NCBI GenBank assembly: GCA_964612055.1
Contig: CAZTBI010000002.1
Span: 163,529-227,528, forward strand
From: an uncultured Bdellovibrionales bacterium
GTDB taxonomy: Bacteria > Patescibacteriota > Minisyncoccia > Moranbacterales > UBA1568
Reading direction: 5' to 3'
Length of the DNA: 64,000 nt
Below the pieces are notes generated by a model, which saw only the letters and a program-made list of their open reading frames with translations, searched no databases and had not been told where the DNA came from. Shown here in pieces: positions 1 to 64,000 of this stretch (its first letter is position 1; the number at the start of each line of letters is the position of its first letter). The position numbers were made by a program, and so were the translations under genes.

Positions 1-173
1 AAGAAACTATCGCTCTTGGTGACCTCGTCGTTGGTGACAAAATAGTAGTAGTAGGTAAGCCCCAGGACGACGGCGTAATTGCCGCTACCCTGATCCGCAT
101 CTTTCAGAAAGATAAATCATTGAAGTAGTCTCATGTGAGGAAGGGGGGTTTCAGAACAGGTCCCAAGTGACAC

Positions 174-665
174 TTGATTTTTTCTGAGATTCGTGCTACC
201 ATTCTTCTTCAGGAAATGATTGTCCGTACGGACGATTTTTCTTTTGTCTCAAATTATCTTTTCTCTATGAAACAAGCAAAACAGCAGCCCACCTATATCC
301 AAGTAAAACGCTCGAGCGCCGGCTTGGGTCTCTTTGCTTTGGCGCCGATAAAGAAGGGGACGACCATCATCGAATATATCGGTGAACGCATCACGACGAG
401 TGAGGGTGACGAGCGGGATAACCGCTATATGTTCAATGTGAATACCAAATGGGATATCGATGGCAGCCCGCGCTACAATACGGCGCGCTATGCCAATCAC
501 TCCTGCCGTCCGAATGCTGAGGCGATCAACCGTCGCGGTCGGATCTTTATCGTCGCCAAGAAAAATATCGAGGTTGGTGAAGAAATTACCTACCACTACG
601 GCAAGGATCATTTCCAGGGCTTCATTGAAAAACTCGGTTGCCGCTGTGTGAAGTGTGACGCCTAA
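174..665 (+). CDS. SET-domain protein (putative protein-lysine N-methyltransferase); start codon uncertain (TTG at 174; in-frame ATGs at 213 and 267)
   Basis: Canonical SET motifs ANHSCRPN and EEITYHYG, then a Cys-rich post-SET tail CRCVKC. Confidence 0.7.
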   Translation: MIFSEIRATILLQEMIVRTDDFSFVSNYLFSMKQAKQQPTYIQVKRSSAGLGLFALAPIKKGTTIIEYIGERITTSEGDERDNRYMFNVNTKWDIDGSPRYNTARYANHSCRPNAEAINRRGRIFIVAKKNIEVGEEITYHYGKDHFQGFIEKLGCRCVKCDA

Positions 666-730
666 ACTTTCTGGTTCGTATTGACTTTTTCTAAAACTTC
701 TGTCATAATCCACAGATTCATACATGACCT

Positions 731-1456
731 ATGACAGAGGAAATTTCTTATCCTATTCGTATCAACCGCTATCTCGCTTTGAAAGGGATGGCGACTCGTC
801 GTGGCGCCGATCAGTTGATTGAGGCTGGTTTAGTCTTGATCGGAGGGAAGAAAGCAGTATTGGGCGACAAAGTAGAAAATGCCGAGACTTTTGTGGAAGT
901 GATTAAAGATAAAAAGCAACCGGAAAAGAAACTGGTCTATATTGCCTATTACAAGCCACGGGGTATTATCACCCATTCGCCACAAGAACACGAAGAGTCG
1001 ATTGATCAGATCTCGGGATTCCCTGGGACTTTTCCGATCGGCCGCCTCGACAAGGATTCTGAGGGACTCATTATTCTGACGAACGATGGTCGCGTGACCG
1101 AGCGTTTGCTTCATCCGCGCTTCAAACATGAGAAAGAATACAAAGTCATGGTCCGAGAAGATATTCCCGGTAATTTGAAACGGGTACTCGAAGACGGTGT
1201 CTACAGTGTCGGGGAGTGGCTCAAGGCGAAGAAGGTCATGGTTGTCCCACCGCGCACCATTCATATTATTTTGACCGAAGGCAAGAAGCACCATATCCGG
1301 CGCATGCTCTCTGAAGCGCACCTGACGGTAGAGAAACTCGTCCGTACTCGGGTCATGGGTATTCATCTTGGAGCGCTCAAGCCCGGTAAGGCTCGTGTCC
1401 TCGAAGGTGCCGCCCGCAAAGCCTTCCTCCAAAGTATCGAACTCCAAGAACTCTAA
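731..1456 (+). CDS. RNA pseudouridine synthase, RsuA/RluB family (S4 domain + catalytic domain)
   Basis: N-terminal S4-like segment IRINRYLALKGMATRRGADQLI; catalytic motif GRLDKDSEGLIILTNDG. Confidence 0.85.
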   Translation: MTEEISYPIRINRYLALKGMATRRGADQLIEAGLVLIGGKKAVLGDKVENAETFVEVIKDKKQPEKKLVYIAYYKPRGIITHSPQEHEESIDQISGFPGTFPIGRLDKDSEGLIILTNDGRVTERLLHPRFKHEKEYKVMVREDIPGNLKRVLEDGVYSVGEWLKAKKVMVVPPRTIHIILTEGKKHHIRRMLSEAHLTVEKLVRTRVMGIHLGALKPGKARVLEGAARKAFLQSIELQEL

Positions 1457-1457
1457 A

Positions 1458-1483
1458 AACACTCCTCAAAAGGGTGTTTTTTC
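1458..1483 (+). terminator. Intrinsic terminator after the pseudouridine synthase gene
   Basis: Imperfect hairpin acactcc/gggtgt followed by a run of six T immediately after the stop codon. Confidence 0.4.
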
Positions 1484-1490
1484 ATACCCA

Positions 1491-1519
1491 TTGACATACC
1501 CCCCTGGGGGTATTAAGAT
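1491..1519 (+). promoter_or_regulatory. Sigma70-like promoter (TTGACA-N17-TAAGAT) with an embedded CsoR-type operator palindrome ATACCCCCCTGGGGGTAT (1496-1513)
   Basis: Perfect 8+8 GC-rich inverted repeat fills the -35/-10 spacer, just upstream of csoR; resembles known CsoR operators. Confidence 0.5.
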
Positions 1520-1545
1520 AAGAGTATAAATAGTGGAGCATACAT

Positions 1546-1809
1546 ATGAATACATCCAAGCAAAAAATCGAACGACGCCTCAAGATCATTGCTGGCCAGG
1601 TGAGAGGGCTAGAGGAGATGGTGGCCAAAGATACCTACTGTATTGATGTCATCACCCAGACCTCGGCTGTGAAGCAGGCATTGACCGTGATCGAGGATCT
1701 CATGATGGAGAGTCATCTTAGTACGTGTGTGATCAATCAGATCAAGAATGGGAAAGAAGAAAAAGCCAAAGCAGAGATCTTGAAGGTCTATCAACTCAAG
1801 CGAAAATAA
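1546..1809 (+). CDS. csoR: CsoR/RcnR-family copper-sensing transcriptional repressor
   Basis: 87-aa all-helical protein with conserved Cys/His (YCIDV...ESHLSTC); heads a copA operon. Confidence 0.8.
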
Positions 1810-1814
1810 TACCT

Positions 1815-4118
1815 ATGGAGACAAAACAAACCTACGGAGTGAAAGGAATGCATTGTGCCTCGTGCGCTAGCATCATCGAAAAGACTTTCAAGAAAGTGGA
1901 GGGAGTAGCGGAGGTCTCTGCCAACTACGGCAATGAGAGCGTGGCTGTTTCGTACGATGAGATGAAAACCAACCCTCACCACTTATCAAAAACACTCGAG
2001 CCGCTAGGTTACTCGCTTATCATTCCCGAAGAACAAACAGCCGAGTCCATGGGTATGAGCGCAGATGAGCATGCGGCGCACCTCGGGTTGAATCAAACAA
2101 AGAAAGAAAAACTGGCCGAGCTTGCCACGATGAAGACCCAGATTCTTTCTGTTATCCCCCTGGCTATTTTCAGTATTTTTCTCATGGGCTGGGAAATCTT
2201 GGCACGCTTTGAAGTGATCCTCCCGCCACCATATATCTGGAAGGAATTTTTTCATCACCTGCTTCCCATCATGGCGACCTACGTTTTGTTCGTTGTGGGT
2301 AAGCCATACTTGCTCGGTTTCTACCGATTTCTCCGTTATGGCAAAGCCAATATGGATACACTCATTGGTATCGGCACCACAGCTGCTTTCCTCTATAGTT
2401 TCATTCTCTCGGCTTTTGAAGAGACGCTGCGACCGTACCTCGATGTCGAAAATATGTATTACGATGTGACGATTGTCGTCATCACCTTTATCGCCCTCGG
2501 GAAATATTTGGAAGCACGTTCAAAGCTCCGGACTGGTGACGCTATCGAAAAACTCTTGAACCTTCAGGCCAAGACCGCCCTTGTTACTCGCGACGGAAAA
2601 GAAATGGAAATACCGGTGACGGAAGTAGTAGTTGGTGATCTTATCGTGGTAAAACCTGGTGCCAAAATTCCAGTCGATGGGGTGCTCACGCTCGGGTCTT
2701 CGTATATTGATGAATCGATGGTGACGGGTGAACCGATGCCGGTGAACAAGGCTATCGGCGATAGCGTGGTAGCTGGTACGGTCAATACCAGTGGCGCCTT
2801 TACCTTTCAAGCGACCAAGGTTGGGGGAGCGACTTTCCTTTCGAGTATTATCAAAATGGTGCAAGAGGCCCAAGGGTCGAAAGCACCGATTCAGGCTCTT
2901 GCCGACCGGATCTCGAGCGTGTTCGTACCGGTGGTACTGGTGATCGCGTTTTTGACGCTTGGCACCTGGCTTGTCGTAGGGACTCAGTACTTTGGATTTT
3001 CTCAGGCGCTTTCCTATGGGCTGACCTCATTTGTCGGTATCCTCATTATTGCTTGTCCTTGCGCGCTCGGACTGGCCACCCCGACGGCTATCATTGTTGG
3101 AGTGGGGAAGGGTGCCAAAGAAGGTATTCTGATCAAGGATGCGGCGACATTGGAAAAGCTCCATCAAGCAACGGTAGTGGTCGTTGATAAGACCGGGACA
3201 CTCACTCGGGGTAAACCAGAACTGACGAAACTCCAGAATTTTTCTGATCAGAGTGATGACGAACTTCTCTCGATCTTTGCGTCACTTGAAAGTCAATCAG
3301 AACATCCGATCGCTCATGCCATCATCAAAAATGCGGAAGAGAAACATATCGCTTTTGCCACACCAGAAAATTTCTCGGCCATCAAGGGGAAGGGAGTTCG
3401 GGGTGAAATTGGAGGAAAAGAATATTTTCTTGGAAATAGAAAACTGATTCAAGATTTCGGATTGTCTTTTGACATGACTTCTCTCGAGGAAGAGACGAAA
3501 ACAGGGAAGACGCCGGTCCTCTTGGCAACCAAAGAACGAGTGCTTGGTGTCGCGTTGGTTGCTGATGCTTTGAAAGATGAAGCCAAGGCTTCGGTCGCGG
3601 CACTTCACGCGCTCGGGATCAAGGTGGTTATGCTCACAGGGGATGATCGTAATACGGCGCAGCATATTGCAGCGCAGGTTGGTATCGATGAGGTTTTTGC
3701 CGAAGTTTTGCCTGATGAGAAACTCGCGAAAATTAAAGCACTCCAACAAGCAGGCGAGGTAGTAGCGATGGCAGGGGACGGGGTGAATGATGCTCCAGCT
3801 CTCGCCCAGGCCGATATCGGTATTGCTATGGGAACAGGCACTGATGTGGCGATCGAATCAGCGGGCATCACGCTCCTTCACGGTGATATTTCGAAACTGG
3901 TGAAAGCGATCAAATTATCAAAGCTCACTATGAGAGGAATTAAGCAAAATCTCTTCTGGGCCTTCGGTTATAACATCATTGGCATTCCGCTCGCTGCTGG
4001 AGTATTCTATCCAATTTTTGGTTGGCTCCTCTCGCCAGTCTTTGCGGGTCTCGCCATGGCACTTTCCAGTGTCTCGGTCGTCGGTAACTCGCTCCGTCTC
4101 AAAACGAAAAAACTCTAA
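1815..4118 (+). CDS. copA: Copper-translocating P1B-type ATPase
   Basis: N-terminal HMA motif GMHCASCA; CPC in TM6 ([12 protein letters not shown]); DKTGTLT; [10 protein letters not shown]. Start moved to the ATG at 1815, 6 nt after the csoR stop. Confidence 0.9.
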
Positions 4119-4122
4119 GTCT

Positions 4123-5142
4123 ATGAAAACTTACACTTTCCATGTTTCAGGCATGCACTGCCACTCGTGTATTCTCCTTACCGAGAGTGAGCTCTCAGAA
4201 TACCCAGGCGTGACCAAGGCGCACTCGAGTCTGAAGACACATTCAGTCACTATTACCGGTGATTTTGGTGACAAGGCGCCAGCCGCGATAGCCGAAGAGC
4301 TCAGTCAGGTACTACAGAAACATGGCTATACCCTTTCGCTCGAGAAACAGGAAACGAAAAAAGAATGGTCACAATTCAAAGTAGCCGTACCGCTAGCACT
4401 GCTTCTCGTCATACTGTTTATCGGTCTGCAGAAAACAGGGCTGGTCAATCTGGTGAATACTGATTCGGTTTCGTACGGGACAGTGTTTTTGATCGGGATC
4501 ATTGCGTCGCTCTCGACTTGTATGGCAGTGGTCGGTGGGCTGGTACTTTCTGTTTCGGCTACCTTTGCCAAGGAGGGGGACAAAGTGAAACCGCAGCTCC
4601 TCTTTCATGTCGGAAGACTTGTTTCCTTCTTTATCTTAGGTGGAGTGATTGGCGCTGTCGGTGCCAACTTTACCTTGAGTACGACGGCGACATTTGTGCT
4701 GAGTCTTCTCATCGGTCTCGTCATGCTCATTCTCGGTATCAACCTGCTTGATATTTTCCCGTGGGCCAAGCGTTTGCAGCCAGCCATGCCAAAATTTTTT
4801 TCGAAGCACGCGCTCGGAGTAGCTCGTTTCAATCACACGCTCACGCCACTCTTTATTGGTATTGCTACCTTCTTTCTGCCATGTGGCTTCACGCAGTCGA
4901 TGCAGCTCTATACACTCTCAACGGGGAGCTTCTTTTCGGGCGGACTGACAATGCTCACCTTTGCACTGGGGACACTGCCGGTCTTAGCACTTATTAGTTT
5001 CAGCTCCTTCAGCATAGAGCGCAGCGCCAAAAAGGGACTCTTCTTCAAAACCGCTGGTCTGATAGTGATCTTCTTCGCACTCTTCAATCTCGTAAATAGT
5101 CTGGTTGTTATCGGTCTCATTCCACCGATCTTTAATTTCTAA
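4123..5142 (+). CDS. HMA (heavy-metal-associated) domain fused to a polytopic DsbD_2/TauE-like membrane domain
   Basis: N-terminal GMHCHSC metal-binding fold, then about 8 TM helices with intramembrane Cys (LSTCMAV, FLPCGFTQ). Start moved to the ATG at 4123, 5 nt after the copA stop. Confidence 0.6.
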   Translation: MKTYTFHVSGMHCHSCILLTESELSEYPGVTKAHSSLKTHSVTITGDFGDKAPAAIAEELSQVLQKHGYTLSLEKQETKKEWSQFKVAVPLALLLVILFIGLQKTGLVNLVNTDSVSYGTVFLIGIIASLSTCMAVVGGLVLSVSATFAKEGDKVKPQLLFHVGRLVSFFILGGVIGAVGANFTLSTTATFVLSLLIGLVMLILGINLLDIFPWAKRLQPAMPKFFSKHALGVARFNHTLTPLFIGIATFFLPCGFTQSMQLYTLSTGSFFSGGLTMLTFALGTLPVLALISFSSFSIERSAKKGLFFKTAGLIVIFFALFNLVNSLVVIGLIPPIFNF

Positions 5143-5153
5143 GCTCTCGTTCT

Positions 5154-5555
5154 ATGAAAGTATTTTTTGGTTTCGTTGTCGTCCTCGTTCTTCTCATGGG
5201 TGGATATCTGGTGATGAATATTGCCGGAAAAGGAGAGGGTGAGGCGACTAATCCTCTGGTCGCGGCAAACAACGTCAGCATTGTTGATGGGAAACAGATT
5301 GTCGAAATCCGGGCCAAGGGAGGCTATCTCCCAAGAAAGAGTGTGGTGAAAGCTGGCATGCCAACTATCTTGCGGGTGAATACTGCTGGAACATTTGATT
5401 GTTCTTCAGCTATTCGGATTCCCAGTCTTAGGGTCAGTCAGACCCTACCGGCTACCGGTGTGACCGAGATCGAGCTCGGGAGTCTGGAGCCGGGAACGCT
5501 TCAGGGAAATTGCGGTATGGGCATGTACCCCTTTGAGATATCTGCTGAAAATTAA
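5154..5555 (+). CDS. Cupredoxin-like domain protein (membrane-anchored)
   Basis: N-terminal TM; C-terminal C...GNCGMGMY motif typical of small cupredoxin-like proteins found in cop operons. Confidence 0.5.
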   Translation: MKVFFGFVVVLVLLMGGYLVMNIAGKGEGEATNPLVAANNVSIVDGKQIVEIRAKGGYLPRKSVVKAGMPTILRVNTAGTFDCSSAIRIPSLRVSQTLPATGVTEIELGSLEPGTLQGNCGMGMYPFEISAEN

Positions 5556-5558
5556 AAC

Positions 5559-6062
5559 ATGAAATTCCTTCCTTATCTTATTTTTGGATTGGTGCTCCTC
5601 GCCGTGATGGAAGGGATAGTTTGGTTCGTTCTTCGTTCCGGTTCCGAAACTCCTTCGGACGTGCCGGTGGTCGAAGAGGTGTTGCCAGTAACCCAATTAC
5701 CAGTGACTCCGGCGACCAAGGAAGAAACGAAAGCGAACGTTGAGAGCGGAACTTTTCCGGAGCCGAGCGTAGAGGTAGTGAATGGCGTCACGGAACGGAC
5801 GATTCATATCGGGGTGCGGCAGTGGGAATGGGATCCCAAGGTCATCCGTGCCAAAGAAGGGGAGCGAGTCCGTCTCATCATTCACAATGCTGACGTGCGT
5901 CATACGCTGGTTGTTCCGGCACTTCAGATTGATATCGATATTCCACCCGATGGCGCAGTGGCGGATTTCATGGCCACGAAAAAAGGTACCTTTGATTTCC
6001 TCTGTGGCACCTACTGCGGTGTCGGACACGCGGAGATGCAGGGGACACTTGTGATAGAATAG
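5559..6062 (+). CDS. Cupredoxin-like domain protein (membrane-anchored), CuA-like CxxxCxxxH site
   Basis: N-terminal TM; FLCGTYCGVGHAEMQG resembles CuA/cupredoxin copper ligands. Confidence 0.55.
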   Translation: MKFLPYLIFGLVLLAVMEGIVWFVLRSGSETPSDVPVVEEVLPVTQLPVTPATKEETKANVESGTFPEPSVEVVNGVTERTIHIGVRQWEWDPKVIRAKEGERVRLIIHNADVRHTLVVPALQIDIDIPPDGAVADFMATKKGTFDFLCGTYCGVGHAEMQGTLVIE

Positions 6063-6083
6063 AGAAGATTTGAGATAAAAACT

Positions 6084-6593
6084 ATGGATATTTTGTCACA
6101 CGGGCTCTATGGGGGAGTGGCCTTTGGAAGGAAGAGCAAGAAAAGTTTCTGGTTGTCATTCTTTTTTGGTATCGCGCCGGATCTTTTCTCCTTTGGATTA
6201 TTTACGGCGAGTGTCTGGCTGGGGCTGACACATGGATTGGATTGGTCTGCTGGGCCACCTGACGAGAAGCTGATCCCGCAGTATGTCCATACGCTCTACA
6301 ATTTCACGCACAGTTTTGTTGTTTTTGCGGCTGCCTTTGGTGTGGTCTGGCTCATCCGTCGCAAGCCTTTGTGGGAAATGCTGGCATGGCCACTTCATAT
6401 TCTGGTTGATATTCCGACCCATTCGGACAGATTCTTTCCGACACCGTTTCTTTGGCCAGTTTCGGATTATCACGTGAACGGGCATCCCTGGAGTAGTCCC
6501 GAGATTTTTATTCCCAACGTCATTCTCATCATCAGTCTCTACCTTTGGTTCTATGTCATCAAACCATGGCGGAAACGGACAGGAAATTCCTAA
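6084..6593 (+). CDS. DUF457/YdjM-like membrane-bound metal-dependent hydrolase
   Basis: Starts MDILSHGLYG; conserved HILVDIPTH; multi-TM. Confidence 0.45.
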   Translation: MDILSHGLYGGVAFGRKSKKSFWLSFFFGIAPDLFSFGLFTASVWLGLTHGLDWSAGPPDEKLIPQYVHTLYNFTHSFVVFAAAFGVVWLIRRKPLWEMLAWPLHILVDIPTHSDRFFPTPFLWPVSDYHVNGHPWSSPEIFIPNVILIISLYLWFYVIKPWRKRTGNS

Positions 6594-6599
6594 AGGGGC

Positions 6600-6628
6600 T
6601 TTACAAAAGGGAAAAAAGGTGCTATAAT
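6600..6628 (+). promoter_or_regulatory. Sigma70-like promoter TTTACA-N17-TATAAT upstream of paralog A
   Basis: Hexamers read directly; followed by a leader with direct repeat GGGTGCC-aaac-GGGTGCC and a small hairpin plus T-run (about 6656-6675). Confidence 0.5.
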
Positions 6629-6700
6629 GGGTATACAAGTGAAAAAGCGGGTGCCAAACGGGTGCCCGTTTTTTCTTTATATAAAGCCAAATAGAGCCAA

Positions 6701-7327
6701 ATGAAACACAAACAACATAAAAAAACAGAGTATCAAACACAAAAGCCTCTCTTCCAGGCTGCTTCTTTGTCTTCCATGACACTTTCGAGTGATGTCTTTT
6801 ATGGAGCCTTTCTTTCGCTCTCCTTTGTCGTTGCCACACTTCTTTTTGGTGCTGGTACTAGTCTCGCCAATGTAGAGATCGCTTTTCCAGAAAAAAGTCC
6901 TCGTCAGGTGGTCTTTGAGCACAAGATGCACAAGCTTGTTACTGGCTATCCGATCGAGGCTATGACACCCTATATCGACGAACAAGACGAAACGACCGCT
7001 GCTTATCTAGTGAGTATCGCTAAGAAAGAAAGTAACTGGGGCAAGCGTGTTCCTCGTGCCGAAGATGGTTCTGATTGTTACAATTACTGGGGCTATCGTG
7101 GGGCAGGGAGTCGTGGTATCGCCATGGGTCATGGTTGTTTCGGGAGTCCCGAAGAGGCTGTTGGCGTGGTTGGCGGACGACTCGATACCCTGGTTAATGA
7201 GTACCAGTTCCGTACCCCGGCCGAGATGGTGGTCTGGAAATGCGGCTTTAGCTGTGATGGCCATAGCGGCCAGAGCGTCAAAAAATGGATCACTGACGTG
7301 GGGTACTACTACAACAAAATGCAGTAA
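6701..7327 (+). CDS. Secreted protein, paralog A of a 3-member family with a GH73-like glucosaminidase signature
   Basis: N-terminal TM; IAKKESNWGKR ... CYNYWGYRG ... GHGCFGSPEEAV ... WKCGFSC; compare GH73 ESGWG / NNLFGIK. Four conserved Cys. Confidence 0.45.
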   Translation: MKHKQHKKTEYQTQKPLFQAASLSSMTLSSDVFYGAFLSLSFVVATLLFGAGTSLANVEIAFPEKSPRQVVFEHKMHKLVTGYPIEAMTPYIDEQDETTAAYLVSIAKKESNWGKRVPRAEDGSDCYNYWGYRGAGSRGIAMGHGCFGSPEEAVGVVGGRLDTLVNEYQFRTPAEMVVWKCGFSCDGHSGQSVKKWITDVGYYYNKMQ

Positions 7328-7330
7328 TCT
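7273..7330. repeat. 58-bp direct repeat, copy 1 (3' end of paralog A including the TAA stop)
   Basis: Exact 58/58 identity with 8533-8590. Confidence 0.9.
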
Positions 7331-7339
7331 TCTCTGAAA

Positions 7340-7364
7340 CGACCGATTGAAAACCGGTCGTTTT
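7340..7364 (+). terminator. Intrinsic terminator (cgaccg-N9-cggtcg-TTTT)
   Basis: Perfect 6-bp stem plus T-run immediately after repeat copy 1. Confidence 0.5.
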
Positions 7365-7369
7365 CTGTA

Positions 7370-7398
7370 TTGACAAAGAGCCTTTTTCGCTCTAGAGT
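7370..7398 (+). promoter_or_regulatory. Sigma70-like promoter TTGACA-N17-TAGAGT driving the inserted GC-rich gene
   Basis: Hexamers read directly; RBS AAGGAG lies 7 nt before the ATG at 7443. Confidence 0.4.
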
Positions 7399-7442
7399 GC
7401 CTCCAGATCAATCCTGATCTTTTCCTTCACAAGGAGACTTCC

Positions 7443-8459
7443 ATGAAGTCCATATCAATAGCAGCAGGACTGTTTCTGGTTGCTTTCTCCGTAGTGGCGG
7501 CGGAAGTGGCTTGTCCGGAACTCACGGCGCCCCAGCGTGTCGCCGGATACCTTTCCTGGATGGGATTTTTCCAGGTCATTGGTGTTACCACTTTGACCGC
7601 CGGCGTGATGTATGTCTTTCGGGGCGTACTGACAGTGATCTGGGGTAGGTTGTGGGCTGTCATTCGCGACATCGCCGACGTACTGGCTCACGTGTTCAGT
7701 CTCGGGCTCGTTGTGGTTGGCGCCTGGGTGCCAGAAGAATACCGCCTGTGGCCAGTGCTCGGCGGGTGCCTCCTCTTCGCGGGGAGCGTCTTCCTCACTA
7801 TCTGGCTACGCAAGTTGAAGGGCGACAGTCCGGCTGGCATATACGGCCTCCTGACGTTCGTGTGGGGGTGTGTTGCGCTCTACTATGGAATGCCTGAAGT
7901 TGGGTTCATAGCGGTGGCCGCTCTCATGGGTCTTCTCGGCTACTCCATCGTCGTCACGCCGTTTTGTTACGGCTTTGGCTTCCGTGATGAACCAACCATG
8001 GTACGGACCACCAGTGCAGCACTCGTGATCCTGGTGTTCTACTCAGTGGCCCAGCTTTTTCCGTCAACTGTTCCGGCACTGCCAGCGGTGTTTGCTACCG
8101 GAGCGTTCTGGCTCGGTTCTTTGGTCGCTTTCACGGGCCTCCTCATCGTTTCGAACAAGCTGTACTTTCAGGAGAAGAAGGATTCCACCTACATGTGGAT
8201 GCAGGCAGTGACCCTTCTGGTCTACCTCGGCGGCACTGCCTACGGCATGATCTTCGGCATCAATGCGCTTGCGGGGATGGCGGGCACCTTCCTGGTGCTC
8301 TACGCCGCCGCCAAGCTGGTGGAGGTCGAAACGAATGGTTACATCACCTTCGGGCTCAAGCTCATGGCCATCGGCGGAATCTTCGCCGGAGCCTGGTGGT
8401 ACGCGACGGCGCATCAGGAAGTGGTCATGAAGTACCTGACCACGACGCTGCCGGTCTAG
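7443..8459 (+). CDS. GC-rich polytopic membrane protein, unknown function (about 10 TM)
   Basis: 338-aa ORF with strongly G/C-biased third positions, unlike the flanking genes; hydrophobic throughout; no recognisable motif. Confidence 0.6.
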   Translation: MKSISIAAGLFLVAFSVVAAEVACPELTAPQRVAGYLSWMGFFQVIGVTTLTAGVMYVFRGVLTVIWGRLWAVIRDIADVLAHVFSLGLVVVGAWVPEEYRLWPVLGGCLLFAGSVFLTIWLRKLKGDSPAGIYGLLTFVWGCVALYYGMPEVGFIAVAALMGLLGYSIVVTPFCYGFGFRDEPTMVRTTSAALVILVFYSVAQLFPSTVPALPAVFATGAFWLGSLVAFTGLLIVSNKLYFQEKKDSTYMWMQAVTLLVYLGGTAYGMIFGINALAGMAGTFLVLYAAAKLVEVETNGYITFGLKLMAIGGIFAGAWWYATAHQEVVMKYLTTTLPV

Positions 8460-8478
8460 GCTGCGCTAAGCAGCGACA

Positions 8479-8514
8479 AGGTTTCTTGTGAGATATCTCG
8501 CGAGGAACCTTTTT
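8479..8514 (+). terminator. Intrinsic terminator after the inserted gene (aggtt...aacct + TTTT)
   Basis: Inverted repeat with inner palindrome gagatatctc, followed by T-run. Confidence 0.4.
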
Positions 8515-8532
8515 CTTTTGTGCAGGAGAGGG

Positions 8533-8590
8533 GAGCGTCAAAAAATGGATCACTGACGTGGGGTACTACTACAACAAAATGCAGTAATCT
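8533..8590. repeat. 58-bp direct repeat, copy 2 (non-coding remnant)
   Basis: Exact copy of 7273-7330. Confidence 0.9.
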
Positions 8591-8615
8591 CCCTCTATAG
8601 ATGGATAATTCCCAA

Positions 8616-8641
8616 AGACTGTCACAAAAGACAGTCTTTTT
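8616..8641 (+). terminator. Intrinsic terminator (agactgtc-acaaaa-gacagtct-TTTTT), probably the original terminator of paralog A
   Basis: Perfect 8-bp stem plus T5 directly after repeat copy 2. Confidence 0.55.
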
Positions 8642-8739
8642 CGTTATTATTATGTTTGACCAAACGTCAAAAATGTGTTATTTTTAGATGCGCTAAAAAG
8701 GAGTTTTTAGGAAGTTACTTTAGCCAAACTTTGTTCTAA

Positions 8740-10125
8740 ATGAGGAAACACACACTCTACAAAAAAGATGACTTTAAGTTGAAGCATCGAGCGGTCATTC
8801 ATTTCATTGTCGCTGCCATTTTCCTTATATTTATAGGAAAATCTTTTTTTGTTGAGTCTGATTACTTCTTACTTTATATTTACGGCGTATTAGTTACGCT
8901 TGTGCTCGGTATCAACTTTTACGTTGCTATTTTTCGATATGAAGACCCTGCAGTCTTGGCTGGGAAAATAGAGCAGAAGAAACGTGACAGGGGAGCGAAG
9001 ATTGAAGAACCATTCGTAAGTTTCATGGTTGCTGTGTATAACGAAGAAGTTGTTATAGAACAATGCATACTTTCTCTACTTGATCAGACGTATCAAAACA
9101 GAGAAATTATATTTGTGAATGATGGCAGTACCGATGGAACAGCCAAGATTCTGGATGACTATGCTCGCTTAGGAAAAATCAAGGTCATTCACCAGAAAAA
9201 TTCTGGAAAGAAGAGAGCATTAGGGAGGGCTATGAGAGAAGCAAAAGGAAATATATTTGCTTTTTCAGATAGCGACTCTGTCTGGGCAATTGATGCTATT
9301 GAAAGAATAGTCCCTATTTTTAATGTCTTTCCAGATGTGGGGGGGGTAAGCGGTCATTTCCGACTTAAGAATTCTTTGGTCAATATACTTACTAAGGCTC
9401 AAGACTCTTGGGCTGAAGGACAGTTCGCTATTCGTAAAGCCTTCGAGAGTTATTATGGATCTGTTTCTTGTATTTCTGGCCCACTAGCTGTTTTTCGAAA
9501 AGAAGCCATCTACAACTTTATTCCAGCATGGGAGCAAGATAGGTTTCTTGGACAAGAATTTAAATTTGCAACCGACCGCACCCTAACGGGATTCTTGTTA
9601 GGAAACAAGTATATTAGTAAAGATCTAAAAACAAAATATGCAGATGATGATTGCGTGAAGCAGGTTGATTATCCAGAATGTGATTGGCAGGTAGTATACG
9701 CAAAGTCTGCTAAATCCTGGACTATTCTTCCTGAAACCTTTAAGGGAATAGTTAAGCAACAAGTTCGATGGAAGAAGAGCTTTATTAGGAATACTTTCTT
9801 TACAGGTTCTTTCTACTGGCGGAAACCATTTCCTGCTGCTCTTGTGTACTATCTTCATGTACTGTTTGTTCTTTTCGGTCCAATCGTTGCTTTTCGTCAT
9901 CTTGTTTATCTTCCGCTGCACGGTGACCCATGGTCTATCGTTTTGTATCTAGGAGGAATTATATTTGTGGGGTTTATGTTTGGTTTTGCATATAAATTAG
10001 AAAACAGAGATTCGCATCTATGGATATACCGACCTATAATGAGTCTTCTTTCAACCGTTGTTTTATCTGGGCTTATCTATTATTCAGCTCTAACGATTAG
10101 AAAAATGGTATGGCATCGAGGATAA
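8740..10125 (+). CDS. Processive family-2 glycosyltransferase (NodC / hyaluronan / chitin-synthase-like)
   Basis: TM helices at both ends; VYNEE...DQTY; DGSTDGT; DSD; QQVRWKKS (QxxRW). The gene is strongly AT-rich. Confidence 0.8.
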   Translation: MRKHTLYKKDDFKLKHRAVIHFIVAAIFLIFIGKSFFVESDYFLLYIYGVLVTLVLGINFYVAIFRYEDPAVLAGKIEQKKRDRGAKIEEPFVSFMVAVYNEEVVIEQCILSLLDQTYQNREIIFVNDGSTDGTAKILDDYARLGKIKVIHQKNSGKKRALGRAMREAKGNIFAFSDSDSVWAIDAIERIVPIFNVFPDVGGVSGHFRLKNSLVNILTKAQDSWAEGQFAIRKAFESYYGSVSCISGPLAVFRKEAIYNFIPAWEQDRFLGQEFKFATDRTLTGFLLGNKYISKDLKTKYADDDCVKQVDYPECDWQVVYAKSAKSWTILPETFKGIVKQQVRWKKSFIRNTFFTGSFYWRKPFPAALVYYLHVLFVLFGPIVAFRHLVYLPLHGDPWSIVLYLGGIIFVGFMFGFAYKLENRDSHLWIYRPIMSLLSTVVLSGLIYYSALTIRKMVWHRG

Positions 10126-11615
10126 CCCTAGGAAGAATATGGCTTTTTGTTCTTCCAATAAGCATATTCTTTGGAACATTTTTTACGCTGTTTAGCCTAG
10201 AACGTTCACAGCCATTTGTTTATGATGAAGCGGTCTATTTGACGAAGGCGCGAGCATGGCAGATAAATTCGCCTGCAGATGAATTTAGAATCTACAGGCC
10301 GGTTGGTATGCCTGTAATAGGAAGGGCATTATTAGAGTTTGGTAATTCTGAAGCTCATCTTCGATTTTTCGGTGTGTTTTTTGGAGCGAGTACCATACTG
10401 CTTCTCTATTTGATTTTTACAAGAATATTTGGCTGGTTAGTGGGGGTATCTGTATCATTAGTGACGACTTCATCATCATTGTTCTTGTATAATGCACCTC
10501 AATTTTTGAATGATGTTCCGTCGTCCGGTCTCCTGTTCGGATCTCTGATTGCAGTTTGGATATGGCATGAGTCGAAAGGGAATAGTAATTGGATCTATTT
10601 ATTTGGGCCATTTTCGGCAGCAGCATTTTATTTACGATACGGAGCTTCGAGTACTCTAGTGTTGATAGCGATAGTCTCCGTTTTTGTGTTCTGGAATAGC
10701 ATAAGGACGGGGGTTAAAGATTTTGAGAAAACTATTCTTTCCGGTATCTTCTCGATTTTTCTGTTTGCCCCACATTTCATACAGTCAGTTGTTGTTACGC
10801 ACGATGTGTTAGGGATATTGAAGCGAAGTGGTGGGGCAGCGGGAAGAGAATATCTAGGGGAGGGTCTTTTAAGATATATTCAATGGCTCCCTCACGATCT
10901 GGGGGGTTGGTTATTTGGTACGCTAGCTATTTTCGGAATTCTTACCACATTCTATTTACTTCTCAGAAAAAATTGGACAGAACAACATAGAGGGTTAGCG
11001 TGGATTGGATTAATTGGCGTTTCGAATCTTATTTTAACAGGAGTCTTGGTTCATGCGGAACCAAGATACGTATTTTTTTCAGTGACTCTTCTTTGTGGCG
11101 TAGGTACTGCTAGTATTTTTTTGATACTCTCGAAATTTCAAACATCGAAGTTTTTTGTTGCAACATTTTTCTTTGTGGCTTCAGTGATTTCTGGTTACTT
11201 TAATTATTACGATGTTAATGCGGCTTTAGGCGATAAGGCAAATGGCGTAAGAGAATTTTATGTTGACGCTGCATCAGCAATACGTAACGATATTTCTTCT
11301 GGAAAAGACTGCGCGATATGGTCTGCATCATCTCGTCCTGAGTTGTCATGGTATGCTGGCTGCCATACGATTTCGATTGATACAAAAGAGGCTTTTGTTA
11401 AGGACTTTCTTACTAATTTTAGAAGACCATGCTACAGTGTTGTTTTTTCAAAGTTAGGAGAAAAGCAACTTGATGAGAACGTCGCTAAAGAGTTTGGCAT
11501 TGAATTATCAGAGATATTTCGCGCAAAGACATCGCAATCATTGGGGGATATTGTTGTGTATAGACTAACAGATCAAGGAAAGATCAGGCTTCAGGCCGTA
11601 ACCGAAAAAGAATGA
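10110..11615 (+). CDS. GT-C fold membrane glycosyltransferase (PMT_2/ArnT-like), about 12 TM
   Basis: Polytopic; early loop motif VYDEAVYLTKARAW resembles the DE motif of PMT/ArnT enzymes; AT-rich. Confidence 0.45.
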   Translation: MASRITLGRIWLFVLPISIFFGTFFTLFSLERSQPFVYDEAVYLTKARAWQINSPADEFRIYRPVGMPVIGRALLEFGNSEAHLRFFGVFFGASTILLLYLIFTRIFGWLVGVSVSLVTTSSSLFLYNAPQFLNDVPSSGLLFGSLIAVWIWHESKGNSNWIYLFGPFSAAAFYLRYGASSTLVLIAIVSVFVFWNSIRTGVKDFEKTILSGIFSIFLFAPHFIQSVVVTHDVLGILKRSGGAAGREYLGEGLLRYIQWLPHDLGGWLFGTLAIFGILTTFYLLLRKNWTEQHRGLAWIGLIGVSNLILTGVLVHAEPRYVFFSVTLLCGVGTASIFLILSKFQTSKFFVATFFFVASVISGYFNYYDVNAALGDKANGVREFYVDAASAIRNDISSGKDCAIWSASSRPELSWYAGCHTISIDTKEAFVKDFLTNFRRPCYSVVFSKLGEKQLDENVAKEFGIELSEIFRAKTSQSLGDIVVYRLTDQGKIRLQAVTEKE

Positions 11616-11632
11616 ATTTATAAGCTATTCTT

Positions 11633-13249
11633 ATGCAACATGAATATGGCCCTAAAAGTTATAGGAGGATAGAGATGGTCTTCTTTGTTCTGGCTGTTTT
11701 TGTTTTTATTATCATTTCAGCGAAGTATTTCTCTTCCCCGTCTGGCGGTAGCATTTTGACACATACAAAGGATGCTATTTTGAAAAAGATGAATGCGTAT
11801 TATCTTGAAAAATCATCTAATGATATTGTGTCGCAACAATCTCTAATACTCAAAATTAGTGATGATGGCCGGTGGAGGATCTTTAATGTTGATGGAAGCG
11901 AATCAGATCTATATTCTGTAGAGAATCTTGATGGAAAAATTTTGATTTATGGATTAAAAAAAGGAGTTGCTCAAGATTTATATGTTGACGGGGTGCGAAG
12001 CTACTTCACTAGATCTGAAATGGTCAGTACGGACATACCTCACGATGTTATAAATGGTGACACTTTTCTTGTTCCAGAGCAGGAAGATCTTTTCCCTATT
12101 TTTGGATACCACAATATCTTTGATAGAGAGGAGGATATCAGAGATCCGTATCTGGATATCAGGAAGAGCGATTTTGAGAGGCAGGTACAGGTGTACAATC
12201 ATGAAATTAATTGCCGATGGGCGACTCTTCGTGAGGTTGTTGAAAATTTTATTCTAGTAAATAAGAAATTACCTAGGAATGTATGTGTAATGACTTTTGA
12301 TGATGGAAGGAAGAATAATTATGAAATAGCATTTCCAATTCTTAAGGAAAATGGTATTCGCGCTACATTTTATATTATTTTTGGCCGACTAGGGAGCGGT
12401 ATATACATGACTAAGAATGAGGTAGCTGAATTGTTTCGTGCTGGAAATGAAATGGGTTCGCATACTATGACAGGCGGAAGCCTGGTTGATACAAGCTGGT
12501 TTACTGGTGAATTTACTGATAACGAGCTTAAGAATCAACTCCAAGACTCTAAGGAGATTTCTGAGGTATACTCTTATAACTCTAGAACTTTTGCCTATCC
12601 ACTTGGAGATTGGAATGATAAAGTTGTTACTGCTATCAAAGATGCTGGATATATTGCTGCTCGTGATACTGAGAAGGATGAACAATGGAGAGATCACCGC
12701 GCATTAGCAATAAGTGCAACAGAGGATTTTATATGGCATTTGAATTATTATAAGCCGGAGCTTCGTTTTGATGATGAGATATATCAAAATATGCGCTATA
12801 GCGGTTGGTGGCAGTTCGAAGAAGGCAACCTTGTTTCCGGAGATGAAAATGGAAATGTTTTAATTAAACATGACGTTGATATTCCTAATCAGGGCTACGG
12901 GGTTGTTGTACTCGTAGATCCGAATGATTCAAATAGGAATGTGTTTCTTTTAGAACAAGATGGCCAGTACGTTATAGATATGTTACTTGCAAAAGATCAA
13001 TCGAAAAATATCGATCCATCAGTTTTTATTGATGGTATTAATCTGCCGATTCAGAAGGATGATTCACAAACTTGCACTACACAGGGCAAGGGCGTCTATT
13101 GCCATTATACGATTGAAGCTAGTCTTTCACAGGGCAGGCACACTTTGGATATTATTAATAATAGTGGAATAATGAAACTAGATCGTTTCCGCATTTATAG
13201 ACGCGCTTTAGTGGAGCAAGAATACAAGTTAACAATAACGAAGGATTAA
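11633..13249 (+). CDS. Polysaccharide deacetylase (CE4/NodB homology domain) with N-terminal TM and extra C-terminal domain
   Basis: VCVMTFDDGRKNNYEIAFPILKENGIRATFYI (TFDDG motif); HTMTGGS; AT-rich. Confidence 0.75.
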   Translation: MQHEYGPKSYRRIEMVFFVLAVFVFIIISAKYFSSPSGGSILTHTKDAILKKMNAYYLEKSSNDIVSQQSLILKISDDGRWRIFNVDGSESDLYSVENLDGKILIYGLKKGVAQDLYVDGVRSYFTRSEMVSTDIPHDVINGDTFLVPEQEDLFPIFGYHNIFDREEDIRDPYLDIRKSDFERQVQVYNHEINCRWATLREVVENFILVNKKLPRNVCVMTFDDGRKNNYEIAFPILKENGIRATFYIIFGRLGSGIYMTKNEVAELFRAGNEMGSHTMTGGSLVDTSWFTGEFTDNELKNQLQDSKEISEVYSYNSRTFAYPLGDWNDKVVTAIKDAGYIAARDTEKDEQWRDHRALAISATEDFIWHLNYYKPELRFDDEIYQNMRYSGWWQFEEGNLVSGDENGNVLIKHDVDIPNQGYGVVVLVDPNDSNRNVFLLEQDGQYVIDMLLAKDQSKNIDPSVFIDGINLPIQKDDSQTCTTQGKGVYCHYTIEASLSQGRHTLDIINNSGIMKLDRFRIYRRALVEQEYKLTITKD

Positions 13250-13258
13250 TTTTTTCTA

Positions 13259-14224
13259 ATGAAAAAAAACGCAAAGATTTTTTTAGGAACGGTAATTTTA
13301 ATAGTTGTTGTTTTTTTGTATCAAAAATTCAATTCTCAAGAAGAAGCTAGCCAGACTCAAGGTATGAATGTTTCAGTTTCAGCTAACAACGCAATAGTTC
13401 TTAATCAGGATACCTCAATTAATAGTCAGATAGATGGGGATGGGTTAACAGGATTAAGTATTCTTGACCAAGAATCCAGTAAGACTGAATTCAGCGAGGA
13501 TTTCTCTAGGGATGCTCTTCTTGTAGAAACCGGCTCAATGAATGAGAGTGTTTCTGCGAATTGGTGGCTCAATTCTGGAGCATACCTCTCTATTAGTAAG
13601 GGTCTTGGCGAAACTGTTCAAGGAGAGCTTTCTAAACAGGATGAATGGAGGATAAAATATAAAGATTACAATTCTAGCGAAACCGATGACGGGTATCATC
13701 CACAAAACATCTTCAGGCTTGTAACAAGATATCAGTGGAAGAATTTTCTTCAGGAAAGTTATTTTAAAATTAATCGCTATATTCTTAGCCAAGACAAGGC
13801 TCGGAGTGAGTCAAATGGCCTGCTTCTTTTTAACCGATACCAAGATGGTGACAACCTCTATTATACGGGGCTCAGGGTTGATGGTACTGTTGTTATAAAA
13901 AAGAAAGTTAAGGGAATATACTACACGATGGCTCAGGAGCCTCTCTATCCGGGGAAGTATGATAGAAAGAGTAAGCCGAATCTTCTACCCATTGAAGCCT
14001 GGATAGGATTACAGAGTGAGGTACGAGATAATCCCAACGGAACTGTCTCTATAAAAGTGTACCGAGATAAAGATCGCTCTGGAGACTGGCAGCTTATTTT
14101 GACTGCGATAGACGATGGAAAAAAATACGGGGGAGCGGCTATAAAAAATGAAGGATACGCTGGTATCCGAACGGACTTCATGGATGTCGAGTTTGATGAC
14201 TACAAAATTGAGGAGTTGAAGTAG
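13259..14224 (+). CDS. Secreted/anchored protein, unknown function; possibly a beta-sandwich carbohydrate-binding protein
   Basis: N-terminal TM; no catalytic motif recognised; last gene of the AT-rich block. Confidence 0.5.
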   Translation: MKKNAKIFLGTVILIVVVFLYQKFNSQEEASQTQGMNVSVSANNAIVLNQDTSINSQIDGDGLTGLSILDQESSKTEFSEDFSRDALLVETGSMNESVSANWWLNSGAYLSISKGLGETVQGELSKQDEWRIKYKDYNSSETDDGYHPQNIFRLVTRYQWKNFLQESYFKINRYILSQDKARSESNGLLLFNRYQDGDNLYYTGLRVDGTVVIKKKVKGIYYTMAQEPLYPGKYDRKSKPNLLPIEAWIGLQSEVRDNPNGTVSIKVYRDKDRSGDWQLILTAIDDGKKYGGAAIKNEGYAGIRTDFMDVEFDDYKIEELK

Positions 14225-14312
14225 GTCAATCTCCCGATTGACAGAACTAGCATTTCCTTGTACAATACACTATCATTCTTTTACGGTAACCCATTCTTGA
14301 GAATGGGGTTTT

Positions 14313-16640
14313 ATGAGTTCTGGGGAGTGCAATACAGTAGGAACATCTATGAACAACAAGGTTTACAAAAAAAAGAAGGCTTCCAATAGTTCTCGCAGGA
14401 GACAGTGGGGGACTGAGCGTGAGAGAGCGCCGCTTTCGAGTATTCACGATCAACCTTCGGGTTATTCTATTGTCTTTAGTCGGGTGGCTATTGTCCTGAC
14501 GGTGGTTTTTTGGGCGATGTACGTGACGTCAGTGGTTATTCGTCAGCTGATTGATGGTCCAAAAAGCTACCAGTTTACTATGGAAGTGCTCGGTTATCTG
14601 ACCGTCACGACCTTTCTGACCTTTTCAGCCCTTGTCTACCTGATTGCCAGGCAAGGGGCACTGCAGCGTTTCAGTAAACACGTGCGTGTCCCTCGGGCGG
14701 TCATCGACAGACATTTCTCTTCTCAGCAGTCATCTATTACGATGCTCATCCCTTCCTATAGTGAAGAGACCGAGGTAGTGCGCAAGACGGTACTTTCCGC
14801 GGCACTGCAGGAATATCCTGATATGCGTGTCGTTCTCTTGCTCGATGACGAGCCTTTCAAGGTGCGTCCTGAGAATAGGAAGCGACTGGAAGCGACGCGT
14901 GCTATCGGAGAGGAAATCGAAATGCTTCTCTCCAAGCCCTCTGAGCGTTTTCGTGAGGCTTTGGAAGAGTTCGAGGCTACCAGCCTGAAAACTGGCACCG
15001 TGACTTTAAATACGGTACCGAAAATAGCGGATCATTATCTGTGGGCAGCCGCTTGGCTCAATCGGTTAGCAGAGAAAGAGGTGATCGAGGACCATGTCGA
15101 TACCTTTTTCGCTGATCAGGTACTGCGTGAACTGGCCAAGGATCTTTCCTTGGTCGGGGAGGCGCTTTTGGTGTCACACAAAGAGGGGGTGCGTTTTTCA
15201 TTGGAGCGTCTCCTTCAGCTCTACCACAGACTGGTCTGGATCTTTGGTGTTCGGGTAGAAGTCTTCGAAAGAAAGAGGTACATCTCTTTGTCGCATGAGC
15301 CGAATAAGGCGATGAACCTCAATTCGTATATCGGACTGATGGGTGGTATGTATCGGCAAGAGCAGACACCGGATGGAATTGTCTTGGTGCCAACCAAGAG
15401 TCAGCGCAGCGCTGACATGATTATCCCTGATAGCGAATTTGTCCTGACGCTCGATGCGGACTCTATTTTGCTCCGCGAGTACTGTCTCCGCTTGGTCTAT
15501 TTCTTGGAGCAACCTGACAATGCTGATGTGGCGGTAGCGCAAACCCCATACTCTTCATTTCGTGGTGCGCCAACTCGTATCGAACGGCTCTCTGGAGCAA
15601 CGACCGATATCCAACACATTATTCACCAGGGGATGAGTCACTACGGTGCTACCTTTTGGGTTGGGGCGAACGCCGTGATCCGCAAGCGTGCCCTGGAAGA
15701 TATCGTAGAAAAAGAATGGGTGGGAGGATTTGAGATAAAGCGTTACGTACAGGACCGTACTGTTATCGAAGATACCGAATCAAGTATCGATTTGGCACTC
15801 CGTGGTTGGAGACTGGTCAACTATCCGGAACGTTTGAGCTATAGTGCGACGCCACCAGACTTTGGCTCCCTCGTCATTCAGCGTCGCCGTTGGGCCAATG
15901 GCGGACTTTTGATACTCCCGAAACTGTGGTCGCTCATGCGAGAACGCAAACATGCGGGTAAGCCCATATCGAAAGTGACCTTCATGATCCGCTTGAACTA
16001 TATGGCGTCCATTGCCTGGTCAAACTTTGGCTTACTCTTTCTCTTGGCCTATCCCTATGACGGACGTCTGCTTAGTCCACTGGTGCTTCTCGCAGCGATG
16101 CCGTATTTCGTCGCTATGGCGATCGATCTCAAGTACTGCCGATATAACTACAGTGACATCATTCGTATTTACGGTTTCAATTTGATTCTCCTGCCGGTGA
16201 ACATTGCTGGAACGCTCAAGTCATTGGAGCAGGCTCTCACCACAAAAAAGACACCTTTTGCCAGAACGCCAAAAGTAAAGGATCGAACATCCGTGGCTTT
16301 GCCGTATGTCCTCTCGCCAGTGCTCATTGTCGGTTTTTCACTCTTTACCCTCTGGCGCAATATTCAGGGCGAAAACTGGGGGAACGCAGCGGCTGCTGGT
16401 TTCAATGCTTTTGCAGCTACCTGGGCTATCTTTTCGTATATCGGACTGAAGAATATGTTTGTTGATATCTGGCTCGGACTGACAGATATGCTCTACGTCG
16501 ATGTTCCTGCCCAAAAGTCTTCCCAAAAACCAGTTGATGATGAGGCTGAATTTAATTGGAAAGGCGTACTGTACCATGGGGAAGTCAACGCGACCGTACC
16601 ACATGAATCGGTCACTGAGATGATACTCAATAAAAAGTAG
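14313..16640 (+). CDS. Cellulose-synthase-like processive GT2 (BcsA/CesA family); no PilZ domain evident
   Basis: ITMLIPSYSEE; DADS; TEDTESSIDLALRGW; QRRRWANGGL; TM helices on both sides of the catalytic domain. Confidence 0.8.
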   Translation: MSSGECNTVGTSMNNKVYKKKKASNSSRRRQWGTERERAPLSSIHDQPSGYSIVFSRVAIVLTVVFWAMYVTSVVIRQLIDGPKSYQFTMEVLGYLTVTTFLTFSALVYLIARQGALQRFSKHVRVPRAVIDRHFSSQQSSITMLIPSYSEETEVVRKTVLSAALQEYPDMRVVLLLDDEPFKVRPENRKRLEATRAIGEEIEMLLSKPSERFREALEEFEATSLKTGTVTLNTVPKIADHYLWAAAWLNRLAEKEVIEDHVDTFFADQVLRELAKDLSLVGEALLVSHKEGVRFSLERLLQLYHRLVWIFGVRVEVFERKRYISLSHEPNKAMNLNSYIGLMGGMYRQEQTPDGIVLVPTKSQRSADMIIPDSEFVLTLDADSILLREYCLRLVYFLEQPDNADVAVAQTPYSSFRGAPTRIERLSGATTDIQHIIHQGMSHYGATFWVGANAVIRKRALEDIVEKEWVGGFEIKRYVQDRTVIEDTESSIDLALRGWRLVNYPERLSYSATPPDFGSLVIQRRRWANGGLLILPKLWSLMRERKHAGKPISKVTFMIRLNYMASIAWSNFGLLFLLAYPYDGRLLSPLVLLAAMPYFVAMAIDLKYCRYNYSDIIRIYGFNLILLPVNIAGTLKSLEQALTTKKTPFARTPKVKDRTSVALPYVLSPVLIVGFSLFTLWRNIQGENWGNAAAAGFNAFAATWAIFSYIGLKNMFVDIWLGLTDMLYVDVPAQKSSQKPVDDEAEFNWKGVLYHGEVNATVPHESVTEMILNKK

Positions 16641-16648
16641 CACCACTT

Positions 16649-18238
16649 ATGAAAGAGTCACGAACCGAAAAAAATATCGTTCATACTGAGTCAAGGAGAC
16701 GGCTTTCCCCTTGGCGAGTTTTACTCGCTTTTTTGGTACTCGGTGGAGTGGCCTACGGTACCACGCTTGGTGTGGATCGGTGGCGAGAAACCGAATCGAC
16801 CACTGTCTACGAACCCTGGTTTGCGGCCTATGTCGATGTGACCTCGACTCCGGAGTATCCTTTTGAACAATTAGGATCAACGGCAACGCCAGATGCGATA
16901 CTTTCTTTCATTGTTTCTTCGAAGACTGAAGCTTGTACGCCAACTTGGGGAACGCACTACACGATGGATAAAGCAGGGATCGCCCTTGATCTCGATCGGC
17001 GCATTGCCAGGCTGGAACAGCAAGGAGGGAGAGTCGCCATATCTTTCGGTGGAGCGATCAACTCGGAGCTTGCCATTTTGTGCCAAGATCATGATGCGCT
17101 GCTTAGTGCTTACGATTCTGTCTTACAACGGTACAACGTCGATACTATAGATCTGGATATTGAAGGTGAAAGTCTGAAAGATACTGAAGCATCAAAACGT
17201 CGTGCTGATGTCATAGCCAAACTCCAGAAACAGTATCGAGAGAGTGGGAAAAATCTGGCCGTGTGGTTGACGCTGCCGGTCGCTCCAAGTGGTCTCGCTC
17301 CAGAAGGGGCGAATGCGGTAGCGCAAATGCTCTCAAGTGGCGTCGACTTAGCCGGAGTGAATGTGATGACTATGGACTATGGTGCTAGTCGAGGAGAGGG
17401 GCAGGGGATGCTCGATGCTTCGACGAGTGCTTTGATTGAGACGCACCGTCAATTAGGAGTTCTCTACAAGCAAGCCGGTATCAGTCTCAATAGTAATTCG
17501 TTGTGGCGAAAAATTGGAGCCACGCCCATGATTGGTCAAAATGATGTGGTGGATGAGGTATTTACTCTGGACGATGCCAAAGGATTCAATGTTTTTTCTT
17601 TGAATCAGGGTGTGGGTCGTATGTCGATGTGGTCAGCCAATCGCGATACTCCCTGTGGAGAAAACTATGTCGATGTGAAAGTGGTTTCTGATTCTTGCAG
17701 TGGTGTGAAGTCAGCGAAGTTTAGTTTTTCTCAGGCGTTGGGAAGTGACTTCAATGGTGATCTGACCCAGAGTGCTTATATTTCAACCACAGAAGATCCT
17801 GAAAGCAACGTCACTATTATCGATAACCCAGAGACGAGCCCGTACCAAATCTGGCAAGAAGTAGGTGCTTATCCAAAAGGCGTGAAGGTGGTATGGCACG
17901 GCAATGTCTATGAAGCAAAGTGGTGGACGAAAAATGACTTGCCTGACAATCCAGTGCTTCAATCATTTGAGACGCCGTGGCAGTTAGTCGGACCAGTGTT
18001 GGTAGATGAGAAGCCTATTGAGCAACCAAAGTTGCCAGCAGGTACTTACAAGCAGTGGTCTGGAGAAACGGTCTATCAAGGTGGTGATCGAGTTCTCTTT
18101 GAAGGTGTGCCTTTTCAGGCTAAGTGGTGGAATCAGGGTGATAGTCCAGCTGCTTCAGCTGCCAACTCAGACGCCTCGCCGTGGATTGCTCTGACGCAGG
18201 CGCAGATTGTCGATATCCTCGAAGAGTTGAAGAAGTAA
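16649..18238 (+). CDS. GH18 chitinase-like hydrolase with two C-terminal CBM5/12 carbohydrate-binding modules, membrane-anchored
   Basis: DTIDLDIEGE = DxxDxDxE catalytic motif; two WW-type modules (VVWHGNVYEAKWWTKND; YQGGDRVLFEGVPFQAKWWNQGDSP). Confidence 0.75.
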   Translation: MKESRTEKNIVHTESRRRLSPWRVLLAFLVLGGVAYGTTLGVDRWRETESTTVYEPWFAAYVDVTSTPEYPFEQLGSTATPDAILSFIVSSKTEACTPTWGTHYTMDKAGIALDLDRRIARLEQQGGRVAISFGGAINSELAILCQDHDALLSAYDSVLQRYNVDTIDLDIEGESLKDTEASKRRADVIAKLQKQYRESGKNLAVWLTLPVAPSGLAPEGANAVAQMLSSGVDLAGVNVMTMDYGASRGEGQGMLDASTSALIETHRQLGVLYKQAGISLNSNSLWRKIGATPMIGQNDVVDEVFTLDDAKGFNVFSLNQGVGRMSMWSANRDTPCGENYVDVKVVSDSCSGVKSAKFSFSQALGSDFNGDLTQSAYISTTEDPESNVTIIDNPETSPYQIWQEVGAYPKGVKVVWHGNVYEAKWWTKNDLPDNPVLQSFETPWQLVGPVLVDEKPIEQPKLPAGTYKQWSGETVYQGGDRVLFEGVPFQAKWWNQGDSPAASAANSDASPWIALTQAQIVDILEELKK

Positions 18239-18260
18239 AAAATTTTTGAACAAAAAGAAA

Positions 18261-18290
18261 GCCGAGCTTTTGGACAGCTCGGCTTTATTG
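18261..18290. terminator. Bidirectional intrinsic terminator (gccgagc-N9-gctcggc, A-run upstream and T-run downstream)
   Basis: Perfect 7-bp stem; serves the chitinase gene on + and the small ORF on -. Confidence 0.55.
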
Positions 18291-18307
18291 TGGACGGCGG
18301 GTTCTTT

Positions 18308-18376
18308 TTACAAGAGACCGACTTGTCCGAAGAAGGTGAGGGTAATCACCGGCAGGAGGGCGAGGAGGAACGCCAT
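18308..18376 (-). CDS. Candidate 22-aa hydrophobic peptide MAFLLALLPVITLTFFGQVGLL
   Basis: GAGGAAG Shine-Dalgarno 5 nt upstream of the ATG; ORF ends at the bidirectional terminator; absent from the ORF track (too short). Confidence 0.3.
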   Translation of the reverse strand: MAFLLALLPVITLTFFGQVGLL

Positions 18377-18677
18377 TGAAACTTCCTCATTCTTTTTCGC
18401 CTCTACTGCTACGTGCTCACAAGTTGTACAGCTTGTCTGTTGAGACTCCAGGGTCTCCATAGTTACATCTGACATACGTTTGTATGTTATTTGTTTTTAC
18501 CTGCCCTCCGCAGGTTTTGTTAAAGAGGGGGTTGAGAAAGAAAAAACGGGCTGTAGACGTGGACGTCCTCACCCGTTTTTCACTTCTCAACATATCTATT
18601 ATAGCGCATAAAAAGAGAAAAGTCAAGGGCTTCTCGCGTGGTACAATAAAGATACCAATTTCTTCTTTCTTTTTTCT

Positions 18678-20426
18678 ATGGTACTGCTTCTTTTGTTCGC
18701 GTTTCTTTCGGGTGTGGTGACAATTTTTGCGCCGTGCATTTGGCCGATCCTGCCGATCATTCTTTCATCGGGAGTTTCGGGTGGTGAAAAGAAACCGCTT
18801 GGTGTGGTGACGGGACTGATGGTGAGCTTTACTATTTTTACTCTGACGCTGTCGTACATTTTGAAAGTCGTGCCGATTGATCCGGACACGCTTCGTTTGT
18901 TTGCGGTGGCTATCATCAGTCTTTTGGGATTCACACTTGTCGTGCCAGCACTCGGTCGCCTGCTCGAAGGATGGGTCAGTCGTTTGAGTAACAGTGGCGG
19001 CAGTTTGTTTCAGAAGCGTGATGGTTTCAAAGGCGGGTTCATCACTGGCTTTGCGCTCGGTGTCGTGTGGTCGCCCTGCGCGGGGCCAATTTTGGCAACG
19101 GTAGCAACGCTCGCTGCGACACAGACACTCAATCTTTCGATCATCTTGGTGACGGTTTCCTTTGTGCTCGGCGTTGGGGTGCCGCTGTTTATTCTCGCTT
19201 TTTTAGGACAACATATTTTGACTCGCACCAGAGTGCTCTCTCCGTACACCGCACGCATCCAACAAGTCTTTGGTGTGATCATGATTGCTTCGGCGGTCGC
19301 CATCTATACCGGTTACGATCAGGTGTTGCAAATAAAGTTCGCAGAATTTTGTTCAGCCAATGGTATTACGTTCCTCGATCGTTTCCAAACCAACAGTACG
19401 GTGACGACAGCATTGGAAGAACTGCGCAGTACCGATGAAACGAAAAAGAATTTTGTTCCAGCAAAAAAGAAGAGCGGAGAGAGTTTGGAGAATTACGGGG
19501 TGGCGCCGGAGTTTGTCGGTATCATGAATTGGCTCAATGTTGATCAACCACTGAAACTTTCTGATCTGCGCGGTAAAGTCGTGTTGGTTGATTTCTGGAC
19601 CTACAGTTGTATCAACTGCATCCGGACGTTTCCTTATCTCACCAGTTGGTACGAGAAGTACAAAGATCAGGGGTTGGTGATTGTCGGTGTCCACACGCCC
19701 GAGTTTGAGTTTGAGAAAAAAACGAGTAACGTGGCTGATGCGCTCACGCGTCACGGTATCACCTATCCGGTGGCACAAGATAATAACTATGCGACCTGGC
19801 AGGCCTACAGCAATCGCTATTGGCCAGCGCATTACTTGATCGACGCTGAAGGCAATGTGCGGGAGTATCATTTTGGTGAAGGAAATTACGAAGAGACCGA
19901 ACGAGCGATCCAGGAACTCTTGCGGGAAGCCGGGCAGAATGTGAACGAAGAGGTCTCATCGCTTCAGGCAGAAACAGGGAGTCGAGGACAGACACCAGAA
20001 ACATACCTCGGGTCTGATCGTATGGAGCGCTTTGCTTCGCCAGAAAAAGTAACTGGCTTGAAGCAGGTATTTACGGCGCCAGAAAATCTCGCCCTCCACA
20101 ATTTTTCTTATAGCGGGGGATGGACAGTAGAAAGAGAACGAGCCATGGCCTCTTCACAGGCCAGTCTGAAAATTCATTTCAAGGGGAAGAAAGTTTTCTT
20201 GGTGATGGCGCCGGATGTTGCTTTAGCAAAACGGACAGTTACAGTGCGATTGGATGGTCAGGTTATCGATAGCGTCTTGGCCGGGAGCGATGTCCGTGAT
20301 GGGAGGGTGACGGTCGATGAAGACCGACTTTACGAATTGGTAAATTTCCAGGGCGGTGCCGAGGAGCATGTTTTGGAGCTCTTGTTCGAATCCGGAACAG
20401 CTGTCTATGCCTTCACTTTTTCGTGA
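18678..20426 (+). CDS. CcdA/DsbD-like transmembrane thiol:disulfide transporter fused to a TlpA/ResA-like thioredoxin and a C-terminal extracytoplasmic domain
   Basis: FAPCIWPILP and WSPCAGPILA (CcdA Cys pair); WTYSCINCIRT (CxxC thioredoxin); WPAHYLID. Confidence 0.7.
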   Translation: MVLLLLFAFLSGVVTIFAPCIWPILPIILSSGVSGGEKKPLGVVTGLMVSFTIFTLTLSYILKVVPIDPDTLRLFAVAIISLLGFTLVVPALGRLLEGWVSRLSNSGGSLFQKRDGFKGGFITGFALGVVWSPCAGPILATVATLAATQTLNLSIILVTVSFVLGVGVPLFILAFLGQHILTRTRVLSPYTARIQQVFGVIMIASAVAIYTGYDQVLQIKFAEFCSANGITFLDRFQTNSTVTTALEELRSTDETKKNFVPAKKKSGESLENYGVAPEFVGIMNWLNVDQPLKLSDLRGKVVLVDFWTYSCINCIRTFPYLTSWYEKYKDQGLVIVGVHTPEFEFEKKTSNVADALTRHGITYPVAQDNNYATWQAYSNRYWPAHYLIDAEGNVREYHFGEGNYEETERAIQELLREAGQNVNEEVSSLQAETGSRGQTPETYLGSDRMERFASPEKVTGLKQVFTAPENLALHNFSYSGGWTVERERAMASSQASLKIHFKGKKVFLVMAPDVALAKRTVTVRLDGQVIDSVLAGSDVRDGRVTVDEDRLYELVNFQGGAEEHVLELLFESGTAVYAFTFS

Positions 20427-20503
20427 GAAAGTGGTGTTTGTAGCGAGACTGGAAAAGAGGGTCTTTCTCCGGTATACTAAGATATATCCGTAATCCCTCT
20501 TCT

Positions 20504-21199
20504 ATGAAGAAACGTTATCTTTTCCCCGTCCTCCTTTTGGGGGCACTGACCCTTTCGGGGTGTACGACACCAGAACTTCGCCAAGAAAAAGCCGTCGATG
20601 ACAATCTCGATTTCAGTAACATGAAGCAGGCAGTGCCAGAGAGTGAACAAGTTGCGGAGCCGAAAGAGACTAAACCAGTAATCACCAAAAAAATGTATTC
20701 TTACCAACCAGTGGTATCAATCGATACGACGAAAAAATATACCGCTACCATGAAGACGAGTGCTGGGGAAATGGTTGTTGCCTTGAATGCCAAGGAGACG
20801 CCCATCACCGCCAACAACTTTATTTTTCTCGCTCGGGAGAAATTCTATGACAATACGATTTTCCACCGCACCATTCCTGGTTTCATGATCCAGGGTGGCG
20901 ATCCACAAGGGACGGGTATGGGTGGTCCTGGTTACAAATTTGATGACGAGCCATTTAGCGGAAAGTATGAACGTGGCACGATCGCCATGGCCAATTCCGG
21001 ACCAGATACCAACGGCAGCCAGTTCTTCATCATGCACAAAGACTACCCCTTGCCACCAAACTATGTGATTTTCGGAAAGGTGACGAGCGGTCTCGAAGTG
21101 GTCGACAAAATCGCCGAGGCACCAACGAAGCCTGGTGGCGAAGGCTCAAGTCCGGTTACTCCGGTCACTGTCACTTCTGTGACCATTACCGAAGAATAG
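20504..21199 (+). CDS. Cyclophilin-type peptidyl-prolyl cis-trans isomerase, lipoprotein
   Basis: Lipobox LTLSGC; FHRTIPGFMIQGGDPQGTGMGGPGY. Confidence 0.85.
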   Translation: MKKRYLFPVLLLGALTLSGCTTPELRQEKAVDDNLDFSNMKQAVPESEQVAEPKETKPVITKKMYSYQPVVSIDTTKKYTATMKTSAGEMVVALNAKETPITANNFIFLAREKFYDNTIFHRTIPGFMIQGGDPQGTGMGGPGYKFDDEPFSGKYERGTIAMANSGPDTNGSQFFIMHKDYPLPPNYVIFGKVTSGLEVVDKIAEAPTKPGGEGSSPVTPVTVTSVTITEE

Positions 21200-21218
21200 A
21201 TTTGAGATAAAGATTAAA

Positions 21219-21247
21219 GCCTCTCCAGATGGAGGGGCTTTTTTTGT
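21219..21247 (+). terminator. Intrinsic terminator after the PPIase gene (gcctctcc-agat-ggaggggc-T7)
   Basis: 8-bp stem with one G-U pair plus T-run. Confidence 0.55.
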
Positions 21248-21332
21248 ATGAAAAAGAAAAAACGGCTACTTCGAGGAAGTAGCCGCTTGGGCTTTGGTCT
21301 GGTTCGACCGAGGCTTAGAACTGGCGGTGAAG
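21243..21332. repeat. About 90-bp direct repeat, copy 1 (terminator module)
   Basis: About 98% identical to 22125-22214 (two 1-nt indels). Confidence 0.9.
21251..21285 (-). terminator. Minus-strand intrinsic terminator inside repeat copy 1 (cggctacttc/gaagtagccg + T-run)
   Basis: Perfect 10-bp stem; terminates the 68-aa and 142-aa membrane protein genes. Confidence 0.6.
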
Positions 21333-21337
21333 TTTCT

Positions 21338-21544
21338 TCACTTCCGGCTGGGCATGGGGGTGCTGTAGACGATGCCGATGCCGATGAAGAGAGGCAGGAG
21401 ACCGAACTTCATCACCCAATACGCAGAGTCCTTCCAAATCGGAGCAAATGTCATGACTGCATCAGCCGCGCCGATGAGTACTGCGCCAAGGACTGCAACA
21501 CACCCTCCCTGTAGCACTCGCTTTGTATCTTTGTCCATCTTCAT
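21338..21544 (-). CDS. Small membrane protein (68 aa, 2 TM), unknown function
   Basis: In-frame ATG with GGAG RBS (AAAGGAGTCAGCTATG); the ORF-track version (21338..21817) is over-extended into the upstream gene. Confidence 0.45.
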   Translation of the reverse strand: MKMDKDTKRVLQGGCVAVLGAVLIGAADAVMTFAPIWKDSAYWVMKFGLLPLFIGIGIVYSTPMPSRK

Positions 21545-21576
21545 AGCTGACTCCTTTCGAGTCGGTTGAGCTGGCT

Positions 21577-22005
21577 TTACTTTCCAGCGATGAGGTAGAT
21601 GCCGATACCGGCGAGGATGATGCCGGCAACTTGGCGGAAAGAGGGAAATGACCAGGCAATGACCGAACCGAGGAGTGTCGCGAACACCACCATCATGATG
21701 TTGATAGAGGCGACGAAGATCCAGCTCGGGATGGTCGGATCGACCGACTTGGCGCCGTAGTAGTAGACGGCGATCCCGTTCACGATCCCGACAACCATCA
21801 TGATGCCGAAGTGCCACGAATGGAAGAGCGGGCTTTTCACCATGTCATTCCAGCCAATGGCCAGGTTGCCGATCAGTGTGCCGATGAGAACGAGGATAGT
21901 CACCCACGCTGCCGGCGTACCAGAAATCTTGGCCAGAAGCGGCCAGATCACCATACCAAAGGCAATCAGGGCCGCTGAATACAGATAAGAGGGGATTGTG
22001 CTCAC
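21577..22005 (-). CDS. Membrane protein (142 aa, 4-5 TM), small DMT/EamA-like or unknown
   Basis: GTG start with GGAGG RBS 5 nt upstream; hydrophobic with GxxxG motifs; GC-rich. Confidence 0.5.
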   Translation of the reverse strand: MSTIPSYLYSAALIAFGMVIWPLLAKISGTPAAWVTILVLIGTLIGNLAIGWNDMVKSPLFHSWHFGIMMVVGIVNGIAVYYYGAKSVDPTIPSWIFVASINIMMVVFATLLGSVIAWSFPSFRQVAGIILAGIGIYLIAGK

Positions 22006-22061
22006 GATTTCCTCCGAGAAGGACGAGTTGTTAAGGAGAGTTCATAGAATATGAACCTAAC

Positions 22062-22090
22062 ATGATAGCATATTTTTTATAAAAAGTCAA
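22062..22090 (-). promoter_or_regulatory. Sigma70-like promoter TTGACT-N17-TATCAT for the 142-aa/68-aa gene pair
   Basis: Read on the minus strand; 17-bp spacer. Confidence 0.45.
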
Positions 22091-22124
22091 TAGGTGGTAG
22101 AGAGAGTACTCTTAGTAATGGTTG

Positions 22125-22214
22125 TTTGTATGAAAAAGAAAAAACGGCTACTTCGAGGAAGTAGCCGCTTGGCTTTGGTCTGGTTCGACCGAGGCTTAGA
22201 ACTGGCGGTTGAAG
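22125..22214. repeat. About 90-bp direct repeat, copy 2 (last codons plus terminator of the 275-aa secreted protein gene)
   Basis: About 98% identical to 21243-21332. Confidence 0.9.
22133..22167 (-). terminator. Minus-strand intrinsic terminator inside repeat copy 2
   Basis: Same 10-bp stem hairpin plus T-run as copy 1. Confidence 0.6.
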
Positions 22215-22972
22215 AGGAGTCTGTCAGCCACTGACTGTCCCATGACGGCGATGTTGCCGGGCACGAGGTAGTAGTTGGTGGCCGAGCAGCTAGCCGATGC
22301 GCCCTGGCCCGGCGTGTTGACCAGGTGAACCCGGAAGCCAGCGCTGTTCTGGTCGGTCTTCGGGACGTTGATCCCGCAGGAGAACCCTTCAGCGTGGCAG
22401 GAGACGACGGTGCCGTCGGCATTGGTCGGGGGACCGTTGGGGATGCCGCGTTGGTCGACCCTGACATCCGTCTTGCCACCAGAGACCACGAGGCCTGAGA
22501 GCCACTTGGTGCCGGAGACAAAGGGTTCCCAGGAGCCGTCGAGGAAATCCTCGGGCTTGGGAGCCTGGACCGGGCCGCCGACTGCGTAGCGGTACCGGAG
22601 GGTGCTGTAGCCGACGTAGAAGTCCGCGCCGTTCTTGAAAGCCGGCGAGACGTTCAGGTCGTAAGCGCGCCACTGCAGCAACGGTGCGATGGAGCTGAAG
22701 CCCCAGACATCGTTCTTCCCTTGACCCACGTAGAGAAGGTGAGTGGGACTTTGGTTGCCCTGGCCGACACCGCGCAGCGACATCTGAACTGGCTGGTTCG
22801 GTTCGCCATCGAGACGGAGCTCGGCGGAAACCTGGCCATACAGGAAGACAACGCGGTCGGCGACGGGTGGGGCGGTGATGCCGTTCACGCAGTCGACTGC
22901 CGGGTATTGTGCCCAAGCCTGGGCAGCAGAAACGGCGACGACGATCGTGATGATGGAATGCTTGATTGCCAT
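22196..22972 (-). CDS. GC-rich secreted protein, unknown function (signal peptide MAIKHSIITIVVAVSAAQAWAQ)
   Basis: Start trimmed to the ATG at 22972 behind a strong GAAGGAGGGG RBS; third positions strongly G/C-biased; several Cys. Confidence 0.6.
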   Translation of the reverse strand: MAIKHSIITIVVAVSAAQAWAQYPAVDCVNGITAPPVADRVVFLYGQVSAELRLDGEPNQPVQMSLRGVGQGNQSPTHLLYVGQGKNDVWGFSSIAPLLQWRAYDLNVSPAFKNGADFYVGYSTLRYRYAVGGPVQAPKPEDFLDGSWEPFVSGTKWLSGLVVSGGKTDVRVDQRGIPNGPPTNADGTVVSCHAEGFSCGINVPKTDQNSAGFRVHLVNTPGQGASASCSATNYYLVPGNIAVMGQSVADRLLFNRQF

Positions 22973-23067
22973 GGTGCGGCCCCTCCTTCGAGGCCTAATT
23001 TTGAAGTTGCTGGGTTGCGTCATTCCCTCTCGGGAATGGATTTCCCAGTACCGGAGGATGACATGAA

Positions 23068-23096
23068 ATACTAACAGGAAATACCATTCCTGTCAA
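23068..23096 (-). promoter_or_regulatory. Consensus sigma70 promoter TTGACA-N17-TAGTAT for the secreted protein gene
   Basis: Read on the minus strand; followed by an about 95-nt leader containing hairpin ccattccc-gaga-gggaatgg. Confidence 0.55.
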
Positions 23097-23102
23097 GAGG
23101 CA

Positions 23103-26100
23103 TTATGCCTGTACGGGCTGCTCTTTCTCGGCAAACCAGATACGATAGATCACGGGGATAAAGAAGAGTTTGGCGACACCAGAGAAGGTAAGACCAGCGA
23201 TGATAGCGCCACCGAGTCCCTGCCAGATTGGGTCAGAGAGAGTGATCGGAATGAGACCAACGATGGTGGTGAGGGCGGTCAGGAGAATTGGTTCGAGACG
23301 GCTGGCGGCGCCTTCGCTAATGGCTTGCGAGAGCGGAAGGCCACTATCCATGTTGCGGTTGATCTTGTCGACCATGATGATCGAGTTGTTGACCACGATA
23401 CCGAAGAGAGCGAGGATACCGATCAGAGCTGGGAAGGAGAGAGGGATACCAACAAGTGAAAACATGATGAATACACCCGAGACCGCGAGCGGTACTACCA
23501 TGAGGACGATGAGTGCTTTGCGGAAAGAGTTGAACTGGATAGCCATGGTACCAAAGATGAGAATGGCCGAGAGGAGCATGGCTTTTAGGATCGATTGCAC
23601 CGACTTATTGTTTTCATCATTCACGCCACCTGTCTTCCAGCTGTAGCCCTGCGAGAGTCCGAGGGTATCGGCAAATTTTTCGAGATCGGCATTTACGGTA
23701 CTGATAGAGTAGCCGTCATTGACTCCGGCTGAAACAGAAAGAGTGCGCTTACCATCTTCGCGAGTGATGAGGGTCGGGTTTGGTTCGAGCGTCATTTCGC
23801 CTAAGGCTGAGAGCGGCAGGGTGCTCCCTGAGACAGGAATCGAGATGAGGCCGAGAGTCTCTGGGTGTTCGAGATCAGTAGTATCGCCAAAGCGGAGCAC
23901 GATGTCGAATGTACTGTCTTTCAAATGAGCATCGCTCTTGATGGTGAAGCCACTGCCTAAGGTGCGGAGAAGAAAAGCAGTGTCGTTTTCGCTCAAGCCT
24001 TGTTCGGCGAGTTTTTCTTGGTACGGGGTGAAGACGAGCTTGCTCGCACCGCTCACGATAGACGTAGAAACATTATCCACACCAGGTTGGGTATTCAGAT
24101 ATTCACTCACCTTTTTTCCGTAGTCTTGGAGTTTTGAAAGATCATCACCCAAGAGCTTGAGTTCGATGTCGCTCCCCGCTGGTGGACCACCAGAGAGTTG
24201 GCTCGCCGAAAACTCCCCCTTGTTGTAACTCCCAAATTTGTTGTTCAAATCAGAAACAATTTCCCCAGAGGAATGGGCGCGTTCTTTGGCTGGCGTCATG
24301 ATGAGCGTAAAGAGGAGATGATTCCAGTCTTTGCCGGTGACGAAGTTGTCTGTCGGAGGAGCAGCGCCAATTTCTGCCACCACGAAACGGGCTTCTTCAT
24401 AGCTTCGCAATTGTTCGAGAAGGGAGAGGGCTTCAGTCGTACTCTCGCTGATCGTTGTGTTCTTCGGGAGTTCGACACTGACGAAGATGGTGTCTTGGTT
24501 GTCTTCGGGGAAGAATTCATTGACCACGTACCCGAGCGGGACGAGAGCATACGAGAAGAGGGAAAAGATAATGAGAGCCGTGATCGTTTTGCGACGCGCG
24601 CTTTTGGAATCGAGGATGCCCGCGATGAAGCGCTCGTAGCGATGAGCCAGAGGATCGAAGTTGAAGAGTCCGTCACCAGAGAGTTCGTGAAACTTGCGGA
24701 AGAATTTGGCGAAGTGCGAAGCCTCGTACTCATGAATTTCACTGCGGAGGTACTTAGAAACTTTTGCGATCACCATGAGAATGATGAGGGCAGCAACGAA
24801 CAGTGGTAACTTCACTGGGCCAGCAGGAATGAGAATATAGAGCAATCCGGCACCACCTAAGAAGAGTAGGGTGTAGGTCAAAATGATGACACGACGTGGG
24901 AATGATCCTTTGAGGAGGAGCGCCATGAGCGGGATAACGATGAGAAGAGCGATGGCAGCAGAAATAGCGAGGGATGACGAAACCACGATCGGAATTGGTT
25001 TGATGAATTCGCCGATGATACCGGAAGCGAGAAGGAGCGGCAAAAAGGCCCAGACCGTAGTAATAGTCGTGGTGAAAATGACGGCTCGGAAGTCACGCCA
25101 TACGAGGAGAGCGACTTCATCAGGAGTGAACTTTCCTGTGCGCTCGTAGCTTGCCATGGCCGAGATGATGACGATAGCGTTGTCGACCAAGATACCGAGA
25201 GCCAAGAGAAGTGAGAAAAGGGCGATGAAGTTGATGGAGATGCCCGAAGCACTCATGACGAGGAAGGTACCCAAGAAAGTGAGGGGAATAGCGAGGGCGG
25301 CGATGACTGATTGGCGCAAACCGAAGAAGGTAAAGAGCACCACGAAGACGAGAAAAATAGTGAGTGCAAAGTCATGGAAGAGTTGATCGAAACTTTTTTT
25401 GATTTCTTTGGCGCCATCAAAAACTGGTTCGAAGACAAAGGCTTCGCCGTAGTGGCCACGGAGCGTCTCGGCAGTACTCAAGATACTGCTGACCGTTTCT
25501 GTAGCATCAGCGCTATCAGTTTTGAAAACAGAAAAGACGATACCGCGTACTGGGGCAGTATCTTGATCAGCGTAGAAACTTTCTGGAGCGTTCCGTTTTG
25601 GTTCTTCGCGAATAGTTGCGACTTCACCCAAGGAAACGGTGTTTTGTCCGAGTACCAAGGGAAGGTGACGGAGCTCTTCTACTGAGTCAGCGACGGTGGC
25701 CTGTGTGAGAGCAAAAGAAGTTTGTTCAGTGCTGACGTTCCCAGCAGGATGGCTGGTGATGGCGGTCTCTATACTTTGAGCTACTGCAAAGGGACGGATT
25801 CCTTTTTCGGTCAGAAGCTCTGGTTTCAATATGATACTAATCTCCTCTTCTTTTCGATACGAAATGTTGACCTTTTCTACACCGGGCAGGTCCTTCAACC
25901 GTTCTTCGAGAGTATCAGCAAAACGACCGAGCGTCGCTCCGTCGACTTCTCCGGAGAGGACAAAGTTTAAGACAGGCTGATCCTGGAAATCGAGCACCTG
26001 GACCTTGGGAGTCTCGGCATCTTCCGGGAGATCACTGACGCCATCTAAGGCGCTTTGGACATCGCGCTTGGCTTTTTCTGGGTCAGTACCAGAACCGAAT

Positions 26101-26435
26101 TCAATATTTAAGGTAGAGATATTTTCCTGAGAAACGGAAGAAACTTTTTCGACACCAGAAAGTCCGGTGACAGCATCTTCGAGAGGGACAGTCACGAGCT
26201 TCTCGACATCTTCTGGGCCGGCACCGGGAAAGGGTGTCGCGACAAAGACGATCGGAATCTGGATATTGGGATTGAGTTCTCGAGGCAGCGTGAAAAAAGT
26301 CGCGAGCCCAGCTCCGGTCAAGGTCAATACAATAAGGACGATAGTACGAACGTTCTTGAAGTAGGAGGCGATGAACGTTTCTTTGAGACTCGGATCAAAT
26401 GTCAGTCGATCGAGGAAAGAGGATTCTTTTTGCAT
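23103..26435 (-). CDS. RND-superfamily efflux transporter permease (AcrB-like, 12 TM + two large loops)
   Basis: 1110 aa; N-terminus typical of AcrB/HAE (LDRLTF...FIASYF, TM1, long periplasmic loop). Confidence 0.85.
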   Translation of the reverse strand: MQKESSFLDRLTFDPSLKETFIASYFKNVRTIVLIVLTLTGAGLATFFTLPRELNPNIQIPIVFVATPFPGAGPEDVEKLVTVPLEDAVTGLSGVEKVSSVSQENISTLNIEFGSGTDPEKAKRDVQSALDGVSDLPEDAETPKVQVLDFQDQPVLNFVLSGEVDGATLGRFADTLEERLKDLPGVEKVNISYRKEEEISIILKPELLTEKGIRPFAVAQSIETAITSHPAGNVSTEQTSFALTQATVADSVEELRHLPLVLGQNTVSLGEVATIREEPKRNAPESFYADQDTAPVRGIVFSVFKTDSADATETVSSILSTAETLRGHYGEAFVFEPVFDGAKEIKKSFDQLFHDFALTIFLVFVVLFTFFGLRQSVIAALAIPLTFLGTFLVMSASGISINFIALFSLLLALGILVDNAIVIISAMASYERTGKFTPDEVALLVWRDFRAVIFTTTITTVWAFLPLLLASGIIGEFIKPIPIVVSSSLAISAAIALLIVIPLMALLLKGSFPRRVIILTYTLLFLGGAGLLYILIPAGPVKLPLFVAALIILMVIAKVSKYLRSEIHEYEASHFAKFFRKFHELSGDGLFNFDPLAHRYERFIAGILDSKSARRKTITALIIFSLFSYALVPLGYVVNEFFPEDNQDTIFVSVELPKNTTISESTTEALSLLEQLRSYEEARFVVAEIGAAPPTDNFVTGKDWNHLLFTLIMTPAKERAHSSGEIVSDLNNKFGSYNKGEFSASQLSGGPPAGSDIELKLLGDDLSKLQDYGKKVSEYLNTQPGVDNVSTSIVSGASKLVFTPYQEKLAEQGLSENDTAFLLRTLGSGFTIKSDAHLKDSTFDIVLRFGDTTDLEHPETLGLISIPVSGSTLPLSALGEMTLEPNPTLITREDGKRTLSVSAGVNDGYSISTVNADLEKFADTLGLSQGYSWKTGGVNDENNKSVQSILKAMLLSAILIFGTMAIQFNSFRKALIVLMVVPLAVSGVFIMFSLVGIPLSFPALIGILALFGIVVNNSIIMVDKINRNMDSGLPLSQAISEGAASRLEPILLTALTTIVGLIPITLSDPIWQGLGGAIIAGLTFSGVAKLFFIPVIYRIWFAEKEQPVQA

Positions 26436-26447
26436 ATCAAGCAGGGA

Positions 26448-27599
26448 TTATTTGACCAAAGTAACGTCGTCGCCCGAGAGAATGGCACGACTCAAGATAA
26501 TACGATCACCAGTCGTGAGACCGGAACGTATTTCGGCAAAACTGCCGTAGAGATTGCCGAGAGTGACGGCCACTGAAACGGCTTTTCCGTCGCGTTCGAC
26601 GAGTACCCAGGCATCCTTGTCATCTTGGAATATGGCATCGATCGGAACGAGCGCGAGTGCTTCAGCATCTTTCTCTAGGGGAAGAGCGATCTTCAGGAAT
26701 TCACCATTGGTGATTTTGTTCTCGAGATCTTGGGAGAGAGTAAAGAGTACGGAGAAAAGTCCGTTCTCATTTTCACTTTGAGCAAAGTAGGTTGGACGGA
26801 GCATGATGACTTCGTCGCCAATCTGAAGCTTCGCTTCTTTGGTGGCATCGAATATACGAGCCGTTTTGGGATCGAGGAAAGTCTCGATGGTGGTAGCACC
26901 ACGAGTAGCACGAATCGTGGCGATGACTTGGCCAGCCGAGACGAGGTCACCACGTTTGACGGTGATACTTTGAACAATACCGGAAGCGAAAGTTTTTGGC
27001 TTGAGAACAGCGTCGCTCACTGTACTCATTTGAAGTGAGAGCGCGTTTTGTTCGAGAGTGCTTCTTCGTGTCGCACGATCTTTCTTGAGTTCACCTAAGG
27101 CGATATCTTGTTCGGTATCAGTGATACTGGAATCATGGCGCGTTTTTTTCTCTTCCAGCGCAAAAATATCCTTGTCGATGGCGGCAAGCTCCGCGGTCAG
27201 TCGGGCTGATTCCTCAGCCAGTCTTTTCCCGAGTTCGGTGCTGCCACCTTGGTAATCATTGGTGAGAGTGATGAGGGTTTGCCCAGAAACAACGTTGCGT
27301 CCTGGAGAGGTGAGGATGTTGGAAACAACACCTGGTACGAGAGCGACGATGTGAACCACGCCCTCTTTCTTTACTTTGGCAGGAACGGCGATGAAAGCAG
27401 TATCTTCTGTGGTATCAAATACAGAAGTTTCTTTGGTCTCAACAGCGGCATTTTGATTGGTTTCATCTGGAGTGCGGAGGAAATGACCCAAGGCAATCAC
27501 TCCGAAAAGGAGGACGAGCAGCCCAAAAAAGCTCGTGGCAGGATACTTCCCGAGGGCCTCAATAGATTTGGAAAACAGGCTCTTGAATCGCTCTAACAT
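26448..27599 (-). CDS. Efflux RND transporter periplasmic adaptor subunit (membrane fusion protein)
   Basis: N-terminal TM, coiled-coil region, beta-barrel/lipoyl-like segments; lies directly upstream of the RND permease. Confidence 0.75.
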   Translation of the reverse strand: MLERFKSLFSKSIEALGKYPATSFFGLLVLLFGVIALGHFLRTPDETNQNAAVETKETSVFDTTEDTAFIAVPAKVKKEGVVHIVALVPGVVSNILTSPGRNVVSGQTLITLTNDYQGGSTELGKRLAEESARLTAELAAIDKDIFALEEKKTRHDSSITDTEQDIALGELKKDRATRRSTLEQNALSLQMSTVSDAVLKPKTFASGIVQSITVKRGDLVSAGQVIATIRATRGATTIETFLDPKTARIFDATKEAKLQIGDEVIMLRPTYFAQSENENGLFSVLFTLSQDLENKITNGEFLKIALPLEKDAEALALVPIDAIFQDDKDAWVLVERDGKAVSVAVTLGNLYGSFAEIRSGLTTGDRIILSRAILSGDDVTLVK

Positions 27600-27739
27600 A
27601 GGGAAAATGAGATAATATTGAATGTTTGATTCTAGCAGAAAGAAGCCCCCTTGTCAATCAAGATTTTCCCTTTGAACAAGGAAGTTCTGCCACTGAAATG
27701 ATAAAAAAACGTGTTACAATAGAGTGAGTAAAAGAGCGT

Positions 27740-29203
27740 ATGAATTTTTTTTATTCTCCAAATATATTTTTGCGCGGACTGCTTTTTCTTGGTGGGGTAG
27801 TATTTTTTGTTTTCCCCCTTACCACCTCAGCTGAAGCGACACTTTCTGAGGAAGCATTGGCTGACTTGGTAAAGCCCTCCGTCGTGCGTATTGCGGAACA
27901 CGTGACCGGCACTGCCAAGATCCCTGCGGTCAAGGTCGATATCAGACAGCGACTGGTCGCTGTTATCCCGGATCAATTCACCGAGGTACCTATAGATGAG
28001 TATCTTTCTGGAACCGGATTTATTATTCATCCCGATGGCTATATCGCGACCAATGCTCATGTCGTGTCACTGGAAACTATCAAGGCAACGCTTGCCTCGG
28101 AGAGCGCCCTCTCAGCTATTTTCGAGAATGCTCTTTTGATGAGTGATCAGGAGATGGAGGAGTTCTTGAGCCAAGAGGAGAGCGGAAAGTTTAGCAAAGA
28201 AATCGTTCACTACATCATCGATAATGGCACATTTGATCTCAAGCACGAGCTGGCGGTACTTCGTCCTGATGCCGCAGGATCAAACATGGAAAAACTTATC
28301 GCCTCCGGATTTCCAGCGGAAGTGGTCTCGGTCAATGAAAATTTTCTTGATGATGAACGAGACATAGCGCTTTTGAAGATACAAGAAACCAATCTTCCGG
28401 CACTTTCACTGGGAACGTCGAGCGAGTTTTCGGTTGGAAAAAAAGTGTTCATATTTGGTTTCCCAGCCACAGCAGAAATCAATGAGAAAAATCCGGGAGA
28501 GGCCACTTTTACCCGGGGCATCGTCAGTGCTATCAGACAGTCACTGGATGGGAAACTGAAAATTTTTCAGACAGATGCCAAGGTATCACAGGGATCAAGC
28601 GGTGGACCACTTTTCAATGAGCGCGGTGAAGTGCTTGGTATCATTACTTTTCAGACGGATGAGCTCTCGCGCACGGCCGGAGATAACTTCGCCTTTGCCT
28701 TGCCAGTTGATATCGTGAAAGAGCAGGCACTAGACGGTCGTATCCTCCCAGAAGAGGGAGTGTACGGACAAGCCTTTAAAACTGCATTTGCAGCTTTTAC
28801 TGACAAGCACTGTGATACGGCGCTCTCCTATTTCAACAAAACCAAAGAAACTAATCAGGCTTTTCTCCCGGGACGTTATGTGGAACCATATGAGGCGCAG
28901 TGTGAAGAGTGGCAGTCACAGGGACAGTCACGTGATACCTATTGGGACGAGTTTCGTGATGGCGTGAGCACGCTTAGTAATCCGCTCCTCTATATTATAG
29001 GTGGCGTACTCCTTTCTTTTGGTCTTTTGGGAGTGATGATGTTTTGGCTCTTGCGCCAGCTCCGTCGCGAAGAGAAAGAAATCGATACTTTAGAGGATCG
29101 CTTACGGGTTGATGAGCAGAAGCTGAAGTACCACGAGATGATGGCTTCAGGAGAAGAAATGGCTCCAAAGAAACAGAGTCCTTCTCCAAGAAAAAGGATC
29201 TAG
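27740..29203 (+). CDS. Trypsin-like (S1C/HtrA-type) serine protease with C-terminal TM anchor
   Basis: Catalytic triad contexts YIATNAHVV (His), DIALLKI (Asp), GSSGGPLF (Ser). Confidence 0.75.
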   Translation: MNFFYSPNIFLRGLLFLGGVVFFVFPLTTSAEATLSEEALADLVKPSVVRIAEHVTGTAKIPAVKVDIRQRLVAVIPDQFTEVPIDEYLSGTGFIIHPDGYIATNAHVVSLETIKATLASESALSAIFENALLMSDQEMEEFLSQEESGKFSKEIVHYIIDNGTFDLKHELAVLRPDAAGSNMEKLIASGFPAEVVSVNENFLDDERDIALLKIQETNLPALSLGTSSEFSVGKKVFIFGFPATAEINEKNPGEATFTRGIVSAIRQSLDGKLKIFQTDAKVSQGSSGGPLFNERGEVLGIITFQTDELSRTAGDNFAFALPVDIVKEQALDGRILPEEGVYGQAFKTAFAAFTDKHCDTALSYFNKTKETNQAFLPGRYVEPYEAQCEEWQSQGQSRDTYWDEFRDGVSTLSNPLLYIIGGVLLSFGLLGVMMFWLLRQLRREEKEIDTLEDRLRVDEQKLKYHEMMASGEEMAPKKQSPSPRKRI

Positions 29204-29220
29204 CATTCACAAAAACAAAC

Positions 29221-30990
29221 ATGATTGGTATCAGCGATATTGTGACGAGTCGCGAATTTCGACTACCCCTATTCTTGGTAGCTATTACGGCTATTGCGCT
29301 GCTTTTTTCTTCGCCGTATCTCTACGGGCTCGCTATACTGATTGGTCTCTTCCGTCTCGTGACTGAGTCGTACGAGCGACTCCGGATGGGGAAGTGGAGC
29401 TTGGACTATTTGGCACTGCTGACACTGCTCACAGCACTTCTTCTGGAAGAATGGTTAGCCGGATCAGTGATTGCGCTCATGGTGGCGGTGAGCGCGGCGC
29501 TCGAAGCCTATGGCACCAAGCAGGCAGAGAAAACCTTGCATGGACTTTTTGAGGCCTTGCCAAAAACTGTACTCTTGAAACACGGAGCGCATGAAACGGA
29601 GGTACCACTTCAGAGCATTGTTTCTGGCGATACCATTCTCATTCGCCCCAATGAGATGCTCGCGTTTGATGGCTATCTTCTTTCGGAAAAGGCGCTCTTG
29701 AATGAGGCGAACCTGACTGGGGAAATGGAGCCGGTGGTCTATGAAGAAAAGAAACTTTTGAAGAGTGGAAGTGTCAATGTAGGAGAGAATTTTACTTTTG
29801 AAGTGCGTGGAGATTTCGAACACTCCAGTTATCGAAAGATATTGAAACTGGTTGAGGAGGGAAAAAAACATCCCTCTCCTTTGACGCGTTTGGCAGAGCG
29901 TTATAATATTTGGTTTTCACTTTTTGCTGTGACGCTTTCTTTCGGCGCTTACTTTATTTTTGATGACTGGAATCGTTTCTTGGCAGTCTTGGTCATTGCG
30001 ACACCGTGCCCACTCCTCATTGCTGCTCCGATGAGTTTTATTGGAGGTTTAAACAAAGCAGCGCGCAAAAATATCATTGTGAAAAGTCCGTATGCGCTGG
30101 AGCTCCTGGCTAAGACGAAAGTATTTTTTTTCGACAAGACGGGGACACTCACTCTGGGTGAACCGAAATTAAAAAAAATAGAGTTGCTTGATCGAGGCCT
30201 TGATCAAGAGCAGGCACTTGATTTGGCCGCTTCCCTGGAGCAACACTCCTTTCATCCCTTGGCTCGTTCTCTCGTGAAAGAGCACCAGGCTCATTCGCAT
30301 CGCGCCCTTTCTCAAGTGGAGGGTGTGGAAGAAAAGATTGGCGAAGGAATCTTTGGCATGATTCACGGTAGTCGTTTTGGTGTCGTAAAGTCCCGAGGGA
30401 CAGTTGAGGGACTGGCTGTTGATTTGACGCATGAAGATAAACCGATTGCTCGATTTTTCTTTGATGATGAATTGAAGAGCGACGTTTCGGAAGTCTTTGC
30501 GTATCTGCGGGAACGTGGCTACTCCTTCGGGATTTTGACTGGTGATAAGAAGGCGAATGCCGAGCGCCTGCTTGGCTCTTTCGGGTTACCTATTTACGCT
30601 GAGTCGACACCGGAGAAAAAAGTGGCTTTGGTACAGCAGTATCAGAAACAAGGGAAGTTGGTCGGGATGATTGGTGATGGAGTGAACGATGCTCCAGCAC
30701 TTGCCTTGGCTGATATCGGAGTAGTCTTTTCTGGAAATGAAAACAGCGCCTCCATTGAAGCGGCTGATGTGGCGCTTCTCGGGCCCGACGCCTGGAGTAT
30801 CCGTGATGCTATCCATATTGGGCGACGCTCGTACCACGTCGCACTCCAGAGTATCGCTCTTGGTATCGGACTCTCCTCTGTCGGTATGATACTTGGATTC
30901 TTTGGTTTTATCCCGCCGCTGCAAGGCGCTATTCTTCAAGAAGTTATTGACGCTGTGGTGATTGTAAACGCCCTTCGCTCAACGTATTAG
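29221..30990 (+). CDS. P1B-type heavy-metal ATPase with PCP intramembrane motif; no N-terminal metal-binding domain
   Basis: TPCPLLIAAP in TM6; DKTGTLT; [10 protein letters not shown]. Confidence 0.8.
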   Translation: MIGISDIVTSREFRLPLFLVAITAIALLFSSPYLYGLAILIGLFRLVTESYERLRMGKWSLDYLALLTLLTALLLEEWLAGSVIALMVAVSAALEAYGTKQAEKTLHGLFEALPKTVLLKHGAHETEVPLQSIVSGDTILIRPNEMLAFDGYLLSEKALLNEANLTGEMEPVVYEEKKLLKSGSVNVGENFTFEVRGDFEHSSYRKILKLVEEGKKHPSPLTRLAERYNIWFSLFAVTLSFGAYFIFDDWNRFLAVLVIATPCPLLIAAPMSFIGGLNKAARKNIIVKSPYALELLAKTKVFFFDKTGTLTLGEPKLKKIELLDRGLDQEQALDLAASLEQHSFHPLARSLVKEHQAHSHRALSQVEGVEEKIGEGIFGMIHGSRFGVVKSRGTVEGLAVDLTHEDKPIARFFFDDELKSDVSEVFAYLRERGYSFGILTGDKKANAERLLGSFGLPIYAESTPEKKVALVQQYQKQGKLVGMIGDGVNDAPALALADIGVVFSGNENSASIEAADVALLGPDAWSIRDAIHIGRRSYHVALQSIALGIGLSSVGMILGFFGFIPPLQGAILQEVIDAVVIVNALRSTY

Positions 30991-31005
30991 ATTGAGTTTG
31001 AACTC

Positions 31006-31035
31006 TTGACTTTGTCTGTTTGCTAAAGGTATTCT
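31006..31035 (+). promoter_or_regulatory. Sigma70-like promoter TTGACT-N18-TATTCT for cassette a
   Basis: Read directly; RBS GAAAGG before the ATG at 31078. Confidence 0.4.
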
Positions 31036-31077
31036 TGTGGGGCAGTAGTTCCTCAACCCCATACCGAAAGGTACACC

Positions 31078-31824
31078 ATGAGTGCAGAACTGATAAACAT
31101 TCAGGCACAGGCAAACTTTTTCAACTTGAGCCAGAATCCCTATCCTGGCCGAGGGATCGTGGCTGGTCTCGACGAAACAGGCCAGTACATGGTTCAGGTC
31201 TACTGGATCATGGGGCGAAGCGAGAACAGCCGGAACCGCGTGTTCAAGGTTGATGACGAAACCGGGCGACTCTTTACCGAAGCCGCCGATCCGTCGAAGG
31301 TGAAGGATCCGTCTCTCATCATCTACAACGCGATGCTTGAAGCTCCTCCGTTCTACGTCGTGAGCAACGGCGACCAGACAGACACAGTCATCGGTGAGCT
31401 CAATAGAGGGCCGTTCTTTCTAGAGTCTGCTCTGTGCGGAAGGGAATACGAACCGGATGCCCCAAACTTCACGCAGCGGATCACAGCTGTGGGTAAGCTC
31501 GACAGCAGACTCGGTCAGCGCATCATGATGTCGATTTTGCGCAAGTCAAGATTCGGCGACAGGTGCGATCAGCACACCTATGAGCTGCATTCTGGTCCTG
31601 GCTTCGGTTTCTGCGTCACGACGTATTCGGGTGACGGGGACCCGCTTCCGCCTTTCCGCGGTGATCCGCTCCTTATGCCACTTGTGGGCGGAGCGGAGGA
31701 CATCGCACGGACCTACTGGGACGCACTCAACGAAGCGAATCGCGTTTCGCTGGCGGTGAAATGGATCGAGATCGGTAACGGTCGCTCCGACATCTACATC
31801 ATCAACGAGTACACGCAGGGGTGA
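31078..31824 (+). CDS. PurO-like (archaeal-type IMP cyclohydrolase family) protein, GC-rich
   Basis: GRGIVAG...YWIMGRSENSRNRVF and VVSNGDQTDTVIGEL resemble PurO motifs (YRVSSRSFPNRV; VVSNGSQTD); recalled from memory, not searched. Confidence 0.4.
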   Translation: MSAELINIQAQANFFNLSQNPYPGRGIVAGLDETGQYMVQVYWIMGRSENSRNRVFKVDDETGRLFTEAADPSKVKDPSLIIYNAMLEAPPFYVVSNGDQTDTVIGELNRGPFFLESALCGREYEPDAPNFTQRITAVGKLDSRLGQRIMMSILRKSRFGDRCDQHTYELHSGPGFGFCVTTYSGDGDPLPPFRGDPLLMPLVGGAEDIARTYWDALNEANRVSLAVKWIEIGNGRSDIYIINEYTQG

Positions 31825-31877
31825 CGTGAAGTCTCAACTCGTAATAGTCTCAAGCCGCAGGGTATCGCCCAGCGGCC

Positions 31878-31908
31878 TTTTCTTTTTTCAAACAAAACAA
31901 GTTCGAAT
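31878..31908 (+). repeat. Conserved 3' box, copy a (TTTTCTTTTTTCAAACAAAACAAGTTCGAAT), preceded by hairpin gccgc...gcggc
   Basis: Shares the core with the boxes at 32392 and 33096. Confidence 0.8.
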
Positions 31909-31980
31909 CTGGTGTGGACAAACTAAGAAAAAGAGGGTACTCTTCTAAGTCCAATCTCGGACTTGTTCTTCGGGGGAAGT

Positions 31981-32352
31981 ATGCAATATCTGAAGTGGTA
32001 TGGAGGCCCGATCACGGGATTCTATGGCCGGATCGAAATCAATCGGTACAAAAATGAGGGTACCAAGCTTCATTTGACGAATCTTCCTTGGTCCGCCCTC
32101 GTCGAAGAACGCGCGAAGAACCCATTTCCTGACGTTCGCGTCGATCCTCATGGGAGTGACTATGAGTACGAAAAGAGGGCAAATGAGCTCATCGAGCTCT
32201 TGAACACTACCGATGACATCATGGTGTTCAAGATCGCTATGAATACCCTCATCAGGCTCGTTCAGGGCGAGAGGGCGTCACCTATCTATCCCGGGGAACA
32301 GTATCACCCGGACCTTTTGGAGGAAGCCATCAGGCTTTCGGAAGAGGAGTAA
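31981..32352 (+). CDS. Hypothetical protein (123 aa), GC-rich cassette b
   Basis: ATG at 31981 behind GGGGGAAG; no recognised motif. Confidence 0.45.
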   Translation: MQYLKWYGGPITGFYGRIEINRYKNEGTKLHLTNLPWSALVEERAKNPFPDVRVDPHGSDYEYEKRANELIELLNTTDDIMVFKIAMNTLIRLVQGERASPIYPGEQYHPDLLEEAIRLSEEE

Positions 32353-32391
32353 GTCGTCTACCGCAGAAGTCGCATGGCAACACCCGGCGGC

Positions 32392-32424
32392 TTTTTTCTT
32401 TTCTCAAACCAAACAAGTCCGAGC
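32392..32424 (+). repeat. Conserved 3' box, copy b (TTTTTTCTTTTCTCAAACCAAACAAGTCCGAG)
   Basis: Identical to box c at 31 of 33 positions; preceded by a GC hairpin. Confidence 0.85.
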
Positions 32425-32488
32425 TTTATCTAAGAAGTGGGGCAGCTTCTAAAAGAGGTTTTAGTAAGCATCTTTTTGTATTTACATA

Positions 32489-32517
32489 TTGACTAACCTT
32501 CAAAAAAGAAGTATAGT
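32489..32517 (+). promoter_or_regulatory. Sigma70-like promoter TTGACT-N17-TATAGT for cassette c
   Basis: Read directly. Confidence 0.45.
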
Positions 32518-32571
32518 ACTAAGTCCTTAAATCTAAGGGCGAGTTCTTCAATCTAACCTGGGGAGATACCC

Positions 32572-33054
32572 ATGGCAACATACAGCGCCCCTTATTACCC
32601 CGCGCGCATCATCGAGACAGTTTCTCAGGTGATTGCGCTTGGTAGGCAGGCTCAACTTTTCGACCACCATAAGAGCGATGGGTGGTTCACCCTTGCGCTC
32701 AAGGATGGTGCCACGGTCTTGGGTTTTGCGGTACCTGGACCGTTGTCTGCCACGCTGGCATTTGACTATCGGCATCACTCAGAGGAGCAGGTCTCGTGGC
32801 TTCGGTCACACGAACTTCTCACGAGCAATGTTTGGGTCGAACACAACGTGAGCGAAGCGGTGGCTGCGCAGGGCTACGATTTCTACTTCAGCTTTGTCTC
32901 AGCGCTTCCGCGGGAATGGAATGAGGCCATTGTGGTGGTCTCGGCAGTGTGTATGCGTCAGTTCAACCAGAGTGTCATCGACAATCCGGCGTGGCATCTC
33001 AAGAGCAACCCGCATATCAACGAACTTCTCGAAGTGGCGCATTGGACCAAATGA
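32572..33054 (+). CDS. Hypothetical protein (160 aa), GC-rich cassette c
   Basis: No recognised motif; third positions G/C-biased. Confidence 0.5.
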   Translation: MATYSAPYYPARIIETVSQVIALGRQAQLFDHHKSDGWFTLALKDGATVLGFAVPGPLSATLAFDYRHHSEEQVSWLRSHELLTSNVWVEHNVSEAVAAQGYDFYFSFVSALPREWNEAIVVVSAVCMRQFNQSVIDNPAWHLKSNPHINELLEVAHWTK

Positions 33055-33095
33055 CTCGGTCATGGTCACAAAACATAGAAGAGCCTGGCCAGCTC

Positions 33096-33128
33096 TTTTT
33101 TCTTTTCTCAAACCAAACAAGTTCGAAT
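33096..33128 (+). repeat. Conserved 3' box, copy c (TTTTTTCTTTTCTCAAACCAAACAAGTTCGAAT), preceded by hairpin agagc...gctct
   Basis: 31/33 identical to box b. Confidence 0.85.
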
Positions 33129-33154
33129 TTTCTTTCAGGAGCGAAATACCCCTC

Positions 33155-34351
33155 TTACTTGTAGCGGAGAGCTTCTAGGGTATCGATGTGAGAAGCTTTA
33201 CGAGCTGGGAAGACGCCGGTCATGAAACCGACAAAGGCACCGAAGGCGATGACCGTCATGATAAACCACAGTGGACTGTAGAAGAGATCAACAGATTCTC
33301 CACCAAAACGAGTGGCGATCAAGTTGACGAAAAAATTGAGCACTTCACCTTCGATCATGCCCAAGATGACACCGCCTAAGGCTCCGAGGAATCCCATGAG
33401 TGTCGACTCCATGATGAACATGATTGAGATACTGCTTCGGGAAGCACCGATGGCTTTCATAATACCGATCTCTTCGGTTCGTTCGAGGAGGGCAATGGTC
33501 ATGGTGTTGAACATACCGATAGCTGAAACGACGAGCGCAATCATACCGAAGACCATGAGGACGATCTGAACAGCACCAAAGACCTTGTTGGCTTGGTCGA
33601 TAGTTTCAGAAATAGAAGAGGCGTTGAATCCTTTGGCTTCGATCTCTCGGTGGACCTGGTCGAGTATCTGTGTCGAATCACATTTGACCTTGAGTTTGGT
33701 GTAACTGGTGAGGGGAAAGCCGGTGAGTGAACCGAGTGAGAGATAGACGATATTTTCCTCACCGTCTGAAATGCCCGAGATGGTGTAGGAGTTTTTTGGG
33801 GTGAAAGAGCCCGTGCGACTGACTTGCCCGGATGCATCATTCTGGAACAGCGTAAGAGAAACCGTCTTGCCAAGCATTTCTTCAGGAGCGATACCAAAGA
33901 CTTGAGCCACTGCCTTGGTAATGATAACTTTGCTCGTCTCCTCTTCGGTGAAGAGTCGCCCGTACGCTATTTTGATGCCTTCTGATTTAAGAAGCGAGGC
34001 GCTAGAGCTTACAGTATTGATGTCGAGGGTGATGTCGTCGAATTTTCCTTGGCCGGAGAGCTCGAGAACTGGAATGACACCAACAACATTGGGGATAGCT
34101 TTCAGTGTTTCGATGGCGTTGTTGTCGAGAGCGTCTGGGGCATTTTCTTTACCGAGGGTGACGTCGAGTGTTACCAGGGCATCAGAAGTAGTAATTTTTT
34201 CAAGGAGAGTACGCTGGAGTCCATATCCCAAGGAAACAAGAAATATGATGGCAGCGATACCGACACTCATGCCGAGAATAGTCAAAAGCGTTCGCATGGT
34301 GCGAGCCTTGAACATACGCATAGAAAGTTTGAGAATGTCGAAAAAGCGCAT
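33155..34351 (-). CDS. ABC transporter permease, FtsX/MacB-like (N-terminal TM, large extracytoplasmic domain, C-terminal FtsX helices)
   Basis: 398-aa topology typical of MacB-type permeases; downstream of the ATPase gene. Confidence 0.8.
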   Translation of the reverse strand: MRFFDILKLSMRMFKARTMRTLLTILGMSVGIAAIIFLVSLGYGLQRTLLEKITTSDALVTLDVTLGKENAPDALDNNAIETLKAIPNVVGVIPVLELSGQGKFDDITLDINTVSSSASLLKSEGIKIAYGRLFTEEETSKVIITKAVAQVFGIAPEEMLGKTVSLTLFQNDASGQVSRTGSFTPKNSYTISGISDGEENIVYLSLGSLTGFPLTSYTKLKVKCDSTQILDQVHREIEAKGFNASSISETIDQANKVFGAVQIVLMVFGMIALVVSAIGMFNTMTIALLERTEEIGIMKAIGASRSSISIMFIMESTLMGFLGALGGVILGMIEGEVLNFFVNLIATRFGGESVDLFYSPLWFIMTVIAFGAFVGFMTGVFPARKASHIDTLEALRYK

Positions 34352-34354
34352 AGA

Positions 34355-35662
34355 TTAGCTGTATTTGAGGAGCATAATAATTTCGATTTCCCGTACCATT
34401 TTTTCTGCGGTGTGCTTGTGGACACCCACGCCACCAGCAGATACTTTGCTATCGAAGCGTTTCTGCATTTCGAGTTGTCCAATCTTGCTTTCGAGGCGGA
34501 GTTTCATGGTTGCCTGGAGACGGAGACGCTGTTCTTCGCTCAACTTGAGGTGGAAAAACTGAGTGAGGTATTCTGCGAGAGCGACGGCGCTGATAGCGGG
34601 GTCATCTTTGATGTTTTGGGATTGCTCAATAAGAGCCTGTGTCCGGGTAGCAAAAGACTCTGCCCGCATTTTGTTCCAGCCAGCGCCCCCTTCATCGAGA
34701 TCAAGATCGAGGCGTTCCTTGAAAACGGTGGTATCAATATTTTTGAAGAGGAGTTCTTTCAAGAAGGCCTCGGCCATACTGACCTGTTCTTCGTTCAACT
34801 CAGAGAGGAGGTGGCTCAAAAGTTGTTTGGCTTTGAAAGGAACCAAAAGAACATCAACCTGTTGTGGCAGAAGGCTTTTGAAAGACGTCATGAGCATTTT
34901 GAGTTCGCTTGACTGTTGTGACTCTTGGCCATCTTCTTTCACTTCTGGTCTGGTTATGGGCCGTTTCTCCTTGAAGACCTCTTCTTTGACGACGCGACCA
35001 TCTTTCATATGGATGACTCGGTCGGCATAGACCAAGTGTTCCGGGTTGTGAGTAACCATGATAATGGTTTTTTTGTCGATGGTATTGAGCTCTTTCAAGA
35101 TTTTGAGCACGTTTTCGGCACTTTCGCTATCGAGGTTACCGACGGGTTCATCGGCCAAGATGATTTCAGGATTGTTGACGAGCGAACGAGCAATAGCCAC
35201 GCGTTGCTTTTGTCCGCCAGAGAGCTGGCTTGGGAACTTGTCAGCTTGCTCAACAATACCGAAACGACGCAGAAGTTTGATACCAGCCGCTTTTCGTTCA
35301 CGAGGGATCTCTCCTCGGAAAACCTTCGGAAGGCAGACGTTATCAAGGATATCGAGTGAGGAGATGAGGTAAAAAGCCTGAAATACCATCCCGAGCTTCG
35401 TCTGGTGGAGTTCGAGTTCCTCGGCGCGGCTCATTTTTGCAATGGATGTTCCCTGAATGAGCACATCACCGTACGTAGGAGACTGGAGGCCAGAAATAGA
35501 ATAGAGCAGGGTCGATTTTCCGCAGCCCGAAGGCCCGAAAATGATGACGTACTCTTCTGGATAGATAGTAAGATTCGTTTCTTCAAGTGCGCGCGTTTCG
35601 TTTGATTTTCCCTGATTGTAGATAATGCGCAGCTTGTCAACGACGATGATCGGATCGCTCAT
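34355..35662 (-). CDS. ABC transporter ATP-binding protein (MacB-type) with about 200-aa C-terminal extension
   Basis: Walker A GPSGCGKST; signature LSGGQKQRVAIARSL; Walker B ILADEP. Confidence 0.85.
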   Translation of the reverse strand: MSDPIIVVDKLRIIYNQGKSNETRALEETNLTIYPEEYVIIFGPSGCGKSTLLYSISGLQSPTYGDVLIQGTSIAKMSRAEELELHQTKLGMVFQAFYLISSLDILDNVCLPKVFRGEIPRERKAAGIKLLRRFGIVEQADKFPSQLSGGQKQRVAIARSLVNNPEIILADEPVGNLDSESAENVLKILKELNTIDKKTIIMVTHNPEHLVYADRVIHMKDGRVVKEEVFKEKRPITRPEVKEDGQESQQSSELKMLMTSFKSLLPQQVDVLLVPFKAKQLLSHLLSELNEEQVSMAEAFLKELLFKNIDTTVFKERLDLDLDEGGAGWNKMRAESFATRTQALIEQSQNIKDDPAISAVALAEYLTQFFHLKLSEEQRLRLQATMKLRLESKIGQLEMQKRFDSKVSAGGVGVHKHTAEKMVREIEIIMLLKYS

Positions 35663-35877
35663 GCTTTTTGTTTCAGAATTGCCTTTAGCATAGCATATTT
35701 CGGCGTTCTTTTCTAAAGAATAAACATTGCTTTCCCTCCCGTCTTTCGTTATGCTCTATGTGCGTCCGTATACGATATTTTTGAGTATGAAGAGAGTGTT
35801 GCTGATGGTTTTTACCTTTGGTCTAGTACAGACAGTGATCCTGACTTTTGTATTGTTTTACTTTTATCAACGTTCCC

Positions 35878-36606
35878 ATGGACAATAATAAGAATATTCA
35901 AAAATTACTGCATTTCTTCTTCTGGTGTCATGATGAGGCGAGTGCTTTTTTGGCTCGTCATTTGTTTGGGGTGAAACGCGGTATCCTGATTATTGCTCAT
36001 CTGGCTTTGTTCGGACTTTTTTTTCCAGAAATGCGGAAGGATTTTGGAGAAATGGCAGCGACGCTTCTCATCGGTATCCTTTTTTTGAGCCCAGTTTCCA
36101 AGATACTGCACATGAGACTCCTCCTTCAGATGATGAGTTTGCGTCGAGAATTGGGTATTACCATGGCCTATCTCGCGAGCGTGCATGTTATCGGATTTCT
36201 GATTGATCCACAGTGGCTCACTCTTTTGACTGATCCTTACCTGCAGGGTGGGGTGTGGGCGATTGACCCGGCCTATCTTTTTGGTATCAGTGCTTATCTT
36301 CTTACTCTACCGCTTCTGCTTACCTCGAATGCTCTGGCACAGCGTTCTCTGGGTAAAAATTGGAAACTGCTTCATCGTATAGTGTACGCTGTTTTTATTT
36401 TTACCATTCTTCATCGGATGCTGATTCGTGGCGGTGTTGATCCGGGAGGGGTTTTTCAAGCGATAGTACTGGCGTCGGCCTATATCTTGGCTAAAATATT
36501 GGCTTGGAAAAATTTTCTCCCGCCACTTCAAAAGAGTATCGATTTTTTTGCTTTTCGCTATCGTGAGTACACTGTTATCAGAAAGGCCCCAGAAACTCTT
36601 TCTTGA
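35878..36606 (+). CDS. Ferric-reductase-like transmembrane heme-binding protein (MsrQ/YedZ-like)
   Basis: 6 TM; paired His in helices (HRIVYAVFIFTILH, H-x13-H); KNWKLLHR. Start chosen at the ATG at 35878 (the ORF track uses TTG at 35848). Confidence 0.4.
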   Translation: MDNNKNIQKLLHFFFWCHDEASAFLARHLFGVKRGILIIAHLALFGLFFPEMRKDFGEMAATLLIGILFLSPVSKILHMRLLLQMMSLRRELGITMAYLASVHVIGFLIDPQWLTLLTDPYLQGGVWAIDPAYLFGISAYLLTLPLLLTSNALAQRSLGKNWKLLHRIVYAVFIFTILHRMLIRGGVDPGGVFQAIVLASAYILAKILAWKNFLPPLQKSIDFFAFRYREYTVIRKAPETLS

Positions 36607-36660
36607 GCAGGCTCTGGCTTCATGATAAACTAGGAGAGATAATCCTTTACGAAGTCGTGT

Positions 36661-37458
36661 ATGGAAAATGAAATGATGCCGAATCCACATCAGGAACCGG
36701 TGGCAGTAGTGAGCAAAGAAAAAGGATGGGCGAAAGAAGCGCTCCTTGTTTCTGGAAGCATTCTTCTGGGGAGTCTCATTATAGCCGGAGCGATTCTGAC
36801 CTTGAGCCCGCAGGTGGCGAATAAAGCGGTGATCAAGGATACCGACTCGAAAGTAGCCGCTGATCCAGAAGATACTACGGCTATCGTTTCAATAGATGAT
36901 GATCCAGTGTTGGGTGACAAGAAGAAGGCCAAAGTAGCTATCATTGAGTTTAGTGACTATGAGTGTCCATTCTGTAAGCGTTTCCATGCTGAAACATTCG
37001 ATTCTTTGGTGAAAGAGTACGTCGATACGGGAAAGGCTATTATTGTAGCTCGTGACTTCCCGCTCTCTTTTCATGATCCGAAAGCGACTATGGAAGCAGC
37101 GACTGCTGAGTGCGTTCGGAAAGAAAAGGGCGATAGTGCCTATTTTGCTTTCGGCAAGGGGGTCTATGAGGGTACCCAGGCAAATGGCAAAGGATTGCTA
37201 GAGGGGAAGCTGGATGAACTTATCAGAAAAGTTGGAGCTAACCCAAAAACAGTGAGTGCCTGTGCAGAGACTGCTGCTATCAAGGCAGAGATCACAAAGG
37301 ATATGGATGATGGGCAGAAGGCGGGTGTGACTGGTACACCAAGCTTTGTAATCGGGACACTCTCTGCTGATGGCACCGTGACCGGGGAGCGCATAGTGGG
37401 AGCTCTGCCACTTTCTGGTTTCAAATCGACGGTTGAGAGGTATCTTGGAGAAGAATAG
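36661..37458 (+). CDS. DsbA-family thioredoxin-fold protein, membrane-anchored
   Basis: N-terminal TM; active site YECPFCKRFH. Confidence 0.75.
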   Translation: MENEMMPNPHQEPVAVVSKEKGWAKEALLVSGSILLGSLIIAGAILTLSPQVANKAVIKDTDSKVAADPEDTTAIVSIDDDPVLGDKKKAKVAIIEFSDYECPFCKRFHAETFDSLVKEYVDTGKAIIVARDFPLSFHDPKATMEAATAECVRKEKGDSAYFAFGKGVYEGTQANGKGLLEGKLDELIRKVGANPKTVSACAETAAIKAEITKDMDDGQKAGVTGTPSFVIGTLSADGTVTGERIVGALPLSGFKSTVERYLGEE

Positions 37459-37571
37459 ATCTTGGTCCGAGAGAAGGAAAACAGGGTTTTGGCGTACGAG
37501 TCAGAGCCCTGTTTTTTTGCTATACTGTAGGGGAGAGGGAAGTAAAATAAAAAAGAGATTGCCTTTGAAAT

Positions 37572-40500
37572 ATGTCTGACTATCTCGCTACTAAGGCGCG
37601 CGCTTTTCAATGGATCGGAATTATTCTCGCCATGCTTGTTTTTGCTGGTGCCTACTGGTATTTCAAAGTGCAGGGATCAACGCTCAATCAGTCGGAAAAT
37701 GCATCGTTGACCAGTGGCTTAGTGGGGTTGTGGTCGTACAATGGTGATGATATGTCGAGTACGACGGCCTATGATCGTTCAGGAAATAGTTTTGATGGGA
37801 CTCGTACCAATGGACCGACGCTTATTGCCGGCAGGGCTGGTCAGGCACTCGACTTTGATGGCACGGATGATTATGTGAGCGTGGCTGACAATGCCTCTTT
37901 GGATTTTACAACGAGTGCTGATTTTAGTATTTCCGGCTGGTTTTATCGTGACACCTTTACCACGGACGATACCATTATTGCAAAGCGCAATGGTATCACA
38001 GCAGCAGATGCTGGCTACATTTTATATATTGATGATGCGACGGATCAGATTATCTTTGAAACGTCTGACGGTACCGATGAATTTTCGACAACATCCGTGA
38101 CGACCTTTACCGCGACCGGTTGGCATCATTTTGCCATTGTCTGGGATGATAACTCTGCCACCAATACCGATATTTATATTGATGGTATAGCGAATAATGC
38201 CACTGATAGCGGTAACTCTCTCGCTCAGGCCTCGGTAGGCGATCTTTCCAATGCTCTGGTATTGGCTCATGGGGCTGAGTCCGATGCCGGCAATCCCTTT
38301 GACGGCAGGCTTGATGAAGTACGACTCTATAGCCGTACGCTTGCCGCAGGGGAGATTAAGAGCCTTTTTGATTTAGGGAACCCTGACAAGCTCAATGCGA
38401 GTATTTCTCAGGACCAAGGAACGGGTCGTTTGAGTGCGGGGGTAGCGGGATACTGGCCACTCGATGATAATTCTGGTACTGGTGCGGCAGATAGTAGTAC
38501 CAATAGTAACAACGGTACACTGACCAATGGTCCGACCTGGACGACGGGACAGATTGGAACTGCTGTTGATTTTGATGGTAATAATGATCACGTTTCTGTG
38601 AGTGATGATATAGCTTTAAATGCTACTGATACGGCTGACTTGACGATTACTGGTTGGTTTAATCGTGATACTTTCACAACTGATGATACGGTCATTGCGA
38701 AACGAAACGGTATTGCAGCTGGAGATATTGGTTATATCATTTACATCGATGATGCTACCGACCAGCTTATTTTTGAGGCTTCTGACGGTACCGATGAGTA
38801 TTCGCTGACTTCGGTTTCGACCTTTACCGCCACCGGTTGGCATCATTTTGTAGTGACCTGGGATGAGAATTCGGCTGCTAATTCGGAAATATATATTGAT
38901 GGAGTAGCGAACAATGCTACTGATAGTGGAACCATTGGCAATATTGGTACCTTGACCAATGCCCTCGCCCTCTTTTTTGGAGCAGAAGCTAATGTTGGCG
39001 TAGGCAACCCTTTTGACGGTAAATTAGATGAAGTGCGTTTGTACAACCGGGTGCTTTCGGTAGATGAGATTGGTCGGCTGTATAGTCTTGTTACGCCAAC
39101 TGGTATCGATGCCAGACTCGATGGCTACTGGTCGCTTGATGGTGAGGATATGTCTGCGACGGAGGCTTTTGATCGGAGCGGTGCTGGAGGGACGGGTGCA
39201 CTTATAGGTACGCCGACGAAATCTTTGGGCAGAGTCGGTCAGGCTATCAACTTTGATGGCACGGATGATGGCGTGAGCGTAGCGGATAACCCTATTCTTG
39301 ATGTAGGAAATGCTGTCGATCTGACTGTTTCGGGCTGGTTTAGCCGAGATACCTTTACGACCGATGATACTATCATTGCCAAGAAAAACAACCCGGTTAA
39401 TACGCAGGCCGGATACAGTGCCTATATTGATGATGCTGACGATAAGCTTTACTTTGACGTCTCGGACAACCCAGACAACTACCAGGTTGTTTCGACGCGG
39501 ACGTTTACTGATACGGATTGGCACCATTTCGCCGTTGTCTGGGATCAAGACTCCGCTTCTGGTACGGAAATATATATTGATGGAGTGGCGGACAATGGTA
39601 CTGACACGGGAACTATCGCAAATGTCGACAGTATATCGAATACGCGTGTTTTCGCTATTGGCGCTGAATCCGATGCCGGTAACCCCTTTGATGGAAAAAT
39701 TGATGAAATACGTGTACATAGGCGCGTTTTGTCAGCAAGCGAAATAAAAAGCCTCTATGATCAAGGGGTTCCTGATAAGCTGAATTCAAGTGTCTCACAG
39801 CCTCAGGGTAAAGGTCGTCCAGAATCTGGAATAGCCGCTTACTTCCCCCTTGATGAAAATACGGGTACCGCTGCTGGTGATACGAGTATTAATACGAATA
39901 ATGGAACGCTCACTAATGGTCCGACATGGACCACGGGGCAGATCGGGAGCGCAGTGGATTTCGATGGAACAGATGACTATGTCACGGTCGCTGATAAAGA
40001 CGTTTTTGATTTTGTGGATAGCAGAAACTTTGCTCTCTCTGGTTGGTTTAACCGTGATACGTTTACCACGGATGATACTATCGTGGCGAAACGAAATGGT
40101 ATCACCGCTGGAGACACGGGCTATATTCTCTATATTGATGATGCCACCGATAAGCTGACTTTTGAGGCTTCTGATGGGACTGATGAGTACCAACTAGAGT
40201 CAGTTTCGACCTTTACCGCGACCGGCTGGTATTACTACGCTCTTGTTTGGAATGATAGCGTGAGTGCTTCAACGAGGCTGTATGTTAACGGCATTCCGGA
40301 AGCTGCCACGGCAACGGGGACGTTTTCGAACGTGAACAGTTTGGCAAACTCCGATGCTTTTCGCTTGGGTGCTGAGTCTGATGCTGGCAACCCCTTTGAT
40401 GGAAAAATTGATGATACAAAGCTTTACAACCGCACTTTATCAGGTGATGAGGTGGCGCAAATCTATCGACTCACGACACCGACCGGTATCGATACCAGTC

Positions 40501-41156
40501 TTCGAGCGTACTGGCCTTTCAATGGCGGAGATACGTCTGGCACGATTACTATGGATCGTTCAGGTGGAGGGAATACTGGCACGCTTACGAATACCCCAAC
40601 CAAAACTATCGGTAAAATAGGGCAGGCACTTTCTTTCACGGGGGCGGATAGTGGCACGAACCAATATGTGAATATTCCTTCTGCCACCCTTACTTCGACG
40701 GATAATTTTACTGCTCTTACTCTGTGTGCTTGGATAAAACCTGGTGATCAGATTAATCAATTTCCGGTAATAATAACAAAACATTCGACCTTCTTTACTT
40801 CATGGGATCTCTATCTTGAAGATGGCGGCACTGGGCCGCATGGTTTTGGGACATCTGCGTGGGGGAATTACGTGAGTTCTTCATCGGCACCTCTGGTGCA
40901 GGGAGTATGGGCACATATCTGTGGTGTCCAAGCAGGACAAAATGCTTCAACATACACGTTGTACTATAACGGTACTGATATCACAGGAACTCCGAATGGG
41001 ACGGGGGCCAGAAGTAGTGATACCGGTGGCGACGTATCAATCGGAACATTTGATGCGAGCTCCTGGCAGTACACGGGGTCTATAGACGAGGTGCGTGTCT
41101 ATAATCGCGCCCTTTCAGCAGCGGAAGTAGCGACACTCTACAATCAAGGAAGATAA
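37572..41156 (+). CDS. Giant membrane-anchored surface protein with 5 tandem about 180-aa LamG-like (concanavalin A-like lectin) repeats plus a divergent 6th
   Basis: N-terminal TM; recurring GTDDYVSVAD...SGWFxRDTFTTDDTIIAKRNGI...GNPFDGKLDEVRLY blocks. Confidence 0.7.
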   Translation: MSDYLATKARAFQWIGIILAMLVFAGAYWYFKVQGSTLNQSENASLTSGLVGLWSYNGDDMSSTTAYDRSGNSFDGTRTNGPTLIAGRAGQALDFDGTDDYVSVADNASLDFTTSADFSISGWFYRDTFTTDDTIIAKRNGITAADAGYILYIDDATDQIIFETSDGTDEFSTTSVTTFTATGWHHFAIVWDDNSATNTDIYIDGIANNATDSGNSLAQASVGDLSNALVLAHGAESDAGNPFDGRLDEVRLYSRTLAAGEIKSLFDLGNPDKLNASISQDQGTGRLSAGVAGYWPLDDNSGTGAADSSTNSNNGTLTNGPTWTTGQIGTAVDFDGNNDHVSVSDDIALNATDTADLTITGWFNRDTFTTDDTVIAKRNGIAAGDIGYIIYIDDATDQLIFEASDGTDEYSLTSVSTFTATGWHHFVVTWDENSAANSEIYIDGVANNATDSGTIGNIGTLTNALALFFGAEANVGVGNPFDGKLDEVRLYNRVLSVDEIGRLYSLVTPTGIDARLDGYWSLDGEDMSATEAFDRSGAGGTGALIGTPTKSLGRVGQAINFDGTDDGVSVADNPILDVGNAVDLTVSGWFSRDTFTTDDTIIAKKNNPVNTQAGYSAYIDDADDKLYFDVSDNPDNYQVVSTRTFTDTDWHHFAVVWDQDSASGTEIYIDGVADNGTDTGTIANVDSISNTRVFAIGAESDAGNPFDGKIDEIRVHRRVLSASEIKSLYDQGVPDKLNSSVSQPQGKGRPESGIAAYFPLDENTGTAAGDTSINTNNGTLTNGPTWTTGQIGSAVDFDGTDDYVTVADKDVFDFVDSRNFALSGWFNRDTFTTDDTIVAKRNGITAGDTGYILYIDDATDKLTFEASDGTDEYQLESVSTFTATGWYYYALVWNDSVSASTRLYVNGIPEAATATGTFSNVNSLANSDAFRLGAESDAGNPFDGKIDDTKLYNRTLSGDEVAQIYRLTTPTGIDTSLRAYWPFNGGDTSGTITMDRSGGGNTGTLTNTPTKTIGKIGQALSFTGADSGTNQYVNIPSATLTSTDNFTALTLCAWIKPGDQINQFPVIITKHSTFFTSWDLYLEDGGTGPHGFGTSAWGNYVSSSSAPLVQGVWAHICGVQAGQNASTYTLYYNGTDITGTPNGTGARSSDTGGDVSIGTFDASSWQYTGSIDEVRVYNRALSAAEVATLYNQGR

Positions 41157-41163
41157 AAGATTT

Positions 41164-42702
41164 ATGTCGTTATCAAGTGAGCTTCGGAATTGGCGCAACA
41201 CTCAAGCACGCATCGAAGGGGTAGAGCAGTATCGGGTTCTTTCGAATGCTGTTTTGGATGCGCTCGTTGGGACTTTGCCTCAAAGTAAAGAAGAGATGCT
41301 CTTGGTCAAGGGTATCAAGGAGGCGAAGTTTTCAAAGTATGGCGCGACCTTACTCCGCATGATCAAGGAGTATGCAGGAAGTAAGAGCGAGGTACGAGAG
41401 ATCTCTTTTTATGAAGAAGGAAAAAAAGAGGATCAGGGACAGCCTGAGGAAAATGTTGATCAGACGCTTTCGGTGAGCGGTTTTTTGGATGGGCTCAATG
41501 TCGAGCTTTCGGGTATGGCGGCACGGGTGCGCGGAGAAGTTTCGAGCGTTGATATTCGCGACAGGGTCGTATACTTTACGCTCAAAGACAGTGCCGATGA
41601 GAGCACGCTCAATTGTCTTATCTTTCGTTTTCAGTATGAAATTTCTGGAGTGGCACTCGCTATTGGTGACGAGATTATCGTCGAAGGAGCGCCAGATATC
41701 TATAAACCAAGCGGACGACTCAGTTTGAAAGTGGGGATGATTGAGCTTTGTGGTGAGGGAGCGCTCAAGAAAGCGTACGATGCTCTGAAGCTGAAGTTTG
41801 AGGAAGAGGGCATGTTTGCTTTAGAGAAGAAGAGAGCGTTGCCACAATTTCCAGAACGTATTGCGCTTATCACTTCTGAGCAAGGGGCAGCCATCGGTGA
41901 CTTCACGATGAATCTCGGAGCCCAGGGACTGAAAGTCGATTTTTATCCGACCAGTGTTGAGGGGAAAAAGGCGGTCTTTGAAATTATTGAAGCGCTGCGC
42001 TACTTCGATCGTCATGCTGACAAGTACGATATTTTGGTAGTAGTCCGTGGCGGAGGGAGTCTTGAGAGTCTGCAGGCTTTTAACAATGAGGCCTTAGTAC
42101 GAGAACTCGCTGCTTCAAAAATCCCGACCCTCCTTGGTGTGGGACACGAGAAAGACGTGACGCTCGCTGCTCTTGCCGCTGATGTTATGGTATCGACACC
42201 GACGGCGACAGCGCGGACACTGCGCGAACCATGGGACGAGGCCAGGGGATTGGTCCGGCATTTTGGAGAGCATCTCCCGATGTTGATGGAGCGAGAACTT
42301 TCGCTTGTGAAAACCGAACTCGGTACTTCGAGTGAGGAGCTTTCGCGAAGATTACGAGGGTTTTTGGAGTACGCCAATACTTTGAAGCAATCTCTGGTAG
42401 AGAAACTTCTTTTAGTACAGTCAGGTATTCGAGAAAAAATGACTCTTTTGGATCAGGGAGAAAAAAATATGGCGCGGGGCTTTCTCCTGGGACTGGAAAG
42501 TGCCAAGAAAGAGCTTGCGTATGCCGAGGATCTCCTCCGTCAGTATGATCCGACCCGTGTACTCAAGCTTGGCTATAGCTTGGTCAAAAGCGGGGCGCGT
42601 ATTGTAAAGGGTGTTGAGGGGCTCCAGGTTGGTGATATACTCGATATACAGTTAAATAAAGGGGTGGTCGGAGCGCGCATTGAAACGATAGTTCCGAAAT
42701 AA
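41164..42702 (+). CDS. xseA: Exodeoxyribonuclease VII large subunit with an N-terminal HRDC-like domain
   Basis: HRDC-like LRNWRNTQARIEGVEQYRVLSNAVLDALVGTLPQSKEEMLLVKGIKEAKFSKYG; OB-fold; VVVRGGGSLESLQAFNNE. Confidence 0.8.
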   Translation: MSLSSELRNWRNTQARIEGVEQYRVLSNAVLDALVGTLPQSKEEMLLVKGIKEAKFSKYGATLLRMIKEYAGSKSEVREISFYEEGKKEDQGQPEENVDQTLSVSGFLDGLNVELSGMAARVRGEVSSVDIRDRVVYFTLKDSADESTLNCLIFRFQYEISGVALAIGDEIIVEGAPDIYKPSGRLSLKVGMIELCGEGALKKAYDALKLKFEEEGMFALEKKRALPQFPERIALITSEQGAAIGDFTMNLGAQGLKVDFYPTSVEGKKAVFEIIEALRYFDRHADKYDILVVVRGGGSLESLQAFNNEALVRELAASKIPTLLGVGHEKDVTLAALAADVMVSTPTATARTLREPWDEARGLVRHFGEHLPMLMERELSLVKTELGTSSEELSRRLRGFLEYANTLKQSLVEKLLLVQSGIREKMTLLDQGEKNMARGFLLGLESAKKELAYAEDLLRQYDPTRVLKLGYSLVKSGARIVKGVEGLQVGDILDIQLNKGVVGARIETIVPK

Positions 42703-42719
42703 TGTAATAATGTACCACT

Positions 42720-42920
42720 ATGCCGAAAATGAATCTCAGTGACTCGCTCAAGAAAGTGCAGGAAATTATCGCTTGGTTTGATAACCAGGAAGAAGTCGAT
42801 GTCGAGAAGGGATTGGAAAAGATCAAAGAAGGCACTGTCCTCATCAAGGAGAGCCGGACGCGGCTTAAGGAGATTGAAAACGAATTTGAAGTGGTGAAGA
42901 AGGATCTGGAGAAAGAGTAG
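42720..42920 (+). CDS. xseB: Exodeoxyribonuclease VII small subunit
   Basis: 66-aa helical protein directly downstream of xseA; LEKIKEGTVLIKESRTRL. Confidence 0.75.
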   Translation: MPKMNLSDSLKKVQEIIAWFDNQEEVDVEKGLEKIKEGTVLIKESRTRLKEIENEFEVVKKDLEKE

Positions 42921-43084
42921 TTTTTTGTGATTGTCTTTGTAAAACCGTAGGAAAAGTAACTTTTTCTCGACGTGTTCCAGCCTCGTCTCAGACAAGTGGA
43001 GCAGTCGATAAAAAATTCTTTTCCCGCGGTTTTTTTCTTTTGACCTGATACTGATCCGTTTCTTCTAAAAAGTGATATTGTTTG

Positions 43085-43093
43085 TGATATAAT
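43085..43093 (+). promoter_or_regulatory. Extended -10 element TGATATAAT upstream of korA
   Basis: TGn + TATAAT located 21 nt before the ATG at 43114. Confidence 0.4.
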
Positions 43094-43113
43094 GAGAGCA
43101 AAGAAAAACAAAC

Positions 43114-44817
43114 ATGAAACGATTTTCTGGGGATATTTCTATTGTCTTGGGCGGCGCAGCAGGGCAAGGTGTCCAGACTGTTGAAGCTCTCTTGGTACAG
43201 GTACTGAAACGTGAAGGGTATCATGTTTTTGCGATCAAAGAATACATGTCACGTATTCGTGGTGGCAGTAATTCGACCGAGATTCGTGTTACGAATGGTC
43301 GGCGGCGGGCTTTTGTGAATCGTATTGATATTCTGCTTGCGATGGACAAGGATGTTTTACCGCATCTGGAACACCGTGTTAGTAAAGAGACGATTGTGCT
43401 CGGCGAACGGAGTAAGGTGTGCACTATGACTACTTGTCCGGTAGTTGATGTTCCCTTTACCCAGTTTGCCAATGAATTGGGAAATCCTATCTATACCAGT
43501 ACCGTGGCTGTCGGTGTCACGCTTGGTATGCTCGATGCTGATCAAGAAGTTTTCGAAGGATATCTCAGGGAACGCTTTGCCCGGAAAGGAGAAGAAGTAG
43601 TAGCCAAGAATATTGAAGCAGCGAAGAAAGGATATGCTTTTGGAAAACACCTGGCTTATGATGCCGGTATCGAAGTCCATATCAGTCGTCACGAAAAAGT
43701 GAAGGAAGAAGTACTTGTCGATGGCGTAACCGCGCTTGGTATGGGAACCTTAGCTTCAGGCTGTAATTACATTTCTTCCTATCCGATGTCACCAGGGACT
43801 GGGCTTCTCACTTTTCTAGCTGAGCAGAGTGAAGCGTTTGGAGTGGCAGTGGACCAGGCAGAAGATGAGATTGCGGCGATCAATCAGGGACTAGGTGCCT
43901 GGTACGCCGGTGCTCGGGCTATTGTCACGACTTCAGGTGGTGGTTTTGCGCTCATGACTGAGGGGGTGAGTCTTGCTGGCATTATTGAAACTCCGATCGT
44001 GATCCATATTGGACAACGTCCCGGGCCTGCCACGGGACTACCGACTCGTACTGAACAAGCTGACCTCAACCTCACTCTCTATGCTGGTCATGGAGAATTT
44101 CCTCGGGCTATATTTGCACCAGGCACCCCAGAAGAAGCATTTCTCGCAGCGCAGCAAGCGTTTCATATTGCCGATACCTATCAAATTCCCGTTTTTATTT
44201 TGACGGATCAGTATCTTTTGGATTCTATAAGCAGTTTTCCGAAAGAGTCTCTCAAATACTTGAAGATACAGTCAGGAGTTGTTGTGACGAAGCCCAATTA
44301 CCAGCGCTATGCGCTCACCAAAGATGGCATATCACCCCGGGGTATCCCAGGAAATGGCGAAGGGTTAGTAGGGGTAGATAGCGACGAACATGATGAAGCG
44401 GGGCATATCACTGAGAGTGCCACGATGCGCCTCTCTATGCATGGCAAGCGTCTTTCGAAACTCCTAGCTCTCCGCGAAGAAGCTTTTTTACCGACAGAGA
44501 TTGGTGATGTGGCACATGCTGACACGCTTATTGTAACGTGGGGTTCGAATAAAGGAGTGATCGAGGAAGCATTGGAACTTTCGAAGCGAGAAGATATGGC
44601 GGCTCTTCATTTTTCTCAAGTGTATCCGTTGCCAGAAAAAGCCAAGAAACTTTTCACTCGAAAAAAGATTGTAGTGATGGAAAATAACGCTACTGGGCAG
44701 TTTGCCAATCTTTTGAAATTGGAATATGGCGTGAAGATTTCTGATACGATATTGAAATACGATGGCGATCCATTTTCAGTGGAAGAAGTTGTTCAGAAGC
44801 TAAAGGCTATCGACTAA
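43114..44817 (+). CDS. korA: 2-oxoacid:ferredoxin oxidoreductase, fused gamma-alpha subunit
   Basis: N-terminal POR gamma domain ([11 protein letters not shown]); alpha domain ([10 protein letters not shown]). Confidence 0.8.
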
Positions 44818-44828
44818 AGACTGTTCAT

Positions 44829-45686
44829 ATGATCGACAAGAAACTCTACGATATGCCGCAGGAAACCGACATGGCCTGGTGCCCAGGTTGTGGAAACTTT
44901 CCTATTTTGAATATTGTGAAGATGGCTCTGGCGGAGCTTGATATCATGCCCCAGGACGTCGTGATTTGTTCCGGCATCGGTCAGGCAGCCAAGACACCGC
45001 ACTATCTGCGGGTCAATTACTTTAATGGTCTTCATGGTCGGGCGCTGCCACCGGCAACAGCCATCAAAATCACCAATCCTAAATTGACAGTGATAGCGGA
45101 GTCTGGTGATGGCGATACCTATGGCGAAGGAGGGAATCATTTCATGCATGCCATCAGACGCAATCCTGATATCACCAATATTGTTCATAACAACATGGTC
45201 TATGGCCTCACGAAGGGTCAAGCTTCGCCCACCTCAGAAAAAGGAATGAAGACACCGGTACAGGTAGGAGGCGTGGTGATGGAACCCTTCAATCCTTTGG
45301 CAACCGCCCTTTCATTGGGTGCCACTTTTGTGGCCCGAGTTTTTGCGGGAGATATTATGCAATCTAAAGAGATTATCAAAGCGGCCATACAGCATAAGGG
45401 CTATGCCTTAGTTGATGTCTTTCAGCCCTGTGTCGTCTTTAACAAACAAAATACCTATCAATGGTTCAAGCAAAATACCTACTATCTTGATGAAACGCAC
45501 GATAAAACAGATAAAATGAAGGCGCTGGAACTTGCTTTGAATCTGGAACGTATGCCACTGGGGATTCTGTATCAAACAACCGGGCGACCAAGCTATGAAA
45601 CACTGGTACGTAAGGGGGACGACCCACTTCATGAAAGAACGTTTGATAAAAAGGCGTTGGATGGATTGATTGAAAAATACAAGTAG
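44829..45686 (+). CDS. korB: 2-oxoacid:ferredoxin oxidoreductase beta subunit (TPP-binding)
   Basis: [12 protein letters not shown]; [12 protein letters not shown]. Confidence 0.85.
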
Positions 45687-45720
45687 AATAAAAAAACATC
45701 CCGCATGTGCGGGATGTTTT

Positions 45721-46032
45721 TTAATCGAGGCCGAGTTGGATTCTGGCTTCCTCAGTCATCTTGTCGGCTGTCCACGGTGGATCAAAGGTGAGGTCAACGA
45801 CGACTTCTTCGATAGCTTCGAGCTCCATAACGCGGTCCTCAATTTCTTTTTGAATTTGACCAAAAAGCGGACAACCGATAGTGGTAAGGGTCATGCTAAT
45901 AGTGCAGACGCCTTCTTTGGAAACAGTGATGCTATAGATAAGTCCTAAATCGACAATAGAAACACCAAGCTCGGGATCTAACACGAGCTTGAGCTTTTCT
46001 TGCACTTCTTGTTTGCTTACTTGCTTTGTCAT
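45721..46032 (-). CDS. sufT: Fe-S cluster assembly protein SufT (DUF59/MIP18 family)
   Basis: LVLDPELGVSIVDLGLIY...TLTTIGCPL. Confidence 0.8.
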   Translation of the reverse strand: MTKQVSKQEVQEKLKLVLDPELGVSIVDLGLIYSITVSKEGVCTISMTLTTIGCPLFGQIQKEIEDRVMELEAIEEVVVDLTFDPPWTADKMTEEARIQLGLD

Positions 46033-46305
46033 TTATTCAGGAAAAATTTGCTTGCCAGTAGCGTCCTTGATGCGAATAGCACCGACTGGACAGGCGCGAG
46101 CGGCGTTTAAGATTGTTTCTTGATCATCCTCGTCAACAGTCGCAAGGATACCGGCCTTTCCGGTGTCATCTAAGGCGAAAGCGTTTGGCGCCATAGCGGT
46201 ACAAGGGGCAGCTCCAATACAGATACCGTGATCAACTTCAACGGTCCAGCCATTGTTGAGAGTTACTGGTCCGGCTACTTTGGCTTCATCTTTCCACTGC
46301 GACAT
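46033..46305 (-). CDS. Small single-cluster 4Fe-4S ferredoxin
   Basis: HGICIGAAPC...ARACPVGAI; start trimmed to the ATG at 46305 (the ORF-track N-extension is unsupported). Confidence 0.55.
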   Translation of the reverse strand: MSQWKDEAKVAGPVTLNNGWTVEVDHGICIGAAPCTAMAPNAFALDDTGKAGILATVDEDDQETILNAARACPVGAIRIKDATGKQIFPE

Positions 46306-46511
46306 AGTTTTTCGTGCTAATTGGTTATTCTTACATTTGTTATAAACTGAACTTCCCTTTTCTTCCCCTGTGTTTCCCTCGAACATCCCTGACTCGCTTC
46401 GCCGAACAGGGAGCTGCCGAGTCGAGACCGTCCTGTCGACGCTCGACTGTTACCGGCACACTCATCACGGATGTGACCGAGAGAAACGGATGAAGAAAAC
46501 GAAAATTCAGT

Positions 46512-46886
46512 TCACAATAGATGGTCGCTGGCTAAAGTTTTCTTCGCGGTCTCGAGCGAGAGGAGTCCGCACTTGATTCGACTCGGTGACAGCGTGACGC
46601 CGAGGAGACTGAGGACATCCTTTGGTTCCATGGCGAGCGCTTCTGGCACCAGTTTCCCAGTAAGTGTTTCTGAGAGGAGAGACGCCGAAGCCTGTGAAAT
46701 AGCGCATCCGACACCGGAAAAACGCACTTCCTTAATGATACCATCTTTCACTACCATGTCCATTTGGAGCTTGTCGCCGCAACTGGCATTGAGCGCTTTT
46801 GCTTGGTGGGTCGGATGATCGAGAGTTCCGTGATTTCTCGGGTTGCGATAATGGTCGAGAATTATCTCTTGATAGATGTCGCTCAT
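46512..46886 (-). CDS. sufU: SUF-type Fe-S scaffold SufU (NifU-like N-terminal domain)
   Basis: ILDHYRNPRNHG...CGDKL...GCAIS. Confidence 0.85.
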   Translation of the reverse strand: MSDIYQEIILDHYRNPRNHGTLDHPTHQAKALNASCGDKLQMDMVVKDGIIKEVRFSGVGCAISQASASLLSETLTGKLVPEALAMEPKDVLSLLGVTLSPSRIKCGLLSLETAKKTLASDHLL

Positions 46887-48100
46887 AGGATTTTTTCTCT
46901 TACTGCCTGTAATCCGGCGATCAGCTTTTCGATGTCTTCTTCAGTATTGTAGATGGAGAAACTGAGACGGGTGGTAGCGGACAGATCGAGTGTCTCATGA
47001 AGGGGGGCGGCGCACTGGAGTCCGGCCCGGATACAGATATTACGTTCACCTAAGAGATAAGCGGTGTCGTGAGGGTGAACGTCCGAGAGGAGGAAAGAGA
47101 CGATGCCACTCCGCAGCTCTGGGGTATCGAGGCCGATGATTTTTACCTTCTCTCCGAAAGCTTCTTTGAGTCTCTGACAAGCTAAGAGTGCCAAGGTATT
47201 TTCATGAGTGTGGATGGTATCAATACCCATTGCTTCGATGAACTCGATAGCCTGACCGAGACCGATGACGCCAGCGATATTGGGAGTGCCGGATTCGAAA
47301 CGAGCGGGGACTTCTTTGTAGAGCGTCTCTTTGGCACAAGCATCAAGTACCATACCGCCACCGAAAGAAACGGGAGAGAGGGTTTCGAGGAGGGTGTATT
47401 TTCCGTAGAGCACACCGGTGCCAGTCGGACCAAATATCTTATGTCCGGAAAAAGCGATGAAATCAGCATTCCATGTGGCAACATCGACTGGTATATGTCC
47501 GACGGCTTGGGCGGCATCGATAATGACGAGGGTATTAGGATTTCTTTCCTTTACGAGGCGTACTATTTCCTTCACGGGATTGATAATGCCCAAGACATTG
47601 GAGATAGCTCCAAAGGAGGCGATCTTGGTATGGGCATCGACGAACTTTTGGAAGGCTACGAGATCAAGCAGGCCATCTTGCGTGACAGGAACGATACGCA
47701 GCTCCACTTTCTTTTTTTGGCACAATTCTTTCCAGGGGAGAAAGTTGGAATGATGTTCAGCGGCGGTGATAATAATATTGTCTCCTTCTTCAATGCGAGC
47801 AGCGAGGAGGTCAGCTGCGAGATTGATCGAAGCAGTGGTACCAGAAGTGAAAATAATTTCTTCCGGTTTGGCACCGATAAAGGCGGCTACCCTTGCGCGC
47901 GTTTTCTCAAAGGCTTCGGTTGCTTGTTCAGCCATGGGATAGATACCGCGCGCAATATTGGAAGAATACTGTTCGTAGTATTTTGCTTCGGCCGCGATGA
48001 CGGAAATTGGTTTGAGAGCGGTAGCGGCCGAGTCGAGATACACGAGATCTGGTTGATTCGTGAAAAGAGGAAAAGATTTTTTGATATCCTTGAGATCCAT
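46883..48100 (-). CDS. sufS: Cysteine desulfurase SufS
   Basis: PLP-lysine context SGHKIFGPTGTGVLYGK; class V fold length. Confidence 0.85.
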   Translation of the reverse strand: MDLKDIKKSFPLFTNQPDLVYLDSAATALKPISVIAAEAKYYEQYSSNIARGIYPMAEQATEAFEKTRARVAAFIGAKPEEIIFTSGTTASINLAADLLAARIEEGDNIIITAAEHHSNFLPWKELCQKKKVELRIVPVTQDGLLDLVAFQKFVDAHTKIASFGAISNVLGIINPVKEIVRLVKERNPNTLVIIDAAQAVGHIPVDVATWNADFIAFSGHKIFGPTGTGVLYGKYTLLETLSPVSFGGGMVLDACAKETLYKEVPARFESGTPNIAGVIGLGQAIEFIEAMGIDTIHTHENTLALLACQRLKEAFGEKVKIIGLDTPELRSGIVSFLLSDVHPHDTAYLLGERNICIRAGLQCAAPLHETLDLSATTRLSFSIYNTEEDIEKLIAGLQAVREKIL

Positions 48101-48109
48101 AGGGAGTGT

Positions 48110-48706
48110 TTAGGCGAGAGAATTTCCTACCAAGGCTAACACTTTTTCCTTGTCCTGAGAAGAAAGAAGTTTACCAAGCTTCTCAATGGATGACTGGAGA
48201 AATCCGCGAATGAGAAGTTCTTCAGCTTGATTACGGGAAAGGCCTCGCGTTTCAGCAAAGAATAATTGCTCCTGGCTGAGAGGGCTGGTGGTGGCAGCAT
48301 GATGACAGCGGACATCGTTGTTCAAGATTTCCAGTGTTGGCGCAGAGGAAGCGCGCGCTTCTTCTGAAAGGAGGAGATTCCGGTTTTCCTGTGAAGCATC
48401 GGAGAGAGGTGCGTCCTTAGAAATGTGGATAGTGCCTTGATAAGCGAAGGAAGCCTGGTCGTTCAGAATACTTTTCACCAGGACGTGGGATGCGGTGCGC
48501 GGAGAAAGGTGTTTTTGGTTGATGGTAAGAATTTTTTTGGCGTCATTTTTACCAGTGAAAAAAGCAAAGACATGCGCTTCCGCACCTGTCCCTCTCAGTT
48601 CAAACGTTATTTCTCCATCGCGATTCCACATGAAAAAAACAACCTGCTCGTTTTCTGTGAGGGTGTAGAGGCTTTTCGTGTCAGTTGAGATATCGATGAA
48701 GCGCAT
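48110..48706 (-). CDS. sufD: SufD-like Fe-S assembly protein (short form, 198 aa)
   Basis: C-terminal SufBD beta-helix motifs; sits between sufB and sufS. Confidence 0.7.
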   Translation of the reverse strand: MRFIDISTDTKSLYTLTENEQVVFFMWNRDGEITFELRGTGAEAHVFAFFTGKNDAKKILTINQKHLSPRTASHVLVKSILNDQASFAYQGTIHISKDAPLSDASQENRNLLLSEEARASSAPTLEILNNDVRCHHAATTSPLSQEQLFFAETRGLSRNQAEELLIRGFLQSSIEKLGKLLSSQDKEKVLALVGNSLA

Positions 48707-48710
48707 AGGT

Positions 48711-50117
48711 TTAGCCGATACTGCCTTTCATTTCCATATTAATCAGGCGATTCAGTTCGATAGAGTACTCAAGGGGGATTTCTTTGACCACTGGATCAAT
48801 GAAGCCATTGACGAGGAGTCCTTCCGCGTCACCCTTGGTAATGCCGCGTGAAGTGAGGTAGAACAGTTTTTCTGCACCGATGCGCTCCACAGTCGCTTCA
48901 TGAACGATCTCGGCACTTTTTTCATTGATGCGCATTGTGGGGTAGGTATCGGATCGGGAATGCTCATCAAGAAGGAGAGCATCACAGACGACGGAGGCCT
49001 TGGCGTTGGTAGCACCCGAAGCGATGTGGACGAGACCGCGGTATGAAGTACGACCACCATCTTTGGAGATAGATTTTGAAACGACGCGAGAAGTAGTGTC
49101 AGGAGCGAGGTGCACCATTTTGGCACCAGCATCTTGGTGCTGATCTTTCCCGGCGTAGGCGATGGAGAGGACTTCTCCACGAGCACCACGACCAGCCAGG
49201 TAGACGGCCGGATATTTCATGGTGACTCCAGACCCGATGTTGCAGTCGATCCATTCCATAACAGCATTTTCTTCAGCTCGAGCACGCTTGGTGACGAGGT
49301 TGTAGATATTTTTGCTCCAGTTTTGAACAGTAGTGTAGCGAACACGAGCATTTTTCTTGACGAAAATTTCAACGACGGCAGAGTGCAGTGATGAGGAACT
49401 GTAGATAGGGGCAGTGCAGCCTTCGATATAGTGCACGTAGCTCCCTTCTTCGGCGATGATGAGAGTTCGTTCGAATTGACCAAAGGCTTCAGCATTGATA
49501 CGGAAGTAGGCCTGAAGTGGTAAATCAACGCGTACTCCTTTTGGGACATAGACAAAGGAGCCGCCGGACCAGACGGCAGAATTGAGGGCGGCGAATTTGT
49601 TGTCCTGTGGCGGAATGAGCGTACCGAAATATTCTTTTACCAGTTCCGGATACTTTTTTACTGCAGTATCCATATCACAAAAGATGACGCCGAGCTTGTC
49701 GAGCTCCCGATTGACGCTTTCGTACACAACTTCAGATTCGTACTGTGCCGAGACGCCGGCCAAGAATTTCTTCTCGGCCTCTGGGACGCCGATGCGGTCA
49801 TAGGTGTCTTTGATTTCTTGAGGGAGATCCTCCCAGGAATTCGCTTGTTTGTCAGTCGCGCGCAAATAGTAGGTGATAGCATCGAAATCAATCGGCATGA
49901 GATTGGCGCCCCATGTCGGCATCGGTTTTTGTTTGAAAATTTCGTATGAGCGCAGGCGGAAATCACGCATCCAGGCGGATTCCTTCTTTACTTTGGAAAT
50001 CTCTCGGACCACTTTTGGGCTGATACCAGTTTTGGTGCGATGCACCGAAACATTGGGCATGGAAAAACCATACTTGTAGTCATCGAGATCAAGATTTTTT
50101 TGGGAAACTTTTTTCAT
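48711..50117 (-). CDS. sufB: Fe-S cluster assembly protein SufB
   Basis: 468 aa, conserved SufB core (TKRARAEENAVMEWIDCNIGSGVTMKYP). Confidence 0.9.
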   Translation of the reverse strand: MKKVSQKNLDLDDYKYGFSMPNVSVHRTKTGISPKVVREISKVKKESAWMRDFRLRSYEIFKQKPMPTWGANLMPIDFDAITYYLRATDKQANSWEDLPQEIKDTYDRIGVPEAEKKFLAGVSAQYESEVVYESVNRELDKLGVIFCDMDTAVKKYPELVKEYFGTLIPPQDNKFAALNSAVWSGGSFVYVPKGVRVDLPLQAYFRINAEAFGQFERTLIIAEEGSYVHYIEGCTAPIYSSSSLHSAVVEIFVKKNARVRYTTVQNWSKNIYNLVTKRARAEENAVMEWIDCNIGSGVTMKYPAVYLAGRGARGEVLSIAYAGKDQHQDAGAKMVHLAPDTTSRVVSKSISKDGGRTSYRGLVHIASGATNAKASVVCDALLLDEHSRSDTYPTMRINEKSAEIVHEATVERIGAEKLFYLTSRGITKGDAEGLLVNGFIDPVVKEIPLEYSIELNRLINMEMKGSIG

Positions 50118-50120
50118 AGG

Positions 50121-50834
50121 TTACAGTGCTTCGAAGCCTTGTTCTTCAATTTTTTTAGCAAGAGCAGCTTTACCGGTTTTTACGAGCTTGCCATTTTTGA
50201 TGACCATGACTTCATCGGGGCTGACATATTTCAAGAGACGGGTGGAGTGGGTGATAAAGACCAGAGTGGATTTTTTCGGGAGATACTTTTTCAAAAATTG
50301 CGAAATGGTTTTCAAAGCATCGACATCGACGCCGGTATCGATTTCATCGAAGAGAACAAATTGCGGTGCGAGCATCACTGTTTGGAGTGCTTCGAGTTTC
50401 TTCTTCTCGCCACCAGAAAATCCTTCGTTCAGTGAGCGTTTCAAAAGTTCGTCTTTGATATGGAGTTCTTTGGCGTAGGCTTTCACCTGTTTGTGAATCG
50501 TGACGGCGTCAAGCTTCTTTTCGAGGGCGATACGAAGAAGGTCGAAAACAGTGACGCCGGGAATTTCCAGTGGCGTTTGGAAAGAAAGAAACACACCGAG
50601 TTTGGCGCGAGTGTCGGGAGAGAGGTTTTTCAGATTCTTTTCGCCGATGAGAATTTTACTTCCCCGAGAGTAGGTAATATTGGGATGTCCCATGATGGCG
50701 CTCGCCAGGGTCGATTTGCCTGAACCATTTGGACCCATGAGCGCATACGTTTTTCCTGGACGAAACGAAAACGAGATATCCTGGAGGATCTGCTTTTTTT
50801 CTATGGAAACGGAAAGGTTTTTGAGAGTCAGCAT
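50121..50834 (-). CDS. sufC: Fe-S cluster assembly ATPase SufC
   Basis: Walker A GPNGSGKST; LSGGEKKK; Walker B VLFDEIDTG. Confidence 0.9.
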   Translation of the reverse strand: MLTLKNLSVSIEKKQILQDISFSFRPGKTYALMGPNGSGKSTLASAIMGHPNITYSRGSKILIGEKNLKNLSPDTRAKLGVFLSFQTPLEIPGVTVFDLLRIALEKKLDAVTIHKQVKAYAKELHIKDELLKRSLNEGFSGGEKKKLEALQTVMLAPQFVLFDEIDTGVDVDALKTISQFLKKYLPKKSTLVFITHSTRLLKYVSPDEVMVIKNGKLVKTGKAALAKKIEEQGFEAL

Positions 50835-50837
50835 AGG

Positions 50838-51254
50838 TTAGTGTGAGTGAGGGTGATTTTCGGGGATGAGGCTACTTAAGGTGATATGAGATAAGGTACT
50901 TTCTATTTCTGTTTCCAGTTTGCGCCACACCTCGTTGGTTTGACAGTGGCTGGGCTGGAGACAGGGGAGTGTGCCCTTGATCGGTGCAGCAAAGGTTCTC
51001 AAGGGGCCGTCGAGTTCACGGAGCACTTCCCAAACGTTTACTTCTTCTTTTGGGCGTGCCAAGGTATAGCCACCAGAAGTTCCTTTGGTAGCTTCTACCA
51101 TGCCAGCGCGCCTCAGGTGCTGGAGAATTTTTTCGAGGTAGTCCTCAGGTAAATGCTCGGTCTCAGCTAAGGCGTGAATAGAGACTGGCTTCTCTGCTTG
51201 AGCGAGAGCCAGTACTGCTCGGAGGCCGTAGTAAGCCTTTTTTGATACTTTCAT
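50838..51254 (-). CDS. Rrf2-family transcriptional regulator (IscR/SufR-like)
   Basis: N-terminal wHTH (AYYGLRAVLALA...); heads the suf operon. Confidence 0.8.
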   Translation of the reverse strand: MKVSKKAYYGLRAVLALAQAEKPVSIHALAETEHLPEDYLEKILQHLRRAGMVEATKGTSGGYTLARPKEEVNVWEVLRELDGPLRTFAAPIKGTLPCLQPSHCQTNEVWRKLETEIESTLSHITLSSLIPENHPHSH

Positions 51255-51263
51255 ACCGTTTTT

Positions 51264-51316
51264 ATAAATTCAGACTCATTAAGTCCGATATTACTGGAAA
51301 CGGGGGAAAATGTCAA
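51264..51316 (-). promoter_or_regulatory. suf-operon promoter TTGACA-N17-TAATAT (51288-51316) overlapping an IscR type-1-like site ATAAATTCAGACTCATTAAGTCCGATAT (51264-51291)
   Basis: Consensus hexamers read on the minus strand; GACT-N5-AGTC palindrome with ATA/TAT flanks lies at -10/+1. Confidence 0.45.
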
Positions 51317-51389
51317 TGTGGCCATAACATATGGTAGGGGTTTCTTTTTTCCTAAAAACACGCTACACTTTTCCAGTTATACTGAATAT

Positions 51390-52403
51390 ATGTCTATGCA
51401 GCCCTTCTTGGGATTTTGGGGAAAATTGAAGAAGCCAATTTTTGTTTTAGCGCCGCTTGCCAATGTGACGGACGCGGTTTTTCGGGCGCATATTGTGAAA
51501 TATAGTAAACCGGATGTTTTTTGGACGGAGTTCGTTTCGGCAGATGGCCTGTGTCACCCGAAAGGTCGCGAAGCATTGGTACGTGATCTCAAGTTTTCTG
51601 AAGCGGAGCGACCAATTGTGGCGCAGTTGTTTACCGCTCATCCGGACAATATGCGTGAGGCAGCAAAATTGTGTACGGAGCTTGAGTTTGATGGGATCGA
51701 TATCAACATGGGCTGTCCGGATAAGAATGTCATGAAGCAGGGCGCTGGGGCATCATGCATGAAAGATCCTGTTTTGGCGCAGCAGCTTATCCTTGCTGCT
51801 CGTGAAGGCACAGTGGCTGCCGGGAAAGAGCTCCCTATTTCTGTAAAAACGCGTCTGGGGTTCAATGAAGATTCTCTGGAAGAATGGCTCCCGGCGCTCC
51901 TCGAAGCCAAGCCAGCCGTGATCACAATGCATGCTCGGACAAAGAAAGAGATGTCGAAAGTTCCAGCTAGGTGGGAGCGGGTAAAACGGGCAGTCGAAAT
52001 TGCTGCAGGTTCCGGTACACTTATTTTCGGCAATGGTGATGTGAGAGATATCTTTGATGCGGAAGAAAAAGTGAAACAAACTAGTGCCAATGGGGTGATG
52101 CTCGGCCGGGCGATCTTTGGCAACCCGTGGTTGTTTGATAAAGAGAAAAAAGTAACGGTAGAAGAAAAAGTCTTAGCAGCTCTCGAGCACACCAAGCTGT
52201 TTGAAGAAACGTGGAAGGAAACGAAAAGTTTTGAATTGATGAAAAAACATTACCAAGCCTATATCAATCATTTTCCACTCGCCAAAGAACTGCGCGTAGA
52301 ACTGATGAGTTGTCATAGTGTGGTAGAAGTAGAAAAGGTGATAGAAAAATTTCTGACTGAGCATGATGATATTGCCAAGGAGTACGTAACAACTGGTCTA
52401 TGA
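51390..52403 (+). CDS. tRNA-dihydrouridine synthase (DusB-like)
   Basis: FVLAPLANVTD; FMN/TIM-barrel motifs; start trimmed to the ATG at 51390. Confidence 0.8.
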   Translation: MSMQPFLGFWGKLKKPIFVLAPLANVTDAVFRAHIVKYSKPDVFWTEFVSADGLCHPKGREALVRDLKFSEAERPIVAQLFTAHPDNMREAAKLCTELEFDGIDINMGCPDKNVMKQGAGASCMKDPVLAQQLILAAREGTVAAGKELPISVKTRLGFNEDSLEEWLPALLEAKPAVITMHARTKKEMSKVPARWERVKRAVEIAAGSGTLIFGNGDVRDIFDAEEKVKQTSANGVMLGRAIFGNPWLFDKEKKVTVEEKVLAALEHTKLFEETWKETKSFELMKKHYQAYINHFPLAKELRVELMSCHSVVEVEKVIEKFLTEHDDIAKEYVTTGL

Positions 52404-53488
52404 AGATTGCGGTTTTGGTATCAGGCGGGGTGGATAGTTCCGTGGCGCTGCGGCTTCTCAAAGATGAGGGGCACGAACTGACCGCTTTTTACCTGAAAAT
52501 TTGGTTGGAAGACGAGCTTTCTTTCTTGGGTGAATGTCCTTGGGAGGAAGATCTCGCCTATGTGCGGGCCGTCTGCGAACAGGCGGAGGTGCCGCTCGAA
52601 ATTGTGCCGTTCCAGAAAGAATATTGGGAGCGTGTGGTTTCGTATACGGTCAATGAAGTGAAGGGGGGTCGCACACCAAATCCAGACATGCTTTGCAATG
52701 CTCGCATCAAATTTGGTGCTTTCTATGAGTACATCGCTGACAAGGGCTTCGATAAGATTGCGACCGGGCATTATGCTTGGACAGACCCGATCTTGCTAAG
52801 CCAAGCCGAGGCAGGAGAACAAGAGAACAAGACGCTTCTCAAAATGTCGCCCGATCCGATCAAGGATCAAACATACTTTCTTTCGCAGCTCTCTCAAGAG
52901 CAAGTAAGTAAAGCACTGTTTCCTATTGGCAATTTAGAAAAAAGTGAAGTACGAAAGTTAGCCGAGAAATATAACCTCCCCAATGCCAAGCGTAAAGACA
53001 GCCAAGGGATTTGTTTCTTAGGAAAAATTCCATTTGATAAATTTCTCGAGTATCATCTCGGGAAAAAACCAGGGAAATTAATCGAGTATGAAACAGGAAA
53101 GATTTTAGGTGAGCACGATGGTTTCTTTTATTACACCGTCGGCCAAAGGCGCGGTATTAAACTTTCTGGTGGGCCATGGTATGTGGTGAAGAAGGATCCT
53201 GGAAAAAATGAAATCTTTATTTCACACGGCGATCATCACGAACTTCTGGCACGTGACGTCTTTACTGTGGGAGCGCTTAACTGGATTGCTGGTGAGAAAC
53301 CAGAAAAGACAGAGCTTTTGGTTAAGATTCGTCATGGAGAAAAAATGTATCCGGCTGCTGTTGAGTACTTGGAAAATGGAAATGTAAAAGTTGTCCTCAA
53401 AGAAAAAGACCCTGGCGTTGCCGAGGGTCAGTTTGCCGTCTTTTACGACGACACTGTCTGTTTGGGCGGTGGAGTGATCGCGTCATGA
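52400..53488 (+). CDS. mnmA: tRNA 2-thiouridine(34) synthase MnmA
   Basis: PP-loop MKIAVLVSGGVDSSV; ATGA overlap with the upstream stop. Confidence 0.9.
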   Translation: MKIAVLVSGGVDSSVALRLLKDEGHELTAFYLKIWLEDELSFLGECPWEEDLAYVRAVCEQAEVPLEIVPFQKEYWERVVSYTVNEVKGGRTPNPDMLCNARIKFGAFYEYIADKGFDKIATGHYAWTDPILLSQAEAGEQENKTLLKMSPDPIKDQTYFLSQLSQEQVSKALFPIGNLEKSEVRKLAEKYNLPNAKRKDSQGICFLGKIPFDKFLEYHLGKKPGKLIEYETGKILGEHDGFFYYTVGQRRGIKLSGGPWYVVKKDPGKNEIFISHGDHHELLARDVFTVGALNWIAGEKPEKTELLVKIRHGEKMYPAAVEYLENGNVKVVLKEKDPGVAEGQFAVFYDDTVCLGGGVIAS

Positions 53489-54031
53489 GACCTTGAGGCC
53501 GTGTTGCGTTTGCTCCTGCAGCCAAGTATGCACGATCTCGTATGAAGCGGCGATACGAAGGCCAAGGTCACTTGCTTTGTCAATCGGGCGCCCCGTTGAT
53601 TTGAAAAGCATGTCGGGATCATCCGATACCACCAGCTTGCTTACCTCGAAGTACAGACCCCTCGATTCCGAGTACTGGTTGCAGAGTTCGGTGTCTCGGC
53701 CAGCGCCATTGAATCCGAGCTCTCCTTGGAGTGAAACTGCGAATTGCAGCAGTCTGGTTTGTTGGATGGCGGCATGCTGTTCAGCCAGTCGTTTCATGAG
53801 CTTGAGGAGCCAATCAGGATTCATCAGATATAGATGCCCCGGCTCTCGCAGGAGTTCCACACGAGGTGCTTGCGAGAAACGTAAAGGGATGCGCCGCTCT
53901 TCCAGAATCAGTGGAAGCTTGATCGTTGCGGTAAGCGAATAGTGATCAGGCGCCACGAGTTCGTGGAGGACTGTAGGAAACAGGCCGGATTTCATGATGC
54001 GCTCCTTGGGTGAGAGGTACCAGGATTTCAT
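53483..54031 (-). CDS. Hypothetical protein (182 aa)
   Basis: No recognisable motif; convergent with mnmA, divergent from mutY. Confidence 0.4.
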   Translation of the reverse strand: MKSWYLSPKERIMKSGLFPTVLHELVAPDHYSLTATIKLPLILEERRIPLRFSQAPRVELLREPGHLYLMNPDWLLKLMKRLAEQHAAIQQTRLLQFAVSLQGELGFNGAGRDTELCNQYSESRGLYFEVSKLVVSDDPDMLFKSTGRPIDKASDLGLRIAASYEIVHTWLQEQTQHGLKVS

Positions 54032-54076
54032 GCCTGGCTGGGCATGATAGGGCAGTGTATAATGAGGAGAACTTCT

Positions 54077-55057
54077 ATGTCAATTCGCAAGGAAAAGATC
54101 CAATTTTTTGAAAAACATCTTGATGACTTTTTCCGCAAAGCGGGGAGGGTAGAACTACCGTGGCGCAAGAAGAAGATCACGGCCTATGAAGTCTGGGTAT
54201 CGGAAATCATGCTCCAGCAGACCCAGGTCGTCCGGGTAGTCGAGTATTACAAGAAATTCCTGAAGCGTTTCCCGAGAGTTGAAGATCTGGCCAAGGCTTC
54301 CTGGGAAGAATTTCTACCATACTACCAAGGACTTGGTTACTACGCTCGTGGTCGCAATATGCTCAAAGCGGCTCAGAGAGTGGTCGGGGAGTATGGCGGG
54401 AAGTTTCCTTGTGACAAGAAAGCGCTTGAAACCCTGCCCGGTGTCGGTCCGTATACCGCTTCCGCTGTCATGAGCTTTGCTTATGGAGAGGATCACCTGG
54501 CTTGGGATACTAATTTGAAGCGGGTAATCGGACGTTTCTTCTATGGTGGCAAGCATTTAGTGGAGGATGAAGTATTCTGGGAGGATAAATTCTCCTTTCC
54601 CAAAAAAGAGATGAATGCGGCACTTATGGATTTTGGGAGCGCGCTTTGTGTTGCACGACCAAAATGCGAAGCCTGTCCGGTACAGAGTCGCTGTATCTAC
54701 TATAAGGAGCATGGGAAGCAAGAGGCAGTAAACAAAAAGCAGTCGACAAGAAGTCGGGTGGATTGGCGAGAGGCTCAGGTAAAGTTGTTTCTTCATGAGA
54801 ATCACAAGCAGTATTTTTCTTCGAATACTAAACAGTTTCAGCCGTTTGTTTTACCAGCTGGTTACAATACACGCGCCGGGATTAAGAAGTATTTTCTTGA
54901 AAAATACGGACTGACGCTCTCGGTGCGGCCGCCACACAAGCGAACGGTCGTTTCTGGAAGACCGACGCTTTTGGTTAATGCTCAGATACTCCTTGGTATG
55001 CCGAAATTTGCCTCATTTTCGAAAAGTGCCTTCGAAGAGTATAATAGAAAGAGTTAA
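54077..55057 (+). CDS. mutY: A/G-specific adenine DNA glycosylase MutY-like (HhH-GPD + 4Fe-4S loop); C-terminal domain divergent
   Basis: HhH LPGVGPYTASAV; FCL CVARPKCEACPVQSRC; start chosen at the ATG at 54077 with GAGGAGA RBS (the ORF track starts at 54044). Confidence 0.7.
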   Translation: MSIRKEKIQFFEKHLDDFFRKAGRVELPWRKKKITAYEVWVSEIMLQQTQVVRVVEYYKKFLKRFPRVEDLAKASWEEFLPYYQGLGYYARGRNMLKAAQRVVGEYGGKFPCDKKALETLPGVGPYTASAVMSFAYGEDHLAWDTNLKRVIGRFFYGGKHLVEDEVFWEDKFSFPKKEMNAALMDFGSALCVARPKCEACPVQSRCIYYKEHGKQEAVNKKQSTRSRVDWREAQVKLFLHENHKQYFSSNTKQFQPFVLPAGYNTRAGIKKYFLEKYGLTLSVRPPHKRTVVSGRPTLLVNAQILLGMPKFASFSKSAFEEYNRKS

Positions 55058-55068
55058 GAATCTTCACT

Positions 55069-56130
55069 ATGCAACTGCGCTCACTCAATGTCTCCTTTTT
55101 CTTCTTTCTGTTCCTCGCTGTGGGCGTGGCGGTTTTTTTCATCTTTCAGCCGTTTCTCACTGCCATCGTAGCCGCCGCTATCTTGACGGCACTTTTCAAG
55201 CGACCCTATCATTGGTTTGAGCATATTATGCGTGGGCATCGGGGAGCGAGCGCTTTCCTCACCTGTCTTCTTGTCATCGCTATCATCGTGACGCCACTTT
55301 TTTTGGTCTTGAGCCTGGCGATAAGTGAAGCGAGTAACTTGTACTCTCTCCTTGCTCAGGAATCGGTACTCCAAACATCGATTGAAAAGATTCTGAGCGC
55401 AGTAAAGAGCGCTCCCTATGCGAACGTGTTTCTCGATACAGCGGCCTTTGATCAGGAGCGTATCGTATCTGATATCAAGAACTTGAGTCAGAATGCTCTT
55501 GGACTCCTTCAGGCAGCGTACCAAGGAGTGACTCATTTCATTTTCTGGGTCTTCATCATGTTCTTTACCTTATTCTATTTCTTGATTGATGGTAAGAAGA
55601 CGCTTCGAGCTCTCATGGAGCTTTCTCCGCTTAAGAACGAGCACGACAAACTATTGGTTGAAAAATTCATTTCTATCAGTCGTGCGACGCTTAAGGGAAC
55701 TATCGTGGTGGGAGTGATTCAAGGACTTCTCGGCGGGATAACGTTCTGGATTGCTGGTATTCCATCGCCTGCTATCTGGGGATTAGTGATGATTCTCTTC
55801 TCTATCATCCCGATGATTGGTTCGACGATGATTTGGTTCCCAGCGGGACTTATCATGCTTTTTCTCGGAGATGTCTGGCAGGGCATTTTCATCCTCTCTG
55901 TTGGCCTCGGTATCATATCGGTCATTGATAATATTTTGCGCCCGAAACTGGTTGGCAAGGATACGCAGATGCACCCGCTCCTTGTTTTCTTTGCTACTTT
56001 GGGAGGCATCGCCTTTTTCGGACTACCAGGATTTGTGATTGGCCCGATCATCGTTTCCCTTTTCATGGCCCTAAGTGAGATCTACAGTATTGAATTCCGC
56101 GATCAACTGAAAGAATACAACGAGCAGTAG
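55069..56130 (+). CDS. AI-2E family transporter (UPF0118/PerM-like)
   Basis: 8-TM topology with characteristic C-terminal GPIIVSLF motif region. Confidence 0.7.
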   Translation: MQLRSLNVSFFFFLFLAVGVAVFFIFQPFLTAIVAAAILTALFKRPYHWFEHIMRGHRGASAFLTCLLVIAIIVTPLFLVLSLAISEASNLYSLLAQESVLQTSIEKILSAVKSAPYANVFLDTAAFDQERIVSDIKNLSQNALGLLQAAYQGVTHFIFWVFIMFFTLFYFLIDGKKTLRALMELSPLKNEHDKLLVEKFISISRATLKGTIVVGVIQGLLGGITFWIAGIPSPAIWGLVMILFSIIPMIGSTMIWFPAGLIMLFLGDVWQGIFILSVGLGIISVIDNILRPKLVGKDTQMHPLLVFFATLGGIAFFGLPGFVIGPIIVSLFMALSEIYSIEFRDQLKEYNEQ

Positions 56131-56131
56131 T

Positions 56132-56971
56132 ATGATTGACTGGTGGCAACATTTGTTAGGGCACATCGATCCGATCGTTTTTACGGTCGGTTTTCTTTCC
56201 CTGCGGTGGTATGCGCTTTCTTGGTTGATCGGGTTCTTCCTCTCTTTTCTCTTTGCAAAAAGATGGCTTAAAGAGTGGGGAGTGAGTTTGAAGGAAGAGG
56301 CATTATTTGATCTTTTTCTCGTTTTATTTCTCGGGGCCATCGTAGGTGGGCATCTCGGATATGCTTTTCTCTATCGACCGGAACTCCTCTTTCTCGACCC
56401 ACTCGGTTTTTTCTGGCCCTATGACCATGAGGCAGGAGCGTGGACAGGGATAGCGGGTATGAGTTTTCATGGTGGGGTAATCGGTGTTGCTTTCGCGCTG
56501 TTTCTTTTTGCTAAGAGATACCAACAGGATTTTTTTCGTCTGGCTGACTTGGTTGTTTTTTCGGCGCCGGTAGTGCTTTTTCTTGGTCGTACTGGAAATT
56601 TCCTCAATCAAGAACTTCCAGGTCGTGTCACGGAAGTCTTCTGGGGGATGTATTTCCCTGGTATGTTCCCAGAGGGGGCGCTTCGTCATCCATCGACTCT
56701 GTATGAAGCCTTGGGTGAGGGCATAATACTCCTCCTTTTTCTTTTCTTGATTCGGCGTTCTCTTAGGATTCCGGGTCAGTTGGCGAGTTTTTTTCTGATA
56801 GGATATGGCGTAATTCGTTTCAGTCTCGAGTATTTCCGTGAACCCGATCCGGGCGTGGCGCTTTTGTTTACACTGACGCGTGGGCAAATTCTCTCGGTTT
56901 TTCTCGTTGGTTTCGGGGTTCTTCTCTTTGTGTGGCTTACAAGAAAAAATCGTGGTAAAATAGGCGTGTAA
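56132..56971 (+). CDS. lgt: Prolipoprotein diacylglyceryl transferase
   Basis: Lgt signature region GRTGNFLNQELPG; 7 TM. Confidence 0.85.
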   Translation: MIDWWQHLLGHIDPIVFTVGFLSLRWYALSWLIGFFLSFLFAKRWLKEWGVSLKEEALFDLFLVLFLGAIVGGHLGYAFLYRPELLFLDPLGFFWPYDHEAGAWTGIAGMSFHGGVIGVAFALFLFAKRYQQDFFRLADLVVFSAPVVLFLGRTGNFLNQELPGRVTEVFWGMYFPGMFPEGALRHPSTLYEALGEGIILLLFLFLIRRSLRIPGQLASFFLIGYGVIRFSLEYFREPDPGVALLFTLTRGQILSVFLVGFGVLLFVWLTRKNRGKIGV

Positions 56972-56986
56972 CCTCAAAACAAACGC

Positions 56987-57940
56987 ATGTATTCTTTGCA
57001 ATCGTCTTTGGCTGAGCGAGAGAGAAAAAAGAGACCAACGCTCGATATTGCTACTCCCAGAAAATCTTCCTTCTCTCCACTGAGCGTCCCACTTACTTTT
57101 TCGGAAAAAAGACAGAATCTTCCTCAAAGAAAGAGGCTGGATGGTCTTGTTCGTGAGCGTTCCTTTCTGGAAGAGTTGAAAAATCGCCCTTGGCAGGAAA
57201 GTGCTAAGCGTTTTTGGCGTCGGGCAGAGATTTCTTTTCGTCGAATCAAGCGTCTTTCATCGAGCGTGATGCCGAGTTTTTCTCCGCACAAGATGCTCTA
57301 TGGATCAATTGTGGGCGGTATCGCTTTCGGTATGGTGAGTATGGCCTTTATGGAACACTACTTCGGACCTGGAGTTTTTGCTCGTTCTGAAGCGCCAGTG
57401 GTCGTGAATCAGGTTGGTCCAGAGCCTTCACTCACTCAGGCATCACCGAGTGGGGAAACAGGAGCTTACGATCCCGGACAGGATGTTTTCTTTGAATACT
57501 TCGGGCAGGTGACTAAGGAGAAGTATGAAGAAAGTATCCGTGACATGGTGAAGGGGTATCCGATTGAAGCGATGTTGCCGTATATTTTCAAGCAAGATCG
57601 TCTTACGGCAGCCTTTTTGGTTGGTATCGCGAAAAAGGAGAGTAATTGGGGAAAGCGTATTCCAGTGCTTGATAACCAAGACTGTTTCAATTACTGGGGC
57701 TATCGTGGTGTCCGGCGCATGATGGGTACTGGCGGACATACCTGCTTCAATAGCCGGGAAGATGCCGTAGAAACGGTAGCGGCGCGTTTGAATAGACTGA
57801 TTCAATCCGAGAAACTCGATACTCCGGAGAAGATGATCATTTGGAAGTGCGGCTTCAGCTGCCAGGGACATAGCCGGGAGAGTGTGAAAAAGTGGATTTC
57901 CGACGTCGACATGTACTTCTCACAATTGAGTGACGAATAG
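56987..57940 (+). CDS. Secreted protein, paralog B of the GH73-like family
   Basis: N-terminal region then IAKKESNWGKRIP...CFNYWGYRG...WKCGFSCQGHS. Confidence 0.45.
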   Translation: MYSLQSSLAERERKKRPTLDIATPRKSSFSPLSVPLTFSEKRQNLPQRKRLDGLVRERSFLEELKNRPWQESAKRFWRRAEISFRRIKRLSSSVMPSFSPHKMLYGSIVGGIAFGMVSMAFMEHYFGPGVFARSEAPVVVNQVGPEPSLTQASPSGETGAYDPGQDVFFEYFGQVTKEKYEESIRDMVKGYPIEAMLPYIFKQDRLTAAFLVGIAKKESNWGKRIPVLDNQDCFNYWGYRGVRRMMGTGGHTCFNSREDAVETVAARLNRLIQSEKLDTPEKMIIWKCGFSCQGHSRESVKKWISDVDMYFSQLSDE

Positions 57941-58016
57941 TCAATTTTTGTCCCATCCAGTATTCCAATTTTTGCTTCTAAAAAGCCATTTCTTGTGAAA
58001 AGAGTGGCTTTTTTCA

Positions 58017-58045
58017 TTGACGTTTAGGGAGGAATCTGCTATTCT
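58017..58045 (+). promoter_or_regulatory. Sigma70-like promoter TTGACG-N17-TATTCT with an about 115-nt leader before paralog C
   Basis: Read directly; the leader contains several GGAGG/GGGG segments. Confidence 0.4.
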
Positions 58046-58165
58046 CTCTAGTACGTTCTTAAGTAAATTTTCCTCAAGGCACTTCGATTTTCGGGGTGTG
58101 GAGGGGAACCAAACTGATAAAATACTGTTCCGGAGGGTCTGGTATGTCCTTGGAGGCTGCAAGAT

Positions 58166-58996
58166 GTGAACAGGTACTTTATGGGTGATTCTGTCAGGCG
58201 AGGTAGTTTGTATGGAGGGCTATCACAACTGAAGCAATTCTTCAAAAAATATCCTTTTTTCTTTAAAAAAGGTTTTTCTGGTTTCGCTGTCCTCTTCTTT
58301 GGCTTGGCCGGAGCGGGGACTTTTCCCTCTCTTCCAGAAATAGATACCAAGGATTTAGCGGTTTCTGAAGAGAAGATACCAGTTGCGGAGGGAGCGTCTT
58401 CTGTAGCATACGAAAGAGAGCTTTGCCTCTGGCAGCGGGACTTTTCCTTTTTTAGCGACTTAGAACTTGAGAAAAGAGCTTCTCAAGAAGCAACTCCTTG
58501 TCCGGAAGTAAAGGAGAAGGCGGCGGTGGTAGTTGCGGTGGATGAAAATAAAGGTCCTTCTGAGAAAGAAGAGGGGCTGGGTCGAGAAATTCGCGAACTC
58601 GCCGCTGGCTATCCGCTCGAAGTGATGGCACCTGCCATCGCGGAGTATGATCGGGATGTCGCCGCTCTTATTGTCGGTATCGCTAAGAAAGAGAGTAATT
58701 GGGGCAAACGTGTCCCGGTAGATGCTGCAGGGAAAGATTGCTTCAATTATTGGGGATTCAAAGGAGCGGGAACTCGTGGTGTTGCTATGGGTCATGGCTG
58801 TTTTGGAAGTCCAGAAGAAGCGGTGCATGCTGTAGGAAATCGCATTGCTCAGTTGGTGGATATCAAAAAAACCAGTGAGCCGAAAAATATGATTATCTGG
58901 AAGTGCGGATCAAGCTGTGCGACTCATAGTCCGGAAAGTGTGCGCAAGTGGATTTCCGATGTTGATATCTATTATCGCAAGATCGCGCAGAAGTAA
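58166..58996 (+). CDS. Secreted protein, paralog C of the GH73-like family
   Basis: GTG start after GGAGG; IAKKESNWGKRVP...CFNYWGFKG...GHGCFGSPEEAV...WKCGSSCATHS. Confidence 0.45.
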   Translation: MNRYFMGDSVRRGSLYGGLSQLKQFFKKYPFFFKKGFSGFAVLFFGLAGAGTFPSLPEIDTKDLAVSEEKIPVAEGASSVAYERELCLWQRDFSFFSDLELEKRASQEATPCPEVKEKAAVVVAVDENKGPSEKEEGLGREIRELAAGYPLEVMAPAIAEYDRDVAALIVGIAKKESNWGKRVPVDAAGKDCFNYWGFKGAGTRGVAMGHGCFGSPEEAVHAVGNRIAQLVDIKKTSEPKNMIIWKCGSSCATHSPESVRKWISDVDIYYRKIAQK

Positions 58997-59068
58997 CCAA
59001 AACCTCCCTCTCGGAGGTTTTGTCTTTTCCGGGTATAATAAAGACAACAAAAACATAAAGGTTTCTCT

Positions 59069-60007
59069 ATGACTTCGGCGCTTGTGGCACTCCTCGGATA
59101 TTTTTTTGGTGCTGTCTCATCTGTTTTCGACAAATATCTCCTTTCCGATCGTATACCGACTCCGGCCGTGTATGCGTTTTTTGTTTCCATGTTCAGTTTG
59201 TTTGCACTTGGATTCATACCATTTGGTGCTCAGTTTGCGGATGCACGAACGACGAGTATGCTTCTTTTTTCCGGAGTGTTAGGGACCTTTGCACTCGTTG
59301 CCTTTTACGCGGCCGTGAAGCAGCACGAGGTTTCTCGAGTAGCACCGCTTGTAGGAACAACGGTCTCACTCGTGGCTTTTCTAGCAGTTTTTTTTCCGGG
59401 AGTGGCTGGGGGTGACTCTTTTGAAATGTGGTACATCTTGGCGGTGGTACTACTCATCATCGGAGGATTGCTTATCTCATTTGATTTGCCACTGCGCCGC
59501 GGAGAACATGTTTCGCGGTATATATTTCTCGCTGGAATACTTATGGGTATATCGCTTCTGTTTCTTAAGGAGGGATACGCCCATACAAATTTTCAGAGTG
59601 GTCTGGTCTGGTCTCGGCTCGGTATGACGCTCGGAGGACTGCTTCTTTTATTGGTGCCACAGTTTCGTCGGCAGATTATGGCGCAGTTTCATGGCTTCTC
59701 GAATCGTTCATCGAGAGCAACGAGTACCGGAGCGTTATTCGTATTGAACAAGGTGAGTGCAGGAGTCGCCTCCTTTCTTGTTTCCTATGCTATATATCTC
59801 GGATCAGTTTCTTTCGTGCAAGCGCTCTCTGGTATGCAGTATGTGTTTCTTCTTCTCATGATGATCCCGCTCTCTTTCCGCTACCCAAGCATTTTTGGTG
59901 AGAAGTTGTATTTTTGGGACTGGGCCCAAAAGGCAATTGCGGTGGCTATTATTGGTCTGGGTTTGTGGCTGGCAACACTCAGTGGCGTTCCTTTATTATC
60001 AGTCTAA
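59069..60007 (+). CDS. DMT-superfamily/EamA-like membrane protein (10 TM)
   Basis: Two 5-TM halves; hydrophobic profile only. Confidence 0.4.
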   Translation: MTSALVALLGYFFGAVSSVFDKYLLSDRIPTPAVYAFFVSMFSLFALGFIPFGAQFADARTTSMLLFSGVLGTFALVAFYAAVKQHEVSRVAPLVGTTVSLVAFLAVFFPGVAGGDSFEMWYILAVVLLIIGGLLISFDLPLRRGEHVSRYIFLAGILMGISLLFLKEGYAHTNFQSGLVWSRLGMTLGGLLLLLVPQFRRQIMAQFHGFSNRSSRATSTGALFVLNKVSAGVASFLVSYAIYLGSVSFVQALSGMQYVFLLLMMIPLSFRYPSIFGEKLYFWDWAQKAIAVAIIGLGLWLATLSGVPLLSV

Positions 60008-60014
60008 TGTTTTT

Positions 60015-61028
60015 ATGAAAAAACTTTTCAAAATTATAGCAACTATCTTTCTTATTATGATAGCTGCAGCACTGCTTCTATTCGGATACTTTAATCTGCC
60101 AGCTCCGGCACCACGCGAAGATGTGAGTCTCGGGATGACATTTTCTTCTCGTTACGCGGAGGGATTGGGACTGAACGCCCGAGAAACGTACTTAGCACTG
60201 CTCGACGAGGTGGGTGTGAAAAAGATGCGTCTTCCGGTGTACTGGGATTTAGTGGAGTCAAAGAAAGACACCTACGATTTTTCGGAAGTGGACTGGCAGC
60301 TCGCCGAAGCTGAGAAACGTAATGTTGATGTCATTCTCACCGTCGGACTGAAGGTACCGCGTTGGCCAGAGTGCCATATTCCCGAATGGGCCAAGGAGAG
60401 TGATGATGTCCGTAAGCAGGGAGTGCTTCATTTTATTGAAAAAACGATTGAGCGGTATAAAGGAAATGAAGCCATTGTGAAGTGGCAGATTGAAAATGAA
60501 CCTTTCTTGTCTTTCGGTATCTGCCCACCCTTTGAAGTGGCATTTCTGGAACAGGAAGTAGCCTTGGCCAAGCGTCTTGATCCATCACGACCGATACTGC
60601 TTACCGATAGCGGAGAGCTTTCAACCTGGTACGGGGCAGCTAAGCGTGGCGATGAGTTCGGTACGACGCTGTATCGCGATATCTATAGCCCCAAAGCAGG
60701 AGGCTATTTCGAGTATCCGATTGGTCCTAACTTTTTCCGTTTTAAAGAGAAAGTCATGCGACTTCTGACTGATCAAGAGCACTTTTCTGTTATCGAGCTT
60801 CAAGCAGAACCCTGGGCGAGCGGCTGGATAGCGAACATCGCGCTTGAAGAACAGTTCAGAACGATGAATGAGACAAGGTTGCGGGACAATGTCGACTATG
60901 CCCGCCAGGTGGGATTTCATGATATCTATCTCTGGGGCGGCGAGTGGTGGTATTGGATGAAGGTAACAAAGAATTATCCAGCTGTTTGGGAAGAGGGAAA
61001 GAGACTGTTTCAACAATATGGAAAATAA
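60015..61028 (+). CDS. Secreted clan GH-A glycoside hydrolase (GH5/GH113-like)
   Basis: N-terminal TM; WQIENEP (acid/base NEP motif); TIM-barrel length. Start trimmed to the ATG at 60015. Confidence 0.5.
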   Translation: MKKLFKIIATIFLIMIAAALLLFGYFNLPAPAPREDVSLGMTFSSRYAEGLGLNARETYLALLDEVGVKKMRLPVYWDLVESKKDTYDFSEVDWQLAEAEKRNVDVILTVGLKVPRWPECHIPEWAKESDDVRKQGVLHFIEKTIERYKGNEAIVKWQIENEPFLSFGICPPFEVAFLEQEVALAKRLDPSRPILLTDSGELSTWYGAAKRGDEFGTTLYRDIYSPKAGGYFEYPIGPNFFRFKEKVMRLLTDQEHFSVIELQAEPWASGWIANIALEEQFRTMNETRLRDNVDYARQVGFHDIYLWGGEWWYWMKVTKNYPAVWEEGKRLFQQYGK

Positions 61029-61533
61029 GAAGCGTTCGAAATTGATCCTCGTAATTCACAATATTCGGAGTGCTCACAATGTCGGTGCCTTGTTTCGGAC
61101 CGCTGATGGAGCAGGGGCGGATGAAATTATCCTTTCTGGCTACACGCCGCTTCCGCCAAAAAAGGATGCCCTGTATCTGACTGATGCCGACAAGGCACTC
61201 AAGAAGACGGCGCTGGGCGCTGAAGAGTCTGTTCCTTGGAGGAAAGCTTCTTCTCTCACGAAGATTCTCACTGATTTGAAAAAGACGGGATACAAGATAG
61301 TGGCCCTAGAACAAGATGAGCGTAGTGTTGATTATCGAAAGTATACACCCGGGAAGAAAGTAGCCCTCTTGGTTGGAAACGAAGTTTCGGGGGTGGACAA
61401 AAGAATTTTGAAGCAGTGCTATGCTATCATAGAACTTCCGATGCGTGGAAAAAAGAATTCACTCAATGTTTCTGTGGCTGCGGGCATTGCTCTCTATCAA
61501 ATAACCAGTACAATGGAAAAGGAGTCTGTATAG
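61018..61533 (+). CDS. SpoU/TrmH-family RNA 2'-O-methyltransferase
   Basis: SPOUT motifs IRSAHNVGALFRTADGAGA; LLVGNEVSGV; SLNVSVAAGIALY. Confidence 0.75.
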   Translation: MENKKRSKLILVIHNIRSAHNVGALFRTADGAGADEIILSGYTPLPPKKDALYLTDADKALKKTALGAEESVPWRKASSLTKILTDLKKTGYKIVALEQDERSVDYRKYTPGKKVALLVGNEVSGVDKRILKQCYAIIELPMRGKKNSLNVSVAAGIALYQITSTMEKESV

Positions 61534-61544
61534 ATAATGTCCGT

Positions 61545-62279
61545 ATGTCTGCGAAAAAGAAAACAAAAATAGCGATCTTTGATATCGATGGAACGATTTT
61601 TCGCAAGAATCTCCATTTCGAGCTGATCAACCAGCTCACCTGGATGAAAGTTTTTCCTCATGAAGCACGCAATCAACTGACCAATATTTATACGGGTTGG
61701 TTGGAACATGAAGGTACCTACGAAGACTATCGCAAAGCTTTGGTCACTTTGTATGCTGAGCATATCCGAGGTTGCTCCAAAGAAGATGTGATCAAGGCGA
61801 GTAAGATGCTGGTACCGTTTCATGCCAAGCGGACCTATATCTATGCGGAACGGCTGATCAAAAAACTGCGGGCTGAAAATTATCACCTGGTAGTGATCTC
61901 AGGATCACCCATCGAGGTGGTAGAAGAGTACAATCGTCAGTACCTCAATTTCGACAGTGCCTTCGGAAGTGTCTATACTGTAGATGAAAAGGGGAAATAC
62001 ACTGGAGAAGCCTCTTTCGAGCCTTCAAGGAACAAGGGAAGCTTAGTAGAGCAGTACCTGTACGAGCACAAACTTTCTCTTAAAGACTCGTACGGGATTG
62101 GAGATACCGAATCTGACATGGGCTTTCTCAAACTCGTCGAGCACCCTATCGCCTTCAATCCGAATCAGAATCTCAAATTAGCCGCTGAAGAAAATGGCTG
62201 GAAGATAGTAGTAGAAAAGAAGGACGTCGTCTACGAAATAAGTGATCATTGTGCCCATCCATTACAAAAAGATCTATGA
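61545..62279 (+). CDS. HAD-IB family hydrolase (phosphoserine-phosphatase-like)
   Basis: Motif I IAIFDIDGTI; C-terminal GDTESDMGFL; start trimmed to the ATG at 61545. Confidence 0.6.
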   Translation: MSAKKKTKIAIFDIDGTIFRKNLHFELINQLTWMKVFPHEARNQLTNIYTGWLEHEGTYEDYRKALVTLYAEHIRGCSKEDVIKASKMLVPFHAKRTYIYAERLIKKLRAENYHLVVISGSPIEVVEEYNRQYLNFDSAFGSVYTVDEKGKYTGEASFEPSRNKGSLVEQYLYEHKLSLKDSYGIGDTESDMGFLKLVEHPIAFNPNQNLKLAAEENGWKIVVEKKDVVYEISDHCAHPLQKDL

Positions 62280-62366
62280 ACATCAATTCCTCTATCGATG
62301 ACTTTTTAAAGAAAACATCCTGGCTGTGGCTGCCGTTTTATGCGCTTTTTCATTTGATTCAGGAAT

Positions 62367-62804
62367 TTGGAGAACGAAAAAAGCACGAATAGTATGTTTT
62401 CTCGATCTACCGTTTTTTCTTCTCGAACCATGACCTTTTCTCTGCTCCTTCTCTGGATGGCAGTGATTTTTTCTTTTTCAATGCTCTCTGGAAAAGCCAC
62501 GGTTGGCGCGCCGCCCCTCTGGTATTTCGTGGAGCGTAAGGGGGCGCATGTGGTAGAATATGCCGTCCTCATGTTTCTCTCTTTCCGTTATTTCCGACTC
62601 TGTTTTTCACAAGAGTCTTTCCGGAGGGTGATTGCTCTGGCCGCAGCGTTTTCTCTTATGTATGCGGCTACCGATGAACTGCATCAGTTTTTCGTACCTT
62701 TTCGTGGCGCCAAGATGACAGACGTTGGTATTGATGGCTTGGGCATTTTTCTTGTAACCGTACTTCTTTTCTTTTGGCACAAAAACAAAAATCGCTCCCA
62801 GTAA
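62367..62804 (+). CDS. VanZ-family membrane protein
   Basis: 4 TM; ATDELHQFFVPFRGAKMTDVGIDGLG. Confidence 0.6.
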   Translation: MENEKSTNSMFSRSTVFSSRTMTFSLLLLWMAVIFSFSMLSGKATVGAPPLWYFVERKGAHVVEYAVLMFLSFRYFRLCFSQESFRRVIALAAAFSLMYAATDELHQFFVPFRGAKMTDVGIDGLGIFLVTVLLFFWHKNKNRSQ

Positions 62805-62831
62805 GAGAGCGATTTCGGTACGAAGTTTTCT

Positions 62832-63176
62832 TTAGCGCACTTTTTCGACAAAAGTCTTGAAAGTTTCTGGATTCTCAGCGGCCATCTGAGAGAGAACTTT
62901 GCGATCAAGGGCAATGTTTTTGCTTCCCTCGAGAGCAATGAAATCTCGGTACTTGATGCCGTAGAGGCGAAGCGCAGTGTTCAAGCGAGTGATCCAGAGG
63001 CTCCGGAAAGAGCGTTTCTTGGCGCGGCGGTCGCGGTGAGCGTACTTGCCAGCTTTGATCACGGCTTCCTTGGCTTTGGTAAACAAATTTTTACGTCCCC
63101 AGCGGTAGCCTTTGGCAGCTTCCAGGACATTCTTGTGACGTTTCTTGGTCATGACGCCACGCTTTACTCTCGTCAT
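62832..63176 (-). CDS. rplT: 50S ribosomal protein L20
   Basis: MTRVKRGVMTKKRHKNVLEAAKGYRWGRKN. Confidence 0.95.
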   Translation of the reverse strand: MTRVKRGVMTKKRHKNVLEAAKGYRWGRKNLFTKAKEAVIKAGKYAHRDRRAKKRSFRSLWITRLNTALRLYGIKYRDFIALEGSKNIALDRKVLSQMAAENPETFKTFVEKVR

Positions 63177-63212
63177 ACAATTCTCTTAAAAATGGGATTA
63201 CGTGCTTGATGA

Positions 63213-63416
63213 TTACTTCTTTCCGTACGGGAGGGCTCGTTTGATGTTTTGTTCTTCGGTCTTGAAAATACTCTGATCTTTCCGTTTTGATCGGGTCTCG
63301 TCACCGGTATTACGAGAGTTGTAGTGATTTTGTCCGGAAGCACGGCGCTTGAGTTTTCCAGTGCCAGTCACTTTGACTTTCTTGGAAACTGATTTTCGGG
63401 TCTTGAGCTTAGGCAT
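63213..63416 (-). CDS. rpmI: 50S ribosomal protein L35
   Basis: MPKLKTRKSVSKKVKVTGTGKLKRR. Confidence 0.9.
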   Translation of the reverse strand: MPKLKTRKSVSKKVKVTGTGKLKRRASGQNHYNSRNTGDETRSKRKDQSIFKTEEQNIKRALPYGKK

Positions 63417-63441
63417 AGCATTATGAGCTTACGATTCATTA

Positions 63442-63990
63442 TTATTCTGGAACGATGAGAGCGTTGAATCCCATAGGTCCGCGTTTCATTTCTTCCTCGA
63501 AACGATGGGGGATGGCGATACTCTTGATGAAGGCAGTCAGATTCTCTCTCGCCTTTTCTTGCATAGCCTTTTCGCGACCACGGAGTACAATCTCGAGACG
63601 CACCTTGTTTCCTTTGCTCAAGAATTTCTCGGCCTGAGTCTTCTTGAAAAGGAGGTCGTGAGTGTCGGTCCGAAAACCGATACGGATACCTTTGGTCTCA
63701 ACCTTTTTTTGCTTCGCCTTTTGCTGCTGTTCCTGCTTGGCAGCCTTGTATTGAAGCTTGCCGTAGTCAGTGATTTTGCAAACAGGAGGCTTGGCCAAAG
63801 GAGAGACTTCTACCAAATCCGCCTCTTGCTCTTGGGCAAGTGCAATGGCAGCAGCAGTATCCATGACACCGCGATTCTCCCCATTTAAGTCAATGACCAT
63901 TACTTGAGGAACGAGAATCTTCTCGTTAATGCGCGAGTGCTCCTTGACCTGCACTTTTGGTTTCGGTCGATTGTGGCGTCTTCGTCTCAT
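63442..63990 (-). CDS. infC: Translation initiation factor IF-3
   Basis: Conserved IF-3 N- and C-domains; infC-rpmI-rplT order. Start may be a non-ATG codon near 63990. Confidence 0.85.
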   Translation of the reverse strand: MRRRRHNRPKPKVQVKEHSRINEKILVPQVMVIDLNGENRGVMDTAAAIALAQEQEADLVEVSPLAKPPVCKITDYGKLQYKAAKQEQQQKAKQKKVETKGIRIGFRTDTHDLLFKKTQAEKFLSKGNKVRLEIVLRGREKAMQEKARENLTAFIKSIAIPHRFEEEMKRGPMGFNALIVPE

Positions 63991-64000
63991 TTTTCAACTG

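Follow-up and report, generated by a model that had tools for sequence, protein, structure and literature searches.

Between the genes for a P-type (P1B) ATPase and a MacB-type permease, two convergent core genes, the 64-kb stretch of DNA analyzed here (the window) carries three small genes on the forward strand, and we are inclined, with modest confidence, to regard this place as a strain-variable accessory-gene slot of the minimal-mobile-element type, furnished with terminator/promoter modules that resemble the promoter-early stem-loop (PeSL) modules of phages. The three genes are:

31078-31824, + strand: ORFa, PurO-like IMP cyclohydrolase family protein, 248 aa
31981-32352, + strand: ORFb, small all-helical protein, 123 aa; the resident gene of the slot
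32572-33054, + strand: ORFc, ORFan, 160 aa

These coordinates agree with an earlier reading of the letters made without database searches (the sequence-only reading), which had also described the genes as GC-richer than both flanks. GC3 amounts to 0.683 in ORFa, 0.637 in ORFb and 0.640 in ORFc against a window median of 0.497 (robust z 2.7, 2.1, and 2.1; ranks 4, 6, and 5 among the 57 window ORFs), and a sliding-window profile (300 nt) rises to 0.56-0.59 within ORFa and ORFc versus about 0.47-0.50 in the flanks. Since the resident ORFb is also GC3-rich, high GC3 by itself is no proof of recent import. The neighbors of the array are housekeeping and transporter genes in Pfam scans of the window ORFs, and the window XseA clusters with a Candidatus Moranbacteria protein, the single protein cluster through which the chromosome is assigned to Candidatus Moranbacteria (CPR).

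The ATPase and the MacB permease border the slot in every relative that spans it (relatives are given below by their locus numbers), and the content between them varies. The order a-b-c is present in the window, L045, and L053, while L024-L027, L044, and L046 contain a-b. L039 has a'-b, in which a', a zinc-ribbon ORF unrelated to ORFa, occupies the place of the latter; ORFc is thus absent from strains L024-L027, L039, L044, and L046. In L040-L042, with flanks 77-83% identical, a syntenic homolog of ORFb (ORFb') stands alone in the slot. Because only ORFb' is found in the 77%-identical relative, ORFb is the old resident, and a, a', and c are later additions. Sites that lack cassette c were found in L024-L027, L039, L040, L042, L044, and L046. 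The empty junction consists of a T-tract followed by ACCAATTT, with the variant CTCAATTT in L027, and no box copy (the box is the repeat that follows each ORF, described below) is present in the alleles examined. As the junction of T-tract and ACCAATTT is common to the outgroup and five conspecific strains, cassette c is read as a gain, and the gained segment can be delimited as follows:

32403-33154, + strand: segment gained with cassette c, replacing ACCAATTT of the ancestral empty site

The ORFa unit, from promoter to T-tract plus CAAACAAAAC (31001-31896), aligns at 77% with L054, where its neighbors are unrelated. The modular character of the cassettes proposed in the sequence-only reading is therefore borne out by the presence or absence of c among conspecific strains, by the replacement of a by a' in one strain, and by the ORFa unit among unrelated neighbors. 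Divergence along the locus is mosaic: compared with L046 and L024, the window differs by 0-3 mismatches per 300 nt over 30478-32402, versus 14-28 per 300 nt in the left flank (29578-30477) and 17-20 in the right flank (first ~1.2 kb of the permease gene). It could be argued that nothing here is mobile, that these are ordinary neighbor genes, and that the repeats between them stem from a terminator/promoter region that was duplicated in tandem at this place long ago, combined with a generic terminator of the lineage. The TTTTTTCTTT(T) tail behind other hairpins, the synteny of ORFb in distant relatives, and the family of ORFa, which is large and common in CPR bacteria, are all compatible with such an explanation. 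It is, however, contradicted by the gain of c and the a/a' alternative within one species, by the ORFa unit in L054, by the GC3 excess, and by an a-b block that is near-identical across strains although their flanks differ by 5-7%, a pattern that fits recombination tracts; we consider it rather improbable. One further locus, L028, shows box a and cassette b in another context, most likely through a chimeric join at low-complexity sequence (its left 119 nt have 25% GC and an open reading frame running into the T-tract, at 1.7x coverage), and it was left out of the comparison for that reason.

Each of the three genes is, as predicted from the letters, a self-contained unit: a sigma70-like promoter is followed by a leader with a hairpin near its 5' end, then by the ORF, and last by an intrinsic terminator; every ORF has its own promoter match and a terminator ahead of it. 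The regulatory features are:

30991-31077, + strand: IG0, ORFa promoter and 5' leader; -35 TTGACT 31006-31011, N18, -10 TATTCT 31030-31035; consensus match 9/12
31854-31888, + strand: terminator a; hairpin 31854-31876, T-tract 31878-31888; from folding, conserved in L054
31915-31980, + strand: ORFb promoter and leader; -35 TGGACA 31915-31920, N17, -10 TACTCT 31938-31943; SD GGGGGA
32365-32402, + strand: terminator b; hairpin and T-tract 32392-32402; from folding, conserved out to L040
32489-32571, + strand: ORFc promoter and leader; TTGACT 32489-32494, N17, TATAGT 32512-32517; SD; consensus match 10/12
33077-33154, + strand: terminator c, box c, and tail; hairpin 33077-33099, box c 33096-33128, tail 33129-33154

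A consensus scan recovered the sites at 31006 and 32489 that had been named as independent promoters. The one at 31915-31943 is present as described, but it matches the consensus at 8/12 positions only, and other strains have TATTCT at its -10. Both hexamers of the ORFa promoter are the same in the homologous unit of L054, with 6/18 spacer positions different, and the ORFb promoter/leader region is conserved in L039 and L044. The ORFb leader is predicted to form a hairpin (AAGTCC..GGACTT, 31947-31964) and so is the ORFc leader (32523-32540); the latter aligns as a homolog of the ORFb' leader in L040 (z 10.3 against shuffles). Common leader words had been pointed out as well: CTAAGTCC and GTTCTTC are indeed shared by b and c, but GTGGGGCAG is not a leader word in both, being located in the ORFa leader and, in IG2, upstream of the ORFc promoter. 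Two further window copies lie in coding sequence, and the word was therefore disregarded. All three GC hairpins with T-tracts said to follow the ORFs fold as terminators, and the hairpin of terminator c is predicted to act bidirectionally and to double as the terminator of the permease gene.

The 33-nt box that the sequence-only reading had placed after each ORF occurs in three copies in the window, all on the + strand (0 expected from shuffles), with a 26-nt core at 31883-31908, 32399-32424, and 33103-33128. Copies b and c match at 30/33 positions on recounting, instead of 31/33. The first two copies lie in these segments:

31878-31908, + strand: box a, T-tract plus CAAACAAAACAAGTTCGAAT
32392-32452, + strand: box b (32392-32424) and a decayed copy of the ORFb promoter in which the -35 is deleted

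The left part of box a (to 31896) belongs to the ORFa unit as judged from L054, and L053 retains a longer repeat, including CTAAGAAGTGGAGCA, at its box c region. A degenerate fourth copy had been suggested right after the ATPase stop; a resemblance exists at 30996-31007 (AGTTTGAACTCT vs AGTTCGAATCT), but it is weak as it concerns the right end of the box only. Whether the box is just a generic terminator motif of the species received a divided answer. Its first 11 nt, TTTTTTCTTTT, coincide with the T-tract of the terminator and are frequently met as a terminator tail in this genome; the TTTTTTCTTT(T) tail also lies 3' of hairpins at 6669, 8510, 18546, 21262, and 22144. The other ~22 nt, by contrast, occur at this locus alone within the 64 kb examined for copies. 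Similarity among IG1, IG2, and IG3 extends well beyond the box (shuffle z 13.9-17.4); the local alignment of IG1 with IG2, for example, spans ~100 nt from the hairpin to CTTCTAA and into the promoter (z 13.9). By these alignments the box is no stand-alone site; it is the best-preserved core of a composite module of 50-100 nt made up of a terminator hairpin, the T-tract, an A-rich stretch, AAGTTCGAAT, and a promoter. Since a copy of the module stands after each of the three ORFs, units b and c have direct repeats on both sides.

The repeats might instead be kept by selection on the box as a cis-regulatory element, in which a UP-like A-rich tract and a near-palindromic AAGTTCGAATTT operator would let a transcription factor co-regulate the three genes. 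Box a ends 6 nt before the ORFb -35, and the ORFa -35 is preceded at a distance of 2 nt by a similar AGTTTGAAC (TTCAAAT there in L054); TTCGAA forms a palindrome, and AAGTYC half-sites are found again in the leader hairpins. However, box c has no downstream gene on its own strand, box b is separated by 65 nt from the ORFc -35 downstream of it, P_a and P_b differ by 7 nt in the spacing from box to -35, and no regulator gene adjoins the array. The box also diverges faster than its flanks, including the adjoining promoter: by eye, L039 differs from the window at 5/24 box positions versus ~5/72 in promoter and leader, and box b of L053 differs at 6/28 positions in a 96%-identical background. A regulatory role as the reason for the repeats is thus unlikely in our judgment.

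The accessory-slot reading that we prefer starts from a long-resident ORFb, which ORFa (or a' in one strain) and ORFc joined later, gene by gene. Homologous recombination, acting on the core genes at either side and on the regulatory modules that recur within the slot, would then carry the units from strain to strain, so that the repeats may be a scar of recombination and also a substrate for it; promoter, terminator, and recombination activities are all predictions here. The process would be analogous to that of PeSL modules in T4-like phages and of "minimal mobile elements" in Neisseria. PeSL modules of T4-type phages (Arbiol et al., 2010, PMC2839356; Comeau et al., 2014, PMC4122927) consist of an intergenic stem-loop terminator, an AT-rich stretch, and a sigma70-like promoter, and they bracket ORFans in a hyperplastic region (PMC2839356). 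The window has the same predicted design: repeated intergenic terminator stem-loops with an AT-rich stretch and a sigma70-like promoter bracket small ORFans, so that each ORF is equipped with a promoter and a terminator, the modules are where indels between close relatives fall, and the slot holds one, two, or three genes among relatives. The hairpin downstream of the -10 in the ORFb and ORFc leaders corresponds to one of five placements in PeSLs. In contrast to the phage case, the modules here lie on a bacterial (CPR) chromosome in a housekeeping context, there are three copies in 64 kb versus ~50 per phage genome, and the empty site of cassette c is devoid of modules, while in phages a single chimeric PeSL remains after excision. 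Simple box-by-box excision and insertion, as in the PeSL mini-circle scheme, cannot give the observed states, because the cassette-c empty site is without a box.

Minimal mobile elements (MMEs) of Neisseria (Snyder et al., 2007, as defined in PMC3082526) are comparable in that two conserved genes stand outside, differing whole-gene cassettes lie inside (here b'; a'-b; a-b; a-b-c), and mobility genes are lacking. MME exchange is credited to homologous recombination in the flanks, and the present locus shows mosaic divergence at its flanks. On the other hand, the definition of MMEs makes no use of recurring terminator/promoter modules or of direct repeats that flank each gene, and natural transformation is established in Neisseria.

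Resemblance to phage morons had also been proposed, and it stands with regard to unit design. Morons are single genes of deviant composition that bring along a promoter and a terminator and have been added between resident (phage) genes. The likeness follows from the presence or absence of whole units and the recurrence of the ORFa unit, together with autonomous (predicted) promoters and terminators and a deviant base composition. It fails in context, as there is no prophage, no phage gene in the window, and no viral relative of the units in PHROG or IMG/VR.

The other comparison drawn in the sequence-only reading, an integron-like cassette array with the box as an attC-like site, fared worse. 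Integrons have an adjoining tyrosine-recombinase integrase gene (intI) with attI, and their cassettes are usually promoterless and expressed from Pc; attC is an imperfect inverted repeat of 57-141 nt that folds as single-stranded DNA and carries R''/L''-L'/R' sites (RYYYAAC ... GTTRRRY). What the locus shares with them is an array of small ORFs in the same orientation with a related, conserved repeat after each, and a content that varies by whole cassettes among strains. But each ORF has its own promoter, the box takes up no structure of its own in folds of either strand, whether as single-stranded DNA or as RNA (when hairpin and box were folded together, the terminator hairpin folded alone, on both strands and as DNA and RNA, with z-scores mostly near 0), there is no GTTRRRY/RYYYAAC pair (GTTCGAA does not fit GTTRRRY), and the cassette-c empty site lacks the box. 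In agreement with what had been noted earlier, Pfam scans of the window ORFs found no integrase, and no transposase or phage gene either. An integrase would have to lie outside the 64 kb, and this reading is very improbable. A wider search, in which related metagenomes had been named as a place to trace the box, yielded chance-type matches and no related locus. GTDB representatives gave 22 single matches versus ~17 expected by chance (own estimate), the two in Patescibacteria being inside coding sequence; the three matches in JGI metagenomes and the four in IMG/VR are all coding. Rfam gave nothing relevant for the whole window at the gathering score or for 30900-33250 at E<=1, and neither tRNA nor tmRNA was found. 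The ORFb leader and box b form an inverted repeat of 26 nt, which was considered as a pair of cassette ends and discarded, as its 21/26 matches were also reached in 5/40 shuffles.

Two other places in the window contain GC-rich genes bracketed by repeats:

7273-8590, + strand: island 1, GC-rich membrane-protein gene 7443-8459 with its own promoter and terminator; GC3 0.72
21240-23100, - strand: island 2, two GC-rich units, 22196-23023 and 21577-22005 plus 21338-21544; GC3 0.79

Island 1 is flanked by a perfect 58-nt direct repeat (7273-7330 and 8533-8590) which is the coding 3' end of gene 6701-7327 and not a regulatory module; the sole other contig with gene 6701-7327 stops at the repeat and thus gave no empty site. 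In island 2 a direct repeat of ~89 nt lies on either side of the second unit (21240-21328 and 22122-22209, 98-100% identical) and comprises the last codons of the upstream gene, its terminator, TTTTTTCTTTTT, and CATACAAA. Island 2 yielded no empty site either, and this, like the coding nature of the 58-nt repeat, counts against the slot reading that we prefer. The top six GC3 ORFs among the 57 are exactly the ORFs of the three repeat-associated islands. The architecture of the slot is thus repeated at two more places, which is in line with the slot reading. The distribution also raises the possibility that a recombinase or integrase encoded elsewhere and acting in trans inserts promoter-gene-terminator units just past gene 3' ends or terminators and duplicates 50-100 nt of target, much as a CRISPR repeat is duplicated at spacer insertion, which by analogy might build repeat-unit-repeat arrays; both the insertion and this manner of array building are improbable in our estimate. 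At least three independent units in 64 kb have direct repeats of a similar size range (58, 89, and about 47-100 nt); the youngest two show complete or almost complete identity, both begin in the last codons of the upstream gene, and the inserts are all GC3-rich. Against this, the three repeat families have no common motif for a site-specific enzyme beyond the T-tract, the units have no terminal inverted repeats (the one candidate being at chance level), the cassette-c empty site lacks even one repeat copy, and the window encodes no candidate enzyme. It is doubtful, if conceivable by analogy from the arrays at the three places, that CPR bacteria of this lineage may own an undescribed system of single-gene capture.

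To our knowledge, gene gain in CPR/Patescibacteria, which have tiny genomes with few recognizable mobile elements, is little documented. In one 64-kb stretch we find three places with added small GC-rich genes that have their own promoter and terminator and no recombinase in sight, most of the added genes being bracketed by direct repeats of 50-100 nt, and at one of the three places public assemblies capture intermediate states with one, two, and three genes. If the pattern were genome-wide, the PeSL/moron logic of phage gene gain would extend to a bacterial chromosome, and there would be a concrete sequence signature to look for in other CPR genomes.

All three proteins are under purifying selection as estimated from sequence divergence, with dN/dS of 0.10 for ORFa (vs L054), 0.15-0.36 for ORFb, and 0.12 for ORFc (vs L038). 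ORFa, described earlier as PurO-like, belongs to PF07826 (E 4.6e-40, 137.7 bits vs a cut-off of 28.1). Because it scores 31 and 26 bits against the NCBIfam PurO equivalogs, below their cut-offs of 150 and 158, it is regarded as a family member and a putative enzyme only. The suggestion of an immunity-gene array found no backing: ORFa, ORFb, and ORFc have no matches in PHROGs or PADLOC, and the structural similarity is just that of generic helical bundles. ORFb and ORFc each fall into 4-5 clusters among 5.8e9 proteins (five for ORFc). The structure model of ORFc is unusable (pLDDT 47). ORFb represents a small protein family of about 30 representatives with a confidently predicted fold (AF2 model, pLDDT 95.8) that has no match in the libraries of solved (PDB) and predicted viral (BFVD) structures searched. 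An alternative TTG start at 31963, upstream of the ORFb start, would give a protein of 129 aa.

The three small GC-rich ORFs lie on the plus strand at the coordinates originally called, in a slot bounded by a P-type ATPase gene and a MacB/FtsX-type permease gene. Since these flanking genes are on the plus and minus strands, respectively, the slot lies between convergent genes:

29221-30990, + strand, P-type ATPase gene, left flank of the slot
31078-31824, + strand, ORFa
31981-32352, + strand, ORFb
32572-33054, + strand, ORFc
33155-34351, - strand, MacB/FtsX-type permease gene, right flank of the slot

The GC-rich codon usage described for the three ORFs was confirmed: GC3 is 0.683, 0.637, and 0.640 for ORFa, ORFb, and ORFc (4th, 6th, and 5th among the 57 window ORFs; window median 0.497). 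Homologues of the three are also GC3-richer than their neighbours in other genomes, on contigs L054, L037, and L043 (the last, an ORFb-homologue context, also carries a reverse transcriptase gene); the resident ORFb homologue of L040 has the same GC3 as its flank. The low dN/dS values (0.10 for ORFa, 0.15-0.36 for ORFb, 0.12 for ORFc) indicate that all three are constrained genes. An own promoter had been proposed for each ORF; a consensus scan recovered the predicted sites at 31006 and 32489, and the third, TGGACA-N17-TACTCT at 31915-31943, is a weaker match whose -10 element reads TATTCT in other strains. The GC hairpin reported after each ORF is present in all three cases, followed by a T-tract (predicted terminators). 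ORFa, called PurO-like in the sequence-only reading, is indeed a PF07826 (IMP cyclohydrolase-like) protein, but its score is far under the curated PurO equivalog cut-offs. Its family is very large (>7,900 hits), with members labelled IMP cyclohydrolase in Moranbacteria, Andersenbacteria, and Paceibacterota MAGs. ORFb and ORFc gave no matches in Pfam, NCBIfam, PHROG, or PADLOC, and IMG/VR contained no relatives of either family. ORFb and its homologues (P0006-P0009, P0037-P0064) form a family of small proteins of about 115-155 aa with a very confident five-helix AlphaFold model (pLDDT 95.8), which matched no PDB or viral structure significantly; the family has no Pfam entry. The predicted structure of ORFc was of too low quality for use.

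Relatives were gathered by exact-protein and homologue look-ups and come from many independent assemblies. Slot content varies among them, with slot lengths of 716, 1011, about 1420, and 2164 nt. In L040-L042 (flanks 77-83% identical) an ORFb homologue with 56% aa identity is alone in the slot, and the box, the 33-nt repeat that follows each of the three ORFs in the slot of the window and starts with the terminator T-tract, is absent everywhere. In the conspecific contig L039 (flanks 96.6% identical) the first gene is another one, a', whose 96-aa product resembles the DnaJ CxxCxGxG zinc-finger region in Pfam only weakly and below threshold; a' has its own predicted promoter and a hairpin leader, and downstream of it come, in this order, a terminator, a box variant, and ORFb. 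Other strains (L024-L027, L044, and L046) have units a and b, and the a-b-c state is found in the window, L045, and L053. ORFb is thus the old resident of the slot, and ORFa, a', and c are additions. Downstream of ORFb, the arrangement terminator - TTTTTTCTTTT - ACCAATTT - permease stop is common to distant relatives and five c-less conspecific strains (L027 has the variant CTCAATTT), so the empty state is ancestral and cassette c (32403-33154) is a gain in which 8 nt were replaced. The box is absent from these alleles lacking cassette c, and the polymorphism therefore cannot have arisen by simple recombination between boxes b and c. One strain (L044, 2613-3035) has an extra low-GC (40%) gene between the permease and ABC ATPase genes, a 23S-rRNA-IVS/bAvd-like four-helix-bundle gene with TTAGTC/GACTAA-rich words on its flanks. 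In L028 (1-119) a 25%-GC coding sequence meets box a precisely at the T-tract. If real, this join would provide a second genomic context for cassette b; it was discarded, as the contig has 1.7x coverage and the join is most likely an assembly chimera at low-complexity sequence.

Outside the species, the nearest homologue of ORFa (79% aa identity) is in L054, where the neighbour genes have no counterpart in the window. Window positions 31001-31896 align to L054 at 77% nt identity, an alignment that takes in promoter, leader, ORF, terminator hairpin, T-tract, and CAAACAAAC; the two promoter hexamers are unchanged, and the spacer between them differs at one third of its positions. The left two-thirds of box a therefore belongs to the ORFa unit as its 3' end. 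The right end of box a, AAGTTCGAAT, falls outside the unit and is similar to AGTTTGAAC upstream of the ORFa promoter. Units would thus travel together with their regulatory sequences. Compared with L046 and L024, only 0-3 mismatches/300 nt occur across units a and b together with the final ~500 nt of the ATPase gene, whereas 14-28 mismatches/300 nt are found to the left (29578-30477) and 17-20 to the right, in the first ~1.2 kb of the permease gene. Such a mosaic is the pattern expected if the a-b block had been exchanged between strains by homologous recombination.

Local alignment showed that the spacers after ORFa and ORFb (IG1 and IG2) share about 100 nt of homologous sequence, which starts at the terminator hairpin, spans the T-tract and box, and extends into the ORFb promoter. 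In IG2 this promoter copy has lost its -35 hexamer, and a new AT-rich stretch with the strong ORFc promoter comes after it. In L053 the copy downstream of ORFc retains CTAAGAAGTGGAGCA, which brings the repeat around cassette c to about 60 nt in that contig. Taken together, the IG1/IG2 homology and the longer L053 copy show that the repeated unit is a composite terminator + A-rich + promoter module, with the box as its best-preserved core. The leaders of ORFc and of the L040 ORFb homologue are themselves homologous (z 10.3), which indicates that regulatory pieces have been shuffled between genes. A short hairpin built on (A)GTCC opens the leaders of b, c, a', and the L038 ORFc homologue.

The 26-nt box core occurs three times in the 64-kb window, always in the slot and on the plus strand (expected count 0 in dinucleotide-preserving shuffles). 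Copies b and c are identical at 30/33 positions by our recount, not 31. The first 11 nt of the box, TTTTTTCTTTT, occur 6 times in the window (0.2 expected), and the shorter tail TTTTTTCTTT(T) is also seen after hairpins at 6669, 8510, 18546, 21262, and 22144; this part of the box is a terminator tail of frequent occurrence in the genome. A generic terminator motif describes the first 11 nt, but not the remaining ~22 nt, which within the window are limited to the slot. Degenerate box patterns scanned against GTDB species representatives, JGI metagenomes, and IMG/VR returned single matches only, in numbers close to chance expectation by our estimate, and all those inspected were inside coding sequence. 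By eye count, L039 differs from the window at 5/24 box positions compared with about 5/72 in the adjoining promoter and leader, and box b of L053 differs at 6/28 positions against a background of 96% identity. This faster divergence speaks against a protein-binding or recombination site under tight constraint. The box remained unpaired in folds of either strand, as ssDNA or RNA; the terminator hairpin alone pairs, and most z-scores are near zero. An attC-like fold of hairpin plus box was thus not found, and the suggested integron-like cassette array is rejected, as every defining feature tested fails. Pfam scans of the window ORFs detected no integrase, in agreement with the sequence-only reading, and no transposase or phage genes.

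The evidence best supports a strain-variable accessory slot resembling a minimal mobile element (MME), combined with predicted, repeated terminator/promoter modules resembling promoter-early stem-loops (PeSLs). In Neisseria an MME is defined by two conserved genes with whole-gene cassettes between them that differ among strains, exchanged via homologous recombination (PMC3082526). PeSLs of T4-type phages flank ORFans in hyperplastic regions and were proposed to mediate modular shuffling (PMC2839356; PMC4122927). The slot modules are likewise repeated composite terminator/promoter elements; they fall outside the PeSL family in residing on a bacterial chromosome and in leaving no module at the empty site. 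The proposed likeness to phage morons holds for the form of the units but not for their context.

A repeat search over the whole window revealed two more cases of repeat-bracketed GC-rich units:

7273-7330 and 8533-8590, + strand, perfect 58-nt direct repeat bracketing a 1.2-kb insertion
7443-8459, + strand, GC-rich multi-pass membrane-protein gene (GC3 0.72) inside the 58-nt repeats
21240-21328 and 22122-22209, - strand, ~89-nt direct repeat (98-100% identical) bracketing a GC-rich two-ORF unit

The upstream gene 6701-7327 supplies the 58-nt repeat, namely its final 55 nt and the stop codon. The inserted gene has its own predicted terminator-promoter upstream (promoter TTGACA-N17-TAGAGT) and terminator downstream, and no recombinase was found near the insertion (7273-8590). 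The 89-nt repeat is made up of the terminal codons of 22196-23023, the GC-rich gene upstream, together with a 13-bp-stem terminator, TTTTTTCTTTTT, and CATACAAA. The region 21240-23100 (- strand) holds two GC-rich units (GC3 0.79), the first encoding a 275-aa secreted-looking protein and the second, bracketed by the 89-nt repeat, an EamA-like 142-aa protein and a 68-aa membrane ORF. The six ORFs of highest GC3 in the window are precisely the six large ORFs of the three islands. No empty alleles of the 58-nt and 89-nt sites were recovered; the sole other contig with 6701-7327 stops at the repeat. Direct repeats of 50-100 nt of local sequence occur on both sides of a unit at least three times in 64 kb, twice near-perfect; the slot/module reading does not account for their first acquisition. 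A dedicated insertion process that duplicates its target would make this repeat-unit-repeat pattern, and its recurrence speaks for such a process, which we nevertheless consider improbable.

Pfam identified housekeeping and envelope functions among the window ORFs (Suf, IF3, MnmA, Dus, Lgt, PFOR, XseA, copper ATPase, and glycosyltransferases); no tRNA, tmRNA, or Rfam families were found in the window. Assignment to CPR/Patescibacteria from the window proteins rests on a single cluster, in which XseA groups at 90% identity with a protein named 'Candidatus Moranbacteria bacterium'. Four co-directional low-GC genes at 8740-14224 (GC3 about 0.32-0.37, median 0.50) encode a GT2 glycosyltransferase, a PMT_2-like protein, a polysaccharide deacetylase, and a protein of no assigned function, and look like a separately acquired envelope-glycan island. 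At 18308-18660 (- strand) a strong promoter match (TTGACT-N17-TATAAT) precedes a leader that contains a hairpin and TTTTTTCTTT (around 18546); the ORF downstream of it (18308-18475) encodes 55 aa and has a hydrophobic tail. The leader, which has no Rfam match, may be an attenuator. Three function-unassigned paralogues (6701-7327, 56987-57940, and 58181-58996) have conserved segments of 66-93% nt identity in common, among them a Cys-rich C-terminal region. The gene at 37572-41156 encodes a 1194-aa Laminin_G_3/Toxin_R_bind_N protein that diverges strongly between relatives and contains four internal repeats of ~700 nt each (37851-40256; 62-71% identical over 300 nt).
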